Shown here: one piece after another, positions 1 to 64,000 of the stretch
How the letters are laid out: the number at the start of each line of letters is the position of its first letter
Position numbering within the stretch: position 1 is the first letter of the stretch
Assembly (NCBI GenBank): GCA_016235445.1
Contig: JACRLB010000032.1
Span: 10,373-74,372, forward strand
Direction of reading: 5' to 3'
Length of the DNA: 64,000 bases
Origin: Chloroflexota bacterium
GTDB taxonomy: Bacteria > Chloroflexota > Anaerolineae > Anaerolineales > Villigracilaceae
Made by a program: the position numbers and the translations under genes
Notes under the pieces: generated by a model
What the model was told of the DNA's origin: nothing
The model's input: only the letters and a program-made list of their open reading frames with translations
Database searches by the model: none

Positions 1-1590
1 ATTCAAATTCTAAATGTATCTGACTGGCATGGCCAGCTTGACCCACTGGTAATTGGCACTTCCCAGGTAGGCGGAGCCGCTACCCTTGCGGCGTATTTCC
101 AGGCTGAACGCGCGGCCAACCCGAACACACTCACGCTCACAGGAGGCGATGCAGTGGGCGCCACACCTCCTGTCTCCAGTTTTTTTGCAGACACGCCCAC
201 GATAACCGCCATGAACATGATGGGATTCCAGGTGGATACATTTGGCAACCACAACTTTGACGGTGGCATTGCCCGTTTGCAAAGCCAGATCAATCAGGCA
301 AACTTCCAATACGTTTCCGCCAATTTGAAAAACCGCAACAACAACCTGAGCGGTGTTAAAGACTTCCAAATCTTTAATCTTGGAGGAGTAAAAGTTGCAG
401 TGATTGGCATCACCAATCCCGAAGCGCCTACGCTGGTATTCCCGGGCAATTTCGGCACGATCACTCCGACCGACCCTGTCAAAGCCGCACTGAAGGCGCG
501 CGACAAAGCTGAAGATCAGGACGCCGACGTTATCGTCGTTATCTGCCATATGGGCGTAACCGGCTTCGATGCGACTGGCGCCCCCTTTGGCCCGCTGATC
601 GATTTTGCCAAAGCCGTTAATAAAGAAGGCAAAAAACATCCGAAGATCGATATCATCATCGGCGACCATACAGACATCCAGTTTAGCGGGATCATCAACG
701 GCGCCATGGTATACGAGAACCGCAGCAAAGGCCTGACCTATGCCAAGGCGGATTTGACAGTCGACACCAAAGAGCACAGGGTTGTGAGTCAGTCAGTCAC
801 ATTTGTAACCCCAACTGTTGCGGCGGTGACACCAGATGCGGCGATTGCCGCAATGGTTGATTCCTATCGCCAACAACTTGCGCCCATTCTAAATGTACCC
901 GCAGGCTCATCGTCACGCTTTATTCCTCGCGCAGATGCCTGCGGCCAATCTGCGGGACGCACTTGCGAATCGCTCGTTGGCAACGTAGTGACAGACTCAA
1001 TGCGTTTTCGTTATGGAGTTGACTTTGCGCTGACCAATTCAGGTGGGTTGCGGGCCAACCTCACCTGCCCAACAAGCGACCTCGCAACTGATTTCTGTCC
1101 TTCCTACGTTCCTCCCCCATACCCGGTCACTCGCGGACAGGTTCTGACTGTATTGCCATTTGGCAACGTGGTTGTGACCCTTTCCATTAATGGCGCGGAA
1201 TTAAAAACCATGCTCGAAAACGGAATCTCCAGGATGCCCGGTGTGGATGGGCGCTTCCCGCAAGTCTCAGGGTTATGTTTCAGCTACGATATTTCAGCGC
1301 CTGCTGGAAGCCGGGTACTCAGCGCCGTTCGCCAGGCGGGAGATGGAAGTTGCACTGGCGGCCCAGTGGACCTGACAGCCGCAACAACCTATACCATCGC
1401 TGAAAATGATTTCATGGCCAACGGCGGCGACGGTTACCCAAATTTCGCGAGCCGTATGGTAACCAGGGAAATCATGGACCAGGTACTTGCAGACTACATC
1501 ACAGCCGCCGGCACAATTGACCCCTCCATTCAAGGCCGGGTCGCTTGCACCACCGCTGGAGTGACAGCCTGCCCGATTGTTACGCCTTAA
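1..1590 (+). CDS. Bifunctional metallophosphatase/5'-nucleotidase, 5'-truncated by the window edge
   Basis: Frame is open from base 1 (IQILNVSDWHGQLDP, the D-x-H-G motif), then GDAVG, GNHNFD and GDHT metallophosphoesterase motifs. C-terminal 5'-nucleotidase domain motifs NSGGLRA, LPFGN, FPQVSG, NDFMANGGDGY. The ORF-track start at 154 is internal. Confidence 0.9.
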   Translation: MQILNVSDWHGQLDPLVIGTSQVGGAATLAAYFQAERAANPNTLTLTGGDAVGATPPVSSFFADTPTITAMNMMGFQVDTFGNHNFDGGIARLQSQINQANFQYVSANLKNRNNNLSGVKDFQIFNLGGVKVAVIGITNPEAPTLVFPGNFGTITPTDPVKAALKARDKAEDQDADVIVVICHMGVTGFDATGAPFGPLIDFAKAVNKEGKKHPKIDIIIGDHTDIQFSGIINGAMVYENRSKGLTYAKADLTVDTKEHRVVSQSVTFVTPTVAAVTPDAAIAAMVDSYRQQLAPILNVPAGSSSRFIPRADACGQSAGRTCESLVGNVVTDSMRFRYGVDFALTNSGGLRANLTCPTSDLATDFCPSYVPPPYPVTRGQVLTVLPFGNVVVTLSINGAELKTMLENGISRMPGVDGRFPQVSGLCFSYDISAPAGSRVLSAVRQAGDGSCTGGPVDLTAATTYTIAENDFMANGGDGYPNFASRMVTREIMDQVLADYITAAGTIDPSIQGRVACTTAGVTACPIVTP

Positions 1591-1612
1591 TTTCCGAACG
1601 ACATTTTCAACA

Positions 1613-1643
1613 AAGCATCCCGTCGCAAGGCGGGATGCTTCTT
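1613..1643 (+). terminator. Intrinsic terminator
   Basis: aagcatcccg/cgggatgctt 10-bp stem followed by ctt, just after the nucleotidase stop. Confidence 0.75.
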
Positions 1644-1691
1644 GTCATATCGATTTGTAAATTCAGCTTCCCTATTCAACGAAGTTAAAAA

Positions 1692-2174
1692 ATGAAAAAA
1701 ATCTTCCCGTTCATATTTTTGTACCTGGCCGCGTGCGCCCCTCTTTCAATGCCTACAGCCCCAACGCTTATTGTTGATCAATATCCAACCCTGCTTCCCA
1801 CCCCAACGCTGGCGGTTCAGATTAAAGTCATTGAAGGGGATGAAAGGGAGGAAGCTTTGAATTTTTTTTATGAATTGAAGATTCATATGGCGGCCGGGGA
1901 ATATCATCACCTCTCAGATGAAATTCGATATCCAATCACTATCAATGTGGACGGGAAGCCAAAATCTTTCGTATTCGCCGCTGAACTGGAGGCGAATTTT
2001 GATAAAATCTTCAGCAAAGAAGAAATTAAAACATTTATTTCCACCGACGAATCGGAGCTCACCTTCACGGCAAATGGCGTAAAGGTGGCGGACGGAATCT
2101 TATGGTTCGATCTGATCTGCATGGACCCTGCCTGTGAACATGCTGAGTTTTTGATTACAGAAATAGATAATTAA
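1692..2174 (+). CDS. Hypothetical lipoprotein
   Basis: MKK-hydrophobic-LAAC lipobox, Pro/Thr linker, acidic globular domain. Confidence 0.75.
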   Translation: MKKIFPFIFLYLAACAPLSMPTAPTLIVDQYPTLLPTPTLAVQIKVIEGDEREEALNFFYELKIHMAAGEYHHLSDEIRYPITINVDGKPKSFVFAAELEANFDKIFSKEEIKTFISTDESELTFTANGVKVADGILWFDLICMDPACEHAEFLITEIDN

Positions 2175-2261
2175 AAAACGTTCAAAAATCAACGGGCGGA
2201 GATACTGTTGATGAGACCCAGCACGATCACGAGTCCATACTTACGCAGTTCAAAATCTTTA

Positions 2262-2418
2262 GAGAGCGTTTCTTAAGTTCTTATCGCCTTCTTTTTGTAC
2301 ACGGATTTTCACGGAAAAGACGGAAAAGAGCGGCTTTTTTTATTGTTTCTTCCGTGAATTTCAGTACGCGAAGCATCCGTGCTGTCCATGTCCCAAAAAA
2401 GAGTTAAGAAATAGTCTC
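2262..2418. mobile_element. MITE-like element with IS5/IS1031-like ends
   Basis: Imperfect TIRs gagagcgtttcttaa / ttaagaaatagtctc, TTA on both flanks, internal 9-nt-periodic palindrome. Confidence 0.55.
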
Positions 2419-2559
2419 TTAGCCGCGAATTGCGTGAATTCCTGCTAATTTTTTCTCTACCGTACATGCAAATAAAGGCCTCCTTTTCCCTCACAGATTC
2501 CCGATTCGCCGAAAATATCTTTAGGGTTTCGTGTAAGGCAGAGAATTGAAAATTAGGGA

Positions 2560-2619
2560 AAATATTTATGATATTTATCTAATATATTGACAAGAAGATA
2601 CCGGGCAGTTATACTGCCC
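2560..2619 (+). promoter_or_regulatory. sigma70 promoter of sufR with two candidate operators
   Basis: TTGACA (2587-2592), 17 bp, TATACT (2610-2615). Palindrome AAATAT-N5-ATATTT at 2560-2576. GGGCAGT-tat-ACTGCCC (2603-2619) overlaps the -10. Confidence 0.8.
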
Positions 2620-2622
2620 AGT

Positions 2623-3249
2623 ATGAAATCTACGCGAGATAAAATTTTACAGACTTTACTGCGAAAACCACGCTCAACCATTAACGATCTCGCCGAAGCA
2701 GTCGGCATTAATCCCATATCCGTGCGCCATCACCTCACCAACCTCCAAATGGAGGGGCTTGTGGAAGGACAGGAAGAGCGCCATGGAGTGGGACGCCCGC
2801 GCCTGGTATATCTCCTCACCGATGAAGGCATGGAGCACTTCCCCACCCGCTACATGAAATTGACTACACGACTACTTTCTCAGATGAAGGAAACCATGCC
2901 GGGGCCGGTCGTGGCTAAATTATTCAACCAGATCGCTGAAGACCTGGCCAGCGAATATACCGAGGATATGAAAAATCTGAGTATGGAAGAACGCCTTGAC
3001 TTTGTCAAAGAAATGCTGGCGCAGGAAGGCTTCACCGTAGAATGGGAGAAAAAGGGCGGGCAGTATCATATCCACGAAATCTCCTGTCCATACTATCAGA
3101 TCGGCGTGGCGCATCCCGAAGTCTGCACCGTGGATCAGACCCTGATCTCAAAAATGCTCGCCCTGCCTGCCAACAAGGTGCAATGTATTTTGGATGGCGG
3201 CGCGCATTGCACCTATGTTGTACAGCCAGCGGAAGTAAAGAGCAAGTAA
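2623..3249 (+). CDS. sufR: SufR-like HTH transcriptional regulator with C-terminal Cys (Fe-S) motif
   Basis: N-terminal wHTH (VRHHLTNL, GVGRPRLVYLLT). C-terminal CPY-x10-C and CILDGGAHC. Followed by sufT. ATG 2623 preferred over TTG 2587, which is the -35 box. Confidence 0.75.
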   Translation: MKSTRDKILQTLLRKPRSTINDLAEAVGINPISVRHHLTNLQMEGLVEGQEERHGVGRPRLVYLLTDEGMEHFPTRYMKLTTRLLSQMKETMPGPVVAKLFNQIAEDLASEYTEDMKNLSMEERLDFVKEMLAQEGFTVEWEKKGGQYHIHEISCPYYQIGVAHPEVCTVDQTLISKMLALPANKVQCILDGGAHCTYVVQPAEVKSK

Positions 3250-3274
3250 ACACCCTTATTAACCCAGAGGAACT

Positions 3275-3619
3275 ATGAGCGAAGAAATTAAAGAAATTCA
3301 GTGGAGCATTCACACCACCCACCCTGAGATCGTGCAACAGGCTCGCGCAAGTCTGTCAGAGGTGGTAGACCCCGAAATTGGAATGACCATCATCCAGTTA
3401 GGTTTGATCCGAAACGTCGAAATTGAAAACGGCGTGGGGCATGTCAAGATGATCCTCACAACGCCCTTTTGCCCTTATGGCCCTGCCATGATCGAAATGA
3501 CCAAAGCCAAAGCCACCGAAGGACTGAACATGCCCGTCACCATAGACATGGGCATGGAAATGTGGGATTTCTCCATGATGGAAGACCCCTCCGCGCTGGA
3601 TTGGGGAATGTACGCGTAA
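3275..3619 (+). CDS. sufT: Metal-sulfur cluster assembly factor (DUF59/SufT/MIP18 family)
   Basis: VVDPEIG-x-IIQLGLI and MILTTPFCP motifs. Confidence 0.85.
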   Translation: MSEEIKEIQWSIHTTHPEIVQQARASLSEVVDPEIGMTIIQLGLIRNVEIENGVGHVKMILTTPFCPYGPAMIEMTKAKATEGLNMPVTIDMGMEMWDFSMMEDPSALDWGMYA

Positions 3620-3656
3620 CAAAAGTTACAAGTCGAAAATTGAAGGTCAAATGTCA

Positions 3657-3690
3657 AAAGACGCCATCCGATTTGGATAGGCGTCTTTCT
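3657..3690. terminator. Bidirectional terminator between convergent genes
   Basis: aaagacgcc ... ggcgtcttt stem with A/T flanks. Confidence 0.6.
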
Positions 3691-3751
3691 TCTTTCCTCT
3701 TTCCTCTTTCATTCACGCGAAGCGCTCATCCTTCACCCTTCATCCTTGCTT

Positions 3752-4399
3752 TCATTCTCCCTTTTTCCAGTGCATGGAATGTGGTTGTTCGCCTTCTGCG
3801 AAACCTGAAATGATGATCAAGGCGTTGGTCACATTCGTGCCAGGGTTTCGCCAGCGATGGCTTAGCTTGGACGCGAACAAAAGACTATCACCCGCTTCGA
3901 GGTGGAATAATTCCTTCTCTACATAATAATCCAACTGGCCGCGCAGGCAGAAGACAAACTCATGGCCGGTATGCACCATGCTGTGCGGGCCGCTGGAAGA
4001 GCCGCTTTCCAGCGTAAGCATGAACGGCTCCACCCTTCCTATAAACTGCTCCCCACCCAAAGCCTCGAACACGCCCCGCGTAAATGACATGCGCGTGCGC
4101 TCGTCCGATTTCAAGAACACCATCTGCTTCTTTTCAGTTTCCACACCGAAGAACGCAGTGATCGAAACCCCCAAAGCGTCTGCCAATTTATAGAGTGTGC
4201 TCACAGAAGGCGAGGTTTTCCCGCGTTCAATCATCGAAAGCGCGTTGGCCGACAAACCGCTTTTCGTGCCGAGCGTGCGCATGGAAATCCCCCGCGCCTC
4301 GCGCAGTTCACGCAAACGGGACGCCACATCCACTGATACTGCTTCTCGCTGAAATGCTTCCATTTGTTCCTCCGGGCTTGGGGGGTTGCAAATATTCAT
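3752..4399 (-). CDS. XRE-family HTH regulator with C-terminal cupin domain
   Basis: LRELREARG...LSMIERGKTSPSVSTLYKLA HTH and HTGHEFVFCLRG...H cupin motif. Exact start uncertain. Confidence 0.88.
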   Translation of the reverse strand: MNICNPPSPEEQMEAFQREAVSVDVASRLRELREARGISMRTLGTKSGLSANALSMIERGKTSPSVSTLYKLADALGVSITAFFGVETEKKQMVFLKSDERTRMSFTRGVFEALGGEQFIGRVEPFMLTLESGSSSGPHSMVHTGHEFVFCLRGQLDYYVEKELFHLEAGDSLLFASKLSHRWRNPGTNVTNALIIISGFAEGEQPHSMHWKKGE

Positions 4400-4538
4400 C
4401 CAAAGCCTGCCAAATTATACCCAATTTTTATATGACATTAAACGAAACTTAAGATGACACAATCCACTATTGTACAAACTGTCACAATATTATGATGGGG
4501 GTGCAAATATTCGTTTATTCACATATAAGCAGGCTCAC

Positions 4539-4886
4539 ATGGTCACCCCTACCCTAAAACAGGAAATCACCCAACTCGAAGCCAACTTCTGTGCGGCGCT
4601 TTCAGACCCGAATCGCCTTCTCATTTTATACTCCCTCAGCGAAGGGCCGCGCAACGTAACCGAACTTGGGATTGAACTCGGGTTGAACCAGCCCACTACA
4701 TCGCGCCATCTCAAAGTCCTGCGTGAGCGGGGGCTGGTACACACCGTCCGCACAGGCACAATCATCACCTATCATCTTTCCGATCCAAGACTCATTCAGG
4801 CGCTTGATTTATTACGAAACGCGATGCGCGACAGACTCGCACACCAGGCAAACCTGATTAATGAAGTTTCACAGGAGAATGTATGA
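4539..4886 (+). CDS. ArsR/SmtB-family transcriptional regulator
   Basis: ALSDPNRLLIL...NQPTTSRHLKVLRERGLV. Stop overlaps the start of the next gene (atga). ATG 4539 preferred over TTG 4470. Confidence 0.9.
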   Translation: MVTPTLKQEITQLEANFCAALSDPNRLLILYSLSEGPRNVTELGIELGLNQPTTSRHLKVLRERGLVHTVRTGTIITYHLSDPRLIQALDLLRNAMRDRLAHQANLINEVSQENV

Positions 4887-6319
4887 AAAACCGCTTCCCT
4901 TCATGGACCTTGGGACTGCTCGGCATAATTTTGCTGATTCTCGTCCCGGTCATTTACTACCTACCCCGCGCCCAATCCAGGAACGACCCTGCGGCTTACC
5001 TGCCCACAAAAGCCGTGCATGTGGATCACAAAGACATCGTCAACGGCGAATTCAAAACAGGGCAGGAAGTAACCCGCGCCTGCCTCGAATGCCACGAAGA
5101 CGCCGCAACGGAATTCATGAAAACCACACACTGGACATGGGAATCAAAACCCTTCGATGTCCCCTGGCGCGACGAAGATGTGACCATCGGCAAAGCCAAC
5201 CAGATCAACAACTTCTGCATCGGCTCACAAGGCAATGAAGTGACCTGCACCGCCTGTCATGCAGGCTACGGCTGGGAGCAGGGGCGCGAAGCCCAGCAAG
5301 CCAACCCCGAAAATGTGGACTGCCTCGCCTGCCATGCCGACCTCGGCTCATACACAAAGAGCAAATACGGCAACCCCGCCGAAGGCGTTGACCTGCTCGC
5401 CGCGGCGCAAAGCGTGCGCGCTCCCACCCGCGAGAACTGCGGAAAATGCCACTTCGATGGCGGCGGCGGCAACGGCGTCAAACACGGCGACCTCGACGAG
5501 AGCCTGTACTTCCCTGGCGAATCACTCGATGTTCACATGGGCGGCGAAGCAAACATGCAATGCACCGACTGCCATTGGACGGAAAACCACCAAATTCTCG
5601 GGCGCATGATCGCAGATAATTACACCATCGACCCCGAAGAACAAGTTTCCTGCGAACAATGTCACGTCGACCAACAGCACAAAGATGAACGCATCAACAC
5701 CCACCTTGCATCCGTTGCCTGCCAGACCTGCCACATTCCCGCAATCGCTCTCGAAGACCCCACCAAAGTCACTTGGGACTGGTCACAAGCGGGTCAGGAA
5801 GGACGCGAGGACGACCACTTCACCTACCTCAAGATCAAAGGCGAATTCGTCTACGAAAAGAACTTCACGCCCACCTATCTTTGGTTCAACGGCAATAACG
5901 AATATCGCTACATCCTCGGCGACCCGCTCGGCAAAGACGGCATCACCTACATCAACAAGCCTGCTGGAAATATCGAAGATGTAACTGCAAAGATATTCCC
6001 GTTCAAACTGCACATCGCCAAACAACCCTACGATGTAAAAAATAATTACCTGCTTCAACCCGTCACATCTGGCAAGGATGGATTCTGGACCACCTTCGAT
6101 TGGAACAGCGCCTTCGAACTCGCCGTACCCATCACAGGCCTCGCTTACAGCGGCGAATACGGCTTCACTGAAACCTACATGTACTGGGCAACCACCCACA
6201 TGGTGCAACCCGCAGACAAAGCCTTGCAATGCGAATCATGTCACGGCGAAAACGGCCGCATGGACTGGGCCGCCCTCGGTTACCCTGGCGACCCAATTGA
6301 ATGGGGCGGAAGAAAATAA
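4883..6319 (+). CDS. otr: Octaheme c-type cytochrome, tetrathionate reductase (OTR) family
   Basis: Eight CxxCH motifs (CLECH, CTACH, CLACH, CGKCH, CTDCH, CEQCH, CQTCH, CESCH), OTR signatures IGK-x5-NNFC and GGGG-x3-KHGDL, N-terminal membrane anchor/signal. Confidence 0.88.
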   Translation: MKNRFPSWTLGLLGIILLILVPVIYYLPRAQSRNDPAAYLPTKAVHVDHKDIVNGEFKTGQEVTRACLECHEDAATEFMKTTHWTWESKPFDVPWRDEDVTIGKANQINNFCIGSQGNEVTCTACHAGYGWEQGREAQQANPENVDCLACHADLGSYTKSKYGNPAEGVDLLAAAQSVRAPTRENCGKCHFDGGGGNGVKHGDLDESLYFPGESLDVHMGGEANMQCTDCHWTENHQILGRMIADNYTIDPEEQVSCEQCHVDQQHKDERINTHLASVACQTCHIPAIALEDPTKVTWDWSQAGQEGREDDHFTYLKIKGEFVYEKNFTPTYLWFNGNNEYRYILGDPLGKDGITYINKPAGNIEDVTAKIFPFKLHIAKQPYDVKNNYLLQPVTSGKDGFWTTFDWNSAFELAVPITGLAYSGEYGFTETYMYWATTHMVQPADKALQCESCHGENGRMDWAALGYPGDPIEWGGRK

Positions 6320-6366
6320 ATGGTAATTAGTAATCGGTAATTACCATTTACCAATTACTAATCCAA

Positions 6367-9075
6367 ATGGAACCGACTATGAAACGATACTCCCTCACAA
6401 TCATTGGACTTCTCCTCCTCGCCCTCGCCATTGGATTTGGCCCCGCTCTCGCCTCGTCCGCGCCTGCTCCAGCCTCACAGGCTTCGACACTACACCCGAA
6501 CTTTATCCTGCTCGATGCAGACGGCGCGAACGTGCTCGAAAGCGGCAGTGCCGTCTCCACCATGCAAACCTGCGGACAATGCCACGACACCGATTTCATC
6601 GCCTCGCACGCATTTCACTCCGACCTGGGATTGGCTGATTATGCCGCATCGAAAGAATCATGGGATGCAAGCACAGGCACGTTTGGTCAATGGAATCCGC
6701 TCACCTATCGCTACCTCTCGCAAGACGGCGATGAACGGCTGGACCTCTCCACCGCTGAATGGTTAATGCTGAACGGCGAAAGAGTCGTCGGCGGCGGACC
6801 AGCTACAACGTCACGCAATGATGCGCCGCTCGCAGATGTAAAAGTCAGCAGGGAAAATCCCGAAACGTCCATCTTGAAAAATGGAAGCCCCACAACCTGG
6901 AACTGGGACAAATCCGGCACGATGGAAATGAACTGCTTCCTCTGCCACCTTGAAACTCCCAACACCGAAGCGCGCGCTGAAGCCATTCACGCAGGCGAGT
7001 TTGGCAATGCCAACACCGCCACTTTGATTGGCTTGAATGTGGTCAATAAATCCAGCGAAGGCTGGGTATGGAATCCTGAATCCTTCAACGAGAATGGCGA
7101 ACTCAAAAGCGAGTTCATCGGCATTCAAGACCCCACCAATGCAAACTGCGCCACCTGTCACGGTGAAGTTCACCCCGAAACGGAAGAGCCGCTCACCCTC
7201 AACGCCTGTGATTTGGATTATCCACAAACTGCCACAACAGGCCAGGTCGTCAGCGGACAGCGCATCAACGAGTCTGGCGTAAACCTGACAGACAAAAATA
7301 ATATCGAGCGTTCATGGGATATTCACGCCGAACGACAACTGCAATGCACAGATTGTCACTACGCTTTGAACAACCCTGCACATGCCAGCGAATTGCAAAG
7401 CAATAATCCCGAGCATCTCGTCTACGACCCGCGCTCGCTGGAGATTGGTGAATATCTCGAAAGACCAGACCATAACTTCGCGCGCGGCGAAAGCGCACAA
7501 TTCAACGTGGCTCCCGAATACAAGGGCACCATGCGCCGCTGTGAAAACTGCCACGACGCCAGCAAGGGACATGCAAACTGGCTTCCATACATCGGAACGC
7601 ACATGGACGCAGTCGCCTGCGAAACCTGCCACATCCCGCAGATGTACGCGCCTGCCATCCAAACCTACGACTGGACTGTCATCACGACAAGCGGTACAGC
7701 GGTTGAAACCTGCCGCGGCGTGGATGGCGACCCGAACGCAGTGACATCTCTGGTGACTGGCTACGAGCCTGTTCTGCTCAACCGCACGAACATCGACGGC
7801 GACACTTTGCTCGCGCCGTACAATCTGATTACGTCCTTCTACTGGGTGTACGATGACGCCAATGGAAACAAACGCCCCGTCCGCCTGGTTGATCTCGAAG
7901 CCGCGTATCTCGAAGATGGAAAATATGCGGCAGACATCGCCGCCGCATTTGACTCAAACGGCGACGGCAAACTCGCCTCGAATGAATTAACGCTTGACTC
8001 TGCCGCAAAGACCGATGTGGTCAAAACAAAACTTGCCGCGCTGGGTTTGAACAACCTGCGCATCGAAGGCGTGGTACAGCCGTACAGCATCAACCACAAC
8101 GTCACACGCGGAGACAGCGCCATCAATGACTGCAAAGCCTGTCACAACGAAAACTCACGCATGTCACAGCCGATCAAACTCACAGACTCTGCGCCCGTCC
8201 TGCCTATTTTTGACGCGGCTAACAACGTCAACAACAGCGGCGAATTTGTCACGGACGCGGATGGCGCGTTGTATTACCAGCCCATGCCCGCCGAAGACAA
8301 CTTGTATGTCTTCGGCTCCAGCCGCGTCAATTGGGTGGATTGGTTCGGCGCGATTGCATTTGCGGGTTCGCTCTTAGGTGTGATCGGGCATGGGACGCTG
8401 AGATATCTCTCGTCGCAGAAACAGCCCAAGGGTCAGAAAAGAACCGAGCGGATTTATATGTACGACACGTATCGCCGCTTCTGGCATTGGTTACAGACCT
8501 CGTCCATCGTCATCCTGTTGTTTACAGGCTTGATCATTCACAGACCCGATATTTTCGGTGCGTTCTCGTTCCGCGGTGTGGTGACGGTGCATAACGTGGT
8601 GGCGGTCATCCTTGTGATCAACGCGGCGTTGTCGTTGTTCTATCACATCACGACGGACAGAATTCGGGAGTTCATTCCGCATCCGTATGGGTTTTTCGAT
8701 GATGCGATCGTCCAGGCCAGGTATTACATCGGTGGAATATTCAAGGGCGAAGCTCACCCCTTCGAAAAACTGCCAACCAGCCGCATGAATCCCATTCAGA
8801 AAATGACCTACTTCATGATCTTGAACGTGCTGTTGCCTTTGCAAACCATCACAGGCGCGTTGATGTGGAGCGTGCAAAAGCGGCCTGAGTTCGCAAATGC
8901 GCTCGGCGGACTGCCTTTCCTTGCGCCGTTCCATTCGCTCGTGGCGTGGATGTTTGGCACGTTCATCCTCGTGCATGTGTATATGACCACCACTGGCGCA
9001 ACTCCGCTCGAAGCGATGCGCGGGATGGTGACGGGGTATGAAGAAGTGGAAGTGCATGAGAGCAAGGATGAATGA
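6367..9075 (+). CDS. Heptaheme cytochrome c fused to a C-terminal cytochrome b (FdnI/PhsC/HupC-like) membrane domain
   Basis: Signal peptide; seven CxxCH motifs; C-terminal TM domain with RFWHW, TVHN, NPIQK, FHS and VHVY His motifs. Start may be 6379 (MKRYSL). Confidence 0.85.
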   Translation: MEPTMKRYSLTIIGLLLLALAIGFGPALASSAPAPASQASTLHPNFILLDADGANVLESGSAVSTMQTCGQCHDTDFIASHAFHSDLGLADYAASKESWDASTGTFGQWNPLTYRYLSQDGDERLDLSTAEWLMLNGERVVGGGPATTSRNDAPLADVKVSRENPETSILKNGSPTTWNWDKSGTMEMNCFLCHLETPNTEARAEAIHAGEFGNANTATLIGLNVVNKSSEGWVWNPESFNENGELKSEFIGIQDPTNANCATCHGEVHPETEEPLTLNACDLDYPQTATTGQVVSGQRINESGVNLTDKNNIERSWDIHAERQLQCTDCHYALNNPAHASELQSNNPEHLVYDPRSLEIGEYLERPDHNFARGESAQFNVAPEYKGTMRRCENCHDASKGHANWLPYIGTHMDAVACETCHIPQMYAPAIQTYDWTVITTSGTAVETCRGVDGDPNAVTSLVTGYEPVLLNRTNIDGDTLLAPYNLITSFYWVYDDANGNKRPVRLVDLEAAYLEDGKYAADIAAAFDSNGDGKLASNELTLDSAAKTDVVKTKLAALGLNNLRIEGVVQPYSINHNVTRGDSAINDCKACHNENSRMSQPIKLTDSAPVLPIFDAANNVNNSGEFVTDADGALYYQPMPAEDNLYVFGSSRVNWVDWFGAIAFAGSLLGVIGHGTLRYLSSQKQPKGQKRTERIYMYDTYRRFWHWLQTSSIVILLFTGLIIHRPDIFGAFSFRGVVTVHNVVAVILVINAALSLFYHITTDRIREFIPHPYGFFDDAIVQARYYIGGIFKGEAHPFEKLPTSRMNPIQKMTYFMILNVLLPLQTITGALMWSVQKRPEFANALGGLPFLAPFHSLVAWMFGTFILVHVYMTTTGATPLEAMRGMVTGYEEVEVHESKDE

Positions 9076-9124
9076 TGAATTATGAAGGATGAATTTTCCT
9101 TCGTGTTTAGAAAAGGAATCTGAA

Positions 9125-9670
9125 ATGACCACTCAAACGAGAAAATCAATATTCAACCGCCCTGAAAAATCATACGTGCATCCATACTTTGGCGGAGTTG
9201 TACTTGGAATTGTGTTGTTCCTGGCCTTCTTCCTCACCGGCAACGGGCTTGGCTCATCGGGCGCAACCAGCCGCATCGACGCGGCTATCGTGGATGCGAT
9301 CTCCCCCTCGCACGTGGATAACAACCCCTATCTATTGAAGATGGCGGGCGGCGAGAAGAATCCGCTGGATGATTGGATCGTGCCTGTATTCTTCGGCGCA
9401 CTGCTCGGCGGCTTTTCATCAGGCTTTTTCAATGGACGCTTGAAATTCATGACCACCAAAGGCCCCAACATCTCGGACCGCACCCGCTGGTTGATGGCTT
9501 TCCTCGGCGGTGTGATCTTTCTCTACGGCGCACGCCTGGCTCGCGGATGCACCTCCGGACAGGCGCTTTCGGGCGGGGCAACTCTCTCGGCAGGTTCGTG
9601 GGTGGTCATGTTCGCCATCTTCGGCGGAGCGTACGGCGTGGCGTATTTTGTTCGGAAATTTTGGAACTAA
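9125..9670 (+). CDS. YeeE/YedE (TsuA-like) sulfur-compound transporter, half-size
   Basis: Hydrophobic protein with GLGSSG and GARLARGCTSG motifs. ATG 9125 follows aaagga. Confidence 0.85.
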   Translation: MTTQTRKSIFNRPEKSYVHPYFGGVVLGIVLFLAFFLTGNGLGSSGATSRIDAAIVDAISPSHVDNNPYLLKMAGGEKNPLDDWIVPVFFGALLGGFSSGFFNGRLKFMTTKGPNISDRTRWLMAFLGGVIFLYGARLARGCTSGQALSGGATLSAGSWVVMFAIFGGAYGVAYFVRKFWN

Positions 9671-9788
9671 CATGGAACTTTTTACCACAAAGTGTCACGA
9701 AGGTACACAAAGTATTACTTGGGGTTTCCTTTGTGACCCTTCGTCTCCTTCGTGGTAAAGATTTTCCAACACCTTCAGGAGAAACATA

Positions 9789-11090
9789 ATGAACTTTCCC
9801 CTCCCCTCTCTCAACGCAGTCAGCGCAGCCAACCCGTGGACGTACGTTCTCTTCGCCGCCATCGGTTTCGCGTTCGGCTACACACTTGAAATGTCTGGCT
9901 TTGGCGATTCGCGCAAACTCGCCGCGCAATTTTATTTCACAGAGATGACCGTGCTCAAGGTCATGTTCACCGCCATCACCGTGGCAATGGTTCTGCTCTT
10001 CGGCGCGGTCGGCCTCGGCCTGCTGGATTTCAGCCAGGTCTGGGTCAACCCCACCTACCTCGCCTCTGGCATCGTCGGCGGACTCATCATGGGCGTGGGC
10101 TTCATCGTCGGCGGGTTCTGTCCCACCACCTCGCTGGCCTCCGCATCCACAGGCAAGATCGACGGCATGTTATTCATGCTCGGCGGATTTGTCGGCGCGT
10201 TCCTCTTCGGTGAAACCGAAAAATATTTCGACGGCTGGTACACCAACGCAGGCTATTTCGGACGCCTCACCCTCGACCAGGTCTTCGGCATTCCCGTCGG
10301 CGCGGTGGTGCTGATCGTCATTTTGATGGCTCTGTTTATGTTCTGGGGTGGGGAACAATTGGAGCGCATCTTTGGTAAAAGGGATTTGGCAAAGGAACCC
10401 AGGCTGAGGGTCGTCGGAGGCGTGGCCCTCTTCGCGGCGGCAGTGGCAGTGCTGGCAATCGGCAGTCCCTCACTCGCAGACCGTTACAACAAAGTCACCT
10501 TCACCCGCACCGAAACCGTCGAACAGTTGAACGCAGACCCCATCGTCAACACCTATGTTTACACTGCGGACGAAATGCTCGCCAACCGACTGGTCTTCAC
10601 CTCGCCTGCCGAGGCCTTCAAGGCAAAATACAACCAGTCCATGAATCCCGTTTATCTCGATGTGCGCTCCGAAGCGGACTACAACCTGTATCACATCGAA
10701 GATGCGGTCAACGTGCCGCTCGAACGAATGCTGGAAGTTGTGCCCGTGCTGTTGAGTGAGCCGCCCGCGAACACGGTTTTCATTTTGATAAGCAACGATG
10801 AAGCCGCCGCCGTGGATACGTGGAAACTGCTGGTAGGATCGAGCGTGCAAAATGTGTACATCCTCGAAGGCGGAGTGAATAACTGGATCGCGTTCTTTGG
10901 CAACGATGACAAAACGCTTCATCCCAACCCGAATGCTGGTGACGACCAATTGGGCTATCTCTTCCCTGCCGCATTAGGCAGTCGCTACGAGTCATGCTCG
11001 CCAGACCCGATCGAATATGAAAAACTTGAATTCGAGCAAAAGATCAAATTGCAATTGAAGCGGGATAAAAGCGGAGGCGGGTGCGGGTAG
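9789..11090 (+). CDS. YeeE/YedE protein fused to a rhodanese-like domain, C-terminal GGGCG
   Basis: FGYTLEMSGF and GFIVGGFCP YeeE motifs; LDVRSEADYNLYHIEDAVNVP and VYILEGGVNNW rhodanese motifs. Confidence 0.82.
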   Translation: MNFPLPSLNAVSAANPWTYVLFAAIGFAFGYTLEMSGFGDSRKLAAQFYFTEMTVLKVMFTAITVAMVLLFGAVGLGLLDFSQVWVNPTYLASGIVGGLIMGVGFIVGGFCPTTSLASASTGKIDGMLFMLGGFVGAFLFGETEKYFDGWYTNAGYFGRLTLDQVFGIPVGAVVLIVILMALFMFWGGEQLERIFGKRDLAKEPRLRVVGGVALFAAAVAVLAIGSPSLADRYNKVTFTRTETVEQLNADPIVNTYVYTADEMLANRLVFTSPAEAFKAKYNQSMNPVYLDVRSEADYNLYHIEDAVNVPLERMLEVVPVLLSEPPANTVFILISNDEAAAVDTWKLLVGSSVQNVYILEGGVNNWIAFFGNDDKTLHPNPNAGDDQLGYLFPAALGSRYESCSPDPIEYEKLEFEQKIKLQLKRDKSGGGCG

Positions 11091-11137
11091 GGGTGGTTGG
11101 AGATTAGAGAATTAGAGATTAGAGATTGGTAATTGAG

Positions 11138-11173
11138 GAAGACTCCTGAGGTTTCGGGAGTCTTCTTTTTTTT
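11138..11173 (+). terminator. Intrinsic terminator closing the otr operon
   Basis: gaagactcc/ggagtcttc stem followed by a T8 tract. Confidence 0.85.
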
Positions 11174-11197
11174 GGAAGATATACTTCACGCGGGTCG

Positions 11198-11412
11198 GGG
11201 TGCGGACTAAAGTTTCGGAAATGTGGCGCAAGTCTCTGACTTGCGAGGCAAATCAGAGATTTGCCTCGCGCGGAGTGCCGAAAAAATATTCCACACCCAG
11301 TCCCCGGGTGCGGACTAAAGTTTCGGGAATGTGGCGCAAGTCTCTGACTTGCGAGGCAAATCAGAGATTTGCGCCGCGCGGAGTGCCGAAAAATATTCCA
11401 CACCCAGTCCCC
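11198..11412. repeat. Tandem dimer of a ~101-bp palindromic element (period 108 bp)
   Basis: Near-identical units start at 11198 and 11306. Each has imperfect terminal IRs and, in unit 1, a perfect 12-bp hairpin gcgaggcaaatc/gatttgcctcgc. Confidence 0.9.
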
Positions 11413-11582
11413 GGTATCGCTTGAATTTTGAGTGGGCTCGTTGTATAGTGATTATGCTGCTTTTATCCTAATTTTCTCTACCGTACATGGAAAACCTAAA
11501 GGTCTCCTTTCCCTTCGCAAAAACACCGATTAACAGAAAAGACCTTTAGGGTTTTTACGAGAGAGATGTACGACAGCAAGTC

Positions 11583-13118
11583 TTGGAAAACACAATGAGA
11601 GAAAAACACAGCCCCGGTTCCATCCCGACGCTCATAAAATCAATCACCGACATTGCCTCCTCGGTTGGGGCGGTGACGGCCTACCTGGTGGCCATCTTTG
11701 GAATCGGGGATATTCCCTACCCCAAAACCACCTCCCTGCTGACTATATTGGCTACTTCGGTTCTGGTGGTCAACTGGCGCTGGGGCAAACTCAGAAGCAG
11801 GAAGAAAGGCTCGAAAATGCCGCCAGCCCGCTCATTGTTTGAGCGGCTGTTGAACCCGATCCAAAAGACCGCTGACGAAAGCTACACCCTGTCTCTGACT
11901 CGGCGGCGCATCGAGGCGGGTTTGGTTTTATCCCTGAGCGTCTTCACCCTCGGCTGGACGGGCATCAACCTTACAACAGTTATCAATGAATTGACCACGA
12001 ACCCGGCCCTCACCTGCAACGACCCCGGCGAAGCGGCCACACTGCGAATTCTCATCGCCGATTTACATGAGATAACCCCCGAACCGCAATTACTGATCTC
12101 CGACAAAATCTCCGATTCATTGGCCGAATACCCGGCGGGAGACTTCTACAAAGTCTGCCGTCTTGCCGAGCCGCTCGAAACAATCACCCGGGCGAACAAG
12201 GCGGCAAAGACGTATGAGGCCGATATTGTGATCTGGGGCCAAAGCGATGCGGCCACCTACGAAATCCACCTCGAGGCGCCCGCCCTCGGCGACCCGCACC
12301 AGAACCTTTCGGCGCTTGGCATCGAGGAAGCCACCTCGCCTGAGTTTCAATTGAAGGAACCGGAGCATGTTTCCTTTGTCTCTCAGTTTGCCCTCGCTGA
12401 ACTCCTGCTGTTGAACGGGCAAGTGACCGAAGCCCAGGCCCGGCTGGCTGGCGCCCTTGCCGATGCAGATCGTGAAAAGCTCGATCCGTTGGATATTGCC
12501 AAAGGGTATTACCTGCTTGGATTGTTTTACGATCCCCATTATTCCCCGTCTCCCGATGAAGAATTATCCATTGCCGCGTATTCAAAGTCCATCGAAAGGA
12601 ACGGTAACCTGCACAAAGCCTGGTTGAACCGCGGATATGTGCATATGCTCCTCGGCATGGACGAGGAAGCCATGGCCGACTTCAACCATCTCATTGACAA
12701 CGACACCCCCTTTAAGGGCATGGCGTACGTAAACCGCTCCAGCCTGCAAAGCGATCCCGATGCGGTCATGAGCGACCTGGACGCCGCCGTAAAATTCGCG
12801 CCAGAGGAAGGCTATTTCTTTCGCGGCATCGAACGCATGAATCGCAGGGATTTTCAGGGCGCCATCGAAGACCTGAAAAAGGCCGTTGAGGTGGACTCCG
12901 CGGGCTGGGAAAACTATCACTACCTGGGGCTGGTGCAGTTGTATAACGGCGAGTATGAAGCGGCAAAGAAAACCTACGTTCGCATCCTGCCCTACCTGGA
13001 TGCCGCGACTCGCGACGATGTAATCGTTGACCTGCAAGACAGCGCGGAGGTATTCCCCGAAAGCAAACCCACAATCGACGAAATCATTCAATCCCTGCAA
13101 GCCGCCAACCTGCCGTAG
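11583..13118 (+). CDS. Membrane-anchored tetratricopeptide-repeat protein
   Basis: N-terminal hydrophobic segments; C-terminal TPRs (AWLNRGYVHMLLG, AYVNRS, YFFRG, NYHYLGLVQ). Confidence 0.8.
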   Translation: MENTMREKHSPGSIPTLIKSITDIASSVGAVTAYLVAIFGIGDIPYPKTTSLLTILATSVLVVNWRWGKLRSRKKGSKMPPARSLFERLLNPIQKTADESYTLSLTRRRIEAGLVLSLSVFTLGWTGINLTTVINELTTNPALTCNDPGEAATLRILIADLHEITPEPQLLISDKISDSLAEYPAGDFYKVCRLAEPLETITRANKAAKTYEADIVIWGQSDAATYEIHLEAPALGDPHQNLSALGIEEATSPEFQLKEPEHVSFVSQFALAELLLLNGQVTEAQARLAGALADADREKLDPLDIAKGYYLLGLFYDPHYSPSPDEELSIAAYSKSIERNGNLHKAWLNRGYVHMLLGMDEEAMADFNHLIDNDTPFKGMAYVNRSSLQSDPDAVMSDLDAAVKFAPEEGYFFRGIERMNRRDFQGAIEDLKKAVEVDSAGWENYHYLGLVQLYNGEYEAAKKTYVRILPYLDAATRDDVIVDLQDSAEVFPESKPTIDEIIQSLQAANLP

Positions 13119-13181
13119 CGAAGTTCACATCCATCGCGCCGCGAAGTTCCATCTGTTCATCAAACAACAAAAGGAGAGAAA

Positions 13182-13703
13182 ATGAACCCAGCCTTTCAAA
13201 CCCCGATTGGCCCCGTCCCTTTGGAGAAGCACTACGAAGTTTTCAAAACCATCGAAGACAAAATTATGAACCACTTGGAAAGCCTCGCGCAGGGCTACCT
13301 CCTGATTGGCCTGCGGGTGGCGTACGATGAAAAGGATTCAAGCAACGAGCCGGGCCAACTGCCGTACTCGGTTGAATTTGGCTATCTGGGACTGGTGGAC
13401 CTTGCCGCCCGATGCTTGCGGGAGAAAGAAGAGACGAGCGAGGAGGAACTGATCCAAAGCGCCATGCAATCCCCCACGCCGATCCAACTGTTGGATGATC
13501 TCTACGAGTACGCAAAAGCCGAATTGCAATCCGCCGCCGGCGCCGACTTGATTGTGGGGGTCTCTCTCGAATTAAAAAGCAGTCTTTCCAACATCGCCGC
13601 AATCGTGGTGTGCTCCTGCAACGGAGTGCCTGGTAGAAAGTTAAGGCTCGTGTACAACAGCATCCTGCGAAGATACAGATGGGTTTGCAGGGCTGGGTGT
13701 TGA
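13182..13703 (+). CDS. Hypothetical protein with acidic body and cationic 4-Cys C-terminal peptide
   Basis: aaggaga SD before the ATG; hairpin after the stop; no recognisable family. Confidence 0.7.
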   Translation: MNPAFQTPIGPVPLEKHYEVFKTIEDKIMNHLESLAQGYLLIGLRVAYDEKDSSNEPGQLPYSVEFGYLGLVDLAARCLREKEETSEEELIQSAMQSPTPIQLLDDLYEYAKAELQSAAGADLIVGVSLELKSSLSNIAAIVVCSCNGVPGRKLRLVYNSILRRYRWVCRAGC

Positions 13704-13719
13704 TTCGATAACCATCCAC

Positions 13720-13765
13720 ACACGAAGAACCGCCCATCCCTGAGTGGATGGGCGGTTCTTCGTGT
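13720..13765 (+). terminator. Strong stem-loop after the TPR/hypothetical gene pair
   Basis: 20-bp perfect stem acacgaagaaccgcccatcc / ggatgggcggttcttcgtgt; weak U tract. Confidence 0.65.
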
Positions 13766-14016
13766 TGAGAGCGAAGCTAATATTACTGCGCAAGGTTGCC
13801 GTGATATGTCATGCTGAGCGAAGCATCACTATCACAGCGAAAGAGGTTCTTCGGTGGCTGAAAATAGCCCCAACCTGTGGGAAGAAATCCGTAATTATTT
13901 AATTCACTCAGGACTTACGCAAGAGGCTTTATGACCCCGAAGGGGTCAAATGATTATAGTTTTTGGAATACAGCGAATTCAACCCCGAAGGGGTGTCATC
14001 ACTCGTAAAATCAATT

Positions 14017-14127
14017 GGGTGTGTTTCAAACGAGTTGAAGGATAGAACGTCCCGAAGGTTTTCTCGAAGACTTTGACCCTTTTTCAAACCTTCGGGACGG
14101 TTGTTTCAACTGAAATGAAACACACCC
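14017..14127. mobile_element. MITE-like element nested in a REP-like cluster
   Basis: Perfect TIR gggtgtgtttca/tgaaacacaccc; flanks aaatcaatt and aaatcaatc (8/9 direct repeat); internal cgtcccgaaggttt/aaaccttcgggacg hairpin. Confidence 0.65.
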
Positions 14128-14250
14128 AAATCAATCTCATCCCTTGGGGATTTGGATTCTTTCGCGCCATTTTCTATAATCCTGCCATCCCTTTGGGATT
14201 ATGAACTTCGTACGGTGAGTAAATAAACTGCGTAACATCCGTTAATATCC

Positions 14251-14298
14251 TTGACACCTCCTCTCACCCATCGTAAAATAGGATTAATCGGATTAATC
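14251..14298 (+). promoter_or_regulatory. sigma70 promoter and tandem palindromic operator of the GntR-korAB unit
   Basis: TTGACA (14251), 17 bp, TAAAAT (14274-14279); GGATTAATC twice at 14281-14298. Confidence 0.75.
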
Positions 14299-14305
14299 AA
14301 CTTTT

Positions 14306-15001
14306 ATGTTGCGTGATCGTACTTCCTCGAACATCTCTGAGTTTTTTCGTTATCTAGCTTCACACCCCGAAGCGGATGACAAACTCCCCTCTTTAACCGA
14401 ACTTAGCAAAGAATTGGATATCAGCCTGGCATCTCTGCGCGAACAACTTGAAGTTGCTCGCGCGCTTGGCTTTGTGGAAGTGCGCCAGAAGACGGGCACA
14501 CGCAGGTTGAAATACTCCTTCACGCCAGCCATTCGTCAAAGCCTGGGATACGCACTGGCGTTGAACAACGATCACTTCCGCAAATTTGCCGAGATGCGCA
14601 ATCATCTCGAAGCGGCGTACTGGCATGAAGCCGTCAAATTGCTGACTGCCGAAGACAAGCAGGAACTCGAAGCCATCATCACCCGCGCGTGGGACAAGAT
14701 CCGCGGCACGCCACAGCGTCCTGATGCTTTTTCGGGAGTGCAAGTGCCACACGAAGAGCACCGCAAACTTCACCTCACTATTTTCAGCAGGCTTGATAAT
14801 CCATTTGTAATCGGTGTGCTCGAAGCCTACTGGGAGGCGTACGAAGGCGTTGGCCTGAATGTCTTCGCGGGCGGCTATGAATATTTGCAGGAAGTGTGGA
14901 GATACCATCAGGTGATGGTCGAGTCAATTTGCAATGACCAGTTCGAGGTCGGGTATGATGCGCTCGTCAAGCACACCGATCTTTTGTATCATCGTCCGTA
15001 A
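14306..15001 (+). CDS. GntR/FadR-family transcriptional regulator
   Basis: LPSLTELSKELDISLASLREQL...LGFVEVRQKTGT wHTH plus FCD-like domain (EMRNHLE, HRKLH, H...ESI). Confidence 0.85.
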   Translation: MLRDRTSSNISEFFRYLASHPEADDKLPSLTELSKELDISLASLREQLEVARALGFVEVRQKTGTRRLKYSFTPAIRQSLGYALALNNDHFRKFAEMRNHLEAAYWHEAVKLLTAEDKQELEAIITRAWDKIRGTPQRPDAFSGVQVPHEEHRKLHLTIFSRLDNPFVIGVLEAYWEAYEGVGLNVFAGGYEYLQEVWRYHQVMVESICNDQFEVGYDALVKHTDLLYHRP

Positions 15002-15013
15002 ATTAATAATTTA

Positions 15014-15106
15014 CGTCATTGCGAGAGTGATGCTCTTTCGCTCGAAGCAATCTCCATAATATGAGGAGACTGCTTCGTCGCCAAAAAGCGTCTCCTCGCA
15101 GTGACG
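15014..15106. repeat. REP-like palindromic element (gtcattgcgag...gaagcaatctc family)
   Basis: cgtcattgcgag/ctcgcagtgacg outer arms and gaagcaatctcc/ggagactgcttc inner arms; second copy at 17083-17199. Confidence 0.8.
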
Positions 15107-15126
15107 GATAATCAAAGAGGAGTTTC

Positions 15127-17079
15127 ATGAATAAAATAGTGAATGATTTTTCGATCACCGTTGGCACAAAGAACGGCTCCGGCAGTTCCACAGCCAACAA
15201 CACCATCCTGCGTTCTGTTTTCAAGATGGGCATTCCCGTTTCGGGCAAGAACCTGTTTCCTTCCAATATTCAGGGCTTGCCGACCTGGTACACCATCCGT
15301 GTGAATAAGGATGGATTTATTGGTCGACAGGATGTCAACGACATCGTGATTGCGATGAACCCCGATTCGTTCGTGCGGGACCTGGCATCTGTTGCGCCGA
15401 ACGGGGCTTTTTTCTACTCTGACGATATCAAGCAGCCCATCACCCGCACAGATGTCGCCGTCTACCCGATGCCGATCAAAACCATCGTGAAGAACGACCC
15501 GAACGTGCCCACGGATTATCGCGACCTCGTAGGCAACATGGTGTATGTAGGCGTGCTGGCCCAAATGATCGGCATGGATATGGACAAAATCCTTGCCGCG
15601 CTGACCTTTCATTTCAAGGGCAAACAAAAACCCATTGACATGAACTTCAACGCCCTGAAAGCAGGCGCAGAATGGGCGAAGGCGAATCTCGAAAAGAAAG
15701 ACCCCTATTTTGTCGAAGCCATGAACAAGACAGATGGCCTCATCATGGCAGATGGCAACACCGCAGGCGCGCTTGGCTCCATTTTTGGCGGCGTGCAATT
15801 TGCGGGCTGGTATCCGATTACGCCTGCCACTTCGTTGGCCGAAGGCTTGAACGATTATTTGCCTGTGCTCCGTAAACGCGAAGATGGCAAACACACCTAT
15901 GCCATTGTGCAGGCAGAAGACGAACTCGCCGCGCTCGGCATGGCAATTGGCGCGGGCTGGGCTGGCCTGCGCTCGATGACATCCACCTCTGGCCCCGGCC
16001 TTTCGTTGATGACCGAGTTTGCCGGGCTGGCTTATTACGCCGAAGTGCCCGTTGTCATTTGGGATGTACAGCGCATTGGCCCCAGCACTGGTTTGCCCAC
16101 CCGCACCTCACAAGCTGATTTGACCTTTACCCATTTTATCGGTCACGGTGATTCTCATTCCATCATCCTGTTGCCCGGTGACGTGTACGAGTGCTTTGAG
16201 TTTGGCTGGCAATCCTTTGACATTGCCGAACGCGCGCAGACTCCCGTGTTCGTGTTGAGCGATCTCGATATGGGCATGAACCAGTGGATGAGCAAGCCTT
16301 TCAAATACCCCGAAACTCCGATGGATCGCGGCAAGGTTCTCTGGGAAAAAGACCTTGAAGAGATCAAAGGCAACTGGGGACGTTACCTTGATAAGGACGG
16401 CGATGGCATTCCCTATCGCACCTTCCCCGGCAACAAGCATCCGTTGAGCGCGTACTTCACCCGCGGCACAGGTCATGATGAATATGCAAAATATTCTGAA
16501 GATGCCGGCGCGTACATGCGCAATATGGAGCGGTTGAAACTGAAGCATTACAACGCGGCAAACTACATGCCCAAGCCTGTTAATCACCCGATCAAAGGCG
16601 CAACAGTCGGCATCATCGCTTATGGCTCAACGGAAAATGCGGTGCTCGAGGCGCAACATCATCTGGCAAAGGATGACGGCATCCATGCGGATTTTCTGCG
16701 CGTGCGCGCCATTCCTTTTACGGAAGAAGTTACACAGTTCATTGAAAAATACGATCAGGTCTTCATTGTGGAAATGAACCGCGACGGGCAGATGTACCAG
16801 ATCCTGCTGACGGAGTATCCACAGTTTGCCGGGAAGTTCAAGTCTGTGGCGTATCATGATGGTTTGCCTGCGGCGGCGAAGTGGGTTCGCGAGGGAATTC
16901 TTCAAAAGTATGAAGGCGGAAGGATGAAGGATGAAGGTGGAAAGCGAAAGAAAACGTCTGCCAAGAAAATGACGACGAAAGCTGTAGCAGGCTCAAAGAT
17001 TAAGAAAGAAGCGAGCAAGAAGCCTGTCAAGAAATCTGTTGCCAAGTCCAAGTCAACTGCGAAGGCGAAGAAGAAATAA
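15127..17079 (+). CDS. korA: 2-oxoacid:ferredoxin oxidoreductase alpha subunit with Lys-rich C-terminal tail
   Basis: N-terminal gamma-like domain (NGSGS), AGWYPITPAT, QAEDELAA, TSTSGPGLSLM, DVQRIGPSTGLPT. Substrate specificity is not determinable from sequence. Confidence 0.9.
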   Translation: MNKIVNDFSITVGTKNGSGSSTANNTILRSVFKMGIPVSGKNLFPSNIQGLPTWYTIRVNKDGFIGRQDVNDIVIAMNPDSFVRDLASVAPNGAFFYSDDIKQPITRTDVAVYPMPIKTIVKNDPNVPTDYRDLVGNMVYVGVLAQMIGMDMDKILAALTFHFKGKQKPIDMNFNALKAGAEWAKANLEKKDPYFVEAMNKTDGLIMADGNTAGALGSIFGGVQFAGWYPITPATSLAEGLNDYLPVLRKREDGKHTYAIVQAEDELAALGMAIGAGWAGLRSMTSTSGPGLSLMTEFAGLAYYAEVPVVIWDVQRIGPSTGLPTRTSQADLTFTHFIGHGDSHSIILLPGDVYECFEFGWQSFDIAERAQTPVFVLSDLDMGMNQWMSKPFKYPETPMDRGKVLWEKDLEEIKGNWGRYLDKDGDGIPYRTFPGNKHPLSAYFTRGTGHDEYAKYSEDAGAYMRNMERLKLKHYNAANYMPKPVNHPIKGATVGIIAYGSTENAVLEAQHHLAKDDGIHADFLRVRAIPFTEEVTQFIEKYDQVFIVEMNRDGQMYQILLTEYPQFAGKFKSVAYHDGLPAAAKWVREGILQKYEGGRMKDEGGKRKKTSAKKMTTKAVAGSKIKKEASKKPVKKSVAKSKSTAKAKKK

Positions 17080-17082
17080 CCC

Positions 17083-17199
17083 GTCATTCCCCGTTCGGGG
17101 ACGATGTGCGAGCCGCGCTCTTGCACTTTGCGGCGAAGCAATCTCGGCAACAGTGTTGGAGATTGCTTCGGGCAAAAACAAGAGCGCCCTCGCAATGAC
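17083..17199. repeat. REP-like palindromic element, second copy, in the korA-korB spacer
   Basis: gtcatt...gcgag, gaagcaatctc/gagattgcttc, ctcgcaatgac; extra ccccgttcgggg hairpin in the left arm. Confidence 0.75.
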
Positions 17200-17226
17200 A
17201 AATAGAGAAAAACAGGAGTAAATAAA

Positions 17227-18282
17227 ATGACAGAAACTCTCCCCATGGCTGGCGTGACGGCAAACGTCAATCTCGCTGGCTTATCCAAAAATGATTATCG
17301 TGGCGCGCCCACCACTTTGTGCCAGGGCTGTGGACATAACTCGATCTCGAACCAGATCGTGACCGCGCTGTATGAAATGAACACCGTGCCCGAAGATGTG
17401 ATGAAGTTCAGCGGTATCGGGTGTTCGTCTAAATCACCCACTTACTTTTTGAACCGTACTTTTGGATTCAACAGCCTGCACGGACGGATGCCGTCCATTG
17501 CGACGGGCGCGTTATTTGCGGATGCGCGCATGAAAGGCATTGGCGTTTCAGGCGACGGCGACTCTGCCAGCATTGGCATGGGACAGTTCAAGCACATCAT
17601 GCGCCGCAATGTAAACATGGTGTACATCGTTGAGAATAACGGCGTGTACGGCCTTACCAAAGGTCAGTTCTCGGCCACCGCTGAAAGGGGCTTGCAGTTG
17701 AAGAAGCAGGGCGAGAATCCTTACATGCCCGTTGATATTTGCATGGAAGCGCTCGTCTCCAATGCGACTTTTGTGGCGCGTTCTTTCGCGGGCAACCCCA
17801 AACAAGTGAAGGAATTGCTCAAGGTTGCGCTCGCTCATGATGGCATCGCCGTGCTGGACATCATCAGCCCGTGCGTGACTTTCAACAATCAGGAAAACGC
17901 TTTCCATTCCTACGCTTGGGGCAAGGATCACGAAGAACCCCTGCACGAGATTTCGTACATCGCCCCGCGCAATGAGATCATCCTCGAACGCGAAATGGAA
18001 GATGGCGAAGTGCGTGAAGTTGCCATGCACGACGGTTCGACGGTCATCTTGAAAAATCTCGAAAGAGGGTACGATCCTACCAACCGCTACGAAGCCCTGC
18101 GTGTGATGGAAGAAGCCCAGCGCAACAACTGGCTGGTGACGGGTATCCTGTACGTGAACACCACCAAGCCGAATCTGACGTCCATCTACAATTTGGTGGA
18201 TACTCCGCTCAACCGCCTCACTGAAGTTGACCTGCGGCCTGAGCGCGCGATGATAGACAAAATCAACTCGTTGATGTTCTAA
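17227..18282 (+). CDS. korB: 2-oxoacid:ferredoxin oxidoreductase beta subunit
   Basis: LCQGCGH, SGIGCSSK, GDGD...ENNGVYGLTKGQ TPP-binding motif, SPCVTFN. Confidence 0.92.
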   Translation: MTETLPMAGVTANVNLAGLSKNDYRGAPTTLCQGCGHNSISNQIVTALYEMNTVPEDVMKFSGIGCSSKSPTYFLNRTFGFNSLHGRMPSIATGALFADARMKGIGVSGDGDSASIGMGQFKHIMRRNVNMVYIVENNGVYGLTKGQFSATAERGLQLKKQGENPYMPVDICMEALVSNATFVARSFAGNPKQVKELLKVALAHDGIAVLDIISPCVTFNNQENAFHSYAWGKDHEEPLHEISYIAPRNEIILEREMEDGEVREVAMHDGSTVILKNLERGYDPTNRYEALRVMEEAQRNNWLVTGILYVNTTKPNLTSIYNLVDTPLNRLTEVDLRPERAMIDKINSLMF

Positions 18283-18293
18283 GCCGCCAACCT

Positions 18294-18334
18294 AACCCTC
18301 ACCCCTACCCCTCTCCCTAAAAGGGAGAGGGGTT
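18294..18334. repeat. REP-like ccctcacccc...ccctctccc/gggagaggg hairpin
   Basis: aacc-ctc...ccctctccct/agggagaggggtt. Confidence 0.6.
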
Positions 18335-18343
18335 TTGATAAAT

Positions 18344-19666
18344 ATGACAACAGAAACCACAACCGAAAAACTTGATTTCAAAAAAATCCTGCCCGTGCTC
18401 GTCATCGTCCTCGTGGACTTGATGGGGCTTTCGATCATCATTCCGCTACTCCCTTTGTACGCGGCGCGCTTTGGCTCCTCGCCATTGGTGATCGGAATTT
18501 TGCAGGCCACGTATCCGTTCATGCAATTTATTGGCGCGCCCATCCTGGGAAGGCTTTCAGACCGTTTCGGACGGAAACCAATTCTGGTCGCGAGTCAGAT
18601 CGGCACACTGGCTGGCTTCATCCTGCTCGGGTTTGCGGATTCGCTCTTTCTGCTTTTTGTCTCCCGCATCATTGACGGTCTCTCTGGCGCGAACATCGCC
18701 ACTGCCCAGGCCGCCATCGCAGACAGCACCACCGAAAAGACGCGCACTCAAGGACTGGGACTCATCGGCGCATCGTTCGGTGTCGGCTTTGTACTTGGCC
18801 CCATTATCGCATTCATCGTTCTTGCCGCCACGGGACAAAATTATCGCGCCGTCGCTTTCACTGCCGCGCTGTTCTCGCTCGTCTCAATTTTGCTGACGGT
18901 ATTCTGGTTCAAGGAAACGTACGCGGAAGTTGAAAACCCCGAAGCATCACGCAAGCGGCGTCCTTTCACCTTCACTATCATGCGCAACGCCCTCAACCGT
19001 CCCGCCATCGGATTCCTCCTTATCATCATGTTCTTCTATCAGGTGGCCTTCGGCGGCTACGAACAACTCTTTTCATTGTTCACCCTCACCCGCCTCGGCA
19101 TGGACGCGCGCGACACATCGGGTCTCTTTGCGCTGGCAGGCGTTTTGATCATCGTTGTGCAAGGCGGGCTGGTTGGGCGCTGGTCGAAAGTAAAAGGTGA
19201 TCGTTGGCTGGTTCTCATGGGGCTGGGCGCGCTCGCCGTCGGGTTGATCGGAACCGCACTCACACCCGCCATTCCCGTTCCATGGTATGAAAAAGCAAAG
19301 GTTCTCGAAAGCATGGCAGGGCAGGGCAGTTTCCGCGTCTCCATTCAAAGCATCAACATCAATCTGCCCGATGAAGCCGCACGAAGCTGGTTCGGCATCC
19401 TTTGGCTGATGGTTGCCAGCATCCCTGCCGCATTGGGTGGCGGCGTCCTGCATCCCGCCATCAACAGCCTCATCACCAAAACTGCTGATAAAAGCGAAGT
19501 GGGCGGCGCATTGGGTGTTTCCACTGCGGCATACAGTGCAGCCAATGCGGTTGCCCCACTTTTTTACGGCGCGCTATTTCAATATTTCGGCGGGCCTGTT
19601 CCATTTTTTGTAGGCGGGTTGATCCTGGCAATTTTATGGTTCTTCGCGCCGAGGGTTGTCAAGTAA
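18344..19666 (+). CDS. MFS transporter (TetA/DHA1-like)
   Basis: GRLSDRFGRKP motif A, GFVLGPIIA motif C, about 12 TM segments. Start at 18335 or 18344. Confidence 0.9.
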   Translation: MTTETTTEKLDFKKILPVLVIVLVDLMGLSIIIPLLPLYAARFGSSPLVIGILQATYPFMQFIGAPILGRLSDRFGRKPILVASQIGTLAGFILLGFADSLFLLFVSRIIDGLSGANIATAQAAIADSTTEKTRTQGLGLIGASFGVGFVLGPIIAFIVLAATGQNYRAVAFTAALFSLVSILLTVFWFKETYAEVENPEASRKRRPFTFTIMRNALNRPAIGFLLIIMFFYQVAFGGYEQLFSLFTLTRLGMDARDTSGLFALAGVLIIVVQGGLVGRWSKVKGDRWLVLMGLGALAVGLIGTALTPAIPVPWYEKAKVLESMAGQGSFRVSIQSININLPDEAARSWFGILWLMVASIPAALGGGVLHPAINSLITKTADKSEVGGALGVSTAAYSAANAVAPLFYGALFQYFGGPVPFFVGGLILAILWFFAPRVVK

Positions 19667-19706
19667 GGGCACAGCAACGCCGTGCCCCAACGGTATAATC
19701 GGGGAA

Positions 19707-20111
19707 ATGAAAAATCTCGACTCAGAAATCTCGCTCGAATACATCCGATCCTCAGGCCCCGGCGGACAAAACGTCAACAAAGTTGCGACAGCCGTCCAAC
19801 TGCGCTTTGACGTAACCAACTCCCCCACCCTCGCCTCAGACCTAAAGGGACGGCTGACTCTGCTTGCTGGTAAACGCCTCACCGCTGACGGTGTCCTCAT
19901 CATCGAAGCAAAGAAATTCCGCACGCAGGAACAAAACCGCGAAGACGCCATCCAGAGATTCTATGAATTGATTCGCAAGGCAGGCGAAAAACCAAAGCCG
20001 CGCCATAAAACAAAGCCAACAAAAGCGTCGAAAGAGGAAAGACTAAAGGGGAAAAAGAAACGGGGCGAGGTTAAGAAAATGAGGCGGGATAAGAAAATTT
20101 TTGAAGAATGA
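19707..20111 (+). CDS. arfB: Alternative ribosome rescue factor B (peptidyl-tRNA hydrolase YaeJ)
   Basis: RSSGPGGQNVNKV, RTQEQNREDA, basic C-terminal tail (KTKPTKASKEERL). ATG 19707 preferred. Confidence 0.93.
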   Translation: MKNLDSEISLEYIRSSGPGGQNVNKVATAVQLRFDVTNSPTLASDLKGRLTLLAGKRLTADGVLIIEAKKFRTQEQNREDAIQRFYELIRKAGEKPKPRHKTKPTKASKEERLKGKKKRGEVKKMRRDKKIFEE

Positions 20112-20175
20112 TTTGTGAATTTATGCGGCGCTCTGTAATTCAATCAACTTCGCCTTCAATAGCTTGAAAGAGTAT

Positions 20176-20294
20176 AGGACTTACGCAGAACGCTTTTTTG
20201 TCCGCTAATCTACGCCAATCCACGCGAATTTTTAAAAGGATTAGCGTAAATTCGTGGAGATTAGTGGACTCAATCAAGGTTTTGCGTAAATCCT
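20176..20294. mobile_element. MITE-like element
   Basis: TIR aggacttacgcagaac / gttttgcgtaaatcct (14/16), gagtat on both flanks, internal 9-nt-periodic palindrome. Confidence 0.65.
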
Positions 20295-20300
20295 GAGTAT

Positions 20301-20331
20301 AAAAAAACGCCCTTTGATCAGGGCGATTTTT
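20301..20331. terminator. Bidirectional terminator
   Basis: A7-cgccct/agggcg-T-rich, between convergent arfB and the DUF2283 gene. Confidence 0.65.
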
Positions 20332-20337
20332 ATCATT

Positions 20338-20706
20338 TTATGCCGCCACCAAGATTGGTGGTTTTTCCACAGAAGTAATCGGCACGATCTCGGCAGATGA
20401 AGGCATATAACTGGAAACCTTCAAAATCTGATTAACGGGCAGGGAAGTGATAATTTCAACCACTGTCTCCCGCCATTCAGGTTCAAGGTCCTTCAAGCCA
20501 CTCAAAGGAAAACTGCGCGGGCCTAATGTGGTGAGCTGTACCAGCACGGAAAAATCCATTAGTGTTAAGCCAATTGCGCGTTTCTCAGCCCGGTTGAAAC
20601 GCAAAAGGATGTTTTCGTTCAACTCCACTGCGGCAGTTGGCTTTTCACCTGGTGAAAACGAGATATATAAAACGTCCGCTTCTTTATCATAGGAATAAGT
20701 TGACAT
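20338..20706 (-). CDS. DUF2283 domain-containing protein
   Basis: YDKEADVLYISF...ILLRFN...IGLTLMDFS pattern. Confidence 0.75.
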   Translation of the reverse strand: MSTYSYDKEADVLYISFSPGEKPTAAVELNENILLRFNRAEKRAIGLTLMDFSVLVQLTTLGPRSFPLSGLKDLEPEWRETVVEIITSLPVNQILKVSSYMPSSAEIVPITSVEKPPILVAA

Positions 20707-20732
20707 TCAATTCATCCTTCATCCTTCATAAT

Positions 20733-22556
20733 TCATCCTTTCTCCCACAAATCCTGCGCCGCTTCATCCAATCCCAACTCCGTCAACTTCTTCCTTGTTG
20801 GTTTGCCCGTTTCCCAATCCCAGCCGCGGGCTTCATAATAAGCCGCCAGCATGGATTGGAAATCCAGCACGAAGCCTGCCGCGCCGCCTTCATTGTACGG
20901 CTCTAGAAATGCCTTGGGGAGTTTGTCATTCGCGCGAGTCAGCCCCATGCGGTTGTTGATGGCGCGTTTCAAATTCCAGCCGCGCTCGCCAGTTTTCATC
21001 ATATCTTCGAGAGTCCACTCATAGCCGCAGGCCGCGTTGATTAAGCTCACCTGCTCATTCGGGTCAATCGTCGCAAAGATGCACATCACAAAGGCATTGG
21101 AAACGGTGCGCCAATCCTGGTGTTTCGCAACATTCGCCGCCTTCTCCGCCTGCGCGTGACGGTCAAAATAGTTGATGCCGATACGCTCTTCGATATGACC
21201 CAACTCCACCATGAAATAATCCGATTGATTGTGGCACGCCCCGCGCGGACTGGTCGCATACGACAAAGCCATCCCTGAAACGCCGCGCGGATCGTGATAC
21301 GCAACTTCGAGTCCATTCACTTGCACGGCTTCATCTTCCGCACCGAACGCCGCGCCAACTTGGCGCGACCCACGCGAAAGCAATTCGCCAATCCCTTCAC
21401 GGCGCGCGATCATGTGAATTAATTGTCTCACAGCCAGCATATCTCCCCACTTCAATTCAAGCCCGCCAGTATCCTGCTTCGTTAATTTGCCCGTCTCGAA
21501 AAGATGAAACGCGAGTCCAATCGTGTTGGCCGCGCTGATCGTGTCCATGCCGTAGCGGTCGCACAACTCGCCGAGGCGGGTAATTTCTGCCAAATCATCA
21601 TTCAACAAATTCGGCCCAAAGCCCACAATCGTTTCCCACTCCGGCCCTTTGCGTTTCGCGCCATCATCCAGCTTCACCACACGCCCGCACGCAATCACGC
21701 ATCCCTGACACGCGTGATATCCAACCAAAATAGACTCGGCCATTTTCGCGCCAGAGATATGATCCACATTCGGGAACGAACCCTGGTGATAATATTTCGA
21801 CGGCATCGAACCCATATACTCAAATAAATTCGCCGTGCCTGCCGTGCCAATCTCATGAAAGAACTTTGTCTCGTTGCTCTGCTTGAGCGTACGATTCGAC
21901 TCTGATCGCAAAGCCGCATATTGCTCTTCGCGTGCGACACTGAATTTCTTCGTCCCATGCACCGCAACGGCTTTGAGATTCTTCGACCCCATCACCGCGC
22001 CAAGCCCCGTGCGCCCCGCCATGCGCCCGTGGTCACAGCAAATGGACGCGTACAAAACTCCGCGCTCCCCCGCCTCGCCAATCACTGCGACTCTCGCTCC
22101 TTTGACTCCAACTTCCTCTTTGACAATTTCCTGCGTCTGATAGACATCCTTCCCCCAAACATTCGCCGCATTCCTAACCTCAAACCTGCCTTCTTCAACC
22201 CAGACATATACCGGGCTTTGAGCTTTTCCTGTGATCCACAAACCGTCATATCCAGCCTTGCGCAGTTCAGGCCCCCAGAATCCACCGATATTTGATTCAG
22301 CCCAAAGGTGAGTAGCGGGGCTTTTCCCGCAAATGACAAAGCGGCCTGTGGTCGGCCCGTTCGTACCCGTGAGCGGCCCGTTGATGAACAGCAAAGGCGA
22401 CTCAGCCGAAAGTGGGTCGAGTTCCTTCGTTAAGTATGGATACAAAATCCGAGCGGCCAGCGATGCGCCGCCAAGATAATCACGCTCCCATTCTTTGGGG
22501 ATGATGAATTCTTCGGTTGTGTTGTCGGTGAGGTTGATTTTTAATATCGGTAACAT
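20733..22556 (-). CDS. aor: Tungsten-dependent aldehyde:ferredoxin oxidoreductase family protein
   Basis: GRTGLGAVMGSKNLKAV, CQGCVIACG, GPEWET, CDRYGMDTIS, DPRG, TSPRGACH. Confidence 0.92.
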   Translation of the reverse strand: MLPILKINLTDNTTEEFIIPKEWERDYLGGASLAARILYPYLTKELDPLSAESPLLFINGPLTGTNGPTTGRFVICGKSPATHLWAESNIGGFWGPELRKAGYDGLWITGKAQSPVYVWVEEGRFEVRNAANVWGKDVYQTQEIVKEEVGVKGARVAVIGEAGERGVLYASICCDHGRMAGRTGLGAVMGSKNLKAVAVHGTKKFSVAREEQYAALRSESNRTLKQSNETKFFHEIGTAGTANLFEYMGSMPSKYYHQGSFPNVDHISGAKMAESILVGYHACQGCVIACGRVVKLDDGAKRKGPEWETIVGFGPNLLNDDLAEITRLGELCDRYGMDTISAANTIGLAFHLFETGKLTKQDTGGLELKWGDMLAVRQLIHMIARREGIGELLSRGSRQVGAAFGAEDEAVQVNGLEVAYHDPRGVSGMALSYATSPRGACHNQSDYFMVELGHIEERIGINYFDRHAQAEKAANVAKHQDWRTVSNAFVMCIFATIDPNEQVSLINAACGYEWTLEDMMKTGERGWNLKRAINNRMGLTRANDKLPKAFLEPYNEGGAAGFVLDFQSMLAAYYEARGWDWETGKPTRKKLTELGLDEAAQDLWEKG

Positions 22557-22568
22557 GTATAAATTCTT

Positions 22569-22768
22569 GGCTCATGTGTAGACTCTGTGCAAGAGAGCAA
22601 ACCCTTTAACGCGAACACTTGCGCCGCGCGCCAGTGCGGTGTTACGCATAGCGGGCGAATAACTCGAATTTTTTCGCGTTATTCGCTACATTCGGAAAAT
22701 TCGCGTTAAGATTTTCGGTTTTTAAAGGCATTGCGTATGGCCGCATGCATACTCTTTACACATGAGCC
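22569..22768. mobile_element. ISL3-like MITE (200 bp) immediately upstream of aor
   Basis: Ends GGCTCATGTGTA / TACACATGAGCC with a perfect 8-bp direct repeat aaattctt (22561-22568 and 22769-22776). Confidence 0.8.
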
Positions 22769-22834
22769 AAATTCTTTCTTCTTTCTTCTTTGCGCCATGA
22801 AAGACGAAAGAAGAAAGAAGGTGAACACAAGTAA

Positions 22835-23245
22835 TTACAGAATATCCGTTGTCACTTCCTGCGCCACGCGGACAAAGTCCAACACGGTGGGGACGTTTCG
22901 CATCATGTAGCCCATACTGCCGTTGACCTTTAATTTCATGGTCATCATGGCGGTCATCGGATTCAGTTTGCCTGTCAACACGGCGGTGATGTTGTTGTAG
23001 CTTGCGGTTAACGTGAAGGTTGGTTTTGGGTAGGCGGATGCCTCAGGGTTGTAGACTGTTTTTCGGCACGCCCCATGCCACAGGTCCAGGTAGAAGCGGA
23101 GGGGTTCTTTCAGGTTGCCTTCCGGTTCGATATCAAAGAACAAATCCCCCTCCCAATTCCTTGCAATCTCGCTATATTTTTCATCCGAATTCAGCTTAAC
23201 TTCCAGTTCTTTCAACCATTGTTCACTGGGAAAAATTGCAGACAT
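22835..23245 (-). CDS. SCP2 sterol/lipid-binding domain protein
   Basis: FPSEQW...GKLNPMTAMMTMKLKVNG SCP2 pattern. Start 23245 preferred over the ORF-track start 23485. Confidence 0.85.
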   Translation of the reverse strand: MSAIFPSEQWLKELEVKLNSDEKYSEIARNWEGDLFFDIEPEGNLKEPLRFYLDLWHGACRKTVYNPEASAYPKPTFTLTASYNNITAVLTGKLNPMTAMMTMKLKVNGSMGYMMRNVPTVLDFVRVAQEVTTDIL

Positions 23246-23408
23246 GACGCCGCCTCCAAACAGGATTTGACGCAATTGTACCATTCTGAAATAGATGCCG
23301 AAATATCCTTGCGTAAATAAAAAAAATGGTCTATGCTTAAAGCACGGGATGGGATCATCCCGTGGCAATTTAATAATTGCCCAATTTTTATTTCTCTTGG
23401 AGGAGCAA

Positions 23409-24227
23409 ATGAAAAAACTGTTTACGCTGGCCAGCCTGTTGGTTTTGGCCTCTCTTGTTCTTGCCGCTTGTGGCACACCAGCCACCGAAGCCCCCGTTGC
23501 GCCCGCCCCCTCTACCGGCGGAATGCCCGACCTGGGCGGACGGGAAATTCGGATTGCCGTGGAGAACGCCTACAATCCGTTCAACTTCATCGATGAAGCT
23601 ACAGGAACGGGCGTCGGGTACGATTACGATCTATTTGCCGAAGCCTGCAAGCGGCTGAATTGCAAGCCCACTTTCGTGCAGACAAGTTGGGATACGATTG
23701 TGGCTGTAATGGGCGGCACCGGCCAGGCTGAGTTCGACATCGCCGCCGATGGCATCACCATCACCGCCGAGCGCGCCGAGAAAGTGGATTTCTCCACGCC
23801 CTACATCAAACTTGCCCAGCAACTGCTTGTGCAAGCGAACGAAACCCGCTTCACCAGCCCCGATGAATTGAAAGCTCTGGGCGAATTCAAAGTAGGCGCA
23901 CAGCCCGGCACAACCAACTACGATCTGGCTGTTGAATTGTTCGGCGAAGAAAACATCGTCGCATTCGACCAATATGGTCTGATCGTGCAGGCTCTGATCA
24001 ACGGCGATATTGACGCCACAGTCATGGACAACGTCGCTGGCGAAGGCTACATCGGCGCAAACCCCGATAAGCTCAAACTTGTCGGCGACGAGCTTACCAG
24101 CGAAGAACTGGGCTTCGTCTTCCCCAAAGGCAGTGACCTGCTCGAGCCGATCAATCTCGTGCTCGCTGAAATGAAAGCCGATGGCACTCTCGACACAATC
24201 TATGCCAAGTGGTTCCTCACTGAATAA
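23409..24227 (+). CDS. Polar amino-acid ABC transporter substrate-binding lipoprotein
   Basis: ggagga SD, LVLAAC lipobox, PBP3-type motifs ([31 protein letters not shown]). Confidence 0.92.
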
Positions 24228-24242
24228 GTAATTCAGATAACC

Positions 24243-24280
24243 GAGACCTGCCGGGAAAATCATCTCGGCAGGTCTCTTTC
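24243..24280 (+). terminator. Stem-loop between the SBP and permease genes
   Basis: gagacctgccg/cggcaggtctc 11-bp stem followed by tttc. Confidence 0.6.
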
Positions 24281-24313
24281 CTTCCACCCACTTTTCTGCC
24301 GGGATAATTCTCC

Positions 24314-25126
24314 ATGCCCCCTGAACAATCCGACACATTCGATAATAAATCGCGCCAGTCGCGCATTGCGCCGTCTCTCGAGCGTATGTCTGAATGGCCC
24401 TGGTGGTTGATCGTCGCCATTCTGATCGCGCTGTTCATCGTTCTCCAAATCGTCACCAACCAGCGCATGTCCGTTATTTTCAGCGCAATTGCCGCCGGGA
24501 TCGGCGTCACCATCCGGGTCACACTGACGGCATATTTTATGGCGGTATTCATTGGGCTTATCGTCGGGTTTGCGCGCGTTTCCAGCAACAAGTTCATCCT
24601 CAACGTGGCGTCGTTCTACGTGGAGGTGGTGCGAGGCGTCCCCATCCTCGTCTTGTTGATGTATATCGCCTTCGTGGCCGTGCCGATCATCGCCGAGATG
24701 CTTGGCGTTCGGACCCGCGACTTTCCCAACGAGTTGCGCGTGATTTTGGGGCTGGCCATCGCCTACGGCGCGTTCGAGTCCGAGATTTTTAGAGCTGGCA
24801 TCCAGTCCATCGAAAAGGGACAAATGGAAGCGGCGCGGGCGCTCGGCATGAGTTACTTTCAAGCAATGCGCCACATCATCCTGCCGCAGGCCATTCGCCG
24901 GGTTCTGCCCGCGCTCGGCAATGATTTTGTCGCCATGCTCAAAGATTCGTCGCTGGTTTCCGTGCTCGGCGTCGAAGACATCACCCAGATCACCAAGTTA
25001 TATGCCGCCAGCACCTTTTTGTTCTTCCAGTCCTACAGCATTCTCGCATTCATCTATCTCTCCATGACCATTCTGCTGTCGCGGCTGGTTCGCTCACTCG
25101 AAACCAGGCTTTCGGCACACCGATAA
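24314..25126 (+). CDS. Polar amino-acid ABC transporter permease
   Basis: RGVPILV and [23 protein letters not shown] (EAA motif). Confidence 0.95.
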
Positions 25127-25135
25127 CCAAACCCT

Positions 25136-25900
25136 ATGCAAACTCCAATTATCAAACTCACAAACCTTCATAAGTTTTTTCATCACCTGCATGTGTTGAA
25201 AGGGATTAATCTGGAAGTCCACGAGCGGGAGGTAATTTGCGTCATTGGGCGAAGCGGATCGGGAAAAAGCACAATGCTGCGGTGTATCAATTTTCTCGAG
25301 GAACCTTCGGAAGGAGAGATCGAAATAGGCGATCTCAAGATTCCAGCGGGAGCCAAGGGCAAAGAACACCAGGCGCTTGTCCACCAGGCACGCCTTCTGA
25401 CCGGCATGGTATTTCAGGATTTCAATCTCTTTCCTCATTACACCGTGCTCGAAAATGTCATGCGCCCCCCCATCATCGTCAAGCGCATGGACGCCGCGCG
25501 CGCGCGCGAAATCGCAGAAATGAACCTGGACCGCGTGGGAATGCTATTCAAAAAGGATGAATATCCCAGCCGAATTTCAGGCGGACAAAAACAACGCGTC
25601 GCCATCGCGCGCGCGCTCGCCATGGAACCCAGGGTCATGCTCTTCGACGAACCCACATCCGCGCTCGACCCCGAACTCATCGGCGAGGTGCTCAACGTAA
25701 TGAAGAAACTCGCCAAAGATGGCATGACCATGCTCGTCGTCACTCACGAAATGGGGTTCGCCCGCGAAGTGGCAGACCGCGTGCTTGTCATGGCAGATGG
25801 CGAGTTAATCGAAGATGGCAAACCAGAGCAGATCTTCAACGCCCCCAAAGATCCGCGCACCGAAGCCCTCATCGTCCGATACAGGACGGGCGGCAATTAA
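25136..25900 (+). CDS. Polar amino-acid ABC transporter ATP-binding protein
   Basis: [36 protein letters not shown]. Confidence 0.95.
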
Positions 25901-26661
25901 TGGTTATCGCCATCACGCGCCAGGTCAGTTCCCGCTTCAACGAATGCGAAATCACACATATTGACCGCACGCCAATCGATCTCAACATCGCCCGCGCACA
26001 ACATCACGAATACGTTCAGGCGCTTGCAAAAATCGGCTGTCAGGTGATTGAATTGCCCGAAGAGCAGGATTTGCCCGATTCAGTCTTCGTGGAAGATGCG
26101 GCCTTTATTTTGGATGAAGTGGCGGTCATTACCCGGCCCGGGGCTGATTCACGTAAACCTGAAACAGAATCCATCATCCAGGCATTATCCCCCCACCGCC
26201 CGCTCGTACATGTCGCCGCCCCCGCCACAGTCGACGGCGGCGATGTGCTCGTGCTTGGAAAAAATATTTACGTGGGCCTGTCCACCCGCAGTACGCCCGA
26301 AGCAGTCAACCAACTCCAAAGCCTGTTGAATAAATATGGCTATAAAACTGCAGGGGTTGAACTGACCGATTGCCTGCACCTGAAAACTGCCGTCACCCGC
26401 GTCGATGACAAAACATTGCTCATCAACAAAAAATGGGTTGACCCCATCATTTTCGAAGGATACGAGTTAATGGAAGTTGACGAGTCAGAACCATTTGCGG
26501 CAAACTGCCTTCCCGTCAAAGATGCCATCGTCTACCCGACTGCATTTCCCAAGACGCAGGCAAAGCTCGAGCAAAAGGGCTTCCAAATCGTCAACGTCAA
26601 CCTGGCTGAGTTGGCGAAAGCGGAAGGGGCGGTCACTTGTTGCAGTTTGATCATCGATTGA
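25900..26661 (+). CDS. ddah: Dimethylarginine dimethylaminohydrolase (amidinotransferase superfamily)
   Basis: PDSVFVED, DGGDVL, LHLKT and GAVTCCS catalytic motifs; taatg overlap with the ATPase gene. Confidence 0.9.
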   Translation: MVIAITRQVSSRFNECEITHIDRTPIDLNIARAQHHEYVQALAKIGCQVIELPEEQDLPDSVFVEDAAFILDEVAVITRPGADSRKPETESIIQALSPHRPLVHVAAPATVDGGDVLVLGKNIYVGLSTRSTPEAVNQLQSLLNKYGYKTAGVELTDCLHLKTAVTRVDDKTLLINKKWVDPIIFEGYELMEVDESEPFAANCLPVKDAIVYPTAFPKTQAKLEQKGFQIVNVNLAELAKAEGAVTCCSLIID

Positions 26662-26674
26662 CTTGATTTCGGTT

Positions 26675-26706
26675 AAAATCTCCATCTGAACAGATGGAGA
26701 TTTTTA
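26675..26706 (+). terminator. Intrinsic terminator
   Basis: aaaatctccatctg/cagatggagatttt stem with T tract. Confidence 0.8.
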
Positions 26707-26745
26707 TTTCTGCCATACCTGGATTTTTATTCACAAGGCGCAATC

Positions 26746-28344
26746 ATGAATAACAGCAAAAGCGATGCTCTTTTGAGCGCCATCGCCCAATCTGCATTGA
26801 AACTGCTGGAAGCGCCCGACTGGCGGGCCGAAATAAATAACCTGTTGATGCTTTTGGGTGAAGCCACAAACGCCAGCCACGCGTATTTATTTGAAAATCA
26901 CCTGGACGAAAACCAACAACTCCTGACAAGCCAAAAATATGAATGGGTGGGACCAGGCCAGCAGGTTGAGCTGAAAAACCCCGACTTTCAGAATATCCCC
27001 ATCCTTGAAGACGGATTATCAGAATGGTATCAAAAATTAAGCCAGGGAAAGCCATTCTACAATTCGACAAAAATCTTCCCAGATGGCTGGACAAATACAG
27101 CCAGCCGTCAGGAGATCAAAACCCTTTTGGATGTCCCCATTTTTATGGATGGCATCTTCTGGGGCATCATTGGTTTCGACGATTGCCTGCGTGAAATGCC
27201 ATGGTCACAGGCGGAAGTGGATGCTTTGCAGGCCGCCGCCGGAATGTTAGGCGCCGCGATCAAGCGTCAAAAAGCCAATGAAAATCTCAGGGCTTCCGAG
27301 GATAAATTCCATTCGGCATTCCACCATACCTTTGTCCCTATGATCATAGGCCGCCTGTCAGACAGGGTGATATTGGATATAAACGAAGCGTTCAGCGCTG
27401 AAATGGGATATAAACCAGCCGAAGCAATGGGCAAAAAAGCCAGCGACTTAAAGTTATGGGTAAACCCTGAAGAACAAACACGGCATCATCAATTGATTGA
27501 AACACAGGGGTACATCCGCGAGTTCAAGGGAAAATTCAGGCGAAGCAACGGAGAGACGGGGGTGGCGCTTGTCTCTGCAACGCCCATTATGGTCAACGAA
27601 GAGGCCTGCCTGCTGTACACCTTATACGATATCACAAAGATCGAGGAACTATTGGTTGAGTTGCAAAACAAGAACAATGAATTGGAAAGCTTTACCTACA
27701 CGGTATCGCATGATCTCAAAGCCCCGCTGATCACCATCGGCGGCTTTGTCGGATATCTCGAAAAGGCTATTTTGGCGGGTAACCCGCAACAGGCTCGCAA
27801 GGATGTTCAGCGCATCACCCATGCGGTTATTAAAATGCAAAGGCTTTTGAATGAACTGCTTGAACTTTCACGCGTCGGAAGATTTACCAACCAGCCAACC
27901 ATTGAAAACATGGGCAATATCGCAATGGAGGCTGTTCGAATGCTTGATGACCAATTACGCAGAAACAACATTGATATCCAGATCGAGGAAAATATGCCTA
28001 CATTGGAGGTTGACCGCATTCGCTTTGTCGAGGTTTATCAAAACCTTGTGGAGAACGCGATCAAATTCATGGGCGGGCAGGCCAGCCCGGAAATCAGAAT
28101 CGGGGCGGAGAGGAACGCGGAAGGGCTTGTGTTCTTCGTCAGCGACAATGGGACGGGGATCGAACCGGTGTATCATGAACGCATATTCGGTTTATTCAAC
28201 AAGCTGGATGCCAAAACAGATGGAACTGGGATCGGTCTCGCGTTGGTAAAACGGATCATTGAGTTCCATGGCGGCAGGGTCTGGGTGGAATCGGATGGGG
28301 AAAACGGCGCGGATTTCCGCTTCACTTTGAGGAAAGGCGCCTGA
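26746..28344 (+). CDS. Cytoplasmic GAF-PAS sensor histidine kinase
   Basis: GAF (IIGFDDC...W), PAS, H-box [30 protein letters not shown]. Confidence 0.92.
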
Positions 28345-28367
28345 CAACCTCAGGCAAAAGGCGCGAT

Positions 28368-29693
28368 ATGGACAAGACCCCAGCCTACAAAGAACCACTT
28401 TCAACGGCATTAAGAAGGCGCGCTTACGGCAACGAAGCGCAAATTGCGGAAATCATGCGCTGGGTGGCTTTTTCATCCATCTTTATCCTGCTGGCGTTGA
28501 TCATTACAAAATTATTGGAAGGCCTGTACACTGAAGCGCTGGTGATTCTGTGCGGCACCCTGCCGATCATCGCGTGCCTGATATTGATTCAGCAGGGGAA
28601 ATTGACGCTTCCAATTGCTGTCTTTGCGATCAATACAATTCTATTGATCACATATATTTCTGCCAGCGGGTACGGCATTTATGATGTTGCCATCCTGAGT
28701 TTTCCAGTTGTGCTGATCGTAATAGGATTGGTGTTTCGGGGGAGGGTAATTCCCTACCTGACCAGTTTCATCATTTTATGCCTGGCATGGCTGGTCTTTG
28801 GGAATATTCTGGGGCTCTATACCCCTGCAAAAATCACGGATAGCAAAGTGGAGGATTTTTTATTTGCAAGCGCGATCATATTGGTAACCAGCAACGCCGT
28901 CCATCTTCTGGTGAGAACCATTTACCAAAGCCTGGCCCGGGCGCAGGAGGAAATTGCGGAACGTGAGAAGGCAGAAAAACAACGTGAGGAGCTTGTACAG
29001 CAATTGAAATTAAAAAACCAGGAATTGGATCGGTTTGCCATCACGGTTTCACACGACCTGAAAACGCCCTTGATTACCATTGCGGGCTACCTGGGGTATT
29101 TGGAAAAGGATATACGGAATGGGAACAAGGAAGGGGTTAATAAAAGCATTGGGCAGATCAATCATGCGGCTCAAAGCATGGGGAAACTGGTTGATGAAAT
29201 TCTCGATCTCTCCAGAATTGGGCGGATTATGAATCCGCCAAGGGCAGTTTCGTTCGAGCGGGTTGCGCAGGAAGCTCTAAAAGCGGCGGAGGGGCTGTTG
29301 CGGGTGAAACAGGTAAAGGTTAAAGTGGGAAGCGGGTTCCCCATCATCTATTGCGACTTTGCGCGAATCGTTCAGGTCGTTCAAAACCTGGTAACGAATT
29401 CGGTCAAGTTCATGGGGGAACAAACCCACCCGACGATAGAGATCGATTGGGAGGAACGGGATGGCGAACCTATATTTTTCGTGAAGGACAATGGGGTTGG
29501 GATCGACCGCATATATCATGAGCGGATTTTTGAGTTGTTCAATAAACTCGATGCAACCATTGACGGCCTGGGCATCGGCCTGGGGATTGCCAGGCGTATT
29601 ATTGATGTGCATGGAGGCAGGATTTGGGTTGAGTCGGAATTGGGAAAGGGTGCGGGGTTTTACTTTACTCTGCCCGGTCAACCCATCGTTTAA
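28368..29693 (+). CDS. Membrane sensor histidine kinase
   Basis: About 6 N-terminal TM segments, [30 protein letters not shown]. Confidence 0.92.
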
Positions 29694-29696
29694 AAT

Positions 29697-29726
29697 AAAA
29701 CATTCCCGTTGTGACGGGAATGTTTT
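29697..29726. terminator. Bidirectional terminator between the kinase gene and the tRNA
   Basis: aaaacattcccgt/acgggaatgtttt. Confidence 0.85.
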
Positions 29727-29727
29727 G

Positions 29728-29809
29728 TGCGCTGGAGAGGACTTGAACCTCCACGTCTTACGACACACGCACCTCAAGCGTGCCTGTCTGCCAATTCCAG
29801 CACCAGCGC
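29728..29809 (-). tRNA. tRNA-Leu (anticodon GAG), CCA not encoded
   Basis: Reverse complement gcgctggtgctggaattggcagacaggcacgcttGAGgtgcgtgtgtcgtaagacgtggaggttcaagtcctctccagcgca: acceptor stem, long variable arm, GGTTCAA T-loop. Confidence 0.95.
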
Positions 29810-29874
29810 AAGCAGGGCGTATTATAATCGGCTTGCTTTTCTTGTCAAGCACATAAAATTAGAGGAGTAATGGG

Positions 29875-30891
29875 ATGGCCCGAATTGTTGTAGATGCAAT
29901 GGGAAGTGATAATTACCCCACACCCGAGGTGGAAGGCGCAATTCTTGCGGCGCGCGAATATGGAGTGGAGATCATTTTGGTCGGCGATGAGGCGCTGATA
30001 AAACCCGCGCTTGATTCCCAAAACATAGACGGGTTGAACATAAGGGTTGTTAATGCGCCAGAAGTATTGACAATGGAAGACAAAGGCGAAAACCTTGTTT
30101 TGAAGGCGCGCGCAAAGGATGCCAGGAACTCAATGGCGGTTGGCATTGACCTTGTAAAGAACGGAGAAGCCGATGCCTTTGTGAGCGCCGGGAACACTGG
30201 CGCAGGGATGGTGACAGCGCTGTTCAGGCTGGGGCGCATCCGCGGCGTGGATCGGCCCGCGCTTGCGCCGATCTTCCCCACTGCCACAGGTTCATGCGTG
30301 GTTCTCGATATTGGCGCAAACCCCGACTGCAAGCCGGAGAACCTGTATCAATTTGGAATCCTTGGGAGTATTTATGCCGAAAAAGTGCGCGGGGTTAAAA
30401 ACCCGAAAGTTGGGTTGATCTCCAACGGCGAGGAGGAAGGCAAAGGTAATGAATTAGTGAAAGCCGCAACGCCTTTGTTCAAATCTTCAAAGTTGAATTA
30501 TTTTGGGAACGTGGAAGGCAAGGAAGTGATTGGCGGCAAAGTGGATGTGGCTGTCACAGACGGCTTCACTGGCAATGTGATGCTCAAATCGTCTGAGGCG
30601 GTTGCCAAATTAATCACGGATAAGATGCGCGAGATCATCAAAAATGGCGGCCTGCTTACGAAGATCGGCGGCCTGCTCGTCAAGCCAGCGCTTGGGGAGA
30701 TCAAGAAATTGCTCGACCCCAGAGAGCAGGGCGCGGCGCCCATGCTTGGCGTGAATGGGCTTGTCTTCATCGGCCACGGGCGTTCAGACGCGACCGCAAT
30801 TAAGAACGCTGTCCGCGTGGCAAAACATGCCGTGGATGTAAACGTGCTGGACGCAATGAAATCTGCAATCGAAGAGAGTTTAAAAAATTAA
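29875..30891 (+). CDS. plsX: Phosphate acyltransferase PlsX
   Basis: VVDAMGSD, SAGNTGA, DIGANPD, NVEG, VTDGFTGNV, GHGRS. Confidence 0.97.
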   Translation: MARIVVDAMGSDNYPTPEVEGAILAAREYGVEIILVGDEALIKPALDSQNIDGLNIRVVNAPEVLTMEDKGENLVLKARAKDARNSMAVGIDLVKNGEADAFVSAGNTGAGMVTALFRLGRIRGVDRPALAPIFPTATGSCVVLDIGANPDCKPENLYQFGILGSIYAEKVRGVKNPKVGLISNGEEEGKGNELVKAATPLFKSSKLNYFGNVEGKEVIGGKVDVAVTDGFTGNVMLKSSEAVAKLITDKMREIIKNGGLLTKIGGLLVKPALGEIKKLLDPREQGAAPMLGVNGLVFIGHGRSDATAIKNAVRVAKHAVDVNVLDAMKSAIEESLKN

Positions 30892-30893
30892 CC

Positions 30894-31589
30894 ATGAAAA
30901 TCATCAAGAACGAAAAACTAATTAAACGCAACGGCATTATCGGGCAGTGGTTGAGCCTTGGCGCATTGGGTGTGCTTGGATTGGGAATGTACATCTCGTT
31001 CGCCAAACCTGACTTATTCACATATTCCCTCATTTGCCTTTTGATCGGCTTTATCATGACGCAGGTTGGCATGTATATGGGCAGTCGCTGGGGACGGTCT
31101 CCCCGCCCGGACGAGAAATTTGACAGCGGGTTGAAAGGCCTGCACAGCGAATTCTCGCTGTATCACTATTCTTCCCCTGTTTCCCATTTACTGGTTGGCC
31201 CCTCTGGCGTCTGGGCGCTGTTGCCTTATCATCAGCGCGGGAAGGTGTATTTTGAAAAGAACCGCTGGAAGGTAAGCGGCGGCGGCTTCTTGCAGGCATA
31301 CATGAGAATTTTCGGCCAGGAAGGCATTGGACGCCCGGACATCGATGCTGAGAACGATGTGTACCAATTAAGAAAATTCTTCAAGAAGAATTTGGGAGAA
31401 TCGCCCATCCCTGAGATCAGATCCATTTTGGTTTTCACCCATGACGAACTGGAGTTGGATGCGGGCGATTCGCCCATCCCTGCCATGAAGTTGAAACAGG
31501 TCAAGGAATTCATGCGGCAGGGTTCAAAAAACCGAGTCCTTTCCAGTTTGCAGATCGCGGAAATCGGCGGCGTGTTGCCGAAGGAATAA
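30894..31589 (+). CDS. Membrane protein with a degenerate NERD-like domain
   Basis: Two TM helices, then HLLVGPSGVW (NERD-like, but lacking the usual D/E/K residues). Confidence 0.6.
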   Translation: MKIIKNEKLIKRNGIIGQWLSLGALGVLGLGMYISFAKPDLFTYSLICLLIGFIMTQVGMYMGSRWGRSPRPDEKFDSGLKGLHSEFSLYHYSSPVSHLLVGPSGVWALLPYHQRGKVYFEKNRWKVSGGGFLQAYMRIFGQEGIGRPDIDAENDVYQLRKFFKKNLGESPIPEIRSILVFTHDELELDAGDSPIPAMKLKQVKEFMRQGSKNRVLSSLQIAEIGGVLPKE

Positions 31590-31790
31590 ATTCGCAAACC
31601 CAAAAACTATTTGATCTTTTGAATAAATAGAAGCAAGACAGCCACAGAGCGCACAGAGATTTCTAAGAGTTTTTCTCCGTGACCTCCGTGTGCTCCGTGG
31701 TTAAATCTTTTGGCAAACCCACTACATTAGCCACTCCCGAATTTTTGCAAGAAATTTATCAAACACCAACTATGGTACACTTGTTCTAAC

Positions 31791-34589
31791 ATGACCATCA
31801 TTGTCTCTCTTGATATCGAAACCACTGGCCTCGATGAAAACCGCGAGGCCATTATTGAAATCGCAGCCGTCAAGTTCAACGGCCGCCGCGTGGAGGATGA
31901 ATTTTCGACGCTCATCAACCCTGGCAAACACATCCCCGATTTCATCAGCGGGTTGACGGGCATCGATGATGCCATGGTGCGCCAGGCTCCGCGCCTGCGC
32001 GACATTGCCCACGAACTCACCGCCTTTGTCGGCGACGCCCCCATCCTTGGGCACAACGTCAAATTCGATATTGGCTTTCTCCGCAAGGCGGGCTTGTTCG
32101 AGTATCAGCAAACGCTCGACACCTACGAACTCGCCTCCGTGTTGATGCCAACCGCAAGCCGCTACAACCTCGGCTCGCTCGGCCAGCAACTTAACATTCC
32201 ATTGCCAGCCACCCACCGCGCGCTGGACGATGCCCGTGTAACGCAAGCCGCTTACGTGCGTCTCTTCGACATGGCTTGTGAAGTTCCAATTGATACCCTC
32301 AATGAAATCGTCCAGCTTGGCGACTTTGTGGATTGGGACGCCGGCTGGGTTTTTCAACAAGCCTTGCAGATTCGCGCCAAACAGGGGACGCAAGCCAAAC
32401 GAATCAAAACCGCCTCTTTTTCTGGACCTTTATTTGATTCGCCCAAAAAAGAATCATCCACGCCGATACAGAAGAACGAAGAGCCAACACCGCTCGACCC
32501 CGAAGAAATCGCCTCGGTCTTGGAATATGGCGGGCCATTCTCGCAATATTTCGAATCCTACGAACACCGCCCCGAACAGGTGGAAATGCTCAAAGCGATA
32601 ACGAATGCCCTTTCAACCGGCAACCATCTCATGGTCGAAGCGGGAACCGGTGTTGGTAAATCCTTTGCATATCTTGTGCCAGCGGCATACTTCGCAACTC
32701 AAAACAACACCCGCGTAGTCGTCTCCACCAACACGATCAACTTGCAGGATCAATTGATCAAAAAAGATTTGCCCAGTTTGAAGGCCGCGCTTAATTTGGA
32801 TCTGCGCAGTGCGATCATGAAAGGCCGCAGTAATTATCTTTGCCCGCGCAGGTTGGATTACATGCGCTCGCACGGCCCCAAAGACGCGACGGAAATGCGC
32901 GTGCTCGCAAAAATTTTAGTGTGGATGCTGGACAACGCCAGCGGCGACAGGAATGAACTCAACCTGACCGGCCCCACAGAACGCGAAGCATGGATGCGGC
33001 TTTCAGCAGAGGATGATGCCTGCACCACCGAAACCTGCATGGGACGCATGGGCGGCTCGTGCCCGTTCCAGCGCGCAAAGCAGGCGGCGCAAAATTCACA
33101 TTTGCTTGTTGTCAACCATGCGCTCCTGCTTTCGGATGTGGCATCGGGCAGCAGGGTTTTGCCCGAATACGATTATGTGATCGTGGACGAAGCGCATCAC
33201 ATGGAATCGGCCATCACGGGTGCGTTGTCTTTCCGTATGACCCAAAACGATATCGAGCGCATGATGAAGGAACTGGGCGGGTCTTCTGCGGGGTTGCTTG
33301 GCCGCATCCTGACAGACTTGCACCAATCGCTTCGCCCCTCGGAGTTTGGCCTGCTCCAGCAAAAAATCAAACACGCCACCGACCAGGCTTTCCGCGTGGA
33401 ACAACTTGCCAAACAATTCTTCAATGTGCTCAGCGATTTCATCGCCACCCAGCGTGAGGGACAGCCGCAAAGCAATTATTCGTGGCAATTACGGATACAG
33501 CCCGCAACGCGCACCCTGCCCGGCTGGGACGATGTCGAGATGATGTGGGGGCAAACGGGTGAAACGCTGGCGTTGCTCGTCAAATCTCTCGAAGAAATCT
33601 ACAAGGGACTCGGCGAACTGCTGACCGAAGGCCATGACAGCGTGGAAGATATTATGGGAAACGTGAGCAGTCTCATCCGTCGGATGACCGAAGCGGAGGC
33701 GGCGGCCTCAGGCTTGATGCACAAACCATCCAACGAATTGATCTATTGGGTGGAAGTGAATCCACGCGGCGAGAGATTATCTTTGAACGCCGCGCCCTTG
33801 CGGGTTGGGCCGCTTGTGCAAAAACATCTCTGGCATGAAAAAGCCAGCGTCATCATGGCCTCTGCCACCCTGACCACACACGGCGAATTTCAATATATCC
33901 GCAATACGCTCTCCGCAGAGGATGTGGACACGGTTGCGCTTGGCTCGCCTTTCGATTACGAATCAAGCACCCTGCTTTACGTGGCAAATGACATGCCTGA
34001 GCCAAACGCGCAAGGCTACCAGCAAATGTTGGATAAAACCATCCTTGCCACCGCCAAAGCCACCGGCGGACGAATGCTCGTGCTGTTCACGTCCTATGCC
34101 GCGCTCAAGAAAACGGCGCAGGCCATCACAGGTCCGCTGGCGCGCGAGGATATTTTTGTGTACGAGCAGGGTGAAGGCGCTTCGCCGAATGCGTTGCTGG
34201 AGTCTTTCAAAACCACGGAACGCGCCGTCTTGCTTGGCACCCGCTCTTTCTGGGAAGGCGTGGATGTGCCCGGCGATTCGCTCTCTGTGGTCGTCATCAC
34301 CAAACTTCCCTTCGGCGTGCCGTCTGACCCGATCATCGCGGCGCGCTCTGAGTTGTACGAAGATTCGTTCAACCAGTATTACCTACCTGAATCTATTTTG
34401 AAATTCCGCCAGGGATTTGGCCGCCTGATCCGCACCGCCTCAGACCGCGGCATCGTTGCCATTTTAGACCGGCGCGTGCTGACGAAGCAATATGGGCGGC
34501 TATTTTTAGAATCACTCCCGCCATGCACAGCCCGCCAGGGAGCATCCGCCGGGCTGTCTCGTATGGCGGGTCAATGGCTGGGGATGTAG
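31791..34589 (+). CDS. dinG: DEDDh 3'-5' exonuclease-fused DinG-family helicase
   Basis: DIETTG, GHNVKFD and HRALDDA exonuclease motifs; EAGTGVGKS, DEAH, SATL, FWEGVD, QGFGRLIR; four Cys compatible with a 4Fe-4S cluster. Confidence 0.95.
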   Translation: MTIIVSLDIETTGLDENREAIIEIAAVKFNGRRVEDEFSTLINPGKHIPDFISGLTGIDDAMVRQAPRLRDIAHELTAFVGDAPILGHNVKFDIGFLRKAGLFEYQQTLDTYELASVLMPTASRYNLGSLGQQLNIPLPATHRALDDARVTQAAYVRLFDMACEVPIDTLNEIVQLGDFVDWDAGWVFQQALQIRAKQGTQAKRIKTASFSGPLFDSPKKESSTPIQKNEEPTPLDPEEIASVLEYGGPFSQYFESYEHRPEQVEMLKAITNALSTGNHLMVEAGTGVGKSFAYLVPAAYFATQNNTRVVVSTNTINLQDQLIKKDLPSLKAALNLDLRSAIMKGRSNYLCPRRLDYMRSHGPKDATEMRVLAKILVWMLDNASGDRNELNLTGPTEREAWMRLSAEDDACTTETCMGRMGGSCPFQRAKQAAQNSHLLVVNHALLLSDVASGSRVLPEYDYVIVDEAHHMESAITGALSFRMTQNDIERMMKELGGSSAGLLGRILTDLHQSLRPSEFGLLQQKIKHATDQAFRVEQLAKQFFNVLSDFIATQREGQPQSNYSWQLRIQPATRTLPGWDDVEMMWGQTGETLALLVKSLEEIYKGLGELLTEGHDSVEDIMGNVSSLIRRMTEAEAAASGLMHKPSNELIYWVEVNPRGERLSLNAAPLRVGPLVQKHLWHEKASVIMASATLTTHGEFQYIRNTLSAEDVDTVALGSPFDYESSTLLYVANDMPEPNAQGYQQMLDKTILATAKATGGRMLVLFTSYAALKKTAQAITGPLAREDIFVYEQGEGASPNALLESFKTTERAVLLGTRSFWEGVDVPGDSLSVVVITKLPFGVPSDPIIAARSELYEDSFNQYYLPESILKFRQGFGRLIRTASDRGIVAILDRRVLTKQYGRLFLESLPPCTARQGASAGLSRMAGQWLGM

Positions 34590-34649
34590 CGCGAGATAAC
34601 ATCTCGCGCTACGGTTGCCAGCATTTATTTCGACCCGCTCCAATTTAAT

Positions 34650-35945
34650 TTATACTGCCTTCAATTTCCTTAGAATGGTCGAAAGATCATCCAGCGAAAG
34701 GAAGGCGTCCACAATGCGGGGGTCAAAATGCGAGCCTGAAAGTTCGCGGATATTCTTTTTCACTTCCGAAGGCTGAATGCCCTTGCGGTAAGGGCGGTCG
34801 GATACGAGCGCATCCCAAACATCCACCACCGCAAAGATGCGCGCCGCAAATGGAATGCCCTCACCCTTCAAGCCGCGCGGGTAGCCCGTGCCGTCCCATT
34901 TTTCGTGATGGCAATAGGGTATATCCAGCGCAGGGTGCAAAAATTTAATCGGACTTAACATTTCATATGCATACATGGGATGTTTTTGAATCAAAGCCCG
35001 CTCGTCATCCGAAAGCTGCCCGGGTTTGAGCAAAATCCCATCTGGAATGGCCATCTTCCCAATATCATGCAAGAGCGCCCCGCGGGTGATGTGAACGATC
35101 TCATCCTCCTTCAATCCCATTCCCCTGGCCAGGGTTTGAGTCAACGCAGTGACACGCCGGGTATGGCCTTCCGTTTCCTTGTCCCGCAGATCCAGCGCGC
35201 GCACCCATCCTTCGAGCGTGGCCTGGTAGGCAATCTCCAGCTCTTCGTTACTCGCCTGAAGGTCATCGAACAGGCTCGCATTATGAATGGCAATCGCGGC
35301 CTGGTTTGCAAATGCAGAGATCAACTCAAAATTTTCCTGCTGGAACACCCCCGTATGCGCGCGGTTATCCACATAGATGACGCCGATCAACTGGTCTTTA
35401 ATTTTCAGCGGCACGCACAAAATAGATAACAAATGATAAGCCGCCACACTGAACTGCGCCTCGAAGCGCGGGTCTTCCTGGGCGTTCGTGGTCAGCACAA
35501 GCCTGCCCGTTTCCACCACGCGGTTAACCACCGTTTTGCTGACGGCAAATTGATCCTCGTCCAAATCCACGTGATCCAACCCGCGCGCCACATGGACTTT
35601 CAAATTCCCGTCAGACTCGCACAACATGAGGAAGCCGCGCTCGGCGCGCATCAAACGTATCAGCCTGTCCATCACCTCGGATAAAACCCGCTTCAGCCCT
35701 ACCGAAGAGTTGATCGTGCTCCCAATCTGCACCAACGCCTCGAACTGGGTTTCATGCCTTTGCATCTGTTTAGATACGGCATTCTTTACCTTGTTCAAAG
35801 TACTTGCCGCCTGCGTTAATTCCCGCAAAACCTGGGGAGTCTGGCTGTCGCTCGTTTGGGCAAGACTCTTCATTGCGTTGGAGAGTAGGTTGCCTATCTC
35901 CCAAAGCTGTTCTTGAATAACGTTTGAGTCGGATGGTTGTTTCAT
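34650..35945 (-). CDS. GAF and HD-GYP domain phosphodiesterase
   Basis: GAF domain, HDIGK, HHEKWDGTGYP, VDVWDAL. Start 35945 preferred. Confidence 0.92.
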   Translation of the reverse strand: MKQPSDSNVIQEQLWEIGNLLSNAMKSLAQTSDSQTPQVLRELTQAASTLNKVKNAVSKQMQRHETQFEALVQIGSTINSSVGLKRVLSEVMDRLIRLMRAERGFLMLCESDGNLKVHVARGLDHVDLDEDQFAVSKTVVNRVVETGRLVLTTNAQEDPRFEAQFSVAAYHLLSILCVPLKIKDQLIGVIYVDNRAHTGVFQQENFELISAFANQAAIAIHNASLFDDLQASNEELEIAYQATLEGWVRALDLRDKETEGHTRRVTALTQTLARGMGLKEDEIVHITRGALLHDIGKMAIPDGILLKPGQLSDDERALIQKHPMYAYEMLSPIKFLHPALDIPYCHHEKWDGTGYPRGLKGEGIPFAARIFAVVDVWDALVSDRPYRKGIQPSEVKKNIRELSGSHFDPRIVDAFLSLDDLSTILRKLKAV

Positions 35946-36044
35946 TTTGGCTGTTCCTTCTCGAATCCACAATGAATTATGAACATAACAATAAAATAGC
36001 CGCGCTTCGACAATGTCACATTAGGCTTTATCGGTAATTAGAAA

Positions 36045-36101
36045 AAACGTCCCGAAGGTTGCCGTCAGGCGCCTAAATTTGTAGAAACCTTCGGGGCGTT
36101 T
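36045..36101. repeat. REP-like ccgaaggtt/aaccttcgg hairpin (same family at ~14047-14102 and a half copy at ~49781)
   Basis: aaacgtcccgaaggtt ... aaccttcggggcgttt. Confidence 0.7.
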
Positions 36102-36174
36102 CCCATGATTATTGAGAAGATACCCTTTGTGGACTTTGTGGTAAAGGTTTTGAAATGCGACATTGTCAAAGTAC

Positions 36175-36729
36175 CTACAATTTGGGCAAAACAATGGATT
36201 GCTGTTTCTGGTATTTTCCCTTTTTATCCGCGTAAGAGATATTGCATTCTTCATCTGCCTCGAAGAACAGCACCTGCGCCAGGCCTTCGTTTGCATAGAT
36301 TTTGGCAGGGAGCGGCGTGGTGTTGGAAATCTCAAGCGTCACAAACCCCTCCCACTCAGGCTCGAACGGCGTCACATTGACGATGATCCCACAGCGCGCA
36401 TAAGTAGACTTGCCCAGGCAGACCGTCAACACCTTGCGCGGGATGCGGAAATACTCCACCGTGCGCGCCAGGGCAAAGGAATTCGGCGGGACAACACACA
36501 CATCCCCCACAAAATCCACCATAGATTTTGTATCGAAATGCTTCGGGTCAACCGTGGCGGAGAAAACATTGGTAAAAATCTTGAACTCGTTGGCAACGCG
36601 CACATCATAGCCGTACGATGAAACCCCGTACGAAATCACCCCTTCTCGAACCTGATTTTCAATAAATGGTTCGATCATCTTGTGTTCGTGCGCCATCTTG
36701 CGGATCCAGTGATCTGGCTTTAAACCCAT
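36175..36729 (-). CDS. dcd: dCTP deaminase
   Basis: [40 protein letters not shown]. Confidence 0.97.
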
Positions 36730-36875
36730 TTTTTCTCCTTGACCTCGGTTGGATAAAATAGTACTCCCCCGATTTTATAACAAAACTGCAAATACGCAAT
36801 TGCAACTTCCTGATATATAATCGCCGTCATGGCCTTCGGGCTAATTAATGTCAATACACAAGGAGAGAATTGATA

Positions 36876-37469
36876 ATGAAAAAGTTTTTGGGATTTCTTG
36901 GCAACGAGTTCCTGCTCGGCACGCTGATCGCCCTATTGAGCGTGCTCACGGCCCTAGCCAGTTATCAGGGCGCGCTCGCCGGCGGAAAACAGAACGATTA
37001 CGAGATCGAAGGCATGAAAAGCCTCAATGACGGCAATGCCGAGTATCTCACATCCAACCAGGAAATTACACAGGACTACAGTTATTACGACACCTGGTAC
37101 ATTAATCAGGAAACCAACCCCGATATAGCGGATTATTTTCAAGCCGAATTTTCGGACGAACTGTTGGACGCCATTGAACGTTCGGGAAGTGAAAACCCCT
37201 TTGACGAGGAATATTACAACGCAAAATATCAGATCCCAAGCGAGTATTTTGACGAATCTGACATCAACTTCGAAACCGCCGGCGATTGGAATGAGCGCGG
37301 CGATCAACTTCAGCTCGTTTTGACGATCATGGCAATTGGCCTGGCATTCGCCGCCTGGGCATCCCTGATGAAAGAGGAAAGCAACTTGCGGGTCTTCTTC
37401 TCCCTATTCGCGATCATCACACTGCTAATAGGATTAATCACATACTTGAGCGTTCCTGTTATCGGATAA
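36876..37469 (+). CDS. Hypothetical membrane protein (possibly DUF4337-like)
   Basis: aaggaga SD; one N-terminal TM segment, an acidic loop, two C-terminal TM segments. Family assignment tentative. Confidence 0.65.
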   Translation: MKKFLGFLGNEFLLGTLIALLSVLTALASYQGALAGGKQNDYEIEGMKSLNDGNAEYLTSNQEITQDYSYYDTWYINQETNPDIADYFQAEFSDELLDAIERSGSENPFDEEYYNAKYQIPSEYFDESDINFETAGDWNERGDQLQLVLTIMAIGLAFAAWASLMKEESNLRVFFSLFAIITLLIGLITYLSVPVIG

Positions 37470-37564
37470 CAAATATAAAATTCCAGGGACTCCGTCTTAC
37501 GAAGGCGGAGTCTTGTATTTACCAGGACTTTCAAAGTCTTTTTAATACAGGTACAATACGAGCC

Positions 37565-38392
37565 ATGACACCACAAACATACAGGCAAGCCGTCAACGAA
37601 TGGCGCAAAGAACGCGATGAAACCATCCGCAAGGAAAATGGATGGCTTGCGCTTTCAGGACTCTACTGGCTCAAACTTGGAAAGAATCAAATTGGTTCCG
37701 ACCCGAAATCTGAAATCCAACTGCCCGAACGCATCCCTGCCAACATCGGTTATTTCGACTACAACGGCAAATCCGTCACCTTTCGCGCGGCTTCGGGTCA
37801 CAAAGTTCAAGTAAACGACAAACAAACAGACTTTGCCATCCTGCAACCCGATATCTCAGAGAACCCCAGCTATATAAAATTGCAGGATGTTCAACTCGTC
37901 ATCATTCAACGCGGCAATCGGATGGGCGTGCGCATGTGGGACAACCAGCGCGAAGAGCGGCGCTCCTTCCCCGCCCGAAGCTGGTACGACATCGACGAAA
38001 AATTTCGCCTCCCCGCAACATACACCGCCTACGACCGCCCCAAGATGGCCTATTTCCCGGACATCACCGGTGAAAAATCCGAATTTCCCGTGGATGGATA
38101 TTTATCCTTCGCGTTTGAAGGAAATCATTATCAACTGGACATCAACAAGGAAAATGACGGCACCCTCTTCATCCGTTTCCGCGACCCCACCAGCAGGGAT
38201 GAAACCTACCCCACTGGCCGCTACCTCAGCGCAGACGCGGAATCGGACGGTAAAATCTTTCTTGACTTCAACAAGGCCTACTGCCCGCCCTGCGCCTTTA
38301 CAGATTTTGCCACCTGTGTCTTTGCCCCCGAACAAAACCTTTTGGATTTCAACGTAACCGCCGGCGAAACCTACCTCCGCCGCGAAAACTAA
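37565..38392 (+). CDS. DUF1684 domain-containing protein
   Basis: GWLALSGLYWL, FRDPTS...TYPTGRYL, DFNKAYCPPCAF, AGE. Confidence 0.88.
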   Translation: MTPQTYRQAVNEWRKERDETIRKENGWLALSGLYWLKLGKNQIGSDPKSEIQLPERIPANIGYFDYNGKSVTFRAASGHKVQVNDKQTDFAILQPDISENPSYIKLQDVQLVIIQRGNRMGVRMWDNQREERRSFPARSWYDIDEKFRLPATYTAYDRPKMAYFPDITGEKSEFPVDGYLSFAFEGNHYQLDINKENDGTLFIRFRDPTSRDETYPTGRYLSADAESDGKIFLDFNKAYCPPCAFTDFATCVFAPEQNLLDFNVTAGETYLRREN

Positions 38393-38414
38393 AAACAGAA
38401 ACAGCCGCCAGTTC

Positions 38415-38455
38415 AACAGAAGAGCCGGGAAATCCCGGCTCTTCTGTTTTTTTTT
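38415..38455. terminator. Bidirectional terminator
   Basis: 16-bp stem aacagaagagccggga/tcccggctcttctgtt with T tract. Confidence 0.85.
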
Positions 38456-38489
38456 CGTTTTTGCTTATTTCACATTCACAAGGCAGACG

Positions 38490-41157
38490 CTACGGCACGT
38501 AGTATTCGATGATGAGTTGTGGCCTGTTCGCCGCCGCGGCATTGCCGCTGTAAATCTTGAGGAAATCCGCTCCGAGATCGTTGTTGTCATCAATGGCGAA
38601 GCGCAGGCGGAATTGAGTAACGCCCAGCTTGTTGATGTATTGGAAGTTGGCGGCGCTGAACAACTTCGAATACCAGTTGTTGACCTTGGCGCTGGTATAG
38701 GACAGCACATTGTTCTTGCTGGCAGTGGCTTTGAAATCATTGAGTTGCAGGGCCGCATTATTGCTGAACGCTCCCTTGCGGACATCCACAAGCAGGTTGC
38801 CGTGGGCGGTGAATGGTGATGTGCCAGTGAAGTCGATATGCTTGAACTTGAGGGTGGCTTTTGTGATGACAGCATTATCGGGCAGGATGGATGTGTCAAA
38901 TGACAGGATGGCGCGATACTGTCTGTTGGCAGGATCATCTCCCAGATTAAGAGTCGAGGCGGTGGTGTTCACCGTCCCACCCAAGCCGCTGGTCTCCGTC
39001 AATTCAAGAATCCATCCATCCTGCGCGGCAGTGGATGTGACGGGTTATGGTTTTGTTGATATCGTAGGTTTCGCCATTTATATAAGGAAGGCCGCTGAGC
39101 GGGTTCCCGGCCAGGTCGGTGATGGTTGCCGTGTTGGGAACATCAAGGCGGATGGTTCCATTGCCAGAACCAGTGTTAACAGTGACTACATAGGTATCAC
39201 CTGAACCGCTGACGCCCGAAACAGATGCTCCTGTAACACCCGTTGAGGCGAGGGTAAAGTCGTTTGTATCGAGATTTATCACAGGTTTGGAGAATGTTAA
39301 ATTGAAATTCAAGCTACGGGCGCTTGCGGGGTTTGTGTTTGCGCGGGTTGAATTCCTTATGATCGGGTAATCTATTGGCGTGGAAGTTGGGGTAAAAGTG
39401 AATGTTGAAGTTGAAGTTGAAGTTGAAGTAAAAGTAAAGGTGGGGGAAGGCGTGAATGTGTAGGTAGGGGTTGGGGTAAACGTGAAGGTTGGCGTTGGGG
39501 TCGAAGTATCTGTTGGCGTTGGGGTATTGGTAGGTGTGTCGGTTGGGGTGGAGGTAGGAGTTGGCGTGAGTGTTATTGTGGGTGTGTTCGAAGGGGTCAG
39601 AGTGTATGTGGAAGTCGGCGGCACAGGGGTGGCTGTGGCATTCGAGTATGAGACATTCACAGAGACCCAGTCGAGTGAGAAATCACTTTCTGTATTGCTG
39701 GAAACATTGCGTATTCGCAGGCGGAAATTATTATTTGTGAAACTATCTGCGCTCCAGGATAATCCCCAAAGGTTGATGGCGCTGCCAACCAGGTAAGTAG
39801 TTTCGCTGGTACCCAAGGTTGGGGTGTTCTTCCAGGCTGAATACAACTGGCCGTTATTAGGCGAGATCGATACGCACATTTTTGGATCCCCCACTGCGGA
39901 ATCAGCCATTGCATCCAGGCGGACTTGAATGCCTTTAATAGTGGCGCCTGTTGGAATGGAAAAATTGTAGTTAAAGTATCTATGGGTATCTTTTCCTGAG
40001 GTGTCAGTATTACAGCTTGTGGTGGCGCTGGTACCGCTATCCACATCTATTGCAAACACGTCACCATCGCTAAAAGCGCCGACTGGATCAATCTCAAAGC
40101 CGTTCCCGTCGCCGCCTGAGGTTGTGGTCTGCTCACCTGGGTTGTTCCATCCCGTGGTAATGGTTGGAGGCGCGGGCGTTGCAGTGTTATGGGGCGTAGT
40201 GAGAGTGTAGGTGTCTTGCAGGGTTCCCCCGTTGCCAATTGAATAAAATTCAAACGTGAGAGCTGTGTCGCTGGCGGTGATTCGCTGGGCGCCACGATCC
40301 GCGTTATAGCGGAATTCACTGCCTACAACGTACAAAGGTGGTTCCACAAATGGATATGTTGAAGCGCCGCCCAGGCCGTTTACGAAATAAACGATGCCAT
40401 CCTTCAGAATGCGTTCGTACAGGTGTTCATTGCCCGACAAAACTGCGTCAGCCCCCCATTGAGCAAACGGCCATTGCATTCGCGTGGTCGAGCCATGCAC
40501 GATTCCCGAAGAATAGGGAGGGTCGGGGACGACGACAAGATTCCAAATGGAGGTTGAAGCGGCGAGTTGAGTTTGCAGCCACTGTGCCTGTACCGAGGCG
40601 CTGTCGTTGCCATCAGGCTCTGCACCCACAGCGTCGTAGCTGTTCAGAACGAAGAAATGCACCGGCCCGGAGACGAAATCATAATAGCGCTCATTATTGG
40701 AAGAACTGGTATAGCCGCCGCCGGGCAGGTTGAAATAATCTGTATAGGTTGTGGGCAGGCCGTTGGTTGTGCCTGCATCATCGTAATCGTGATCGCCCAG
40801 GGCTGGAAAAAATCTATTGACTGATGCCTGCCCCACAGGGCAAAATGTGCCAGCGGTGGTTATATCTTTCAGGAAAGCGCAGTAATATTTTCCAACAGCC
40901 ATGTCGTATTCTTGCGAGCCTTCCCCCAGCGCCTCGATATAATAATTATCGCCAAGGGTAATAACAAGTTCAGGATTCCAGCCGGCAACCATATTGGCAA
41001 CGGCCGCCTCCGATGAATTGTTCACGCCGTAATCCCCAATGGCGGCGAAGGTGATAACAGAGGATTGCGGCTCAACCAACCTGGGGGTATTTGTACTTAT
41101 AAAAAAAACAACGAACAATATTGTGGCAAAGGCAAAGGCAAAGCCCAGTCTTTTCAT
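38490..41157 (-). pseudogene. Secreted metallophosphoesterase + Pro/Thr linker + Ig-like + shared C-terminal (DNRLRE-like) domain, split by a 1-bp frameshift
   Basis: Signal peptide; GDYG, LGDNYY, GDHDY and GNEHLYER phosphoesterase motifs. Removing one base at 39042-39044 joins KTIT to VTSTAAQDGWILELTETSG and the 38490-39002 ORF, matching three neighbouring genes. Could be a sequencing error. Confidence 0.75.
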
Positions 41158-41210
41158 GTATTTCCTCTCAACACTTCTTGACAACATGGTTGTTCGCCAT
41201 ATCCGGGAAA

Positions 41211-41220
41211 ATTATAACAA
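41211..41220 (-). promoter_or_regulatory. Extended -10 promoter of the phosphoesterase gene
   Basis: TG-t-TATAAT on the minus strand, about 54 bp upstream of the ATG; palindrome acaac-atg-gttgt at 41181-41193. Confidence 0.5.
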
Positions 41221-41372
41221 TGAATTTCCACCTATTCGTTGCAGATATCTGGCTAACTGGTGAGGCCTTGAATTTGCGGCTTGATTACCGCAAACAGAAA
41301 CACCCCCACGATACACAGCGGGGATGTTTCTGCGGCTGGTAAATCTCTCAGGATGAAAACCCGCATCCCCCT

Positions 41373-43832
41373 CTACGGGACGTAGTATTCAATTATCAAC
41401 CGAGGGCGGTTCGCCGCCGCGGCATTCCCGCTGTAAATCTTGAGGAAATCCGCGCCATTGTCGTTGTTGTCGTCTATCTTGAAGCGCAGACGGAATTGAG
41501 TGGAGCCCCCCTTGTGAATGTATTGGAAGTTCACAGCGTTGAGCGCTTTGATATACCAGCTACTGACCGTGGCGCTGGTATAGACCAGCACCCCGTTCTT
41601 GCTGGCTGTGGCCTTGAAATCGTTGAGTTGCAGGGCCGCATTGGCGCTCAAGGGTCCCTTGCGGATGTCCGCTACCAGATTGCCATGTGTGGTGAAAGGT
41701 GACGTTCCTGTGAAGCCGATATGCTTGAACTTGAGATTGACCTTGGTGATAATGGCATTATCGGGCAGGGAAGCGGTGTTGAAAGAGAGGATGGCGCGGT
41801 ATTGCCTGTCGGCCGCATCGTCACCGAGGTAGAGTTGGGCGGCGGCGCTGTTCATGCTTCCGCCCGTGCCACTCGTTTCGGTGGATTCGAGTATCCATCC
41901 ATCCTGGGAGGCCGTGGGATAAAAGGCAACAGTTACATTGCTCTCCACCGAACCGATGTCGCAGTGCGTGCCTTGCGGACGGGTGCGTCCGTTTTGCGAG
42001 GTGTTATTGACCGGCGCGGCGGCGCAGACCGCATCGTTGCCCGCGTCGATGGCGGGGGAGCCAGGGTTGAGGGGCAGATAGGCCGGAGAACCAGTCAACA
42101 GACCGAGGTTTGGGTCTGAGTTGTCGGTCAAATCGCAGGGAAGACTGCCGTTGGATTCGATCAGGTTATTGAGCACAGTCACGGTAGCGGTGTTTGTACT
42201 GCAATCGCCGTCGCCGTTTATGGAATTGGCGATAATAGTGTTGTAGAGATTCAAAACGCCCACGTTTTTGATGCCGCTGCCCGATCCGGACGCAGAGTTG
42301 TTCGAGAAGGTGCTGTTGGTGACGGTGGCGGCGCCATTGTAGTTGTAAAACCCGCCACCATCGAAGCTTGTGGCGTTGTTACCGTAAAAAGTGCTGTTGG
42401 CAATGGTGACCGTGCCGCCATCATTATCCACGCCGCCGGAGCCATTTGCCACGTTGTTGAGAAAAGCGCTGTTGGTGATGGTGACCTGTCCAGAGATATT
42501 GGCAAGCCCGCCGCCGTATGCACCGCTGGCGTTGCCGTGCTCAACGGTGATGTTTTGCAGAGTAAAGGAAGAACTCGGTGAGACGACAAAGGGACGATGC
42601 AGATCGTTGCCGCTCACAGTGATGTCTCCACCGCCGTCAAGGATGAGACCCAGCCCGCCGTTGATATTCTGCAATCCTGAGCCAAGCGTTATGGTGGCTG
42701 TGCCGAGCGCATCACTAAAGAGGATGGTATCAAGGCCCGTCCCCGCGGCGCAGGCATCCACAGCGGAGTTGGTGTTGGCGGCTTCGATGGCTTCGCGCAG
42801 AGAGCAGTCGCCATCGCTGTTGAGTTCATCAGTGGCGGTGTTGACGGTGATGGTGGCGCTGGGAGTTTCAAAGCGGGCGACGTAATCGGCATTCGCATCC
42901 CCGCCCGCGTTGATGAAATCCCCGCCCGCGTACACATCCGCGCCGCTGATGGCGATGGCATTGACCGAGTTATCCAACGGCGTTGAACCCAGCGCTGACC
43001 ATACTCCGCCGCTGAAGTGGGCGATGTAGTCGGCATTCGCATCCCCGCCTGCATCAAGGAAACCCCCGCCCGCATAAACATCCGTCCCGCTGATGGCGAT
43101 GGCATAGACAGGGTTATTCAACGGCGTCGCGCCCAGAGCTGACCATACTCCGCCACTGAATTTAGCGATGTAATCCGCATTCGCGTCCCCGCCTGCATTG
43201 AAGAATAACCCGCCCGCGTACACATCCGCCCCGCTGATGGCGATGGCATAGACACTGTTATTCAACGATGTCGCGCCCAGAGCAGACCAAGCCCCGCCGC
43301 TGAATTTGGCAATGTAATCCGCATTCGCGTCCCCGCCTGCATCCGTGAAAGTCCCGCCCGCGTACACATCCGCCCCGCTGACGGCGATGGTATTGACAGT
43401 GTTATTCAACGGTGTCCCGCCCAGAGCTGACCATACTCCGCCGCTGAATTTGGCAATGAAATCCGCATTCGCATCCCCGCCTGCATTGAGAAATGCCCCG
43501 CCCGCGTACACATCCGCCCCGCTGATGGCGATGGTATTGACATAGTTATTCAATCCAGTTCCCAGTGCGTTCCACACATTGGGGGAAGCCAGCGGCTTGA
43601 AAGTCGGCCCAAGCGCTGGGTCGAGGCTGACATCGAAATTGGTGATGTCGAGCTCGCCGCTGTAGCCTGTGCTCAAATCCAGCGTGCCGTCTGCGTTGAG
43701 CAGGCGCTCCACGGGCAGGGATGCGGCGTTACCCTCCGCCGCCTGGGCAGGCGTGGCTCTGCCAAGCAGTGAAGCCAGCAGAACAAAGACAAACAAAAAA
43801 TTAAATGAAAACTTTGAAAAGCGGGATTTCAT
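41373..43832 (-). CDS. Secreted protein: five 48-aa beta-propeller-like repeats + CSLREA domain + beta-helix/choice-of-anchor-Q-like region + shared C-terminal domain
   Basis: Signal peptide after aaggaga SD; five 144-bp repeats; GDCSLREAI; GSPAIDAG...QNGRTRPQGTHCDIGSVE; ends RPRLIIEYYVP. Confidence 0.85.
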   Translation of the reverse strand: MKSRFSKFSFNFLFVFVLLASLLGRATPAQAAEGNAASLPVERLLNADGTLDLSTGYSGELDITNFDVSLDPALGPTFKPLASPNVWNALGTGLNNYVNTIAISGADVYAGGAFLNAGGDANADFIAKFSGGVWSALGGTPLNNTVNTIAVSGADVYAGGTFTDAGGDANADYIAKFSGGAWSALGATSLNNSVYAIAISGADVYAGGLFFNAGGDANADYIAKFSGGVWSALGATPLNNPVYAIAISGTDVYAGGGFLDAGGDANADYIAHFSGGVWSALGSTPLDNSVNAIAISGADVYAGGDFINAGGDANADYVARFETPSATITVNTATDELNSDGDCSLREAIEAANTNSAVDACAAGTGLDTILFSDALGTATITLGSGLQNINGGLGLILDGGGDITVSGNDLHRPFVVSPSSSFTLQNITVEHGNASGAYGGGLANISGQVTITNSAFLNNVANGSGGVDNDGGTVTIANSTFYGNNATSFDGGGFYNYNGAATVTNSTFSNNSASGSGSGIKNVGVLNLYNTIIANSINGDGDCSTNTATVTVLNNLIESNGSLPCDLTDNSDPNLGLLTGSPAYLPLNPGSPAIDAGNDAVCAAAPVNNTSQNGRTRPQGTHCDIGSVESNVTVAFYPTASQDGWILESTETSGTGGSMNSAAAQLYLGDDAADRQYRAILSFNTASLPDNAIITKVNLKFKHIGFTGTSPFTTHGNLVADIRKGPLSANAALQLNDFKATASKNGVLVYTSATVSSWYIKALNAVNFQYIHKGGSTQFRLRFKIDDNNDNGADFLKIYSGNAAAANRPRLIIEYYVP

Positions 43833-43934
43833 GAACATTTCTCCTTGTAGGTTGGATATACCAGAGTGGAAAGACTGCAAGAGATTTATCCCACGCCTTC
43901 GTTTCAAGTATATTGGAAGGTTTGAACAAGAGCT

Positions 43935-43963
43935 ATTGTATGAGAATTATCTGGATTGGACAA
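43935..43963 (-). promoter_or_regulatory. sigma70 promoter (duplicated at 46469-46497)
   Basis: TTGTCC-17-TACAAT here and TTGTCT-17-TAAAAT in the second copy; an upstream hairpin (43985-44016 and 46519-46550) separates it from the preceding gene. Confidence 0.6.
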
Positions 43964-44055
43964 CCATCCAAAAGGGGGAAAATTCAGCCCCCGCATCCTG
44001 CTGGATGTGAGGGCTGATTCTGTTTTCTCCATCAATTCCCCCGGCTGATAGTTTT

Positions 44056-44190
44056 CCAGCCACCTGACACTTTGTTTTTTTGGACGCAGATGAACGCTGA
44101 AAACGCTGATTCAAACCATTTTGCTCTTGTTTTCTATCTGCGTTCATCTGCGTTTATCTGCGTCCCATTTTTAAAACTGTCAGATGGATA
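44056..44190. mobile_element. 135-bp MITE-like insertion with 9-bp target-site duplication
   Basis: gatagtttt at 44047-44055 and 44191-44199; a single copy at the empty paralogous site (46581); imperfect TIRs cca(c/t)ctgaca. Confidence 0.88.
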
Positions 44191-44218
44191 GATAGTTTTT
44201 CAATTCACCGTCAACTTC

Positions 44219-46366
44219 CTACGGCACGTAATACTCAATCACCAACTGAGGCCTGTTCACGGCCCCCGCATTCCCGCTGTAGATCTTGAGGAAATTGGCA
44301 ACAGCGTTGTTGTTGTCATCCAGCTTGAAGCGCAGGCGCATCTGCGTCAGCCCTCCGCCCGTGCCAAGTTTATTGATAAAAGTTTTTGCAGGCGTCAGAT
44401 TCAAGTTGTACCAGCCTGCGGTCAATGCGGGGGATGTCGGTCCAACGGTCTTGCTGGCAGTGGCATTGAAATCCCCAAGCGCGAGTGGCGCAGTGCCGAA
44501 CATGCCTTTCTTGATGTCCACCACAAAGCCCTGGAACATGCCGACTGGGTTTCCACCGCCAACCACGCCCTGTCGCTTGAGTTTGAGGGTGACTTTGGTA
44601 ACGATGGCGTTATCAGGCAGGGTGGATGTGTTGAATGACAGGATGGAGCGATACTGTCTTTTAGCGGCATCATCTCCCAGATTAAGAGTCGAGGCGGCGC
44701 TGTTCATCGTTCCGCCCACGCCGCTGGTTTCCGTCGATTCGAGGATAAAGCCATCTTGAGCGCCGGTTGATTTGAAGGTAGTGATTATTGTCTTTTCGAT
44801 ATCATAGGTTTCGCCACTGGTAAAGGGCAGGCCGCTCAATGGATTACTTGACAGGTCAGTGATGGTAGCGGAGGCAGGCACATCGAGACGGATGGTGCCG
44901 TTGCCTGTGCCGGTGGAAACTGTCACAGTGTAGGAACTGCCCGTGCCGCTGACCCCGCTCACGGCGGCGCCAGAGACGCCGCTTGTCGTCAGGGTGAAAT
45001 CGCCCGTATCCACTCCCATTACAGATTCGGAGAAGGTGACGGTGAAATCTACGCTGGTGAGTGCGGTGGGGTTGGGGCTGGCAAGGGCGCTCGCAGTTAC
45101 AATAATTGGTTGAATCCCAAAGCGGGCAATATGATCCGCGTCCGCATTCCCGCCCGCGTTGGAGAAGTCGCCGCCTGCGTACACATCCGTTCCACTGATG
45201 GTAATGGCATAAACCCAGTTATTCAACGGCGTTGAACCCAGCGCAGACCATGCCGAGCCGCTAAATTTGGCGATGAAATCCGCGTTTGCATCCCCGCCTG
45301 CATTAGCGAAGGATCCGCCTGCGTATACATCTGTCCCGCTGATGGCGATGGCGTAGACAAAATTATCCAATGGTGTTGAACCCAGCGCAGACCATGCCGA
45401 GCCGTTGAATTTGGCGATGTAATCGGCATTCATATCCCCGCCCGCATCCGTGAAAGTCCCGCCCGCGTACACATCTGTCCCGCTGACGGCGATGGCATTG
45501 ACCGATTCATTCAACGACGTCGCACCAAGCGCAGACCAGGCAGAGCCGTCGAATTTGGCGATGAAATCGGCATTCACATCCCCACCCGCATTGAAGAAGG
45601 TTCCACCCGCGTATACATCTGTCCCACTGACGGCGATGGCGTTAACCTGCTGATTCAATGGCGCTGAACCGAGCGCAGACCATGCCGAGCCGTTCCATTT
45701 GGCAATGTAATCCGCGTTCGCATCCCCGCCTGCATCGAGGAATCTCCCGCCCACGTACACGTCTGTTCCGCTGATACCGATGGCATGGACAGCATTGCCC
45801 AACGGCACCGCGCCCAGCGCAGACCATGCCGAGCCGTCGAATTTGGCAATGTAATCCGCATTCGCATCCCCGCCTGCATTCGTAAACCAACCGCCCGCGT
45901 ACACATCCGTCCCACTGACGGCGATGGCAGTGACATAGCTATTCAACGGCGTCGCGCCCAGCGCAGACCAGGCAGAGCCGTCCCATTTGGCAATGTAGTC
46001 GGCGTTCGCATCATAGCCTGCATCGAGAAAGTAGCCGCCCGCGTACACATCCGTCCCGCTGATGAAAATGGTAATTACCGAGGACATCAGCCCGGTTCCC
46101 AGAGCATTCCAACTAATGGTGGTAGCCAGCGGCTTGAAAGTTGGCCCAAGAACGGGGTCGAGGCTGACATCGAAATTGGTAATATCGAGTTCGCCGCTGT
46201 AGCCTGTGCTCAAATCCAGCGTGCCGTCTGTGTTGAGCAGGCGCTCCACGGGCAGGGCTGCGTTACTCTCCGCGGCCTGGGCAGGCGTGGCTCTGCCAAG
46301 CAATGAAGCCAGCAAGACAAAGACAAACAAAAAATTAAATAGAAACTTTGAAAAACGGAATTTCAT
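44219..46366 (-). CDS. Secreted protein: seven 48-aa beta-propeller-like repeats + Ig-like + shared C-terminal domain
   Basis: Signal peptide near-identical to gene 41373; seven repeats ALG-x-PL-x3-V-x-AIAxSGTDVYAGGxF; ends RPQLVIEYYVP. Confidence 0.88.
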   Translation of the reverse strand: MKFRFSKFLFNFLFVFVLLASLLGRATPAQAAESNAALPVERLLNTDGTLDLSTGYSGELDITNFDVSLDPVLGPTFKPLATTISWNALGTGLMSSVITIFISGTDVYAGGYFLDAGYDANADYIAKWDGSAWSALGATPLNSYVTAIAVSGTDVYAGGWFTNAGGDANADYIAKFDGSAWSALGAVPLGNAVHAIGISGTDVYVGGRFLDAGGDANADYIAKWNGSAWSALGSAPLNQQVNAIAVSGTDVYAGGTFFNAGGDVNADFIAKFDGSAWSALGATSLNESVNAIAVSGTDVYAGGTFTDAGGDMNADYIAKFNGSAWSALGSTPLDNFVYAIAISGTDVYAGGSFANAGGDANADFIAKFSGSAWSALGSTPLNNWVYAITISGTDVYAGGDFSNAGGNADADHIARFGIQPIIVTASALASPNPTALTSVDFTVTFSESVMGVDTGDFTLTTSGVSGAAVSGVSGTGSSYTVTVSTGTGNGTIRLDVPASATITDLSSNPLSGLPFTSGETYDIEKTIITTFKSTGAQDGFILESTETSGVGGTMNSAASTLNLGDDAAKRQYRSILSFNTSTLPDNAIVTKVTLKLKRQGVVGGGNPVGMFQGFVVDIKKGMFGTAPLALGDFNATASKTVGPTSPALTAGWYNLNLTPAKTFINKLGTGGGLTQMRLRFKLDDNNNAVANFLKIYSGNAGAVNRPQLVIEYYVP

Positions 46367-47384
46367 AAACATTTCTCCTTGTAGGTTGGATATACCAGAA
46401 TGGAAAGACTGCAAGAGATTTATCCCACGCCTTCGTTTCAAGTATATTGGAAGGTTTGAACAAGAGCTATTTTATGAGAATTATCTGGATTAGACAACCA
46501 TCCAAAAGGGGGAAAATTCAGCCCCCGCATCCTGCTGGATGTGAGGGCTGATTCTGTTTTCTGCATCAATTCCCCCGGCTGATAGTTTTTCAATTCGCCG
46601 TCAGCTTCCTACGGCACGTAATACTCGATCACCAACTGAGGCCTGTTCACGGCCCCCGCATTCCCGCTGTAGATCTTGAGGAAATTGGCAACAGCGTTGT
46701 TGTTGTCATCCAGCTTGAAGCGCAGGCGGATTTGCGTCAACCCGCCGCCCGTGCCAAGTTTATTGATAAAGGTTTTTGCAGGCGTCAGATTCAGGTTGTA
46801 CCAGCCTGCGGTCAATGCGGGGGAGGATGGCCCGACGGTCTTGCTGGCGGTGGCATTGAAATCTCCGAGCGCAAGAGGTGCAGTGCCGAACATGCCTTTC
46901 TTGATATCTGTCACAAAGCCCTGGAACATACCGACTGGGTTTCCACCGCCAACCACGCCCTGTCGCTTGAGTTTGAGGGTGACTTTGGTAACGATGGCGT
47001 TATCAGGCAGGGTGGCAGTGTTGAATGACAGGATGGAGCGATACTGTCTTTTAGCGGCATCATCTCCCAGATTAAGAGTCGAGGCGGTGGCGTTCATCGT
47101 CCCGCCCACGCCGCTGGTTTCCGTCGATTCGAGGATAAAGCCATCTTGAGCGCCAGTTGATTTGAAGGTAGTGATTATTGTCTTTTCGATATCATAGGTT
47201 TCGCCACTGGTAAAGGGCAGGCCGCTCAATGGATTACTTGACAGGTCAGTGATGGTGGCGGAGACAGGCACATCGAGGCGGATGGTGCCGTTGCCTGTGC
47301 CGGTGGAAACTGTCACAGTGTAGGAACTGCCCGTGCCGCTGACCCCGCTCACGGCGGCGCCAGAGACGCCGCTTGTCGTCAGGG
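46125..47384. repeat. Direct repeat copy B
   Basis: Matches 43588-44994 (offset 2537 at the low end, 2390 at the high end). Confidence 0.9.
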
Positions 47385-49728
47385 CAAAGTCGTCAAACGC
47401 AGGTCCAACATTATCTACTCCCGTCACAGGTTTAGAGAATGTGACTGTGAAATCCACGCTGGAGGCAGGGGTGGGGTTGGAGTTGGCAAGCACGCTGGAA
47501 ACTATGGAAGGTGCAGGTTGGCATTCGTATATTTGCACGTCATCCAGCCACCAGCCATATCCGCCGCTATTGGATGAACCCATCCCAAAGCGAAAGCGGA
47601 ACATTATATTTTGACCCGCCAGCGAACTCAGGTCTAAGCGGGTGGAAATATATCCGTGACTGATGCCGAAAAATACCTGGCGGCCATTCAAAGGATTTGT
47701 GGCATTGGACAGCGTCATGTCATAGCCATTGCCGTCCATCAAGGAGCCGGCGTCGATCCACGAGGCTCCGTCTGTTGTGCTGTACTCAAGAACACTGCCA
47801 GCCCCGGTTGCGTAGGCATGATGAAAGATCATTTTTCCGTTGGCTGGTACGATGACGCTATTGGCCATTTGTATGGTTGTATCTGCAACTTGCACAGGCA
47901 AAATATCGGCAAAGAGAAAATGATCGCCTGAGTGGGCAAAGATGCCGAGCGTGGCTTCGTAGGGCCAGTCGTAGGTCCAATGATTTGCGCCAACTGCAGC
48001 GCCGCTTATCCAATTGGCGGGGCCGCTTTCCATATCATCGTAAAAGCTGTTGAATGGGAGTTCCCCGGCAACATCACAAGCCGCGACATCGGGGTTATAT
48101 CCGCCAGCAGGCAGGAGAGGTTGGAGATTCATCTCGACTGCGGTGATGGCATCCAGAACTTCCTGGCAATCCGCGGGGGTGATTCCAGCAATGCCGATCT
48201 GTGCGGCGCAGGATGCTTGCAAGGCGTAATACAGGTCGGCATAATCTGCCCCGGAAGTGAGCAGGTTGGTTTGGACGTAATAATATATCTTGGCAACTTT
48301 GGTGATGCCCAACCCGGTAATGGTTTGTCCGTTAAAAGTTCCGCCATCTACCATTAAAGCGACAGCCTTGTTATTTACGCCGCTATTAACATGGACGCCA
48401 ACGGCTTCGCTCGCTCCGGTATAGTAAAACGGGCTGGTCATTTTATCTGGGTTTGAAAAAAGGGCGGGGTTGTTCATATCGCGCACGGCGCCGCCGGGAG
48501 CATCTTCGGCAATTTTCCAACGGACGGCTGGGGTGTCGGTGCCTGATCCATTGGTTAAGTCTACAAATTCCCCCCATATATCTGAAAACGACTCGTTAAT
48601 GGCGCCTGCCTGCCATAAAAGGAATAAGTCGGATGTGTAATCTGTAACTCCGTGGGTTAGTTCATGTGCCACAACATCATCCGCAACCCAGCCTGCGGCA
48701 TAGATCATCTGGGACCCAGTCCAGCGGGCAGTGGGAAAGGTGGACGTATTAGTGGTGGAGATGATACTCATGCCCGCGCCGTCAATGCTGTCGCGTCCGT
48801 GATTGGTCATGTAAAAATCATAGACATCACCTGCGTACTCGTGAGCCTTGATTGCATCGGGTGTACCGCCTGCGCACGTGGGGTTGCTCTCATCGCAGGC
48901 AAGCGTGCCGGGTATTGCGGCGGTGCCGGCGGCATCATAGGTTTTACGATCCATGATCTCTGCGATCTGATTAGTGGAGAGCACAATATCGCCGTGTTGT
49001 GCATCCACCAAAACCAATTGACGGATTGGGCCGAGACTATTTTTTGGAGTTACTTCAATGCGCCAAACCAAAACGGTTTCACCATTGTAGGGAGTCAACA
49101 ATACCGGGTTGTAGATCCACAATTCAGGGACGCTGGTTTGCAGTCCTTCGATACTGACGCCGTTTTCCAAAGCAGTTGCGACGAGGGCAGTTTGAATAGA
49201 AGTGGCTTCATCCACCATGGGGGTGGTGTCCAGTTCAATATTGGGGAGAATATCTCCGCTTGCGGAGAGCACATTGTTGGCAGAATCCATGTGGACAATC
49301 ATTTCGCCAGCCAGGATGGGGACGCCGTGATATGTTTGCTGGAAGCGCACAGCGCTTGCGCCATTGTCGATTTGTGTTTTGAGCAAGACCTTGAGGTCTT
49401 TCGCGGGGTCTGCAAGCCCAAATTCACGCCCGCGTACTTCGAGGAATGAGGTGGCGGCTTTTTCCGGGGTCGCGTTACTCATCAAAGCAGTTGCTTTTTT
49501 AATGGGAGCCCCGGATTGCGCGCCCATGAAACGCGCCATTCCTGTCAATGGATGGTAGGCAACCACTTCCCCTTGTTCGCGAGGATGACCTTCAAGCAAA
49601 ATACCTGCACCGTTGGCAGGGCTGTTTGGCCTTAAATCAAATGCCGCCTGTGTCGGAGTCGCCATCACCACACTCAACACAAGGCTTGATAATACCGCCA
49701 TACGTACAAGAGTATTCATGATTTTCAT
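46609..49728 (-). CDS. Secreted M4 (thermolysin-family) metallopeptidase + MAM/InhA-like + Ig-like + shared C-terminal domain
   Basis: Signal peptide; FTP/PepSY propeptide (VRFQQTYHGVPI, LVWRIEV); HELTH, GAINESFSD, VHVNSGVNNK; ends RPQLVIEYYVP. Confidence 0.9.
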   Translation of the reverse strand: MKIMNTLVRMAVLSSLVLSVVMATPTQAAFDLRPNSPANGAGILLEGHPREQGEVVAYHPLTGMARFMGAQSGAPIKKATALMSNATPEKAATSFLEVRGREFGLADPAKDLKVLLKTQIDNGASAVRFQQTYHGVPILAGEMIVHMDSANNVLSASGDILPNIELDTTPMVDEATSIQTALVATALENGVSIEGLQTSVPELWIYNPVLLTPYNGETVLVWRIEVTPKNSLGPIRQLVLVDAQHGDIVLSTNQIAEIMDRKTYDAAGTAAIPGTLACDESNPTCAGGTPDAIKAHEYAGDVYDFYMTNHGRDSIDGAGMSIISTTNTSTFPTARWTGSQMIYAAGWVADDVVAHELTHGVTDYTSDLFLLWQAGAINESFSDIWGEFVDLTNGSGTDTPAVRWKIAEDAPGGAVRDMNNPALFSNPDKMTSPFYYTGASEAVGVHVNSGVNNKAVALMVDGGTFNGQTITGLGITKVAKIYYYVQTNLLTSGADYADLYYALQASCAAQIGIAGITPADCQEVLDAITAVEMNLQPLLPAGGYNPDVAACDVAGELPFNSFYDDMESGPANWISGAAVGANHWTYDWPYEATLGIFAHSGDHFLFADILPVQVADTTIQMANSVIVPANGKMIFHHAYATGAGSVLEYSTTDGASWIDAGSLMDGNGYDMTLSNATNPLNGRQVFFGISHGYISTRLDLSSLAGQNIMFRFRFGMGSSNSGGYGWWLDDVQIYECQPAPSIVSSVLANSNPTPASSVDFTVTFSKPVTGVDNVGPAFDDFALTTSGVSGAAVSGVSGTGSSYTVTVSTGTGNGTIRLDVPVSATITDLSSNPLSGLPFTSGETYDIEKTIITTFKSTGAQDGFILESTETSGVGGTMNATASTLNLGDDAAKRQYRSILSFNTATLPDNAIVTKVTLKLKRQGVVGGGNPVGMFQGFVTDIKKGMFGTAPLALGDFNATASKTVGPSSPALTAGWYNLNLTPAKTFINKLGTGGGLTQIRLRFKLDDNNNAVANFLKIYSGNAGAVNRPQLVIEYYVP

Positions 49729-49896
49729 TTGAAGTTTCCTTTTTTGTAAATTAATTTTGTATCTTCTCAATAATCAGGGGAAACGCCCCGAAGGTTTCGT
49801 TACATTTACTACATTACTGTTCGAGTTTACCCAAAGTATCGATTAATTCTGTTGCCAATTTGTTGACAAATCAATCGGGTAAAATTGCTCTTAACA

Positions 49897-52509
49897 ATGG
49901 CTAAACGCAGGGCTGTGCTCAGTCGTTCTGAATTCACCACCTTTGGCGAATTGTTGCGCTATTTACGCGAACGCGTCAGGCTTTCTCAACGTGAACTGGC
50001 TCAAAAGGTCGGCTATCACTATAGCTACATCAGCCGCCTGGAGAGAAATTCGCGCACGCTCGATGTGCTCACTCTGCGTACGCGCTTCATCCCCGCCCTT
50101 CGGATTCAGAACGAACCTGCCTGGGTCGAGCGTCTGCTCGAATTAGCAGACGGCCCAAATGACTCAGCGGAAGATCAGGCTCTGGTTGCAGAACCAGCTC
50201 GAAGCGCGGGGCGAAGCGTGAGTCGGCCTGTCAGCCTGACGCCACTATTGGGGCGCGAATCCGAATCTGAGGCATTGTTCCAAATTCTATTGGACGAAGA
50301 AGTACGCCTGGTTACGTTGATCGGCCCGCCTGGGGTGGGAAAAACCCGCCTTTCCATTCACATCCTCGAACAGCTTTCATCCATGTTTGCAAACGGAGCG
50401 GTGTTTGTCGATCTCATGCCTGTTTTAGATGCTGGGCAGGTGATCACTGCCCTCGCCGCAGTTTTGGGCACGCAGGAAACCATTAAAGCGTCGGCGCTTG
50501 AAAATGTGAAGTCCGCTTTGCAGGGCAGCAGTTTGCTGATCGTGATGGATAATTTTGAACAGGTGCTGGCCGCCGCGCCGCAATTGCTTCCAATTTTGGG
50601 AGCCGCGCCCGGGGTGAAAATTCTAGCGACCAGCCGCGAAGCATTGCGTTTGCGCGGCGAGCAGGAGTTCCCGCTTGCGCCGCTGGCAGTGCCGGATGAA
50701 AAAAGCCAGTCTGTTTTGGATTTCCCCTCCGTACAGCTTTTCATGCAACGGGCACATTCCGCCAAACCAGATTTTCAACTTGATGAAGAAGACGCTTCGC
50801 GCGCCGCCGAGATATGCCGCCGTTTAGACGGTTTACCCCTCGCTATTGAATTGGCCGCCGCGCGCATTCGCACCTTCTCCCCTGCCGATATGCTCGAACA
50901 GTTCGACCGTCGCTTTCAGTGGTTGGCGCATACCAGCAGGGATATGCCCGAATGGCGCAGAACCTTATGGTCCACCATCGAATGGAGCTACAACCTGCTT
51001 TCAGAAAAAGAACGCGCCTTGTTTGAGCGTCTCTCCGTTTTTACAGGTGGCTGGACAATTGAAGCCGCCGAGGCCCTGTGTAGTGACGGGAAATTTTTCC
51101 CGCAAACCGAAACATTAACCATACTGATGCAATTGGTGGGCAAATCGCTGGTGGCGTCAGAGACAGGTGGGCGTTATCGGTTTCTGGATACGATTGAAAA
51201 ATTTGCGCACGAGAAACTTATCGAAAGCGGCGGCCTGGAAGAAATGAACAACAGCCACCTGCGTTATTTTGCAGATTGGGCTGAAGCTTTGGAAGCACAA
51301 TTCAACACGATCACGCCGCTTATTTTTCAATCGCGCGCTGCGCCGGAATTGACGAATATCCGCGCCGCGCTGGAATGGGCGCTGCACCACCGCGAGGCTT
51401 TTGTCGATGGGTTAAGGCTTTCAATTCCTACGAGCTTGATATGGCTCGAGCTTGGCCAAATCCGTGACGAGTACGAGCGCGCCCGGATATTCCTGCGAGG
51501 CATTACCGATCCTGCACTGCAACCTTTGCAGGTTCGCCTGCTCCTGCGAACCGCCGCGCTTGGATTCCGTATTGAGTCAGGGGGTATACCCTACGAAGAC
51601 TGCTTGAACGCGGAGCGTATTGCGCGCAGTTTGAATGATATGAAACTGTTGGCTGATGTGCTATTCGCGCTAGGTGATATGGATCGTGAATTAAGAAGAT
51701 TCGATTCTGCGGATAAATATTTAACGGAATGCGTGGCGATGTATCGTGAACTCAACCTGCTGGCAGAGTTGAATCACAGCCTCTCCAGCATGGGAAATAA
51801 TCTTTATCATTTGGGCAGATTTGCAGGGTCGCGGGCTGCGTTGGATGAAGCGCTGGAAATAGCCATTCAAATCAGCGACCCCACCGGGCTGGGTTCCGCA
51901 TTGCGTGTACGGGCCACCAACCTTCGTTATGATGGGAAGTATCTCGAAGCGCTTGAGGCGTTTAAGAGCGCATTGGATGTGGCGCGCACCAACGGAGATC
52001 GTCCAAATGTTGCCATCAACCTGGCAAACTTATGTGTGCTCGCAAATTTGTTGGAAGATTACCCCGCGTCTGCCGATTATGCCGAAGCGGCGATCATGGT
52101 TTTCCAATCCCTTGGCAATAGAGATCAGCAGGCGTTTCCAAAACGGATGCTGGCGTATGCGTTGCTACAGCAGGGATTTTCCGCCAGAGCAAAGGTTTAC
52201 GCATTGGAAAGTTTACACATCAATCTTGAAGCCGGCACACGAGGGATGGGGACTCTGCCCAGTTTGCTTGCCCTTGCTGAAATAGAACTGGCCGAAGGAA
52301 ATCTGGAGACCCCAGCGCGCATCTATGGATTCCTGAAGCCCCAGCTTGAAGGGAAGTTCCTTGTAGTCAATCCCGACTCACGTTCATTTGATAGGGTTGG
52401 CTGTAAACTAGTTGGGAAAGGGACTGAAGCCTGGCAGATCGAAGGCGCATCCATGCTGCTGGATGAGGCAGTCATCAGTTTTGATGGAAGCAGTTCAGCA
52501 AGCCCGTAG
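49897..52509 (+). CDS. XRE-HTH + STAND (NB-ARC-like) ATPase + TPR transcriptional regulator
   Basis: LRYLRERVRLSQRELA HTH, GPPGVGKT, LIVMDNFEQ, LDGLPLAIELAAAR, WSYNLL, C-terminal TPR-like helices. Confidence 0.9.
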   Translation: MAKRRAVLSRSEFTTFGELLRYLRERVRLSQRELAQKVGYHYSYISRLERNSRTLDVLTLRTRFIPALRIQNEPAWVERLLELADGPNDSAEDQALVAEPARSAGRSVSRPVSLTPLLGRESESEALFQILLDEEVRLVTLIGPPGVGKTRLSIHILEQLSSMFANGAVFVDLMPVLDAGQVITALAAVLGTQETIKASALENVKSALQGSSLLIVMDNFEQVLAAAPQLLPILGAAPGVKILATSREALRLRGEQEFPLAPLAVPDEKSQSVLDFPSVQLFMQRAHSAKPDFQLDEEDASRAAEICRRLDGLPLAIELAAARIRTFSPADMLEQFDRRFQWLAHTSRDMPEWRRTLWSTIEWSYNLLSEKERALFERLSVFTGGWTIEAAEALCSDGKFFPQTETLTILMQLVGKSLVASETGGRYRFLDTIEKFAHEKLIESGGLEEMNNSHLRYFADWAEALEAQFNTITPLIFQSRAAPELTNIRAALEWALHHREAFVDGLRLSIPTSLIWLELGQIRDEYERARIFLRGITDPALQPLQVRLLLRTAALGFRIESGGIPYEDCLNAERIARSLNDMKLLADVLFALGDMDRELRRFDSADKYLTECVAMYRELNLLAELNHSLSSMGNNLYHLGRFAGSRAALDEALEIAIQISDPTGLGSALRVRATNLRYDGKYLEALEAFKSALDVARTNGDRPNVAINLANLCVLANLLEDYPASADYAEAAIMVFQSLGNRDQQAFPKRMLAYALLQQGFSARAKVYALESLHINLEAGTRGMGTLPSLLALAEIELAEGNLETPARIYGFLKPQLEGKFLVVNPDSRSFDRVGCKLVGKGTEAWQIEGASMLLDEAVISFDGSSSASP

Positions 52510-52624
52510 TGATGTATCCGAAAAATCAACGTAGAGTTGAAAAGACAAGGGGTAAATTAATCTCACGCGGCATTTTCCGAAAATATAGTGACTCTGAGCT
52601 AGGTTTAATCCCCCCCGAATATAC

Positions 52625-52672
52625 TAGAAAAATATCATAAATATTGACAAATCCCCCCAGCCCTGCTATAAT
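52625..52672 (+). promoter_or_regulatory. sigma70 promoter of the suf operon with a candidate SufR operator overlapping the -35
   Basis: TTGACA (52644), 17 bp, TATAAT (52667); 52625-52645 is the reverse complement (20/21) of 2561-2581. Confidence 0.82.
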
Positions 52673-52740
52673 GCCGCCGACCTGCAAAATACTGCATAAA
52701 AACGCCACTTCGTGGCTTGAATTCAGGAGTATACCCAAGA

Positions 52741-53520
52741 ATGTCGCAACTTGAGATAAAAAACCTACATGTGAGTATCGAAGACAAGGAAATTCTAAAA
52801 GGACTTTCACTCACGATCAACCAGGGTGAAATCCACGCAATCATGGGGCCGAACGGCACGGGCAAATCCACCCTGGCTTACACCCTCATGGGACACCCCA
52901 ATTACACCGTCACCGAAGGTGAGATCATCTTCAAAGGAAAAAACGTTCTCGAGCTGGAGCCAGACGAACGCTCCCGCGCGGGGATTTTCCTCGCCTTTCA
53001 ATACCCCGTCGCCATCCCCGGCGTCACCGTGGCCAACTTCCTGCGCACCGCCATCAACGCCCGCCGCCGCGCCGTCAACCCCGAAGACAAAGGCATGCCC
53101 ATCCCCGAATTCCGCAAGATGCTCAAGGAAAAGATGGACACCCTCAAGATGGATCACGCCTTTGCTGGCCGCTATCTAAACGACGGCTTCTCCGGCGGCG
53201 AAAAGAAACGCGCCGAAATTTTGCAGATGGCCGCCCTCAAGCCAGAGATCGCCATTTTGGATGAGACAGATTCAGGCTTGGATATTGATGCGCTCCGCAT
53301 CGTCTCGGAAGGCGTCAACGCTCTTTCCGGTCCCGAGCTTGGGGTGCTGGTCATCACGCATTATCAACGCCTGTTGAATTACATCAAACCGAATTTCGTC
53401 CATATCATGCTGGATGGCCGCATCGTTGAATCAGGCGCCGCCGACCTGGCCCTCCACCTCGAAGACCAGGGCTACGATTGGGTGCGTGAAAAGTATGACG
53501 CAGTAGCTGAAGAAAGCTAA
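52741..53520 (+). CDS. sufC: Fe-S cluster assembly ATPase SufC
   Basis: [38 protein letters not shown]. Confidence 0.97.
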
Positions 53521-53580
53521 GACTTAAACCTTAGTGACCCTTCATTCCCTTAATGGTGAAAGAATCCCCGGAGAATTCTC

Positions 53581-56109
53581 ATGACCGAAGAAACCAAACC
53601 TGACGACACCAAACTCCTCGAAGAGATTGGTGATTATAAATATGGTTTTCACGACCGCGACGATAATTACGTGTTCAAATCCGAACGTGGATTGAGCCGC
53701 GAAGTCGTTGAAAATATTTCCCGCATGAAAAACGAACCTCAATGGATGCTCGAATTCCGCCTCAAGGCGTATGAGCATTACATCAACCGCCCCATGCCAA
53801 ACTGGGGACCAACCCTCGACGAAATCGAATTCGACAATATTTTCTACTACGTCAAGCCGACCGAAAAAAGTGAAAAAAACTGGGACAACGTCCCCGATGA
53901 TATCAAGAACACCTTCAATAAATTAGGCATCCCCGAAGCCGAGCAAAAGTTTTTGGCAGGCGTAGGCGCACAGTACGAATCCGAAATGGTGTATCACTCC
54001 ATTTTAGAGCATCTTGAAAAGCAGGGCGTCATCTTCCTGTCCATTGAAGATGGCCTCAAACAATACCCTGATCTCTTCAAAGAATATTTCGGCACGGTCA
54101 TCCCCATTGAAGATAACAAATTCGCCGCGCTCAACTCTGCCGTTTGGTCTGGAGGTTCGTTCGTGTACGTGCCAAAAGGCGTCAAAGTGGACCTGCCCTT
54201 GCAGGCTTACTTCCGCTTGAACACCGCCAACGTCGGCCAGTTCGAACGCACCCTCATCATCGTGGATGAAGGCGCATCTGTGCATTATGTCGAAGGATGT
54301 TTCCTGGAAGGCGCACGGGTACGGATTCGCAATGGTGAAAAGCCAATTGAAGAAATCGAAGTTGGCGATGAAGTGATGACGCACCAGGGCCGTTGGCGCA
54401 ATGTTTATCACACCATGAAGCGAGCTTACCATGGAAATATTTTCAACATCAAAATCTATGGCGATAGTGGACGTGAGTTGAAAGTTACCGCAGAGCACCC
54501 TTTATTGGTTGCCTCCCGCCAAAGACAAAACGAACGCAACAAGGAGTTTCAACCCGTTTGGAAATTTGCTGAAAACGTTCAAGTCGGTGATTACCTTGTT
54601 ATTCCAATTCCTCAACCAGTTGCCGAACCTGCTCTTGCTCACAGCGTTACTGTCCCCCTGGGGCGCGGACGACATGCTCCAGTTGACCGCGAAGTGAATT
54701 TGCCTTACGAACCAGATTTCTTCCGCCTGCTTGGCTATTACTTTGCCGAAGGCCATGTGGACAACGAGCATTACATCTCATTATCTTTCCATGTGGATGA
54801 GACAGAATACCTTGCCGATGCGAAATCACTCATTGAACGATACTTTGGCAAATCACCCATTGAAAATACTCCGCGTCAAAACGGACAAACGCTGGTTCTT
54901 TCCTCCACCGAAGTTGCCCGAACTTTCGCGCGTGAATTCGGCTCGAATGTTTACGAGAAACACATTCCTGAATGGGTTTCCAGCGCCGATCCGGGTTTGC
55001 TTGCCGAACTTGTAAAGGGGATGTGGTGCGGCGACGGGAGTTACGACGCCAGAAAGAATATGTTCCGGTACAACACCGTCTCCGCCGACCTTGCGTATGC
55101 TTTCCGTGATGCTTGTTTGCGTCTGGGTATTGCCGCATCTGTGAATATGCAGGAAAGAGCCCTGCCTCGTAAAAATATTTATGCTGTTGTAATTCCCTCG
55201 CCTTTCAATCCGCAGTTTGGTGAAATTGTCGGCGTGGATGCGCCAGCGGGCGACCTCAGCGGCTCTCCCTTCTCGATGGATGAAAACTTCCTCTATGTTC
55301 CCATTAAAGAGATCACCGTTGAAGAAATGGAAACAGAAGTTTTCAACTTCTCTGTGGAAGAAGATGAGTCGTATGTCGCCGAAGGGGTTGTCTCACATAA
55401 CTGCACCGCTCCTCAGTACACCACCAACTCCTTCCATAGCGGCGTGATCGAGATTATCGTCAAGAAGGGTGCGCGCTCCCGTTATTCCACCATTCAAAAC
55501 TGGTCCACCAACGTCTTCAACCTCGTCACCCAGCGCGCAAAAGTCTTTGCAAACGCCTCCCACGAATGGGTAGATGCGAACCTCGGTTCCAAACTCACCA
55601 TGAAATATCCATCCTGCTATTTGATGGAACCCGGCGCGCATGGCGAAATGCTTTCCATGGCATTCGCAGGCCCCGGCCAAACTCAGGACGCAGGCTCAAA
55701 GATGATGCACTTCGCGCCAAACACCACCAGCAAGATCGTTTCCAAATCCATCAGCAAGAGCGGCGGACGCGCCTCCTATCGCGGCATGGTCAAAGTGTAC
55801 AAAGGCTCGAAGGGCGTCAAATCCAACGTGGTTTGCGACGCGCTTTTGCTCGACCCCAAATCCCGCTCCGACACCTACCCCACCATCGAGATCGACGAAG
55901 ACGATGTAACCATCGGCCACGAAGCCTCCGTCAGCAAAGTGGGCGAAGAACAACTCTTCTACTTAATGTCCCGCGGCCTCAGCGAAGAGGAAGCCACCAC
56001 CATGGTAGTCTCTGGCTTCATCGAACCCCTCGTCAAAGAACTGCCGATGGAATATGCCGTTGAAATGAATCGTCTGATTCAATTACAGATGGAAGGCTCA
56101 ATAGGATAA
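53581..56109 (+). CDS. sufB: Fe-S scaffold SufB containing an intein
   Basis: SufB motifs (GVGAQYESE, GQFERTLI, VHYVEG/CTAP, YSTIQNWS, EYAVE) interrupted by 368 aa. Confidence 0.96.
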   Translation: MTEETKPDDTKLLEEIGDYKYGFHDRDDNYVFKSERGLSREVVENISRMKNEPQWMLEFRLKAYEHYINRPMPNWGPTLDEIEFDNIFYYVKPTEKSEKNWDNVPDDIKNTFNKLGIPEAEQKFLAGVGAQYESEMVYHSILEHLEKQGVIFLSIEDGLKQYPDLFKEYFGTVIPIEDNKFAALNSAVWSGGSFVYVPKGVKVDLPLQAYFRLNTANVGQFERTLIIVDEGASVHYVEGCFLEGARVRIRNGEKPIEEIEVGDEVMTHQGRWRNVYHTMKRAYHGNIFNIKIYGDSGRELKVTAEHPLLVASRQRQNERNKEFQPVWKFAENVQVGDYLVIPIPQPVAEPALAHSVTVPLGRGRHAPVDREVNLPYEPDFFRLLGYYFAEGHVDNEHYISLSFHVDETEYLADAKSLIERYFGKSPIENTPRQNGQTLVLSSTEVARTFAREFGSNVYEKHIPEWVSSADPGLLAELVKGMWCGDGSYDARKNMFRYNTVSADLAYAFRDACLRLGIAASVNMQERALPRKNIYAVVIPSPFNPQFGEIVGVDAPAGDLSGSPFSMDENFLYVPIKEITVEEMETEVFNFSVEEDESYVAEGVVSHNCTAPQYTTNSFHSGVIEIIVKKGARSRYSTIQNWSTNVFNLVTQRAKVFANASHEWVDANLGSKLTMKYPSCYLMEPGAHGEMLSMAFAGPGQTQDAGSKMMHFAPNTTSKIVSKSISKSGGRASYRGMVKVYKGSKGVKSNVVCDALLLDPKSRSDTYPTIEIDEDDVTIGHEASVSKVGEEQLFYLMSRGLSEEEATTMVVSGFIEPLVKELPMEYAVEMNRLIQLQMEGSIG
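54298..55401 (+). mobile_element. Intein with LAGLIDADG homing endonuclease (368 aa)
   Basis: N-terminal CFLEG, block B TAEHP, LAGLIDADG-like RLLGYYFAEG and ELVKGMWCGDG, block F VFNFSVEEDESY, C-terminal SHN followed by +1 Cys. Confidence 0.95.
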
Positions 56110-56115
56110 TTCGCC

Positions 56116-56179
56116 CTGAGCGGAAGAGCCGAGTGCAAGCCGAGGCTTTGAAGTCGAAGGGCGCTTCGACCACGCTCAG
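56116..56179. repeat. REP-like ctgagcg...gtcgaag/cttcgac...cgctcag element
   Basis: Nested inverted arms in the sufB-sufD spacer. Confidence 0.65.
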
Positions 56180-56200
56180 CGCGAAATCTGGATAAAAACT

Positions 56201-57541
56201 ATGCAAGAGAAACCAAAAGTATCTGTCAATCGAACGCGACGTGAAACTGCCGCCAAGGAATTTACCTTCACACAGGCGGATATTCCCTCGTCGAGCAACG
56301 GACTCGCCTCTTTCCGCGCCTCCGCCTGGGACGCTTTCAAGAAGCATTCCCTCCCCGTCACCACAGACGAGGCCTGGCGCCGCACTGATCTGCGTTTGCT
56401 CCCCGCGTCTGATTTCAACCTTCCCAAGGAAGGGGCTTTCGAAGATCTGCCCGCTGTCCCCGAATATTTGCTCAAGTCATTGACGGGCGATCAGCACGGC
56501 CCTCCGCAAATCACCCTGCTCCCCGGCGGCTCCCAAATTCACTTGGATGAAGTTCTCGCTAAAAAAGGCGTGGTCTTCACCGACTTCCACAGCGCTGAAA
56601 AGAATCACGCCGACCTGCTCGCAAAGTTGATCGGACAGATTGTGAAACCCGAAGACGGCAAGTTTGCCGCGCTGGCTTCGGCTCTGGCTCAAAATGGAAT
56701 TTTGCTTTATGTTCCCAAGAATGTGCAAGTGGAATACCCGCTTCACTCTGTCTTGTGGGGTCCCGGTACTGACCTTGCCCATTTCTCACACCTGATTGTC
56801 TACGTGGAAGATGGCGCATCTGTCACCTACGTCCACGAAGCGGCTTCGCCCGATGAAGTGGGCCATGCCATGCACGCAGGCGTTGTCGAAATTTACGTTG
56901 GCAAAGATGCCAACCTGCGCTTCGTTGAATTGCAATCCTGGGGTCGGCATGTCTGGAACTTCTCACACGAGCGCGCCCGTGTGGAACGCGGCGGCAATTT
57001 GGACTGGATCTTCGGCGCGGTCGGCTCACGCCTCACCAAGAACTTCTCAGACCTAGACCTCGCTGGCGAAGGCGCACTGGGACGAATGTCTGGTTTCTAT
57101 TTCACAGACGGAACCCAGCACCTCGACCACGATACCCAGCAAAATCATCTTGCTCCGCACACCACCAGCGACCTGCTTTTCAAAGGCGCACTAAAAGGAA
57201 AGAGCCGTTCCGTCTGGCAGGGCATGATCTACGTTGCCCCTGGCGCGCAAAAAACGGACGGCTACCAGGCCAACCGCAATCTTGTCCTCGACGAACAATC
57301 GCGCGCAGACTCAATCCCGGGTTTGGAAATTCTTGCAGACGATGTGCGCTGTACACACGGCGCAACGGTTGGTAAACTAGAGGCGGAGCCGCTCTTCTAT
57401 TTGAAGTCACGCGGCATTCCCCAGCGCGAAGCGGAGCAATTGGTTGTGGAAGGCTTCTTCGACCCGATCATGCAGCGCATCCCATTTGAAGGTGTGCGCG
57501 AGAGATTTCAGCAGGCCATTCAAGATAAGTTATCGAAGTAG
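56201..57541 (+). CDS. sufD: Fe-S cluster assembly protein SufD
   Basis: EAWRRTDL, LFKGAL...SVWQG, KTDGYQANRNL, PGLEILADDVRCTHGATVG. Confidence 0.95.
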   Translation: MQEKPKVSVNRTRRETAAKEFTFTQADIPSSSNGLASFRASAWDAFKKHSLPVTTDEAWRRTDLRLLPASDFNLPKEGAFEDLPAVPEYLLKSLTGDQHGPPQITLLPGGSQIHLDEVLAKKGVVFTDFHSAEKNHADLLAKLIGQIVKPEDGKFAALASALAQNGILLYVPKNVQVEYPLHSVLWGPGTDLAHFSHLIVYVEDGASVTYVHEAASPDEVGHAMHAGVVEIYVGKDANLRFVELQSWGRHVWNFSHERARVERGGNLDWIFGAVGSRLTKNFSDLDLAGEGALGRMSGFYFTDGTQHLDHDTQQNHLAPHTTSDLLFKGALKGKSRSVWQGMIYVAPGAQKTDGYQANRNLVLDEQSRADSIPGLEILADDVRCTHGATVGKLEAEPLFYLKSRGIPQREAEQLVVEGFFDPIMQRIPFEGVRERFQQAIQDKLSK

Positions 57542-57547
57542 TTTATT

Positions 57548-57580
57548 AGACCTGACAGGTCTTTGGGATCTGTCAAGTCT
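57548..57580. repeat. REP-like agacctgacaggtct palindrome pair
   Basis: agacctgacaggtct...tctgtcaagtct. Confidence 0.6.
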
Positions 57581-57679
57581 TGAAAAAATATCAGCGTGGA
57601 CAATGTTTGGGGCGTCCGATCAATTGTCCCTTAAGAATGAGGCGGAGGGCGTCTCCATTTTCAAGACAGGATGTGTGTC

Positions 57680-58306
57680 ATGATCGTAAAATCAAAAGCG
57701 AAACCCAAACCAAAGTCAAAAGCAAAAGTAAGGGCAAAGGTAACACTCAAATCCAAGGTGGCGGTAAAGGCAAAGCCTGCCAGGAAATCAACCTCCAAGC
57801 CAAAAGTGAAGGCAACTATTTTGAAAAAAAAGATTGCGAAGCCCGGCGTAAAACCCAGTTCTGGCAGTGAATTAAAAACAAAGCCGCAAGTCAGCGCGGC
57901 CGCTTCTGCGATGGCAATGGCGGTGGTGAAACCTGTGCCCCCGGTGGTCAAGCGCACATTGACCCCGCTGGTGGACCGCCACAAACCGATGAAACGTTCA
58001 CTGCGCGTGAATCAATTTGCGTTCATGAAGGCGCCCGGCCTGGATCACGCTTTTGATGTGGGCGATAGCGTGGAGGTTTTTTGCGACCACGAAAAAAGCC
58101 GCGAGCGCATCCGTGGATGGGTCAGGGGCATTGTGGTGCAGGTGGATAATAAAATGGTTGCGGTGCAGTTCCGCTCGAACGTGTATCTCACCGACGGCTG
58201 GATGGTGCCTGACCGCATCCTTTGGTATCCGTTGACCTCCGAGCATATTCGCGCATTGCCGGGCAAGAAGGCGGCAGTGAAAAAAGATTTCATTCCTGAT
58301 TATTAA
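57680..58306 (+). CDS. Hypothetical protein: Lys/Ala-rich N-terminal tail + small beta-barrel-like domain
   Basis: Co-oriented within the suf operon; agga SD 8 nt before ATG 57680; globular C-terminus GDSVEVFCDH...WVRGIVVQVD. Confidence 0.7.
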   Translation: MIVKSKAKPKPKSKAKVRAKVTLKSKVAVKAKPARKSTSKPKVKATILKKKIAKPGVKPSSGSELKTKPQVSAAASAMAMAVVKPVPPVVKRTLTPLVDRHKPMKRSLRVNQFAFMKAPGLDHAFDVGDSVEVFCDHEKSRERIRGWVRGIVVQVDNKMVAVQFRSNVYLTDGWMVPDRILWYPLTSEHIRALPGKKAAVKKDFIPDY

Positions 58307-58382
58307 GATACGTAAACAAGCAGACGGGTAAACACGTATTTACCTGTCTGCTTGTTTACTTGTTTACCTGTCTACCTTTCCC

Positions 58383-59609
58383 ATGACTCTTAATGTAGAA
58401 CAAATCCGCAAAGACTTTCCCATTCTCGAGCGCGAGACGCAGAACGGCGCGCGCATTATTTATTTGGATTCCACGGCCACTTCGCAAAAGCCCGCGCAGG
58501 TGATCGAGGCGATGAATGATTATTATCGCCGCTCGAATGCGAACATCCATCGCGGCGTGCATACGCTGGCAGAGGAAGCCACATCCATGTATGAGGGCGC
58601 GCGCGAGAAGATCGCAAAATTCATCAATGCGTCGTCTTCGCGCGAGATCATTTACACGCGCAACACAACCGAATCGATTAATCTCGTTGCGTATTCATGG
58701 GCGCGCGCAAATTTGAAGGCGGGCGATCTCGTCGTTTTGACGGAGATGGAACACCACAGCAACCTCGTCCCCTGGCACATGCTGGAAGCGGAGCGGGGCA
58801 TCGAACTGGATTTCATCCCCGTGACGGAAGACGGCCTGTTGGATTTGGAAACCTACAAATCGCTTCTTGACCGCCGCCCGAAGCTGGTCTCGTTTACGCA
58901 CATGTCCAACGTCCTAGGCACGGTCAACCCCGCCGCCGAGATCATTCGTTTGGCGCATGAAGCGGGCGCAATCGTTTTAGTGGACGGGGCGCAATCCGTG
59001 CCGCATTTGACAGTGGATGTGCAGGCGCTGGATGCAGATTTCTACGCGTTCTCTGCCCATAAAATGTGCGGGCCTACGGGCATTGGCGCGTTGTATGGAA
59101 AATCGTCCCTGCTCGAGGCCATGCCCCCATTTTTGGGCGGCGGCGATATGATCAAGGAAGTGAAATTGCGTTCCTTCCGCGCGAATACCCTGCCGCATAA
59201 ATTCGAAGCGGGCACTCCCGCCATTGCAGAAGCTGTCGGCTTTGGCGCGGCTGTAGATTACCTCTCAGCCATCGGCATGGAAAGAATCGCAGAGCATGAG
59301 CGCGAGATCACCGAATATGCTTTGGATCGCCTGGAAGAAATCCCTGGCGTGAGGTTATTCGGTCCCTCTGCTGAGAAAAAAGGCGGGGTGGCGGCCTTCA
59401 CGCTGGAAGGCGTGCATCCGCATGATGTGGCGCAAATTTTAGACCGCGATGGAATTGCCGTGCGGGCGGGACATCATTGCGCCCAGCCATTGCATGAAAA
59501 ATTTGGCATCCCCGCCACGAGCCGCGCTTCGTTTTATTTGTACAACACAAAGGACGAGGTGGATATGCTGGTGAATGGGATTTATAAAGTGAAGGAAATG
59601 TTTGGATAA
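58383..59609 (+). CDS. sufS: Cysteine desulfurase SufS (group II)
   Basis: YLDSTATSQKP, NIHRG, EHHSN, DGAQSVPH, SAHKMCGP (PLP Lys), RAGHHCA (catalytic Cys). Confidence 0.97.
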   Translation: MTLNVEQIRKDFPILERETQNGARIIYLDSTATSQKPAQVIEAMNDYYRRSNANIHRGVHTLAEEATSMYEGAREKIAKFINASSSREIIYTRNTTESINLVAYSWARANLKAGDLVVLTEMEHHSNLVPWHMLEAERGIELDFIPVTEDGLLDLETYKSLLDRRPKLVSFTHMSNVLGTVNPAAEIIRLAHEAGAIVLVDGAQSVPHLTVDVQALDADFYAFSAHKMCGPTGIGALYGKSSLLEAMPPFLGGGDMIKEVKLRSFRANTLPHKFEAGTPAIAEAVGFGAAVDYLSAIGMERIAEHEREITEYALDRLEEIPGVRLFGPSAEKKGGVAAFTLEGVHPHDVAQILDRDGIAVRAGHHCAQPLHEKFGIPATSRASFYLYNTKDEVDMLVNGIYKVKEMFG

Positions 59610-59611
59610 AC

Positions 59612-59663
59612 GCAGGGGCGATCCTTGCGGTTGCCCTCGGATAGAGGCAAGCCCTATCCCTAC
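59612..59663. repeat. REP-like gcaggggcg...ccctac element
   Basis: gcaggggcgatccttgcggttgccct...ggcaagccctatccctac. Confidence 0.5.
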
Positions 59664-59672
59664 AGGAATATT

Positions 59673-60068
59673 ATGGACGATTTATATCGCGAAGTTATCA
59701 TCGAGCATTACAAGAACCCATCCTATCGCGGCAAGCTCGACCCGCACGACATTTCGTTTGCGGACAACAATCCGCTATGCGGCGACCACATCCAAATTGA
59801 CTTGCGCGTGGGTGACAACGGAATTGTGACCGAGGCGCTGTTCGACGGCCACGGCTGTGCCATTTCGCAAGCCTCTGCAGATTTGTTGATGGAATCCATC
59901 ATCGGAAAACCGCTCGAAGAAGTGAAGAAACTAAACAAGGATTCAATCCTCGAATTGCTCGGCATCGAGCTTGGTCCCGTGCGGTTGAAATGCGCCCTGC
60001 TTTCACTCAAAGTTTTGAAGGCTGGCGTCTATGGGTTGGGAGAAGCCAGTGACTCGCTGGTGGAATAA
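59673..60068 (+). CDS. sufU: SufU/IscU-family sulfur transfer/scaffold protein
   Basis: EHYKNP, NPLCGD, GCAISQAS, RLKCA. ATG 59673 follows agga. Confidence 0.93.
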   Translation: MDDLYREVIIEHYKNPSYRGKLDPHDISFADNNPLCGDHIQIDLRVGDNGIVTEALFDGHGCAISQASADLLMESIIGKPLEEVKKLNKDSILELLGIELGPVRLKCALLSLKVLKAGVYGLGEASDSLVE

Positions 60069-60136
60069 TTCGACGATGGACAACAGACCACGGAAGAATA
60101 TCGTCCACGGTCTATCATCCCCGGTCAGGAATATCT

Positions 60137-60484
60137 ATGTTCAATTACACAGCTTTTGATGAATCAAAAGTCGAGTTTGCGGAAATTGCTCCTGCCTCTG
60201 AACTGCCGAATGGGGAACGGCTGTTTGTTGATATTGGGGACAAGCCCATTGTCATTTTCAATATCGCGGGACATTTTTTTGCAATCGGCGATGTTTGCTC
60301 GCATGATGAAGGTCCGCTTGGCGATGGCACGGTCGAGGGAAATAATATAGTCTGTCCACGGCATGGCGGCGAGTTTGATATCCGCAGTGGGCAGGCGGTG
60401 CAAATGCCCGCCGTGGTGGACATCCCTGCCTACCCCGTGCAGGTTCGGGACGGGGTTATTTTTGTGGGTTTGCCAGCGAAATAA
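60137..60484 (+). CDS. Rieske-type [2Fe-2S] ferredoxin
   Basis: CSH-x-GPL and CPRHGGEF motifs. Confidence 0.92.
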   Translation: MFNYTAFDESKVEFAEIAPASELPNGERLFVDIGDKPIVIFNIAGHFFAIGDVCSHDEGPLGDGTVEGNNIVCPRHGGEFDIRSGQAVQMPAVVDIPAYPVQVRDGVIFVGLPAK

Positions 60485-60515
60485 ACTGGCGAAGATGTTC
60501 AAGTAATCTGGAATC

Positions 60516-60548
60516 AAAAAATCACCCCGCAAGCGGGGTGATTTTTTT
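60516..60548. terminator. Intrinsic terminator of the suf operon (bidirectional)
   Basis: aaaaaatcaccccgc/gcggggtgatttttt. Confidence 0.9.
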
Positions 60549-60798
60549 GAACTTCTACAATTACATCAAAACTACATACAAGGCATGGAGTATCCCTGGA
60601 ACGTCAAACATCAACGTCAGCACAACATTCAGCCAAAAAGTACCGTCGATCTTTCCCTTCTTCATATAAACTGCCAGCGGTGGGATGAAAAGGGCGGCGA
60701 TCACTTGCAAAACTTTGTTGTCCATTGTACATTCTCCTCTTTGGTTGGGGTTTACTTACGCCCCAATTATACATCTCACAACCAGTAAATACGCAAAC

Positions 60799-62031
60799 TC
60801 ATTCCAATTGATCAGGCAACGCCCTTGGAAAAACCACCTGAAAAGCGCAACCTTTCTGCAAATCGGGCTTCAAACGAATATCCCCTTTCAAAACATTCGT
60901 CACCAGGTTGTGGACAATTGCCAGCCCCAACCCCGTCCCGCCATTGGAACGGCCCGTGGTAAAGAACGGCTCGAAGATGCGGGGCAGGTTTTCTGTGGAA
61001 ATCCCCTTGCCGTAATCCTGCACGGTCAGGCAGTACTGTTTATCGTCTGCCATCTCAAGCGTCACATCCACATCACCGCCGACCCCGTTTGGGTAGGCGT
61101 GCCGCTCCACGTTGGTTAATAAATTAATCAGAATTTGAGAGAGCACACCGCGATACCCCGTCCAATTTTTCTGCTCCAAAGCCAGCCTGCTGGTAAAGTT
61201 CACCGCAACCTGGCCGCGCTTCAAACTGACCAGCATCAGGTTTACCGTCTCTTCCACAGCCTCAGAAATATCGAATAACTCCTTTTCATCCTTCAACTGG
61301 CTGACAGAAACCCTCTTGAAATCCTGCACCAGTCGATGGGCGCGCTCCACACTGCGGCGGATCAACTCCAACGACTCAGCAATATCCGCCGCCCGCTGGA
61401 CCGTAATATCTTTGGGAACAGCCAGCTCACGAGCCATCACACTCACCGCCGCGTTGATCACCCCCAAAGGAGTGTTGATCTCGTGCGCCACACCCGCCAC
61501 CATCTCAGTCAACGCCCGCTGTTTTTCCGCCTCCATTTGAGACGCCAGAGTCCGCCTCGAAAGCAACTGCCTGAACTCGCGGTCATTCGCCGCCCGCAGA
61601 TGCTCGCTCACCGTTGAAAATATCTCGATGATCTCATCAGGGCCAGCCATGCGGATGACATCCAGCATCAAATCACGGTCAATTGCCATAAACTCCGAAT
61701 CTTTCAAAGTAAACACCGTCGCATGGCGCGGCTGTCTGCTCAAAAGGGCGATCTCACCAAAAACCTCAGACTCGGACAACTCAGCCACAACAAACCTGCC
61801 CCTGCCCGCATCGCCGTGTTCTATCCGCACCCCTCCCCTGAGAATCAAATACATCGTGGCCGAATGATCCCCCTGACGAAAAACAACCTTATCAGCCTGC
61901 ACAAAAACATGCGAGGCCGCGCTCGAAATCGCGGCCAATTGCTCACCGGAAAACGAAGCAAAGAATGTGGACTTTCTCAAAAAATCAAGGCTGGATATAT
62001 TTTTTTCGCTGGGCATTGTATACATGAGCAC
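60799..62031 (-). CDS. Cyclic-nucleotide-binding-domain histidine kinase
   Basis: FRQGD, FGEIALL...PRHATV cNMP domain; AHEINTPL, NLLTN, FFTTGRSNGGTGLGL. Start may be 62016. Confidence 0.88.
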   Translation of the reverse strand: MLMYTMPSEKNISSLDFLRKSTFFASFSGEQLAAISSAASHVFVQADKVVFRQGDHSATMYLILRGGVRIEHGDAGRGRFVVAELSESEVFGEIALLSRQPRHATVFTLKDSEFMAIDRDLMLDVIRMAGPDEIIEIFSTVSEHLRAANDREFRQLLSRRTLASQMEAEKQRALTEMVAGVAHEINTPLGVINAAVSVMARELAVPKDITVQRAADIAESLELIRRSVERAHRLVQDFKRVSVSQLKDEKELFDISEAVEETVNLMLVSLKRGQVAVNFTSRLALEQKNWTGYRGVLSQILINLLTNVERHAYPNGVGGDVDVTLEMADDKQYCLTVQDYGKGISTENLPRIFEPFFTTGRSNGGTGLGLAIVHNLVTNVLKGDIRLKPDLQKGCAFQVVFPRALPDQLE

Positions 62032-62142
62032 CTGGGTGAACTTGAATGAATTTCAAGCATATTGTATTAGTTCTTCCCATTTGCGGCCTGCTTTGCAACT
62101 CTCTTAACAGGCTCGCCATTCGCCCATTTTCCGCCGTTTCCA

Positions 62143-63177
62143 TTACTCTTCGATCACGCCGATCAACGCCTCGTAATTTGCAGGTATAACCTTCGGGGAT
62201 TTAAAAGATTCAGTGATGATGGACGGATCCTTCATCCCATGACCCGTGCATACCACCACGATTCGCTTACCCCCCGCCTCAAACTTCCCGACAGTTGATT
62301 CAGCCAACAAGCCGCTCAGCCCCGCCGCAGACGCCGGCTCCACCCAAACCCCCTCCTCTGCCAAAATTCTCTGCGCAGACAAAATCTGCTCATCCGGCAC
62401 AGCAATAATCCTGCCCTTGGATTCCTGCGCCGCATCCAAAGCCTGCTCGCCGCGCGCAGGCTTGCCGATACGAATGGCAGTGGCGACGGTTTCAGGCTTT
62501 TCTACGGGATGCCCCAACACCAGCGGAGCCGCCCCTGCCGCCTGCACGCCCAACACTTGCGGCAATCCCTTTTGATATTGCTTGAAGCCCGCCCAGTACG
62601 AAGTGATATTCCCTGCATTGCCAACAGGCAGGCACAGCCAATCAGGCGCAGAGCCGAGATCGTCGCAAATTTCAAAGGCGGCGGTTTTCTGTCCCTCGAT
62701 GCGGAATGGATTGATCGAATTGACCAGCGCAATCGGCGTCTTTTGCGTAATCTCCACAACAAGAGAAAGCGCATCATCGAACGAACCCTGTATTTGGATC
62801 ACCTCGGCTCCATACGCAATTGCCCCGGCCAGCTTCCCCACTGCAACCTTGCCTTCGGGAATCAACACAATCGAGCGAAGGCCTGCGCGTGCGGCATACG
62901 CCGCGGCAGAGGCGGCTGTGTTGCCAGTGGACGCGCAAATCACCGTTTGTGCGCCGCGCCCAACCGCTTCGCTGATGGCGGCGGTCATGCCGCGGTCTTT
63001 GAAGGAACCTGTGGGATTCAAGCCCTCAAACTTGATGAACAACTCACAGCCGAGTTCCCTGCTGAGGCGCGGCATGGGAATCAGCGGGGTGTTCCCCTCG
63101 AGCAGGGAAATGGTTTTGATGTGGGCGGGTAAATCAAGATACTGCCCGTAGCGATGGATCAAACCCTGGTAAGTCAT
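62143..63177 (-). CDS. thrC: Threonine synthase
   Basis: EGNTPL, NPTGSFKDRG, ASTGNT, PVGNAGNI, VEPASAAG, CTGHGMKD. Confidence 0.96.
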   Translation of the reverse strand: MTYQGLIHRYGQYLDLPAHIKTISLLEGNTPLIPMPRLSRELGCELFIKFEGLNPTGSFKDRGMTAAISEAVGRGAQTVICASTGNTAASAAAYAARAGLRSIVLIPEGKVAVGKLAGAIAYGAEVIQIQGSFDDALSLVVEITQKTPIALVNSINPFRIEGQKTAAFEICDDLGSAPDWLCLPVGNAGNITSYWAGFKQYQKGLPQVLGVQAAGAAPLVLGHPVEKPETVATAIRIGKPARGEQALDAAQESKGRIIAVPDEQILSAQRILAEEGVWVEPASAAGLSGLLAESTVGKFEAGGKRIVVVCTGHGMKDPSIITESFKSPKVIPANYEALIGVIEE

Positions 63178-63292
63178 GTCAACTCCAAAGTTGCCGCTTG
63201 TTTATAATCTCCTAAACTTTTCGAATAAATTACGCGCTAATTTTTTATTCCAATTCAGGCTTTTTGCGGCACGACGTAAGAATGAGGCGATT

Positions 63293-63349
63293 ATACCTGC
63301 GGTGGAAATTGTATAAAAAATCCAATTTCCACCGCAGGTATTATATAAT
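63293..63349. promoter_or_regulatory. 19-bp perfect inverted repeat and TATAAT box between divergent thrC and thrB
   Basis: atacctgcggtggaaattg (63293-63311) / caatttccaccgcaggtat (63323-63341); TATAAT at 63344-63349. Confidence 0.65.
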
Positions 63350-63355
63350 GTCCAC

Positions 63356-64000
63356 ATGATAAAAATCCGAGTCCCTGCCACGTCTGCAAATTTAGGCCCA
63401 GGCTTCGATTGTCTGGGTCTTGCCTTGAATGTTTGGAATGAAATCACGTTCGAGGCTGCCAATAAACTGACATATCATGTCACAGGCGAAGGCGCAGAGA
63501 AATTGAATAAAGGGACGAGAAATTTGCTGACAAAGGCGTACGCGCTTTTGTATGAAATCTGCGGGGAAAAAATGAGCGGCGTACAAATTTGCGCCTACAA
63601 CAAAATTTTGATGAGCAGTGGGCTTGGCTCGAGCGCGGCGGCAATTGTAGCGGGTTTGTTCGGCGCAAACGAGATGCTGGGCAGGCCGCTGGATGAAAGC
63701 GAGATTTTGAAACTCGCCACAGATATGGAGGGCCACCCCGACAATGCAGCGCCTGCCCTGCTTGGCGGACTGGTGGTTTCAGTGATGGCGCGAAATGAAA
63801 TTATTACCAAACGGTATGAAATCCCAGATTGGGCTTTGGTGATCGTCAAACCCATCGTAGATTGGCCGACCCGTACCGCCCGCGCCGTTTTGCCAAAGTC
63901 CGTTTCGCGTGCGGACGCAATCCATAATATCGGACGCGCCGTTTTGGTGGTTGACTCATTACGCACTGGCGACCTTGACCTGCTCCAAAAAATAATGGAT
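63356..64000 (+). CDS. thrB: Homoserine kinase, 3'-truncated by the window edge (absent from the ORF track)
   Basis: MIKIRVPATSANLGPGFDCLGLA, GLGSSAAA, EGHPDNAAPALLGG; frame appears open to the window end. Confidence 0.96.
   Translation, partial: MIKIRVPATSANLGPGFDCLGLALNVWNEITFEAANKLTYHVTGEGAEKLNKGTRNLLTKAYALLYEICGEKMSGVQICAYNKILMSSGLGSSAAAIVAGLFGANEMLGRPLDESEILKLATDMEGHPDNAAPALLGGLVVSVMARNEIITKRYEIPDWALVIVKPIVDWPTRTARAVLPKSVSRADAIHNIGRAVLVVDSLRTGDLDLLQKIMD

Follow-up and report, generated by a model that had tools for sequence, protein, structure and literature searches.

In a 64,000-nucleotide stretch of DNA from a member of the Anaerolineales (hereafter the window), the gene for a SufR-family regulator and the suf operon lie on the same strand about 50 kb apart (sufR at 2.6 kb, sufC at 52.7 kb), and closely similar A/T-rich sequences stand just upstream of both. 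This arrangement raises the question of whether the repeat is a regulatory site through which the detached regulator gene and the operon are controlled together and, if it is, which protein recognizes it. The original prediction held that a 21 bp motif shared by the two promoters is a candidate operator of SufR.

Judged by the source names of its closest homologues, the organism belongs to the Anaerolineales close to Candidatus Villigracilis (Chloroflexota). The sufR gene (2623..3249, + strand) encodes a SufR-family (COG2345-type) Fe-S transcription factor of 208 aa, and is followed by a gene for a DUF59/SufT-like Fe-S assembly protein (3275..3619, + strand; PF01883, with weak matches to TIGR02945 and TIGR03406) that is probably co-transcribed with it; the pair is kept in the related loci L001 and L003. 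Further 3′ of the pair, a syntenic block that is also kept in relatives (3752–9075) contains an XRE-cupin regulator, an ArsR/SmtB regulator and two large multihaem cytochrome genes (478 and 902 aa). The suf operon (52741..60068, + strand) consists of sufC (52741–53520), sufB (53581–56109), sufD (56201–57541), a Lys-rich Agenet-like open reading frame (57671–58306), sufS (58383–59609) and sufU (59673–60068), all on the + strand. SufB carries an intein at approximately 54301–55400 (residues ~241–607) with a LAGLIDADG homing-endonuclease domain (Pfam Hint, Intein_splicing and LAGLIDADG_3), an insertion that is missing from the sufB genes of the close relatives L001 and L005. The reading frame between sufD and sufS encodes 211 aa, is rich in Lys, Ala and Pro with a weak Agenet-like C-terminal domain, and has no NCBIfam match. 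Elsewhere in the window, identical 17-mers (CAACAGCGTTGTTGTTG) at 44299–44315 and 46689–46705, 2.4 kb apart, suggest paralogous or repeated coding sequence.

Direct reading of the sequences confirms that 2561–2581 (AATATTTATGATATTTATCTA) and the reverse complement of 52625–52645 (AATATTTATGATATTTTTCTA) are identical at 20 of 21 positions. The predicted motif is therefore present, but it is longer than 21 bp: the repeat extends over 28 bp, with 2561–2588 matching the reverse complement of 52618–52645 at 26 of 28 positions. The first candidate operator copy (2561..2588, + strand) is the 28-mer AATATTTATGATATTTATCTAATATATT and lies directly 5′ of the sufR −35 box; the second (52618..52645, − strand) reads AATATTTATGATATTTTTCTAGTATATT on the minus strand and lies 5′ of the sufC −35 box. 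These two copies are the sole matches to the 21-mer in the 64 kb window with up to three mismatches, and no match at that threshold was found in 100 dinucleotide-preserving shuffles. As the window has a G+C content of about 52%, a 21-mer with A or T at 19 positions does not correspond to background composition. A degenerate 28-mer pattern allowing three mismatches likewise finds only the two copies in the window.

The 28-mer is a pseudo-dyad about its position 14.5 (window 2574/2575) with the form AATAT-N4-GATA-N2-TATC-N4-ATATT, and the copy at sufR fits the degenerate pattern on both strands. The functional core had initially been placed in a smaller palindrome, AATAT-N5-ATATT, with the symmetry axis at its middle. 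Neither part of this proposal holds, as the axis sits at 2574/2575 instead, and the smaller palindrome is only weakly specific (four matches in the window with up to one mismatch, where 1.4 are expected) and relatives conserve its left arm less well than the rest of the block, positions 1 and 4 being the most variable of the 28. Rather, AATAT-N5-ATATT is the left outer arm paired with part of the central tract, and thus a portion of the larger pseudo-dyad. We rejected it as the core, its other matches at 16481 and 62049 scoring below 12 bits with a matrix of the 28-mer. The inner core of the block is TGATAwTTATC, and takes the form TGATAATTATC in L005 and L013.

Several features of the promoters that these blocks adjoin are relevant here. 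First, both are close to consensus: the sufR promoter (2587..2615, + strand) has a −35 box TTGACA at 2587–2592, a 17-nt spacer and a −10 box TATACT at 2610–2615 (11 of 12 consensus matches), and the sufC promoter (52644..52672, + strand) has TTGACA at 52644–52649, a 17-nt spacer and an extended −10 element, TGcTATAAT, with the −10 box at 52667–52672 (12 of 12). Second, at both genes the 28-mer reaches two bases into the −35 hexamer and covers approximately −62 to −35, so that the overlap with the sufC −35 box that had been predicted is borne out, at two bases. Third, the sufR ATG lies 7 nt past the −10 box and the sufR mRNA is therefore probably leaderless; the corresponding spacing is 6–8 nt in 94 of 95 sufR promoters (window 2610–2625 and loci L001–L164). 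At sufC the −10 box is followed by a leader of ~68 nt. Finally, boxes of known SufR systems are absent: CAAC-N6-GTTG with up to one mismatch has no match in 2300–2622 or 52510–52740, and the core ACACT-N5-TGTGA is absent from both the sufR and sufC promoters.

Other inverted repeats lie near the starts of both genes. A palindrome with a 12 bp stem, ATACCGGGCAGT-TAT-ACTGCCCAGTAT (2598–2624), brackets the sufR −10 box and takes in the ATG, and its arms change in a compensatory way in relatives (e.g. ACAGGGCAG/CTGCCCTGT and ATTGGGCAG/CTGCCCAAT). The hairpin is enriched at detached promoters, being more stable than 95% of shuffles at 20 of 48 of these and at 4 of 28 divergent ones, counts that are not independent, with many of the strong cases coming from one clade. 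As the mRNA is probably leaderless, only transcripts that read through from genes further 5′ would contain the two arms, and in these the hairpin may mask the AUG. A minority of relatives (e.g. L063, L066, L068, L072 and L076) have a sufR leader of 60–70 nt with a GGAAGG-type Shine-Dalgarno sequence. In the sufC leader, a small conserved hairpin (52699–52720, stem 52704–52716) follows an A-run (AAAAACGCCAGYAATGGCTTAA in most relatives); it is GCCAC-TTC-GTGGC in the window and has a GCCA/TGGC stem with a GNRA-like loop in relatives, some of which carry a second hairpin, ACCGC-N4-GCGGT. No Rfam family matches the window or the sufC leader.

Conservation of the block was followed in relatives at two depths. 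A scan of one genome per species, queried with a smaller alignment because the 26-sequence alignment was too diverse, yielded 80 loci with SufR proteins 77–97% identical to that of the window; sufR and sufC are directly divergent with a single copy of the block in 29 of these, sufC lies 1.3–5.4 kb off with its own copy in about 17, and the two genes are detached in the rest. The 28-mer, the −35 box and the −10 box are near-invariant in all 83 sufR promoters compared (window included), with zero conservation in the 17-nt spacer and upstream of position 1. The same is seen from the other side at sufC, where 15 detached promoters could be anchored: in every one the whole 28-mer is kept and conservation stops at its distal end; the sufC −35 and −10 boxes are conserved and the spacer is not. 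The flanks of the block are unalignable among relatives. A metagenome scan seeded with more distant homologues added 80 loci (SufR 54–86% identical to the window protein), and in each of the 68 for which 300 bp or more was available before sufR, a site lies within 450 bp upstream of the gene. Altogether the block is strictly conserved at suf promoters in about 150 related loci.

Within the DNA scanned, the block is also confined to these promoters. We built a position weight matrix from 97 sites and ran it over both strands of 895 kb comprising the window and the loci, a sample that was collected through sufR and is biased to its neighbourhood, so that a wider regulon is possible. It returned 104 matches, all of at least 30 bits, with none between 12 and 30 bits. 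All except one lie no more than 400 bp upstream of sufR (54), of sufC (17) or of both from a shared position (32), and the remaining match is at the edge of a locus where sufC would start.

Across the clades of the metagenome scan the site can still be recognized as AATATTTA-NN-ATA-W4-TC-N4-ATATT. Some of them have lost the G at position 10, with TATATTA in place of TATGATA, or TATTATA or TAGCATA, and some have three extra bases in the site or two sites in tandem at a distance of 51–62 bp; unlike this core G, the outer A/T arms are kept. The inner half-site G would therefore not define the base-specific determinants of the site, a point that counts against reading it as the SufR operator. In six loci (L101, L111, L116, L126, L128 and L160; SufR ~59–65% identical) there are two tandem operator-like sites, 37–62 bp apart, within a longer sufC-sufR intergenic region, an arrangement that recalls the two SufR sites of cyanobacteria.

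How the window came to have two copies is suggested by its close relative CP129480.1 (locus L001, SufR 92% identical). Here sufC and sufR are divergent neighbours 171 bp apart, and a single copy of the block lies between their back-to-back −35 boxes, TGTCAATATTTATGATATTTTTCTAGTATATTGACA. In this divergent layout the operator fills the 24 bp between the −35 hexamers and overlaps each by 2 bp (TGTCA[28-mer]GACA), and its dyad axis coincides with the axis of the two promoters. BLASTN aligns L001 2940–2967 to window 2561–2588 and also to 52645–52618, from which we conclude that the window copies are duplicates of one shared ancestral site and not two sites that evolved independently. The limits of homology agree: the boundary of alignment between the window and every close relative falls at 2559–2562 next to sufR and at 52617/52618 next to sufC (as in L001 and L005), coinciding with the distal edges of the 28-mer. 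The divergent single-copy layout is taken as ancestral because it predominates in the most distant clades, and the layout of the window fits a history in which the sufC/sufR pair was separated and, later or in the same event, a large inversion took place. Two orders of events are conceivable, one in which an insertion brought about the duplication and one in which a deletion removed the DNA between two direct copies. What lies between separated copies varies by lineage (a gene for a 1031-aa metallophosphatase in L005, a UbiA-like membrane protein gene in L053, and 50 kb in the window), which indicates that sufC and sufR were split more than once, each promoter keeping a full copy.

The arrangement in the window is taken to be real on the evidence of the groundwater metagenomes in which the sequence occurs, all of them DNA runs and none RNA. 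A contig of one run (X1) spans 2298–3300 without mismatch and so covers the sufR junction, and in four runs the sequence before and after the sufC junction has the same depth; the sufC junction is itself a k-mer graph node common to other strains. The exact 30-mer of the sufC operator copy (52618–52648) reaches 3–5 times the depth of adjacent sequence, and the assembly graphs branch at it, which implies that co-occurring strains in these groundwater samples carry an identical operator in a different genomic setting. Just 5′ of the sufR operator, the non-coding segment 2229–2463 has, in the source metagenomes, a k-mer depth up to 20-fold higher than that of adjacent sequence and gives rise to many branching contigs; it is a dispersed repeat or a sequence common to many strains. 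We considered this repeat as a recombination substrate for the rearrangement and rejected it, there being no second copy in the window or in any fetched locus.

Taken together, the footprint, the restriction of matches to suf promoters in 0.9 Mb and the derivation from a single ancestral site uphold the proposed tie between the detached sufR-DUF59 pair and sufCBDSU, and a role of the 28-mer as the cis-regulatory site that links them is strongly supported by these comparisons. The protein that binds it is likely to be SufR, judging from the sequence of the regulator and its association with the site. The window protein aligns with the TIGR02702 model (SufR_cyano) over model positions 1–208 of 208 (E 4e-25) and has Pfam HTH_24 and HTH_5 matches. 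The basic motif of its recognition helix is R35-H36-H37; in 26 homologues with identities as low as 35%, H37 never varies and R35 hardly does; the AT-hook G57-R58-P59 occupies invariant columns and is unchanged in all 160 loci inspected; and C155, C168 and C196 are invariant, forming C-X12-C-X27-C (spacing 13 and 28 residues). Two features of the protein count against this assignment. First, its TIGR02702 score of 88.7 bits is under the curated cut-off of 178.8 bits, for a model that was built for cyanobacteria. Second, the fourth-ligand position, three residues after the second Cys, is occupied by an Asp (Asp171), as in most homologues, and not by Glu. A search for covariation between the DNA-binding residues and operator variants was uninformative, the DNA-binding segment (INPIS[VI]RHH...GVGRP) being nearly unchanged across all clades, and a PDB sequence search returned no SufR structure and only generic ArsR, Phr and Lrp winged-helix proteins.

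What is known of the M. tuberculosis protein suggests how such a site might be read. In the cryo-EM structure of M. tuberculosis SufR on its promoter reported in a 2025 preprint, the protein is a dimer in which the GRP AT-hook of the wing enters the minor groove of flanking A/T tracts while helix α3 (RRH motif, 50-RRH-52) sits against the neighbouring major groove and shows little preference for particular bases; mutations are tolerated in the core of the site, but its A/T flanks are essential (10.64898/2025.12.26.696629). We think it probable, with good though not full confidence, that the 28 bp A/T-rich pseudo-dyad is the Anaerolineales SufR operator, at which sufCBDSU and sufR-DUF59 would be repressed when Fe-S supply is sufficient. 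One [4Fe-4S]-SufR dimer would occupy the 28-mer from −62 to −35, its pair of GRP AT-hooks inserted into the outer A/T arms through their minor grooves, and the R-H-H helices resting against the inner half-sites. So placed, it would occlude the edge of the −35 hexamer and the UP-element region, blocking sigma region 4 and α-CTD, and loss of or damage to the cluster would release it. In the ancestral divergent layout a single dimer could shut both promoters, and in the window a full copy at each promoter would preserve co-regulation and autoregulation after the split. Repression and the use of the Fe-S cluster as the signal are inferred here by analogy with cyanobacterial, Streptomyces and mycobacterial SufR. 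The candidate site abuts the −35 box from upstream and does not lie over the −10 box or the start, a position that is also used by activators and UP elements.

It seems unlikely that the block is instead the operator of another regulator, such as a Fur-family metalloregulator or other A/T-binding protein that controls suf and sufR, with SufR acting elsewhere or not at this site. The inner core TGATAwTTATC does resemble the half-sites of the Fur box, TGATAAT/ATTATCA. However, the spacing between the inner arms is 3 bp shorter than that of a 7-1-7 Fur box, and the distant clades keep the outer A/T arms and not the core G. Other bacteria commonly regulate suf operons by iron through Fur, as a 2021 review mentions, but a global iron regulator should have many targets, and no further site is found in 895 kb of related DNA or in the 64 kb window. 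The co-occurrence of the site with sufR in all 68 distant loci, its length of 28 bp and its outer A/T arms fit the SufR footprint instead.

Still more improbable is that the block represents promoter architecture only, an UP-element-like A/T tract that boosts two strong promoters by way of the α-CTD of RNA polymerase with no dedicated factor. The block is almost pure A/T, it lies at −35 to −62 where UP elements are found, and both promoters are near consensus. An UP element does not account, however, for conservation base by base that is as strict as that of the −35 and −10 hexamers and extends to the C at position 19 and to the G at position 10, which is mostly kept, nor for the dyad symmetry of the block, its presence at no other promoter in 0.9 Mb, or the fact that each promoter, once separated, has retained the full block at its distal side. 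The UP-element and SufR roles need not exclude each other, as AT-hooks and α-CTD could compete for the same minor grooves. A third alternative, that rearrangement left the repeat behind as a neutral scar or that assembly produced it artificially at a short repeat, is scarcely credible, for although De Bruijn contigs of the source runs break at 52618–52648, a 30-mer common to co-occurring strains, the copies differ at 2 of 28 positions, the X1 contig and the equal depths in four runs carry across the junctions, many other species have detached sufR or sufC promoters with the same block in unrelated flanks, and a neutral scar would have decayed like those flanks.

A bolder form of the SufR reading can be entertained, tentatively and with considerable doubt. 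As no G/C core survives across the clades, the operator may be read almost wholly through A/T-tract shape and AT-hooks; it might then double as the UP-element region of the back-to-back promoters, with one dimer competing with RNA polymerase for the same minor grooves, and be so indispensable that the exact 28 bp footprint was duplicated in several independent rearrangements. Such footprint-exact duplication could result from very strong selection or from breaks delimited by bound protein.

Autoregulated repression of suf by SufR is already known, and JGI gives some of the homologues found here the name 'suf operon transcriptional repressor'. What appears to be new is the Anaerolineales operator, its all-A/T character and its repeated footprint-exact duplication upon separation of regulator and operon. 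A 2021 review describes SufR in cyanobacteria and actinobacteria only, suf regulation beyond these groups is essentially undescribed, and our literature search found no paper linking SufR with Chloroflexota, in whose abundant wastewater and groundwater members SUF appears to be the main route of Fe-S assembly. The 28-mer provides a precise candidate operator for a third phylum and, being all A/T, lends itself naturally to testing the AT-hook mode of recognition recently proposed for SufR-like factors. It also illustrates cleanly how selection can keep a regulator and an operon under joint control after their divergent pair has been broken up, and is a specific marker with which promoters predicted to be SufR-controlled can be annotated in Anaerolineales metagenome-assembled genomes.

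Comparison with known SufR systems shows both likenesses and differences. The window protein resembles M. tuberculosis SufR (Rv1460) as a [4Fe-4S]-type COG2345 regulator that is linked to suf and has R-x-H in α3, a GRP AT-hook and C-X12-C-X27-C. Linkage to suf takes the form of divergence from sufC in about 30 species and a distance of 1.3–5.4 kb in about 17 more, and in the window, where the gene is detached, of the shared operator. The cluster of the M. tuberculosis protein is held by C179, C192, E195 and C220; a metal-binding residue is found at the E195 position in more than 96% of the family, and the substitution E195D abolishes the cluster and inactivates the protein (10.64898/2025.12.26.696629), and the window protein has Asp171 at this position. 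The two operators share a length of ~27–28 bp, dyad symmetry and outer A/T arms ~22–23 bp apart, the M. tuberculosis footprint holding the 27 bp inverted repeat ATTTTGTCACACT-N5-TGTGAAAAT (PMC8371249). They differ in that the M. tuberculosis core half-sites are ACACT/TGTGA, while the Anaerolineales site is A/T almost throughout. Gene order differs as well, sufR being the first gene of the suf operon in M. tuberculosis (Rv1460-Rv1466) and divergent or detached in the Anaerolineales, and binding is demonstrated for the M. tuberculosis protein where for the Anaerolineales protein it is predicted.

The cyanobacterial system is closer in layout and more distant in operator sequence. Holo-SufR represses suf and itself (2021 review), and the regulator of Synechocystis (sll0088) does so from one intergenic region, as the Anaerolineales protein would; its divergent sufR/suf layout is ancestral here and seen in about 30 relatives, and the window protein matches TIGR02702 over its full length. 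The differences are that the Synechocystis sufR-sufBCDS intergenic region has CAAC-N6-GTTG boxes, of which neither window promoter contains any, and that the cyanobacterial gene order is sufBCDS, while the Anaerolineales operon starts with sufC and includes sufU and the window pair is 50 kb apart. SufR of Streptomyces avermitilis and ArnR of C. glutamicum are likewise COG2345 proteins for which AT-hook plus HTH reading of ~30 bp sites with two A/T tracts has been proposed, although the former uses CAAC-N6-GTTG and the latter controls nitrate respiration genes and not suf. The original description of the operator as unlike the cyanobacterial box thus stands for its sequence, but its size and outer A/T arms match the 27 bp M. 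tuberculosis site and the AT-hook mode of recognition reported in 2025. The candidate Anaerolineales operator is thus new in sequence and agrees with the geometry of SufR binding.

Follow-up and report, generated by a model that had tools for sequence, protein, structure and literature searches.

In a Chloroflexota bacterium of the Villigracilaceae, five co-oriented genes form a real, widespread and self-contained module, co-conserved across phyla, which joins a cytochrome of the octahaem tetrathionate reductase (OTR) family to a multihaem-cytochrome b fusion, two half-size YeeE proteins and a rhodanese-like scaffold that ends in a cysteine-bearing arm. The module may constitute an extracytoplasmic, quinone-linked machine for sulfur redox chemistry and uptake, working in the reductive direction, with sulfur bound to the arm and a PmpAB-like channel as its way into the cell; taken as a whole, this reading is one that we consider somewhat probable. 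All coordinates refer to the window, the entire 64,000-nt stretch that was analysed (contig JACRLB010000032.1 of GCA_016235445.1, positions 10,373-74,372, forward strand).

ORF calling places the operon at 4539-11090, with all five genes on the + strand. A first-pass annotation of this DNA had listed five co-oriented genes, 15 CxxCH motifs, a cytochrome b domain, two YeeE proteins, a terminal GGGCG and a closing terminator, and was confirmed in every detail; the motif scan assigns eight CxxCH to the OTR and seven to the fusion. The first gene encodes an ArsR/SmtB-family winged-helix regulator (ORF 4470-4886; PF01022, 62 bits; NF033788, 77.5 bits, cut-off 55), whose conservation starts at M24 of the long ORF, making the ATG at 4539 the conserved start of a 115-aa protein. 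It carries only one Cys (89% conserved), lacks the Cys pairs by which known regulators of the family sense sulfur, and reaches 48 bits against the BigR model (cut-off 155), which counts against the sulfur reading given below. Its stop codon overlaps the OTR start in an ATGA at 4883-4886. The conserved control region upstream (4433-4526, +) is common to the ArsR operon and a divergent XRE-cupin gene, and contains paired elements (TGACATT...ATGACAC, 4433-4460), sequence resembling a promoter (4465-4496) and, immediately 5' of the ArsR start, a 20-nt imperfect palindrome, ATATTCGTTTATTCACATAT (4507-4526), which is a candidate ArsR operator. Among 62 sequences covering the 150 nt 5' of ArsR, TGACATT recurs in 57, ATGACA in 50 and CGTTTAT in 45; the operon thus bounded appears to be controlled by its own ArsR-type regulator, that is, autoregulated. 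At the other end, an intrinsic terminator (11135-11176, +) closes the operon, with a hairpin at 11135-11168 (15-bp stem including 6 GC pairs, 4-nt loop) followed by a T-run; the hairpin is present in the RNAfold structure of 11075-11200 (-34.6 kcal/mol).

Comparison with related loci (80, retained from the 237 stretches that matched in species-representative genomes) reveals that gene order is kept in every locus with enough flank, that no locus has lost an internal gene, and that all gaps lie at contig ends. The hosts are mostly Anaerolineales, together with Beta- and Gammaproteobacteria that include the cultured Parasulfuritortus cantonensis. In all Chloroflexota loci, as well as in one 'Deltaproteobacteria' locus, OTR is preceded by the ArsR gene, which was not found in the proteobacterial loci at E<=1e-5. 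In distant lineages the parts occur separately or in other fusion pairs (OTR+heptahaem, heptahaem+cytochrome b, YeeE half+rhodanese): OTR and the heptahaem domain form a single 15-haem protein in loci L090 and L091, the heptahaem-cytochrome b fusion is found in the window and in L093, and the YeeE half is fused to the carrier in the window. Since the parts are fused in different pairwise combinations, they are evidently linked. Metatranscriptome contigs from relatives at 80-95% identity cover all the genes and are contiguous over all four gene junctions, which speaks for transcription in these relatives, although contigs from RNA runs may include DNA; a search for RNA data from the organism itself found none. 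The earlier proposals of a self-contained, co-conserved module were thus borne out, as was the statement that no operon of such architecture had been characterised: our literature search found neither a description of the module nor a characterised counterpart, and NCBIfam holds no dedicated models for it.

To our knowledge, the natural role of OTR has been unknown for twenty years. The catalytic octahaem cytochrome c of the window (4883-6319, +) scores 552 bits against TIGR04315 (cut-off 375), carries eight CxxCH motifs and, at its N-terminus (aa 3-32), a membrane anchor or signal, and aligns over the whole mature protein with OTR of Shewanella oneidensis (SO_4144, PDB 1SP3; E 3.4e-133), a member of the same family with the same number of CxxCH motifs. 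K104 and C112 align with the haem-2 ligand Lys56 and the active-site Cys64 of 1SP3, and both are 99% conserved; at the level of sequence, the active-site design of Lys-ligated haem 2 and neighbouring Cys is retained. The Shewanella protein is soluble and periplasmic, with electrons thought to come from CymA (PMC12949373), whereas the window OTR is predicted to be membrane-anchored and comes with partners of its own, namely the pruned paralogue with its cytochrome b, the split YeeE channel and the Cys-arm carrier.

For purified OTRs, nitrite and hydroxylamine are far better substrates than tetrathionate, and in Shewanella sp. ANA-3 deletion of otr in a ttr-minus strain left the turnover of tetrathionate and trithionate essentially as in the ttr mutant (PMC12949373). 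The first-pass proposal that quinol oxidation drives the extracytoplasmic reduction of a sulfur oxyanion such as tetrathionate survives only in part: extracytoplasmic haem proteins on a quinone-interacting cytochrome b agree with it, and the reductive direction seems the likelier one, but both this direction and tetrathionate as the substrate can be put forward only tentatively. The same in vitro preferences (PMC11237559, PMC12949373), together with the structural kinship of OTR to NrfA and HAO (PMC12949373) and the origin of several host MAGs, by their record names, in nitrogen-removal reactors, could be taken to mean that OTR is a quinol-dependent nitrite/hydroxylamine reductase, in detoxification or ammonification, and that the YeeE pair and carrier are unrelated or accessory. 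This explanation is quite improbable in view of the genomic contexts. Of ten contexts looked up for the carrier family, eight contain an OTR-like cytochrome and both YeeE halves, and the other two are deletion remnants of the module; wherever the OTR-like cytochrome was examined in context it went together with the YeeE halves and the carrier, even in variants without the cytochrome b, the carrier family is essentially confined to the module, and no nitrogen-metabolism gene is conserved in the neighbourhood. The obligatory YeeE pair and Cys-arm carrier thus favour a sulfur compound over a nitrogen compound as substrate, as had been suggested earlier; we hold this with moderate confidence.

The third gene (6367-9075, +) encodes a signal peptide and heptahaem domain (6367-8340), followed by a linker transmembrane helix and a four-helix dihaem cytochrome b (8344-9075). 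The haem part, which is not a generic multihaem domain, aligns by hhalign with the OTR family (probability 97%, E 4e-11, 416 columns), its seven CxxCH motifs corresponding to OTR haems 1 and 3-8; the alignment shows no counterpart of the haem-2 motif, of its Lys or of the Cys. The domain also has 11 conserved non-motif His and weak matches to TIGR04314 (MmcA) and TIGR04315, and is, as judged from the profile alignment, an OTR paralogue pruned of catalytic haem 2. The same pruning characterises MmcA, the seven-haem OTR relative of Methanosarcina acetivorans that lacks the second, Lys-ligated haem motif and that has been shown by experiment to be an electron conduit, associated with Rnf (bioRxiv 10.1101/2023.04.20.537704). 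Because the catalytic haem 2 is missing as in MmcA, the heptahaem domain is predicted to act as an electron wire. It is not an MmcA orthologue (52.5 bits, cut-off 250): it is about 640 aa long with large insertions, sits on a dihaem cytochrome b rather than Rnf, and is paired with a catalytic OTR.

The linker helix spans aa 660-678 and the cytochrome b aa 690-902, of which residues 699-890 match PF01292 (77 bits, cut-off 30), so that the earlier label of heptahaem/cytochrome b protein holds in its motifs and membrane domain. The best NCBIfam match is PhsC (NF011582), at 131 bits under the equivalog cut-off of 204. H707, H742, H856 and H870 are invariant among fused and unfused homologues, in the HyaC/FdnI pattern of four His ligands, and a profile match to the E. 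coli Hyd-1 cytochrome b (4GD3, E 3.8e-7) aligns the His of TM1 and TM4. The predicted cytoplasmic loops contain 8.0 and 7.7 K/R as against about 1 in the outer loops (K/R counts here and below cover 73-76 homologues). This domain is very probably a dihaem quinol/quinone interface, with the haem proteins outside the cytoplasm, although it would serve a haem enzyme rather than the molybdoenzymes or hydrogenase served by the PhsC/HyaC/FdnI type. In Geobacter CbcL, a gateway to the quinone pool, a dihaem cytochrome b of the HydC/FdnI type is likewise linked to a multihaem c domain in the periplasm; the likeness is one of architecture, the window fusion having seven haems of OTR ancestry and CbcL nine. 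An electron path between the quinone pool, cytochrome b, heptahaem wire and OTR is strongly indicated; the two variants with the 15-haem protein have no cytochrome b, and the quinone link is thus not universal. In Beggiatoa, too, OTR has a PhsC-like cytochrome b as its neighbour (PMC6449678).

The two YeeE halves belong to the same membrane family (PF04143) as YeeE/TsuA and the half-size YeeE proteins PmpA and PmpB. The first (9089-9670, +; true start probably M13, at 9125) matches profile positions 162-309 with 76 bits and has four TM helices, predicted N-in/C-in (mean K/R of 3.5, 4.4 and 1.8 for the segments placed inside), and one conserved Cys, C154 (ARGCTSG; 91% conserved). The second forms the first part (9789-10463) of the last protein (9789-11090, +) and matches positions 11-196 with 57.7 bits; it has four TM helices, the invariant C111 (GGFCPTT) and an H7-like fifth helix. 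Each half thus has one Cys, equivalent to Cys91 or Cys293 of StYeeE, as described for PmpB and PmpA (PMC7449682, PMC11582611). NCBIfam is ambiguous as to which is the N- or the C-half, and the assignment of the first as PmpA-like (C-half-like) and the second as PmpB-like (N-half-like) follows PMC11582611. In StYeeE the topology flips at helix H7, and the loop joining H7 to H8 lies in the cytoplasm (PMC7449682). In the last protein, a K/R-rich loop (aa 188-206) is correspondingly predicted to be cytoplasmic, and a sixth helix (aa 207-225) would bring the chain back outside (mean K/R 7.95 in predicted inner and 1.45 in outer segments, 73 homologues). In unfused clusters the YeeE N-half stops after helix 5 with a K/R-rich tail, and the carriers begin with their own N-terminal anchor. 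On the strength of these K/R counts, the StYeeE architecture and the unfused proteins, an outward-facing rhodanese-like domain and the predicted YeeE topology appear very likely. In contrast to YeeE/TsuA-YeeD, the operon encodes no cytoplasmic YeeD/TusA partner; one half is extended by two helices and by a carrier domain on the outside, and a multihaem enzyme always accompanies the pair.

The rhodanese-like domain (10464-11048, predicted extracytoplasmic) matches PF00581 over residues 286-368 (42 bits, cut-off 22), confirming the fold named earlier. However, alignments to rhodanese structures place a Ser at the catalytic-Cys position (loop ISNDEAAA), and no Cys was found in the domain core by motif scan and conservation analysis; with the active-site Cys missing and the domain predicted to face outward, a role as a usual sulfurtransferase was rejected. 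The domain has in addition a beta-hairpin and an ordered C-terminal extension (F.AALG.R...P). An AlphaFold2 model of aa 201-433 from a diverse alignment is confident (pLDDT 92.9) apart from the last ~13 residues, the full-length model being poor (pLDDT 51), and Foldseek with the former retrieves rhodanese folds only, over about 100-115 residues.

The chain ends in an arm (...LKRDKSGGGCG, 11049-11090, flexible in the model) with the penultimate Cys432 before the stop codon. KSGGGCG is identical in 72/72 homologues; a terminal GGCG/GGCGG is present in 103 of the best 150 50%-identity cluster representatives and in about 98 of 115 carrier family members, a few of which have exactly GGCGG, and the arm Cys is the sole Cys in 42 of 63 standalone members. 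By these counts the ...GGCG arm marks an unnamed carrier family, found almost exclusively beside OTR. It is a reasonable suggestion that the functional element of the protein is this Cys arm, acting as a sulfur carrier. In SoxYZ-SoxXA and DsrC-DsrAB the carrier similarly bears its Cys close to the tip of a flexible C-terminal arm rich in Gly (GGCGG in SoxY), and SoxYZ, like the putative carrier, is extracytoplasmic and has a c-type cytochrome as its partner enzyme. An independent tie between OTR and a GGCGG carrier is seen in lucinid symbionts, where otr adjoins a divergent soxY/soxZ pair (PMC11237559). The scaffold is nevertheless a Cys-less rhodanese fold and not a SoxY fold, SoxZ is missing, the enzyme served shows no relationship to SoxXA, and the carrier is either tethered to the membrane or joined to one half of a transporter. 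Sud serves Psr as a rhodanese-type sulfur carrier in the periplasm; its rhodanese loop contains a catalytic Cys, which is missing from the window carrier.

Matches to selenium-related models raise another explanation, in which OTR reduces selenite (or a tellurium oxyanion), the arm Cys binds selenium as a selenotrisulfide or selenopersulfide, and a YedE-like channel imports it. The best, weak NCBIfam match of the YeeE halves is a YedE/FdhT model linked to selenium (E 1e-7 for the window and 1.7e-12 for the 'Deltaproteobacteria' locus), the carrier weakly matches a rhodanese-related (seleno)protein model, and YedE-like proteins take part in selenium transport according to work cited in PMC11582611. 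These matches lie far under curated cut-offs (31-47 bits, cut-off 350), selD, selA/B and yedF were not seen in the conserved neighbourhood, and the module is abundant where selenium is a trace element, making this explanation highly improbable.

The direction of electron flow and the exact substrate can be suggested only tentatively. Cytochromes b of the HyaC/FdnI type, to which the present one is matched through 4GD3, normally reduce quinone. An oxidative machine could be envisaged, in which OTR oxidises a sulfur donor of low potential (sulfide, polysulfide or thiosulfate, for example) and loads the sulfur onto the Cys of the arm, much as SoxXA loads SoxY, electrons pass through the heptahaem wire and cytochrome b to the quinone pool, and the channel imports sulfane sulfur for assimilation or further oxidation. 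The module is present in sulfur oxidisers such as Parasulfuritortus cantonensis; the lucinid symbionts with otr beside soxYZ are thiotrophic (PMC11237559), and OTR occurs in Beggiatoa (PMC6449678); import of zero-valent sulfur by PmpAB-like proteins is reported in work cited in PMC11582611; and the OTR haems are of low potential, their reported range resembling the -100 to -450 mV of MmcA (bioRxiv 10.1101/2023.04.20.537704). We consider it unlikely, as the OTR activities measured to date are all reductive, with very low thiosulfate oxidase activity (PMC12949373), oxidation of thiosulfate to a tetrathionate-level product (+198 mV, as cited in PMC8528874) is uphill to menaquinone, the top-scoring cytochrome b model is the quinol oxidiser PhsC, and most hosts are heterotrophic Anaerolineales rather than lithotrophs.

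In the reductive reading that we favour, and which retains the earlier interpretation in part, an autoregulated operon would supply six functional parts in four structural genes through two fusions. The four-helix dihaem cytochrome b would exchange electrons with the menaquinone pool and, via its single linker helix, with the outward-facing heptahaem wire, which would pass them to the membrane-anchored OTR; the likeliest flow would be from quinol to the sulfur compound. Beside OTR would sit the split, PmpA/PmpB-like channel, one half of which would carry on its outer side the Cys-less scaffold with its flexible arm. What OTR consumes or produces would be held covalently on the arm Cys, much as on SoxY or DsrC, in a thiosulfonate, sulfonate or persulfide adduct; OTR would break or make an S-S or S-O bond, and the sulfur product would pass to the channel and enter the cell. 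The Wolinella/Shewanella MccA (SirA) and Psr/Sud systems are built on the same principle, in that a sulfur reductase in the periplasm receives its electrons from a quinol dehydrogenase of its own in the membrane, which is an NrfD-type MccC or PsrC there and a dihaem cytochrome b here; the eight haems of MccA superimpose on those of OTR (PMC12949373). The union in one operon of OTR, haem wire, YeeE channel and Cys-tail carrier points to a protein-bound sulfur compound as the real substrate of OTR and, if this is true, an enzyme whose role has been unclear for twenty years would act on such a compound.

The octahaem tetrathionate reductase (OTR) family protein of the window is encoded in a five-gene operon on the forward strand (4539-11090), whose layout agrees with that described in the first-pass annotation. 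The five co-oriented genes correspond to five open reading frames at 4470-11090, with short or overlapping junctions, which encode an ArsR regulator, OTR, a fusion of a heptahaem c domain with a dihaem cytochrome b (6367-9075), a YeeE half (gene 4), and a second YeeE half joined to a rhodanese-like domain (gene 5, 9789-11090). The strong terminator said to close the operon is a 15-bp hairpin followed by a T-run at 11135-11168; pattern counting recovers the total of 15 CxxCH motifs, eight in OTR and seven in the fusion; the b-type membrane cytochrome domain is matched by PF01292 at residues 699-890 of the fusion; and the terminal GGGCG is present, the last protein ending in SGGGCG. The start of ArsR is placed at the ATG at 4539, since conservation among homologues begins at Met24 of the longer reading frame, and its stop overlaps the start of OTR (ATGA, 4883-4886).

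Across bacteria and archaea, with one genome taken for each species, 237 stretches were found to encode relatives of the fusion protein, and the best 80 were kept for comparison. In tblastn searches with the five proteins, these best 80 of 237 loci display the order OTR, fusion, YeeE half, YeeE half-rhodanese, with no internal gene losses and every gap at a contig end, so that the synteny for which a search was suggested at first pass, with OTR, a multihaem-cytochrome b and a YeeE pair co-conserved in order, holds among them. ArsR precedes OTR in all Chloroflexota loci, and was not detected by tblastn in those of Beta- and Gammaproteobacteria, including Parasulfuritortus cantonensis LSR1 (locus L074, on NZ_SJZB01000007.1). 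The module proteins of the proteobacterial loci L066-L077 (Burkholderiales, Lysobacterales, Parasulfuritortus) are 65-79% identical to those of Anaerolineales, and the proteobacterial copies 65-75% identical to those of the window, values far above expectation between phyla that suggest recent horizontal transfer of the whole four-gene block, without ArsR, between phyla. An ArsR gene is again found upstream in L084, from a 'Deltaproteobacteria' MAG, where OTR occupies two reading frames (1639-3099), one of 85 aa that bears haem motif 1 and one of 400 aa that bears the other seven, a split that suggests a frameshift or an assembly error. Among 90% clusters, relatives of the fusion number at least 1,701 and those of the last protein at least 4,464. 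The operon is a conserved and widespread module, chance neighbourhood being ruled out, and OTR is tied to a specific set of partners in hundreds of species. Its obligatory neighbours are a sulfur channel and a carrier with a Cys arm; nitrogen-cycle genes are not among them. A nitrogen-oxide role is retained as one of the rivals to a sulfur function. The surroundings of one proteobacterial and one complete Anaerolineales locus hold neither further nitrogen genes nor further sulfur genes.

Evidence for joint transcription comes from relatives, since RNA runs holding sequence of the window organism were not found and the only matching runs were of groundwater metagenome DNA; together with the names on near-identical proteins, these runs suggest an Anaerolineales host from groundwater. 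Four metatranscriptomes, from sediment, sludge and ice, contain contigs 80-99% similar to the operon, which extend over each of the five genes and drop to nil or almost nil on either side. The ArsR/OTR junction is bridged by a contig joint from 4745 to 5033, the OTR/fusion junction by joints from 6318 to 6404 and from 6268 to 6551, the fusion/YeeE junction by one 1,944-nt contig that spans 8359-9050 and 9152-9666, and the YeeE/YeeE junction by joints from 9669 to 9815 and 9669 to 9819 and by a contig spanning 9206-9940. With all four junctions bridged, these data support co-transcription of the operon in relatives, with the proviso that metatranscriptome libraries can contain DNA.

The regulator is a generic ArsR/SmtB protein, by sequence a winged helix of the HTH_5 type (PF01022, 62 bits against a cut-off of 22; NF033788, 77.5 against 55) that reaches no equivalog cut-off: it scores 47.9 bits against the 155 required for BigR, and an identity as TsoR was discarded at 60 bits against an NCBIfam cut-off of 115, a literature search on it having yielded nothing. 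It carries a single Cys (89% conserved) in place of the Cys pairs of known sulfur or arsenic sensors, which on our reading lies ahead of the LSDPNRL helix, away from the BigR position. Conservation across Anaerolineales extends over some 110 nt upstream of ArsR and takes in a 20-nt imperfect palindrome (4507-4526). A direct repeat, GGGGGT(T)GCAAATATTC (4381-4397 and 4497-4512), was considered as operator and rejected, because only 2 of 62 upstream sequences contain its TGCAAATATT core, the conserved elements of this region being others.

Within the operon, the spacers at 6320-6366, 9671-9788 and 11100-11127 are filled by AT-rich palindromic hairpins composed of short repeated words such as GAGATTAGAG and GGTAATT, with RNAfold energies of -18 kcal/mol for 6300-6380 and -40.7 kcal/mol for 9655-9800. 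Rfam has no match to these intergenic hairpins, nor any family at gathering score across the whole 64 kb. Those at 6320-6366 and 9671-9788 were examined as conserved regulatory RNAs and set aside: among 65 loci, the spacer between OTR and the fusion holds a 50-70-nt hairpin of varying sequence in about one third and measures only 2-12 nt in the others. The hairpins resemble small REP/MITE-like insertions or elements that stabilise mRNA rather than parts of the system. In three of the metatranscriptome runs (X8, X10 and X11), assembler depth over OTR (5002-6171) is several-fold above that over the downstream genes (6640-11085), reaching 325 against less than 20 in X8; depth is a poor measure of expression, and the excess hints at differential transcript stability or internal termination near the hairpin between OTR and the fusion.

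Directly upstream of the operon, a SufR-like regulator (2587-3249, +), a SUF-associated, SufT-like Fe-S assembly protein (3275-3619, +) and a divergent XRE-cupin regulator (3752-4399, -) keep their position in about 41 Anaerolineales loci, an adjacency that may reflect vertical synteny or hint at sulfur supply for Fe-S assembly. Genes downstream show no conservation across related loci. A 5'-nucleotidase/UshA-like reading frame (154-1590) was rejected as a SoxB-type partner of the carrier (SoxB, 41.8 bits against a cut-off of 550), and is unconserved beside the module in relatives. The sole tRNA gene in the window is a tRNA-Leu (GAG) at 29727-29809 on the reverse strand.

OTR itself is a member of its family: the whole protein scores 552 bits with TIGR04315 ('tetrathionate reductase family octaheme c-type cytochrome'; cut-off 375) and aligns end to end with the Shewanella OTR structure 1SP3 (E 3.4e-133). 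All eight CxxCH motifs, at C67, C122, C147, C186, C227, C257, C280 and C450, are at least 99% conserved. K104 and C112, which are 99% conserved, align to K56 of 1SP3, the Lys axial ligand of haem 2, and to C64, the neighbouring active-site Cys, while an N-terminal hydrophobic segment (aa 3-32) should serve as an anchor or for export. OTR was crystallised in 2004, and according to a 2026 paper its physiological function has still never been established (PMC12949373).

The heptahaem domain is itself related to OTR (hhalign probability 97%, E 4e-11, 416 columns). In the alignment, the seven motifs pair with haems 1 and 3-8 of OTR, and the columns of the haem-2 motif, the Lys and the Cys are unoccupied; 11 conserved His outside the motifs are available for bis-His ligation. 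The loss of haem 2 is shared with MmcA, which has been shown to be an electron conduit (bioRxiv 10.1101/2023.04.20.537704), but the domain is no MmcA orthologue, scoring 52.5 bits with the equivalog TIGR04314 against a cut-off of 250. By analogy, it is predicted to work as an electron wire like MmcA, and would be the second example of an OTR pruned into a haem wire. NCBIfam holds no model for this heptahaem partner or for the carrier.

The cytochrome b domain matches PF01292 at 77.1 bits (gathering cut-off 30.1), and its best NCBIfam match is PhsC (NF011582), at 130.9 bits below the equivalog cut-off of 204. Genes for a molybdoenzyme, the PhsAB partner, are absent from the operon. PhsC-type thiosulfate reduction is driven by proton-motive force. 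Fused and unfused homologues alike keep H707, H742, H856 and H870 without exception, with one His in TM1, one in TM2 and two, 14 residues apart, in TM4, which is the HyaC/FdnI ligand pattern for two b haems; a profile match to the cytochrome b of E. coli Hyd-1 (HyaC, 4GD3) aligns the TM1 and TM4 His. Loop charges predict a four-helix core with both termini in the cytoplasm and the haem c domain outside, connected via one linker helix.

Both YeeE proteins named in the first-pass annotation do match PF04143, the YeeE/YedE 'sulphur transport' family (gene 4, 76.4 bits; gene 5, 57.7 bits; cut-off 27), but each covers only half of the profile, gene 4 corresponding to positions 162-309 and gene 5 to positions 11-196, with one conserved Cys each. 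These correspond to Cys293 and Cys91, respectively, of StYeeE. Mapped in this manner, gene 4 is of the PmpA type (C-half) and gene 5 of the PmpB type (N-half), the NCBIfam assignment of the halves being ambiguous. PmpA and PmpB, a pair of half-size YeeE proteins described by Dahl and colleagues (PMC11582611), are likewise two adjacent halves with about four TM helices and one Cys each, and are exceeded in length by the window proteins (about 130 aa for PmpAB). YeeE/TsuA, in contrast, is a single chain of about 330-350 aa that has nine TM helices and three conserved Cys and is encoded beside a YeeD/TusA-like partner; the window has two chains with one conserved Cys each, which score 17-25 bits with TsuA models (cut-offs 400-645), and the operon has no TusA-like gene, so that the pair does not qualify as a full YeeE/TsuA.

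A profile search of PDB sequences with the last protein matched rhodaneses only, StYeeE being absent, and the topology of this protein therefore rests on the Pfam half-mapping, charge counts and the published description of StYeeE, whose N-half starts outside and whose H7 reverses the topology, leaving the H7-H8 loop in the cytoplasm (PMC7449682). The last protein consists of an N-half, an H7-like helix, a K/R-rich loop and one more helix, a count that, compared with StYeeE, should place the rhodanese-like domain outside. Among 73 homologues, predicted inner segments carry a mean of 7.95 K/R and outer ones 1.45. Unfused N-halves bear a K/R-rich tail after helix 5, and unfused carriers have an N-terminal anchor of their own. 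On these grounds the domain should be extracytoplasmic.

The assignment of this domain to the rhodaneses stood as regards the fold (PF00581, residues 286-368, 42.4 bits against 22.2), but the catalytic Cys is missing. An AlphaFold2 model of residues 201-433, built from a diverse alignment (pLDDT 92.9), displays a rhodanese core with an extra beta-hairpin and an ordered extension, low confidence being confined to the last 13 or so residues; a model of the whole protein from a shallow alignment (at least 79% identity) reached a pLDDT of 51 and was left out of the analysis. Foldseek returned rhodanese folds only. The active-site loop reads ISNDEAAA, in which Ser aligns to the catalytic Cys of 6MXV, residues 226-402 are Cys-free, and the NDE is conserved across the carrier family, which thus shares with the sulfurtransferases their fold and not their loop Cys. 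The GGGCG end is identical in 72 of 72 close homologues and takes the form GGCG or GGCGG across the family; its penultimate Cys (Cys432) is invariant, and is the sole Cys in 42 of 63 stand-alone carriers. A second Cys, C403, lies in the ordered extension of the tail (ESCSP). It is 99% conserved within the subfamily of fused Anaerolineales and proteobacterial proteins and absent from most stand-alone carriers; like the Cys pair of DsrC, it and Cys432 could be bonded as a disulfide or trisulfide. A Gly-Gly-Cys-Gly(-Gly) arm is also found in SoxY, but the resemblance is limited to the arm, as the fold is that of a rhodanese and neither carrier nor operon has a Pfam or NCBIfam match to SoxY or SoxZ. 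The module delineates an unnamed protein family, anchored, Cys-less rhodaneses that end in a GGCG arm.

Rearranged versions of the module reveal which of its parts belong together. A search with the 208 C-terminal residues of the gene 5 protein, run against the representatives of all protein clusters, found 658 clusters (E<=1e-3), many of them stand-alone carriers of about 205-215 aa, with an N-terminal hydrophobic anchor (...LIGQPT...), the rhodanese-like domain with NDE at the expected site of the catalytic loop, and a conserved tail ending in GGCG, occasionally GGCGG. In eight of the ten genomic contexts that were looked up, the carrier directly follows two YeeE halves and an OTR-like cytochrome. 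The typical unfused order is OTR, heptahaem protein (with a C-terminal TM helix), cytochrome b (about 210 aa), YeeE half, YeeE half and anchored carrier, the parts being 33-58% identical to their counterparts in the window. The other two contexts (L088:2507-3427 and L092:6100-7217) align as internal-deletion remnants that both retain the GGCG end: L088 has a protein of 306 aa in which the start of the cytochrome b region runs straight into the carrier end, and L092 has an N-terminal piece of OTR, 140 aa long, next to a protein that begins in helix 5 of a YeeE half. An ArsR gene and sulfate-activation genes lie upstream in L092. Other loci combine the parts differently, L093 having a fused heptahaem-cytochrome b and a free carrier, while L090 (1918-4890) and L091 (692-3643) encode single proteins of 983-990 aa with 15 CxxCH, in which a complete OTR, 48-49% identical to that of the window, is fused to the heptahaem domain; this gene is followed by two YeeE halves and the carrier, and cytochrome b is absent. 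A tetrahaem cytochrome c3 gene lies upstream of the 15-haem gene in L091. Across these fusions the wire is tied both to OTR and to cytochrome b, and a YeeE half to the carrier; what stays constant is a core of OTR, YeeE pair and carrier.

In the proposed working of the module, all redox parts and the carrier would lie on the outer face of the membrane, joined to the quinone pool by cytochrome b, and the simplest path would lead from quinol via the two b haems and the seven c haems of the wire to OTR, and thence to the substrate at haem 2. We infer both this direction of electron flow and the nature of the substrate. The haem potentials of OTR are reported as low (bioRxiv 10.1101/2023.04.20.537704), which, speculatively, would suit a low-potential acceptor. 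An oxidative version of the same machine is a rival, and the cultured host at hand, P. cantonensis LSR1, is a sulfur oxidiser.

As for the substrate, that a sulfur channel and a Cys arm are obligatory argues for sulfur, as substrate or as product, bound to the Cys of the arm, and so do the restriction of the carrier family to this module and the divergent soxY/soxZ pair beside otr in lucinid symbionts (PMC11237559); the arrangement would resemble SoxY with SoxXA or DsrC with DsrAB. A selenium role is a rival to the sulfur that these neighbours point to. In a plausible cycle, the arm thiolate would attack tetrathionate, polysulfide or polythionate to form Cys-S-S-SO3- or Cys-S-Sn-, OTR would reduce the S-S bond, and the product, thiosulfate or sulfane sulfur, would be handed from the arm into the PmpAB-like channel. 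Alternatively, a sulfite-to-persulfide reaction could take place on the arm, in agreement with the suggestion of sulfite from Shewanella sp. ANA-3 (PMC12949373). We further put forward, tentatively and as less likely than not, that what the OTR family acts on physiologically is no free oxyanion but a sulfur adduct on the Cys arm at the C-terminus of a dedicated carrier outside the cytoplasm. Such a carrier-bound substrate would explain both the poor turnover of free tetrathionate in vitro and otr mutants that lack a tetrathionate phenotype.

That no operon of this architecture had been characterised is borne out by literature searches on OTR with YeeE/YedE, rhodanese, PhsC-type cytochrome b, Anaerolineae and the SoxY arm, which yielded no description of the module. 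Single pieces are on record: a PhsC-like gene follows otr in Beggiatoa (PMC6449678), and soxYZ stand beside otr in symbionts (PMC11237559). Every domain family in it is already known, and the logic of quinol dehydrogenase, wire, terminal enzyme, carrier and channel has precedents; what is new is the carrier family and a testable idea on the role of OTR. If the proposal is true, the carrier serving OTR would be a new Cys-less family on the rhodanese scaffold with a GGCG end here and a divergent SoxYZ elsewhere, and the module would represent a previously unrecognised carrier-based sulfur redox pathway whose product passes straight into a YeeE-type channel. What OTR does, long a puzzle, becomes a testable question, the concrete predictions being that Cys432 bears covalent adducts and that turnover of the loaded carrier depends on quinol. 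Anaerolineales that carry the module come from groundwater, activated sludge, sediments and ice, and since it is both common and expressed in this order, it may therefore be a widespread, overlooked link of heterotrophs to the cycling of intermediate sulfur species.

Follow-up and report, generated by a model that had tools for sequence, protein, structure and literature searches.

In an Anaerolineales bacterium of the Chloroflexota, a single gene lying directly downstream of the gene for octahaem tetrathionate reductase (OTR) joins a seven-haem c-type domain to a dihaem cytochrome b, and the product of this fusion gene most likely links the quinone pool to OTR. The encoded protein is composed of a signal peptide, a heptahaem domain of ~627 aa, one transmembrane helix and a cytochrome b of the PF01292 family. 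With a probability of roughly 70%, it unites the electron-transfer subunit and the membrane subunit of a quinol:OTR oxidoreductase that is built from three modules and bound to the membrane.

According to a 2026 study, what OTR does physiologically has never been established, and the source of its electrons is a matter of conjecture; its physiological substrate is likewise unsettled, and Shewanella otr mutants have no tetrathionate phenotype (PMC12949373). Here the enzyme is accompanied by what is probably its own quinone-linked wire and by genes suggestive of transport and carriage of thiosulfate-type sulfur, an association found across two phyla and confirmed by natural gene fusions. The questions of donor and substrate thereby become directly testable, and one carrier, Parasulfuritortus cantonensis LSR1 (L076), is in culture.

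The operon and the fusion protein

The window (the whole stretch of DNA that was analysed, 64,000 nucleotides) contains the following features of the operon.

4470..4886, + strand: ArsR-family regulator (PF01022, 62 bits); 4 nt overlap between its stop and the start of OTR
4883..6319, + strand: OTR, catalytic subunit (TIGR04315, 552 bits, cutoff 375; PF11783)
6326..6363, + strand: AT-rich hairpin in the spacer between OTR and the fusion gene (RNA fold -15.5 kcal/mol, z = -3.6)
6367..9075, + strand: fusion of heptahaem c domain and dihaem cytochrome b (ORF of 902 aa; alternative start at 6379 giving 898 aa)
6367..6456, + strand: predicted signal peptide of the fusion (hydropathy scan; hydrophobic core at residues 10-28, followed by ALA/SS)
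6457..8331, + strand: heptahaem domain, predicted OTR-like fold, probably extracytoplasmic (AF2, Foldseek, hhalign)
6571-6585, 6934-6948, 7147-7161, 7345-7359, 7540-7554, 7618-7632 and 8131-8145, + strand: seven CxxCH motifs of the fusion
7951..7986, + strand: EF-hand-like loop DSNGDGKLASNE between haems 6 and 7, residues 529-540 (family consensus ALDxxxDGxLxxxEL)
8344..8400, + strand: predicted transmembrane helix TM0 of the fusion, residues 660-678, followed by a K/R-rich, presumably cytoplasmic loop
8455..9042, + strand: four-helix dihaem cytochrome b of the fusion, residues about 697-892 (PF01292)
9089..9670, + strand: YeeE/YedE-type sulfur transporter, first half (PF04143, 76 bits, profile positions 162-309)
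9789..11090, + strand: YeeE second half, extra transmembrane helix, rhodanese-like domain and GGCG C-terminus (PF04143, PF00581)
11135..11168, + strand: terminator-like hairpin, a 15-pair stem followed by TTTTTT, likely the operon end

The gene at 4883..6319 is a true OTR, with eight CxxCH motifs that include CTACH (haem 2), the GK lysine position, GK..NNFC and GGGG..KHGD. Residues 9-27 form a hydrophobic anchor at its N-terminus. In the Chloroflexota loci the ArsR gene immediately precedes OTR, but no match to it was found in the proteobacterial loci. The last gene of the operon encodes a rhodanese-like domain that lacks the active-site Cys, and its product ends in GGCG. All 74 complete homologues have this same ending, and so do the distant forms. 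The tail is SoxY-like, and the domain bearing it is probably outward-facing. Together with the two YeeE half-transporters, it suggests that a thiosulfate-type sulfur species is the substrate or product, and the gene context as a whole points tentatively to sulfur compounds as what OTR acts on.

The database copy of the fusion protein (P0001) begins at the second ATG, at 6379, and has 898 aa. The mature heptahaem domain was taken to start just after the signal segment, the point at which natural single-chain OTR fusions join. Its haem motifs are, in order, CGQCH, CFLCH, CATCH, CTDCH, CENCH, CETCH and CKACH, with first Cys at residues 69, 190, 261, 327, 392, 418 and 589, and all seven are invariant in 38 close and 106 distant relatives. 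Haem ligation and topology are inferred. In the family alignment, seven conserved His outside the motifs (H43, H84, H320, H369, H402, H412 and H577) are candidate distal ligands. Seven such residues for seven haems would leave no open coordination site, an arrangement fitting a pure wire. TM0 is the counterpart of a C-terminal anchor in unfused heptahaem proteins. The EF-hand-like loop, which has weak calmodulin matches (profile E about 0.5-0.8), falls in a helix-loop-helix of the AF2 model.

The C-terminus passes PF01292 at 77.1 bits (cutoff 30.1; residues 699-890, profile positions 2-179 of 179), in agreement with the FdnI/PhsC-like cytochrome b that an earlier, sequence-only reading had placed there. 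The profile of the fusion family matches HyaC (4gd3) at E 4e-9 and FdnI (1kqf) at 2.5e-3. The four-His pattern of PF01292 (one each on TM1 and TM2 and two on TM4, for two b haems) is present in the fusion sequence, the candidate ligands H707, H742, H856 and H870 being invariant in the 38 close relatives and aligned with His of HyaC. The automatic name “PhsC of a thiosulfate reductase” was rejected, as the PhsC model NF011582 scores only 130.9 bits against residues 661-892 (cutoff 204) and no PhsA/PhsB-type family occurs among the genes scanned at about 150-11090.

Relationship of the heptahaem domain to OTR

A global profile-profile alignment pairs the seven motifs of the fusion with OTR haems 1 and 3-8, leaving OTR haem 2 unpaired, and so reproduces exactly the haem pairing proposed in the earlier, sequence-only reading of the two neighbouring proteins. 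A BLASTP alignment paired CATCH with OTR haem 3, with haem 4 missing, and was set aside since global and local profile alignments both assign this motif to haem 4. Opposite the GK..NNFC..CTACH region of OTR, the fusion lacks a CxxCH and carries Q at the Lys position; likewise, NNFC and GGGG/KHGD, present in the neighbouring OTR, are absent at the aligned places, as had been claimed. With both haem 2 and its Lys ligand lacking and a conserved His available for each remaining haem, the domain fits the proposed electron wire without a catalytic haem.

The OTR and heptahaem profiles score 109 in global and 108 in local alignment, compared with 20±24 and 61±20 for twelve motif-preserving shuffles, none of which reaches the real score. 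When the CxxCH columns are masked, however, the hhalign significance disappears, and the E-values of 4e-20 and 2e-13 were not accepted at face value because the masking and shuffle controls reveal them to be inflated by the motifs. As similarity outside the motifs is weak, the case for homology to OTR is carried chiefly by the order of the motifs and the predicted fold. Also common to both proteins is a 171-residue β-rich spacer before the last haem, and the Shewanella oneidensis OTR structure (1sp3) is the best multihaem match of the fusion by sequence profile.

For prediction of the fold, AF2 was given the haem domain alone with a diverse 106-sequence alignment and returned a model of high confidence (pLDDT 94.3, pTM 0.93); a full-length run with 38 close homologues was discarded (pLDDT 48). 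In a Foldseek search of the PDB with this haem-less predicted model, 1sp3 is the sole significant match (E 5e-10, prob 1.00, 468 columns), and no other multihaem structure falls below E 0.1 although many are included. The superposition of the haem-less model is modest, with a TM-score of 0.41 on the target and an rmsd of 9.8 Å. The predicted structure points to an OTR-like fold for the heptahaem domain.

The view of the domain as a duplicated OTR that lost a haem needs qualifying. A predicted OTR-like fold without haem 2 is supported, but a recent local duplicate is not, as identity to the neighbouring OTR is only about 22%. TIGR04315 matches the fusion only at residues 314-437, at 39.7 bits (cutoff 375). 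TIGR04314, the model for MmcA of Methanosarcina acetivorans, matches residues 296-597 at E 3.6e-14 and 52.5 bits (cutoff 250), and across ten diverse family members it scores 22-48 bits, with OTR and MmcA models matched about equally weakly. Membership in OTR proper or MmcA was rejected on these missed cutoffs. Low identity to the neighbour and a roughly equal distance from OTR and from archaeal MmcA point to an old sister family. This large heptahaem family lies beyond the curated cutoffs of any Pfam or NCBIfam model, and its members are mislabelled by annotation pipelines as “thiosulfate reductase cytochrome b subunit”.

Distribution, variants and known relatives

The gene for the heptahaem-cytochrome b fusion occurs at 458 genome loci in Anaerolineales and Proteobacteria, and the wider heptahaem family forms 766 clusters at 50% identity. 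The order OTR, heptahaem-cytochrome b, YeeE half, YeeE half with rhodanese-like domain is essentially invariant. An OTR-like ORF is found directly upstream in all 78 related loci with upstream DNA (77 at 222 bits or more, one at 164), the first YeeE half follows the fusion in every related locus that extends far enough, and among eight distant members of the family for which the contig was examined, six likewise have OTR as a neighbour.

Distant relatives illustrate other ways in which the same parts have been combined. In a split form, OTR is followed by a heptahaem protein with its own C-terminal anchor and then by a separate PF01292 cytochrome b; in a fused form, OTR, heptahaem domain and cytochrome b make up one chain. 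The proposal that the haem domain gained a cytochrome b therefore fits only the form in the window, which is one of three arrangements. P0226 and P0213 each contain a full OTR (564 and 576 bits, TIGR04315) joined by a ~10 aa linker to the mature N-terminus of the heptahaem domain, P0226 running on into cytochrome b. A frameshift artefact as the origin of these chains was rejected, given clean junctions without a signal-peptide remnant in two separate 50% clusters. Near-universal synteny and these natural single-chain fusions support the partnership of OTR with the fusion protein. To judge from the junctions, the two are more likely to be arranged in series, head to tail, than as a symmetric dimer. 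Two other members carry extra N-terminal haems and have no OTR beside them: P0154, with 10 haems and a cytochrome b, and P0186, with 13 haems and a cytochrome b encoded separately. Their neighbours are a small cytochrome of c7-like type or the genes of an MtrC-like/NapC-like cluster. The heptahaem module is thus not intrinsically OTR-specific.

Several known systems share individual features with this arrangement. MmcA is a heptahaem OTR relative that lacks haem 2 and its Lys and acts as an electron conduit (PMC11024163); the fusion resembles it in having seven haems, in the absence of the haem 2 motif and Lys, and in being read as a conduit. MmcA, however, is archaeal, belongs to the Rnf operon of Methanosarcinales, and has about 500 aa and no cytochrome b, whereas the protein described here is bacterial, has a ~630 aa domain with large insertions and a fused cytochrome b, and belongs to an OTR/YeeE operon. 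The principle seen in MmcA, by which the scaffold of an enzyme serves again as a wire, may thereby extend to Bacteria. Shewanella OTR, the sole significant structural match, is colinear with the fusion at haems 1 and 3-8; the fusion differs in having seven rather than eight haems, no Lys-ligated active-site haem, and a membrane anchor. Shewanella OTR itself is a soluble protein, presumed to receive its electrons from CymA (PMC12949373).

In architecture, the fusion recalls CbcL of Geobacter sulfurreducens, which combines an N-terminal periplasmic, all-bis-His multihaem domain with a C-terminal HydC/FdnI-type cytochrome b (PMC9129911, PMC11492766) and has a comparable presumed role in connecting periplasmic partners with the quinone pool. 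The two differ about threefold in haem density, from nine haems in 250 residues in CbcL (28 residues per haem, PMC9129911) to seven in ~627 in the fusion (90 per haem), and CbcL serves PpcA and extracellular electron transfer rather than a neighbouring enzyme. FdnGHI, PhsABC and Hyd-1 HyaABC use a cytochrome b of the same PF01292 family. The split heptahaem operons also repeat the catalytic/electron-transfer/anchor layout of FdnGHI and PhsABC, with a C-terminal anchor on the middle subunit as in FdnH-FdnI. Where those systems use FeS clusters and a Mo/W or NiFe enzyme, the fusion has a c-haem wire and its catalytic partner is a multihaem cytochrome. “Otr and cytochrome b561 protein” have been reported together in an Ignavibacteria MAG (PMC7509429), but earlier papers on OTR neighbourhoods note adjacency only; the OTR-like heptahaem domain, its split and fused versions and the conserved YeeE/GGCG genes went unrecognised in them, and no description of the heptahaem-cytochrome b family was found in the literature searched. 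Quinone-linked multihaem wires and reuse of the OTR scaffold are already known from CbcL and MmcA; so far as sequence comparison goes, the present arrangement is a new variant.

Proposed electron flow and alternative readings

In the mechanism favoured here, electrons would move between the quinone pool and the FdnI/HyaC/PhsC-type cytochrome b, in Anaerolineales most likely through oxidation of menaquinol, and the two b haems of this cytochrome would pass them across the membrane. Electrons may then enter the outward-facing heptahaem domain near the last haem, whose motif (C589) lies about 70 residues ahead of the transmembrane helix, travel along seven putatively bis-His haems on the OTR-like scaffold and leave near haem 1 for the adjacent OTR, perhaps through a contact with OTR haem 8. 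The substrate would be reduced at the Lys-ligated haem 2 of OTR, the likely reaction being the conversion of tetrathionate into thiosulfate, which would then be imported or bound to a carrier. Tetrathionate induced otr 36-fold in sediment microcosms (PMC8528874). Direction of flow and substrate are nonetheless inferred.

The same complex might run in reverse, with OTR oxidising thiosulfate or GGCG-bound sulfur and the heptahaem-cytochrome b delivering electrons to the quinone pool as a thiosulfate:quinone oxidoreductase. This reading, rather unlikely in our estimate, draws on the presence of the operon in sulfur-oxidising Proteobacteria (such as Parasulfuritortus and other Burkholderiales), on the invariant SoxY-like GGCG tail of the probably outward-facing domain, which recalls oxidative Sox chemistry, and on soxY paralogues beside otr in lucinid symbionts (PMC11237559). 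Quinone reduction is, moreover, the normal role of FdnI-type cytochromes b. The potential of menaquinone is about -74 mV, and the tetrathionate/thiosulfate couple lies well above menaquinone and also above ubiquinone. With that couple at +198 mV (cited in PMC8528874), flow from thiosulfate to quinone would be uphill, especially in menaquinone-using Anaerolineales, and purified OTRs are mainly reductases (PMC12949373).

Two further readings would loosen the tie to OTR altogether. As a general quinol oxidase for soluble or extracellular acceptors, similar to CbcL or MmcA, the fusion protein would have OTR as one of several clients or as a mere neighbour, a role compatible with P0154 and P0186 and with the reduction of Fe(III) and AQDS by MmcA (PMC11024163); this is quite improbable given the invariant gene order in its own subfamily (all 78 loci), the covalent OTR-heptahaem fusions, and the absence of any other multihaem ORF in the window. 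Even more improbable is convergence, in which an unrelated haem domain would have arrived at similar CxxCH spacing in a plain fusion of multihaem cytochrome and cytochrome b. Loss of the hhalign signal on masking, shuffles that still reach E 1e-10, and the low TM-score speak for it; set against these are a real profile above every shuffle, the selection of 1sp3 by both structure and sequence profile from among many multihaem structures, and the shared β-rich spacer.

A broader proposal is offered only tentatively. The five-gene unit (OTR, heptahaem wire, cytochrome b, split YeeE channel, and outward-facing rhodanese-like domain without the active-site Cys but with its invariant GGCG arm) could possibly form a previously unrecognised respiratory sulfur module in which sulfur bound to a protein is either the substrate of OTR or the recipient of its product. 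If so, OTR in hundreds of Chloroflexota and Proteobacteria would gain its long-missing physiological role and a quinone link of its own. Anaerolineales from groundwater and activated sludge commonly carry these genes, which may bear on the cycling of sulfur intermediates there. As for the hairpin between OTR and the fusion gene, unrelated sequences fold into comparable structures at the corresponding position in roughly half of the related loci.

An OTR-adjacent heptahaem-cytochrome b fusion

The gene that joins a seven-haem c domain to a membrane cytochrome b (the "fusion") lies directly downstream of an octahaem tetrathionate reductase (OTR) gene, and no other multihaem ORFs were found in the 64 kb window. 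All of the haem motifs quoted in the sequence-only reading are present. The two genes and the parts of the fusion are as follows.

4883..6319 (+), OTR neighbour, with eight CxxCH motifs, haem 2 included
6367..9075 (+), fusion, encoding 902 residues
Fusion residues 10-28, hydrophobic core of a signal-peptide-like N-terminus, followed by ALA/SS
Fusion heptahaem region, about 627 residues, with exactly seven CxxCH motifs (first Cys at 69, 190, 261, 327, 392, 418 and 589)
Fusion residues 660-678, transmembrane helix, followed by a K/R-rich loop
Fusion C-terminal end, four-helix cytochrome b

The OTR neighbour scores 552 bits against TIGR04315 (cutoff 375), and the Lys of its GK..NNFC segment aligns to Lys56 of the Shewanella OTR structure, 1sp3; by sequence it is a true OTR. 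In the fusion, residues 699-890 match PF01292 (Pfam; 77 bits, cutoff 30), and the top NCBIfam model is PhsC NF011582, at 131 bits under its cutoff of 204. The cytochrome b family profile matches HyaC (4gd3) at E 4e-9 and FdnI (1kqf) at E 2.5e-3, with H707, H742, H856 and H870 aligned to HyaC histidines; H856 and H870 lie 14 residues apart on one helix, the spacing of FdnI.

Among relatives at 29-50% identity the seven CxxCH motifs are invariant, and seven additional histidines are conserved (H43, H84, H320, H369, H412 and H577 invariantly or nearly so, H402 in at least 90%). These would supply one candidate distal ligand per haem, with no obvious open site, and the heptahaem domain is predicted to be a wire rather than an enzyme.

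Several minor features of the protein were also observed. The choice of start is ambiguous between ATG 6367 (MEPTMKRYS...) and the second ATG, 6379, at which the 898-residue database copy begins, and no strong Shine-Dalgarno sequence accompanies either of them. An EF-hand-like loop located between haems 6 and 7 (DSNGDGKLASNE; window 7951-7986 (+), residues 529-540) is kept throughout the family with the consensus ALDxxxDGxLxxxEL, has weak calmodulin matches, forms a helix-loop-helix in the structural model and may be a Ca2+ site. A haem 5-6 signature at residues 391-423 (window 7537-7635), CxxCH..H.WLP...H..L.C..CH, is common to the family and to the 278-residue "Cytochrome c" of PDB entry 28pb_A (profile E 6e-4), which is absent from the fold matches of the haem-domain model.

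Probable kinship of the haem domain with OTR

The sequence-only reading held that the haem domain is a duplicated OTR fold that has lost the catalytic haem. By BLASTP the fusion matches its OTR neighbour at E 1e-8, with 22% identity over fusion residues 255-443. Profiles built from 106 diverse family members and 77 OTRs align globally in hhalign with a probability of 99.4% (E 4e-20), colinear over the entire OTR, and pair fusion haems 1-7 with OTR haems 1, 3, 4, 5, 6, 7 and 8; this reproduces the proposed haem pairing and leaves OTR haem 2 and its Lys without a partner. The local alignment (98%, E 2e-13) is limited to fusion haems 3-6 against OTR haems 4-7. Once the CxxCH columns are masked the signal is gone (E 0.2-0.45), and OTR profiles with non-motif columns shuffled between fixed motifs (n=12) score 61+-20 locally and 20+-24 globally, with a best E of 1e-10, so that the nominal hhalign E-values are inflated by the motifs. 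The true OTR profile, at 108 local and 109 global, stands above all 12 shuffles, which suggests a modest residual sequence signal beyond the motifs.

The structural evidence appears stronger. An AlphaFold2 model of residues 29-655 from a diverse alignment, built without haems, is confident (pLDDT 94.3, pTM 0.93). Searched by Foldseek against 350,542 PDB chains, it has a single significant match, 1sp3 (E 5e-10, probability 1.00, 468 aligned columns), at a TM-score of just 0.41 on the target; all other entries have E of at least 0.12 and include no cytochrome, despite the many multihaem structures in the library. The same OTR is the family's top multihaem PDB match by sequence profile (E 1e-4). 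Homology is thus favored by the colinear profile match and the sole fold match, although not by the motif-masked sequence comparison, and an OTR-like fold can be assigned with moderate-to-good confidence, short of proof.

The archaeal conduit MmcA is a published seven-haem relative of OTR that likewise lacks haem 2 and the Lys (PMC11024163). Matches of the fusion to the MmcA model (52 bits; cutoff 250) and to OTR are similarly weak, and the same is true of distant relatives, so that the fusion family represents a third branch of the superfamily, belonging to neither family. The Geobacter quinol oxidase CbcL likewise combines a multihaem c domain and a cytochrome b in one protein, but its c domain, with nine haems in 250 residues (PMC9129911), differs in kind. 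A literature search found no description of the fusion family; genome papers mention, without analysis, a cytochrome b gene beside otr (PMC7509429, PMC6449678). What is new is therefore the family, the heptahaem conduit and the c-cytochrome b quinol oxidase being already known from MmcA and CbcL.

Probable partnership with OTR and proposed electron path

The family is large rather than peculiar to this locus, with more than 1,700 close matches, chiefly Anaerolineales proteins of about 900 residues; the haem domain alone gives 766 clusters at 50% identity (E up to 1e-3). Relatives are encoded at 458 species-level genome loci, including Burkholderiales, Lysobacterales and the cultured Parasulfuritortus cantonensis LSR1. 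An OTR-like ORF lies directly upstream in all 78 loci with upstream DNA (81 fetched), scoring at least 222 bits in 77 and 164 bits in one. That sole weak match (Burkholderiales bin83, CP070653.1; L075 5959-7905) may represent an otr that has decayed or diverged. Two YeeE-type genes follow the fusion in every locus that reaches that far. Related loci (L) and homologous proteins (P) show the module in several forms.

Forms of the OTR-wire unit
Split (L084, L085, a JGI contig): OTR; heptahaem protein with C-terminal anchor helix; separate PF01292 cytochrome b of about 214 residues; two YeeE halves; separate rhodanese-like protein
Window-type (L086): OTR; heptahaem-cytochrome b; YeeE half; YeeE half with rhodanese-like domain
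Partly fused (P0213): OTR-heptahaem
Fully fused (P0226): OTR-heptahaem-cytochrome b in a single chain of 1,180 residues, then the same two genes as in the window

The two fused proteins, P0226 (564 bits) and P0213 (576 bits), each exceed the OTR cutoff. At their junctions the OTR C-terminus (...DWxALGYxxDP) is followed by about 10 residues and the mature heptahaem N-terminus (HPxFxLLD...), with no signal-peptide remnant. Such natural fusions offer Rosetta-stone evidence pointing to physical association of OTR and wire. The pseudo-heterodimer once considered fares less well, as the junctions suggest that OTR haem 8 adjoins wire haem 1, so that the two parts would follow each other head to tail instead of pairing symmetrically.

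We consider the fusion to be OTR's dedicated quinone link with a probability of roughly 0.7. The layout mirrors that of FdnGHI and PhsABC (catalytic subunit, anchored electron-transfer subunit and cytochrome b), with the last two joined in one chain in the window. Electrons would pass from quinol to the b haems, from wire haem 7 to haem 1, and from OTR haem 8 to the Lys-ligated haem 2; we infer the direction, the substrate and the position of the quinone site. Menaquinone lies at about -74 mV. With tetrathionate/thiosulfate at +198 mV (cited in PMC8528874), the reducing direction is thermodynamically favored. The YeeE-type genes suggest a sulfur substrate, as does the response of otr in sediment microcosms, where tetrathionate induced it 36-fold (PMC8528874); against this, Shewanella otr genetics gave no tetrathionate phenotype, and the enzyme's role has been called unestablished (PMC12949373).

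The wire module is not tied exclusively to OTR. P0154 (L087/L088 7001-9841; 10 CxxCH) has a small c7-like cytochrome as its neighbour, with genes for fumarate reductase nearby, and P0186 (JGI 3300047160 contig; 13 CxxCH) lies in a cluster of MtrC-like and NapC/NirT-like cytochromes with a separate cytochrome b. Both have extra N-terminal haems and no adjoining OTR, contexts that indicate recruitment to other pathways.

Flanking genes and elements

The window sequence was matched in groundwater metagenomes, and a search over all run kinds found no RNA runs containing it. An ArsR-family gene precedes OTR in Chloroflexota loci only, with no match in the proteobacterial loci. The window's copy (4470-4886 (+)) shares 4 nt with the start of OTR and, with its single Cys (ANFCAALS), differs from persulfide sensors of the SqrR and BigR kind, which have two. 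Conservation of the neighbourhood reaches beyond the operon: the genes further upstream (2587-4399), for a PadR/ArsR-like HTH protein, a small PF01883 protein of FeS assembly and a divergent HTH-cupin regulator, are ordered alike in a related Anaerolineales genome (L001). The spacer that separates OTR from the fusion gene contains an AT-rich hairpin of near-perfect pairing (6326-6363 (+); -15.5 kcal/mol, z -3.6). It may act in the processing or stability of the mRNA, or represent a small palindromic insertion; about half of related loci have a hairpin of unrelated sequence there, and the others a gap of 0-10 nt. A terminator-like hairpin (11135-11168) probably ends the unit.

The YeeE/YedE-type transporter is encoded in two half-genes (9089-9670 and 9789-10460 (+); PF04143 positions 162-309 and 11-196), the C-terminal-like half coming first in every locus seen. 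In the second gene (9789-11090 (+)) the YeeE half continues into a rhodanese-like domain, in whose active-site loop Ser or Ala replaces Cys (ILISNDEAAA); an additional TM helix that follows a K/R-rich loop points to an outward orientation of this domain, shared with OTR. The protein ends in ...KRDKSGGGCG (last codons 11076-11087), and a C-terminal GGCG, resembling the SoxY GGCG(G) sulfur-carrier arm, is invariant among complete homologues (74 of 74); distant split forms share it. Examples in other loci are these.

L084 5263-5889, C-terminal GGCG protein
L085 9082-9717, C-terminal GGCG protein
L082 4325-5656, C-terminal GGCG protein
L086 9074-10333, C-terminal GGCG protein

Follow-up and report, generated by a model that had tools for sequence, protein, structure and literature searches.

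The gene at 9789..11090 on the forward strand of the window (the whole 64,000-nucleotide stretch of Anaerolineales contig JACRLB010000032.1 analysed here) encodes a 433-aa protein that comprises half of a YeeE-type channel, two extra membrane helices, a rhodanese fold and a disordered tail. It belongs to a previously undescribed protein family, which matched at least 594 species-level genomes in one scan plus hundreds of metagenome clusters; no description of this arm family was found in the literature on YeeE/YedE, rhodanese, SoxY, octaheme proteins and Chloroflexi. We propose, with a probability of about 0.5, that the protein serves as carrier subunit in a conserved module for extracytoplasmic sulfur respiration and uptake, with its C-terminal cysteine arm swinging between a reductase and the YeeE channel. 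Its gene closes a cassette of four, in which genes for an Otr octaheme cytochrome and a heptaheme/cytochrome b protein come first, followed by that for YeeE half A. The features of the cassette are as follows.

4883..6319, forward strand: Otr-family octaheme c-type cytochrome, 478 aa, with an N-terminal signal/anchor (PF11783, E 6e-55)
6367..9075, forward strand: heptaheme c-type cytochrome fused to a PhsC-like cytochrome b (seven CXXCH motifs, signal peptide; PF01292 at residues 699-890)
9089..9670, forward strand: YeeE half A, 193 aa, equivalent to H8-H13 of full-length YeeE (PF04143, E 3.6e-21)
9789..10214, forward strand: YeeE half B, residues 1-142 of the fusion, a four-helix unit equivalent to H1-H6 (PF04143)
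10296..10460, forward strand: two extra transmembrane helices, residues 170-194 (H7-like) and 206-224 (anchor), taken from the AF2 helices
10596..10898, forward strand: rhodanese-fold domain, approximately residues 270-370, without the catalytic Cys (PF00581, E 9.9e-11)
10899..11039, forward strand: C-terminal extension, residues 371-417, packed on the rhodanese domain (pLDDT ~85)
11040..11090, forward strand: last strand K418-I-K-L, basic flexible spacer and G-G-C-G tip (from pLDDT and the family alignment)
11135..11168, forward strand: intrinsic-terminator-like hairpin closing the operon (15-bp stem, then a T-run)

A cysteine-tipped arm on a rhodanese fold

The fusion ORF ends at a TAG stop (11088..11090). 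Its last residues read KIKLQLKRDKSGGGCG (residues 418-433, 11040..11087), so that the GGGCG tail described in the first-pass annotation is indeed present, with Cys432 encoded by TGC (11082..11084). The only other cysteine of the soluble domain, Cys403, is not conserved. Pfam identifies Sulf_transp at residues 45-224 (E 1.8e-15) and Rhodanese at residues 286-368 (E 9.9e-11); besides these, the Pfam and NCBIfam scans of the protein returned only weak DUF6691 and selenium-related matches.

The first-pass annotation had suggested looking for the tail in homologues, and the terminal cysteine proves to be kept even in distant ones. Across 95 aligned cluster representatives (30-45% identity), C432 is present in all 95, G431 in 94, and G430 and G433 in 93 each. 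All 118 profile matches end in GGCG, GGCGG or a near variant, and GGGCG closes the protein in 76 of 79 genome loci, the remaining three being cut by contig ends. The distance from K418 to the cysteine is 13-14 residues in 186 of 220 homologues, the mean net charge of the arm among homologues is +3.5, and the arm is conserved in both fused and unfused architectures. Judged from these alignments, the conservation of the tail is far beyond chance. In the AF2 model, the pLDDT of 34-46 for residues 424-433 is consistent with disorder, while the rhodanese domain (85-95) is modelled with confidence. Cys432 is strongly implicated as the reactive residue of the tail, and this arm cysteine probably carries sulfur covalently. 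The tail was also considered as a sorting or lipidation signal, an idea that we rejected: no hydrophobic segment follows the GG, the cassette encodes no processing enzyme, and replacement of the cysteine by selenocysteine (see below) would be unexpected.

The arm resembles that of SoxY, an extracytoplasmic carrier with a flexible C-terminal GGCG(G) arm and a single cysteine (PMC6067878). The SoxY arm cysteine holds sulfur adducts covalently and presents them to c-type cytochrome enzymes (PMC5336275, PMC6067878). The resemblance is convergent, not homologous. SoxY is a beta-sandwich whereas the fusion has the alpha/beta fold of a rhodanese and matches no SoxY model in Pfam or NCBIfam, and its cassette contains no SoxZ. 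The fusion carrier is also membrane-tethered or joined to a channel subunit, its arm is longer, with a basic spacer of ~10 residues, and its partner is a quinol-fed Otr/Psr-type module rather than SoxXA/B/CD.

Profile matches of the rhodanese domain include 1yt8, 6mxv and Alr3790, as well as 1qxn (Sud of Wolinella succinogenes). Foldseek matches it to single-domain rhodaneses and Cdc25, including 3fnj, 6k6r and 3gk5. The domain has the alpha/beta fold of a catalytic rhodanese but not the cysteine that opens the CX4-5R loop. In a profile alignment to solved rhodaneses (6mxv 'yCGSGFRS'), Ser335 stands at the catalytic position, and the corresponding column of the family holds S in 77, G in 8, A in 6, D in 3 and C in 1 of 95 sequences. 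The first-pass annotation had read ILISNDE here, without a cysteine, and the translation of the ORF agrees (residues 332-338, 10782..10802). The loop S335-N-D-E338-x-x-A341 (10791..10811) occupies the position of CX4-5R, with S kept in 77, N in 88, E in 89 and A in 87 of the 95. Since the pattern [S]-N-[D/G]-E-x-x-A is so strongly conserved, the rhodanese domain may not be merely an inert support. The same annotation had assigned the fold a scaffold role; the catalytic cysteine is lost, as it said, but the conserved loop hints at more than inertness. Beyond the domain, the C-terminal extension of residues 371-417 carries the motifs L.Y.F.AALG.RY.A..P.P, with conserved columns at F392, A395, G397 and P405. 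Three multi-rhodanese proteins of 1,197-2,327 aa (P0123, P0181 and P0227) were rejected as family members, being canonical Cys-containing rhodanese arrays.

Probable selenocysteine in homologues

In one homologue, L090, in-frame TGA codons occupy both the tail-Cys and the channel-Cys positions of a single gene. Its tail reads GGG-TGA-GGA-TAG, reproducing the C-G-stop ending, and SECIS-like hairpins with GGUC and GUU apical loops lie 14 nt downstream of the TGAs. L090 thus has the hallmarks of a bacterial selenoprotein, with in-frame UGA at Cys positions followed by a SECIS-like hairpin (Sec insertion itself being predicted), and its tail cysteine has probably been replaced by selenocysteine. 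It is the only clear example of Sec in the tail. A second candidate, L091, has GG-TGA-GGC and a well-placed hairpin, yet no stop follows and it was not counted. TGA at the channel-Cys codon is found in 13 metagenome contigs, L090 and twelve more, the latter sharing a hairpin, conserved with compensatory changes, at 14-16 nt downstream. An Rfam scan of the Sec-containing contigs returned no SECIS family match, and the hairpins were therefore judged by folding and covariation. YeeE selenoproteins have been listed (PMC13188914), and Sec/Cys pairs mark reactive, redox-active residues (PMC1794560). Sec at the tail and channel positions would mark both cysteines as reactive.

A split YeeE channel with the arm predicted outside

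Half A is encoded by a separate gene upstream of the fusion, and its K/R-rich N-terminus is predicted to be cytoplasmic. Its Cys154 (9548..9550) lies in the motif ARGCTSGQ and is equivalent to YeeE C293, the role of which, and its position at the periplasmic mouth, have been described (PMC7449682). The ARGCTSG motif is kept in 74 of 75 loci. Half B carries Cys111 (10119..10121) in GGFCPTTS, equivalent to YeeE C91 and invariant in alignment A2, and its AF2 helices span residues 17-35, 54-75, 91-108, 112-120 and 124-142. On the 310-long Sulf_transp profile of Pfam, the fusion covers positions 11-196 and half A positions 162-309. The NCBIfam selenium models give the reverse assignment of the halves, so the A/B assignment rests on Pfam, topology and helix pattern.

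The two adjacent four-helix halves, with one conserved cysteine each, match the N-half and C-half of YeeE. The same is seen in PmpA/PmpB, two short four-helix halves with one conserved Cys each, for which a heterodimer corresponding to full-length YeeE has been proposed (PMC11582611). However, the Pmp proteins, at ~130 aa, have neither the additional helices of half B (H7-like and anchor) nor its soluble domain. The arm had initially been described as fused to a YeeE transporter; the fusion stands, but the partner is one half of a split, PmpAB-like YeeE rather than a whole transporter.

YeeE/TsuA is a thiosulfate uptake channel in which Cys residues guide the anion (PMC7449682). The module shares with TsuA/TsuB a YeeE-type channel with Cys in re-entrant loops and an adjacent single-Cys carrier (PMC7449682, PMC11582611), and PF04143 is accompanied by a conserved Cys in both halves. 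TsuA is a single polypeptide of ~330-350 aa with nine TM helices, whereas the channel here is split over two genes, encoding proteins of 193 and 433 aa, with the H7-like helix on half B; the NCBIfam TsuA models score 17-25 bits against cutoffs of 400-645. The carriers differ too, an outside rhodanese fold with an arm here as opposed to a cytoplasmic TusA-like protein there. No TusA/YeeD-like acceptor gene is present in the cassette, and a crude search of every small ORF of the window for the CPxP motif found only one implausible overlapping ORF.

A topology prediction, which the first-pass annotation had also recommended, places the soluble domain outside the cytoplasm. Helix 170-194 runs from out to in and helix 206-224 from in to out, flanking a short K/R-rich cytoplasmic loop (195-205). 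Among 42 homologues, K+R density in this loop is 0.30 per residue, against 0.00-0.05 in the predicted outside loops. The anchor helix corresponds to the signal anchor with which unfused homologues of 205-215 aa begin ('MKxxK + hydrophobic stretch + GQPT'). The helix order of the fusion agrees with that of YeeE, whose H7 has its end in the cytoplasm and whose C293 lies on the periplasmic side (PMC7449682). Because the positive-inside counts, the signal-anchored unfused forms and the homology to YeeE all agree, the rhodanese-arm domain is predicted to be extracytoplasmic, facing the channel-mouth Cys154 of half A.

A conserved cassette with a periplasmic reductase

The first gene of the cassette encodes a clear, full-length homologue of Shewanella oneidensis Otr (1SP3; E 3.4e-133 over residues 49-473), with eight CXXCH motifs and PF11783. 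The product of the second gene (6367..9075) matches the NCBIfam thiosulfate reductase cytochrome b subunit (E 5.5e-38, under the family cutoff) and is the putative quinol dehydrogenase feeding electrons to Otr. In the unfused cassettes L081 and L083, the heptaheme and cytochrome b parts are separate genes (705 and 213 aa) and the gene order is unchanged.

Across 80 genome loci, which were retrieved with alignment A2 and are consequently biased towards fused forms, the cassette is kept in all 60-63 with enough upstream contig, in both Chloroflexota and Proteobacteria, and Otr is upstream in 60. It occurs at ~70% identity in Thiobacillus, Gallionellaceae, Rubrivivax, Burkholderiales and Lysobacterales. 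No other conserved genes, SoxZ included, were found across the 80 loci. ArsR-type and HTH-cupin regulators lie upstream in some loci and are absent from most, including all the proteobacterial ones. The locus was found in DNA sequencing runs of groundwater metagenomes only, and in no RNA run.

In low-GC contigs, genes for a PhsA/PsrA-like molybdoenzyme, NrfC and NrfD instead precede the trio of YeeE half A, YeeE half B and a TM-rhodanese protein ending in GGC. This is a non-orthologous swap of the reductase, from Otr to a Psr/Phs-type enzyme. The arm varies with the reductase, being 13-14 residues long and ending in GGCG alongside Otr, and having a long S/T- and K-rich linker and a GGC end alongside the Psr type. 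In L084, the adjacency of the trio is strict though no reductase is nearby.

Otr is deployed differently elsewhere. In Shewanella and Marinobacter, otr follows genes for a small cytochrome c and a DUF3373 protein, while Malonomonas has a solitary otr; the YeeE/rhodanese trio is absent from these loci. The Shewanella-type loci led us to reject the idea that Otr is always paired with a Cys-arm carrier. In a paper on Dethiobacter, SirA-like octahaems are linked with ordinary rhodanese proteins only.

Proposed mechanism and alternatives

Since the gene is tied to a cassette that also encodes a periplasmic reductase, the arm could serve the reductase, the channel or both; its hand-off partners, and with them a step from the arm to the transporter Cys residues, are putative. 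We propose that Cys432 would bind sulfur covalently, as the SoxY GGCGG arm does, either as an S-thiosulfonate formed by attack on tetrathionate or as a persulfide/polysulfide. Tetrathionate is known to turn the SoxY arm Cys into S-thiosulfonate in vitro (PMC5336275). The arm would then swing between two targets a few nanometres apart, the reductase active site and the periplasmic funnel of the YeeE heterodimer. At the first, Otr would draw electrons from the heptaheme/cytochrome b protein and either break the arm adduct or restore it; at the second, sulfur species would pass from Cys154 (half A) to Cys111 (half B) and so towards the cytoplasm. Hand-off from SoxYZ to the YeeE-like SoxT has been proposed (PMC11582611), and, if our mechanism is right, the fusion would be a 'Rosetta stone' for direct carrier-to-channel hand-off. 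The outer funnel of the crystallised YeeE is positively charged (PMC7449682); docking of a basic arm would be disfavoured there, unless the arm family differs. Purified Shewanella Otr reportedly reduces free tetrathionate, so the carrier would not be obligatory for catalysis; this also counts against the mechanism, as do the otr loci that lack the trio, the single clear case of tail Sec and the absence of a cytoplasmic TusA/YeeD-like acceptor gene from the cassette. The first-pass annotation had envisaged a built-in tethered sulfur carrier on a Cys-less rhodanese, and the comparative evidence supports the carrier role well, through the invariant Cys, the probable Sec and the predicted outside topology.

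A bolder form of this proposal, which we regard as speculative and on the whole unlikely, holds that the true substrate of Otr (and of the Psr/Phs-type enzyme) is a protein-tethered adduct on the (seleno)cysteine arm, and that YeeE relays a covalent (seleno)persulfide/thiosulfonate from Cys432 to Cys154 to Cys111.

The best-placed alternative, though unlikely, is that the arm feeds tetrathionate or polysulfide sulfur to the Otr/Psr-type site only, raising affinity at low substrate, while the YeeE heterodimer anchors the arm and independently takes up thiosulfate as the free product, with no covalent transfer from arm to channel. Wolinella succinogenes offers a precedent in Sud, a soluble periplasmic rhodanese-fold carrier of polysulfide sulfur with a canonical active-site-loop Cys, which works with PsrABC. 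The fusion would likewise hold sulfur on one Cys of a periplasmic rhodanese fold and serve a quinol-linked reductase, and the Psr-type cassettes make the parallel close; it differs in that the loop Cys is replaced by Ser, the reactive Cys is at the tip of a C-terminal arm and the protein is membrane-anchored. That the trio stands beside periplasmic quinol-linked reductases of two unrelated types, that arm architecture differs with reductase type, and that a soxY/soxZ pair adjoins otr in lucinid symbionts (PMC11237559) all favour such a presenter. However, the recurrent fusion to a channel half and the strict adjacency in L084 argue for a direct link to the channel. That tail and channel Cys are both apparently Sec in L090 also speaks against a reductase-only role.

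A thiol/disulfide relay akin to DsbD/CcdA, with the YeeE Cys residues passing reducing equivalents rather than sulfur from the cytoplasm and regenerating or reducing the arm Cys once it has become a disulfide, persulfide or thiosulfonate, seems improbable. The inverted repeat, each half having a single reactive Cys close to the middle of the membrane, does resemble thiol-relay membrane proteins, and Sec at the channel and arm Cys is typical of thiol/selenol exchange, but the characterised YeeE/TsuA takes up thiosulfate (PMC7449682), the module has its own electron input in the multihaem/cytochrome b protein, and the match to TsoB is 27.6 bits against a cutoff of 805.

We are similarly doubtful that the pseudo-rhodanese is a lid whose Cys-tipped tail plugs the funnel according to periplasmic redox/sulfur state, acting as a gate or sensor that regulates without carrying cargo. 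Catalytically inactive rhodaneses are often regulatory or binding modules, the conserved S-N-D-E loop suggests a binding site in its own right, and a slim Gly-rich tip would suit a narrow pore. A plug, however, needs neither an invariant Cys nor its replacement by Sec, and covalent chemistry is indicated by the tip, GGCG(G) just as in SoxY, and by the constant company of S-S-cleaving reductases.

Very unlikely is a module for selenium, tellurium or a thiophilic metal(loid) rather than sulfur, with the terminal Cys as ligand or carrier: YedE relatives are linked to selenium metabolism, there are weak NCBIfam matches to selen_YedE_FdhT and some loci have the ArsR-type and HTH-cupin regulators, but NCBIfam scores reach only 18-31 bits where the cutoffs lie at 200-350, most loci lack these regulators, and five independent components (Otr, the PhsC-like cytochrome b, the Psr/Phs-type alternative, the YeeE channel and the SoxY-like tip) are of sulfur type.

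Implications for sulfur respiration

The arm family is widespread and unnamed, and appears to have arrived anew at a swinging arm like that of SoxY, borne here by a dead rhodanese fold. That a Cys-arm carrier is fused to half of a YeeE is evidence of the Rosetta-stone kind that periplasmic carriers can hand off directly to channels of the YeeE type, a step still hypothetical for SoxYZ and SoxT, and the Sec/Cys pairs single out residues for mutation. To our knowledge, the physiological role of Otr has been unclear since its structure appeared in 2004; it now gains a conserved set of genomic partners and a testable substrate hypothesis. If the bolder reading of a tethered substrate is true, no earlier case would exist of sulfur being translocated covalently by a carrier in direct coupling to a respiratory reductase. 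As the module occurs in abundant Anaerolineales of groundwater and wastewater, and in Gallionellaceae and Thiobacillus, it may matter for the cryptic cycling of tetrathionate, thiosulfate and polysulfide.

The fusion protein and its cassette

The protein under study, a YeeE-rhodanese fusion, is encoded by the last gene of a four-gene cassette:

4883..6319, + strand: homologue of octaheme tetrathionate reductase (Otr; 1SP3, E 3.4e-133; eight CXXCH; PF11783)
6367..9075, + strand, upstream of the fusion gene: heptaheme cytochrome c fused to a PhsC-like cytochrome b
9089..9670, same strand as the rest of the cassette: YeeE half A (PF04143, profile positions 162-309)
9789..11090, + strand: fusion gene, an ORF of 433 aa with a TAG stop

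Pfam assigns a Sulf_transp (YeeE/YedE) domain to residues 45-224 of the fusion and a rhodanese domain to residues 286-368; the C-terminus reads KIKLQLKRDKSGGGCG, followed by TAG. The first-pass annotation described a Cys-less rhodanese with a Cys-tipped, SoxY-like tail fused to YeeE. The loop and tail are borne out, at the coordinates it gave, by the ORF sequence and profile alignment: residues 332-338 read ILISNDE and, in the family profile aligned with solved rhodaneses, Ser335 sits at the catalytic Cys of the CX4-5R loop ('sNdearA' versus 'yCGSGFRS' in 6mxv). The fusion to YeeE holds in part, as a Sulf_transp domain is present but forms only one YeeE half (half B), the other being the separate gene for half A. 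YeeE is thus split in the PmpAB-like arrangement described elsewhere (PMC11582611). The AlphaFold2 model, with pLDDT 85-95 across the rhodanese region, and its Foldseek matches, single-domain rhodaneses and Cdc25, confirm the predicted rhodanese fold. The dead loop, too, is conserved across 95 aligned representatives, with the consensus [S]-N-[D/G]-E-x-x-A, so the domain may be more than an inert scaffold.

The product of 4883..6319 is, by these matches, a true homologue of the Shewanella octaheme tetrathionate reductase. Gene order was compared at 80 loci from species-representative genomes, drawn from at least 594 matches and retrieved by a pattern built from the fusion. At every locus with enough upstream sequence it runs Otr, multihaem/cytochrome b, half A, fusion. 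Unfused cassettes have six genes in the same order, and one locus contains only the YeeE halves and the carrier. Copies at ~70% identity in Thiobacillus, Gallionellaceae, Rubrivivax, Burkholderiales and Lysobacterales indicate that the cassette has been horizontally transferred as a whole.

Several other features were seen around the cassette. An AT-rich inverted repeat with a 16-bp stem (6325-6363) occupies the 47-nt gap between the Otr and multihaem/cytochrome b genes. Upstream lie genes for a long ArsR-type HTH protein (2587-3249, + strand; conserved in 19/80 loci) and an HTH_3-cupin regulator (3752-4399, - strand; 28/80), all of these loci being from Chloroflexota; neither regulator is found beside the proteobacterial copies among the 80 loci. 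A strong terminator lies directly 3' of the fusion gene, with short GATTAGA-type repeats at 11097-11125 and, straight after the terminator (11198-11414), two tandem copies of 108-nt period, 97-100% identical and containing the palindrome GCGAGGCAAATCAGAGATTTGCCTCGC. In a Thiobacillus MAG, the gene right after the cassette (L027:10485-11786) encodes an N-terminal Tat-type signal and an FAD-binding GxGxxG motif (MKLNRRDFL...VVVVGAGYGG); judged from this N-terminus only, it may be a flavocytochrome c/SoxF-like sulfide dehydrogenase subunit. Elsewhere in the window, two adjacent large ORFs (41373-43907 and 44219-46441, - strand; 844 and 740 aa) share the identical N-terminus LKRRRGINLLQSFHSGISNLQGEMFMK and are probably tandem paralogues.

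Conservation of the C-terminal arm

The terminal GGGCG is retained in 118/120 of the closest homologues (identity at least 79%; Anaerolineales, Candidatus Villigracilis). Searched exhaustively with HMMER, the C-terminal 194 residues matched 669 cluster representatives, and nearly all full-length representatives at 30-45% identity end in GGCG or GGCGG. Conservation of the terminal Cys, on which the first-pass annotation depended, extends to all 95 aligned representatives (each of three flanking Gly, 93-94/95), and a GGCG-type motif is present in 118/118 profile-search matches. In 186 of 220 sequences the Cys lies 13-14 residues beyond the last strand (K418-V/I-K); the spacer varies in sequence yet is basic (mean net charge +3.5). 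Judged by this conservation, the GGCG tail is not a chance ending. The last ten residues have pLDDT 34-46, as would be expected if a flexible arm hung from a rigid domain.

Membrane topology

The AlphaFold2 helices of the fusion match the YeeE element pattern, with 17-35 and 54-75 forming one element and 91-108, 112-120 and 124-142 the second; Cys111, the channel Cys, lies in the loop before a short helix, as does C91 of the crystallised YeeE protein. Of the two extra helices, residues 170-194 correspond to the central H7 helix and 206-224 form an anchor. The crystal structure of YeeE places the H7-H8 loop in the cytoplasm and has C293 pointing toward the periplasm (PMC7449682). Cys154 of half A is the equivalent of C293, and its surrounding ARGCTSG motif is retained in 74/75 loci. 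Across 42 homologues, K+R per residue in the membrane part is 0.07-0.30 in predicted inside loops versus 0.00-0.05 in predicted outside loops. Unfused homologues (205-215 aa) begin M-K/R-x-x-K, then a hydrophobic stretch and GQPT, which reads as a classical signal anchor. Since these three lines agree in placing the rhodanese domain and arm outside, on the Cys154 side, the objection raised at first pass, that the arm might face away from its substrate, fails.

Predicted selenocysteine at the two invariant positions

Two representatives stop exactly at the expected tail-Cys position. In one JGI metagenome contig (L090, 1684-2940), a homologous fusion gene reads ...GFIIGGF-TGA-PGTS... and ...VVGGG-TGA-GGA-TAG, the in-frame TGAs falling precisely at the two invariant Cys positions (C111 and the tail Cys, C432) and the tail matching the family's 'C-G-stop' ending. 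A hairpin (GGUAGC-GGUC-GCUACC) lies 14 nt past the first TGA and another (GCCGUC-GUU-GGCGGC; z = -2.7) follows the second; no such hairpins occur at either site of the Cys-encoding window gene. L090 probably encodes a protein with two selenocysteines, and is the one clear tail-Sec contig, L091 being ambiguous. A metagenome scan found 12 more contigs with GGF-TGA-PGT, all in-frame homologues. These share a hairpin, equally far from the TGA in each, in which two stem pairs show compensatory changes. YeeE-family selenoproteins have already been listed (PMC13188914), and redox-active Cys is the typical site of Sec replacement (PMC1794560). Taken together, these comparisons argue strongly that Cys432 and Cys111 are both reactive; from one gene, that of contig L090, the two also look functionally linked.

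Putative reductase partners

Low-GC (36-37%) contigs with a channel-Cys TGA in a split YeeE, among them these three, have a different front end:

L096:1908-7000, molybdoenzyme-type locus
L099:9201-14359, molybdoenzyme-type locus
L103:2878-8855, molybdoenzyme-type locus

Here MerR, a PhsA/PsrA-like molybdoenzyme, an NrfC-like protein and NrfD stand in place of Otr; behind them come the two YeeE halves, A then B, and a Cys-less rhodanese that carries a signal anchor and ends ...KKKAP(E/Q)GGC-stop. Otr and molybdoenzyme cassettes share this trio of two YeeE halves and an arm-bearing rhodanese, so that two unrelated quinol-linked periplasmic reductase classes for S-S-bonded sulfur anions are coupled to the same channel and arm. 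The tightest link is that of the arm with the split YeeE, since Otr of the Shewanella, Marinobacter and Malonomonas loci examined has no trio beside it. In Shewanella algae and Marinobacter (L087:3814-7401, L089:3900-7383), otr is the third gene after those for a small cytochrome c and a DUF3373 protein, which suggests that Otr is deployed differently there, possibly in association with the outer membrane.

Proposed mechanism and relation to known systems

These data show or strongly imply that a membrane-tethered extracytoplasmic domain bears a flexible arm with a slim tip, and that the one Cys of this arm is its functional residue. That Cys432 carries sulfur (or selenium-sulfur) covalently we consider likely (probability roughly 0.75), and the full shuttle model set out here stands at about even odds. 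Sulfur would be bound covalently by Cys432; the chemically equivalent SoxY arm is converted to S-thiosulfonate by tetrathionate in vitro (PMC5336275). The S-S bond of such an adduct would be of the same type as the central bond of tetrathionate, the type cleaved by Otr. Adjacency of a soxY/soxZ pair to otr in lucinid symbionts (PMC11237559) is an independent hint that Otr-type enzymes may work with arm carriers. That fusion to a channel half recurs suggests that the arm would also visit the outer funnel of the YeeE heterodimer, passing its cargo to Cys154 and then Cys111; Dahl and colleagues hypothesised the same route from SoxYZ to SoxT (PMC11582611). A rival to this channel visit is a Sud-like presenter serving the reductase only; others are a DsbD-like reductant relay, a gate or sensor, and selenium or metal handling. 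The family names would make tetrathionate, polysulfide or thiosulfate the substrate.

In function, SoxYZ, Sud/Psr and TsuA/TsuB would come closest. The fusion would work like SoxY but is not one, having neither the SoxY fold nor a SoxZ partner; it shares the fold of catalytic rhodaneses but is not one, as the catalytic Cys is missing; and it shares the YeeE domain of TsuA but is not a TsuA, because its channel is divided between two genes, its scores fall short of the cutoffs and no YeeD accompanies it. Members are named in databases only as 'YeeE/YedE family protein' or 'rhodanese-related sulfurtransferase', and no description of the family was found in the published literature searched. We rate the fusion as a putative swinging-arm carrier, convergent with SoxY, that is physically wired to both a channel and respiratory reductases.
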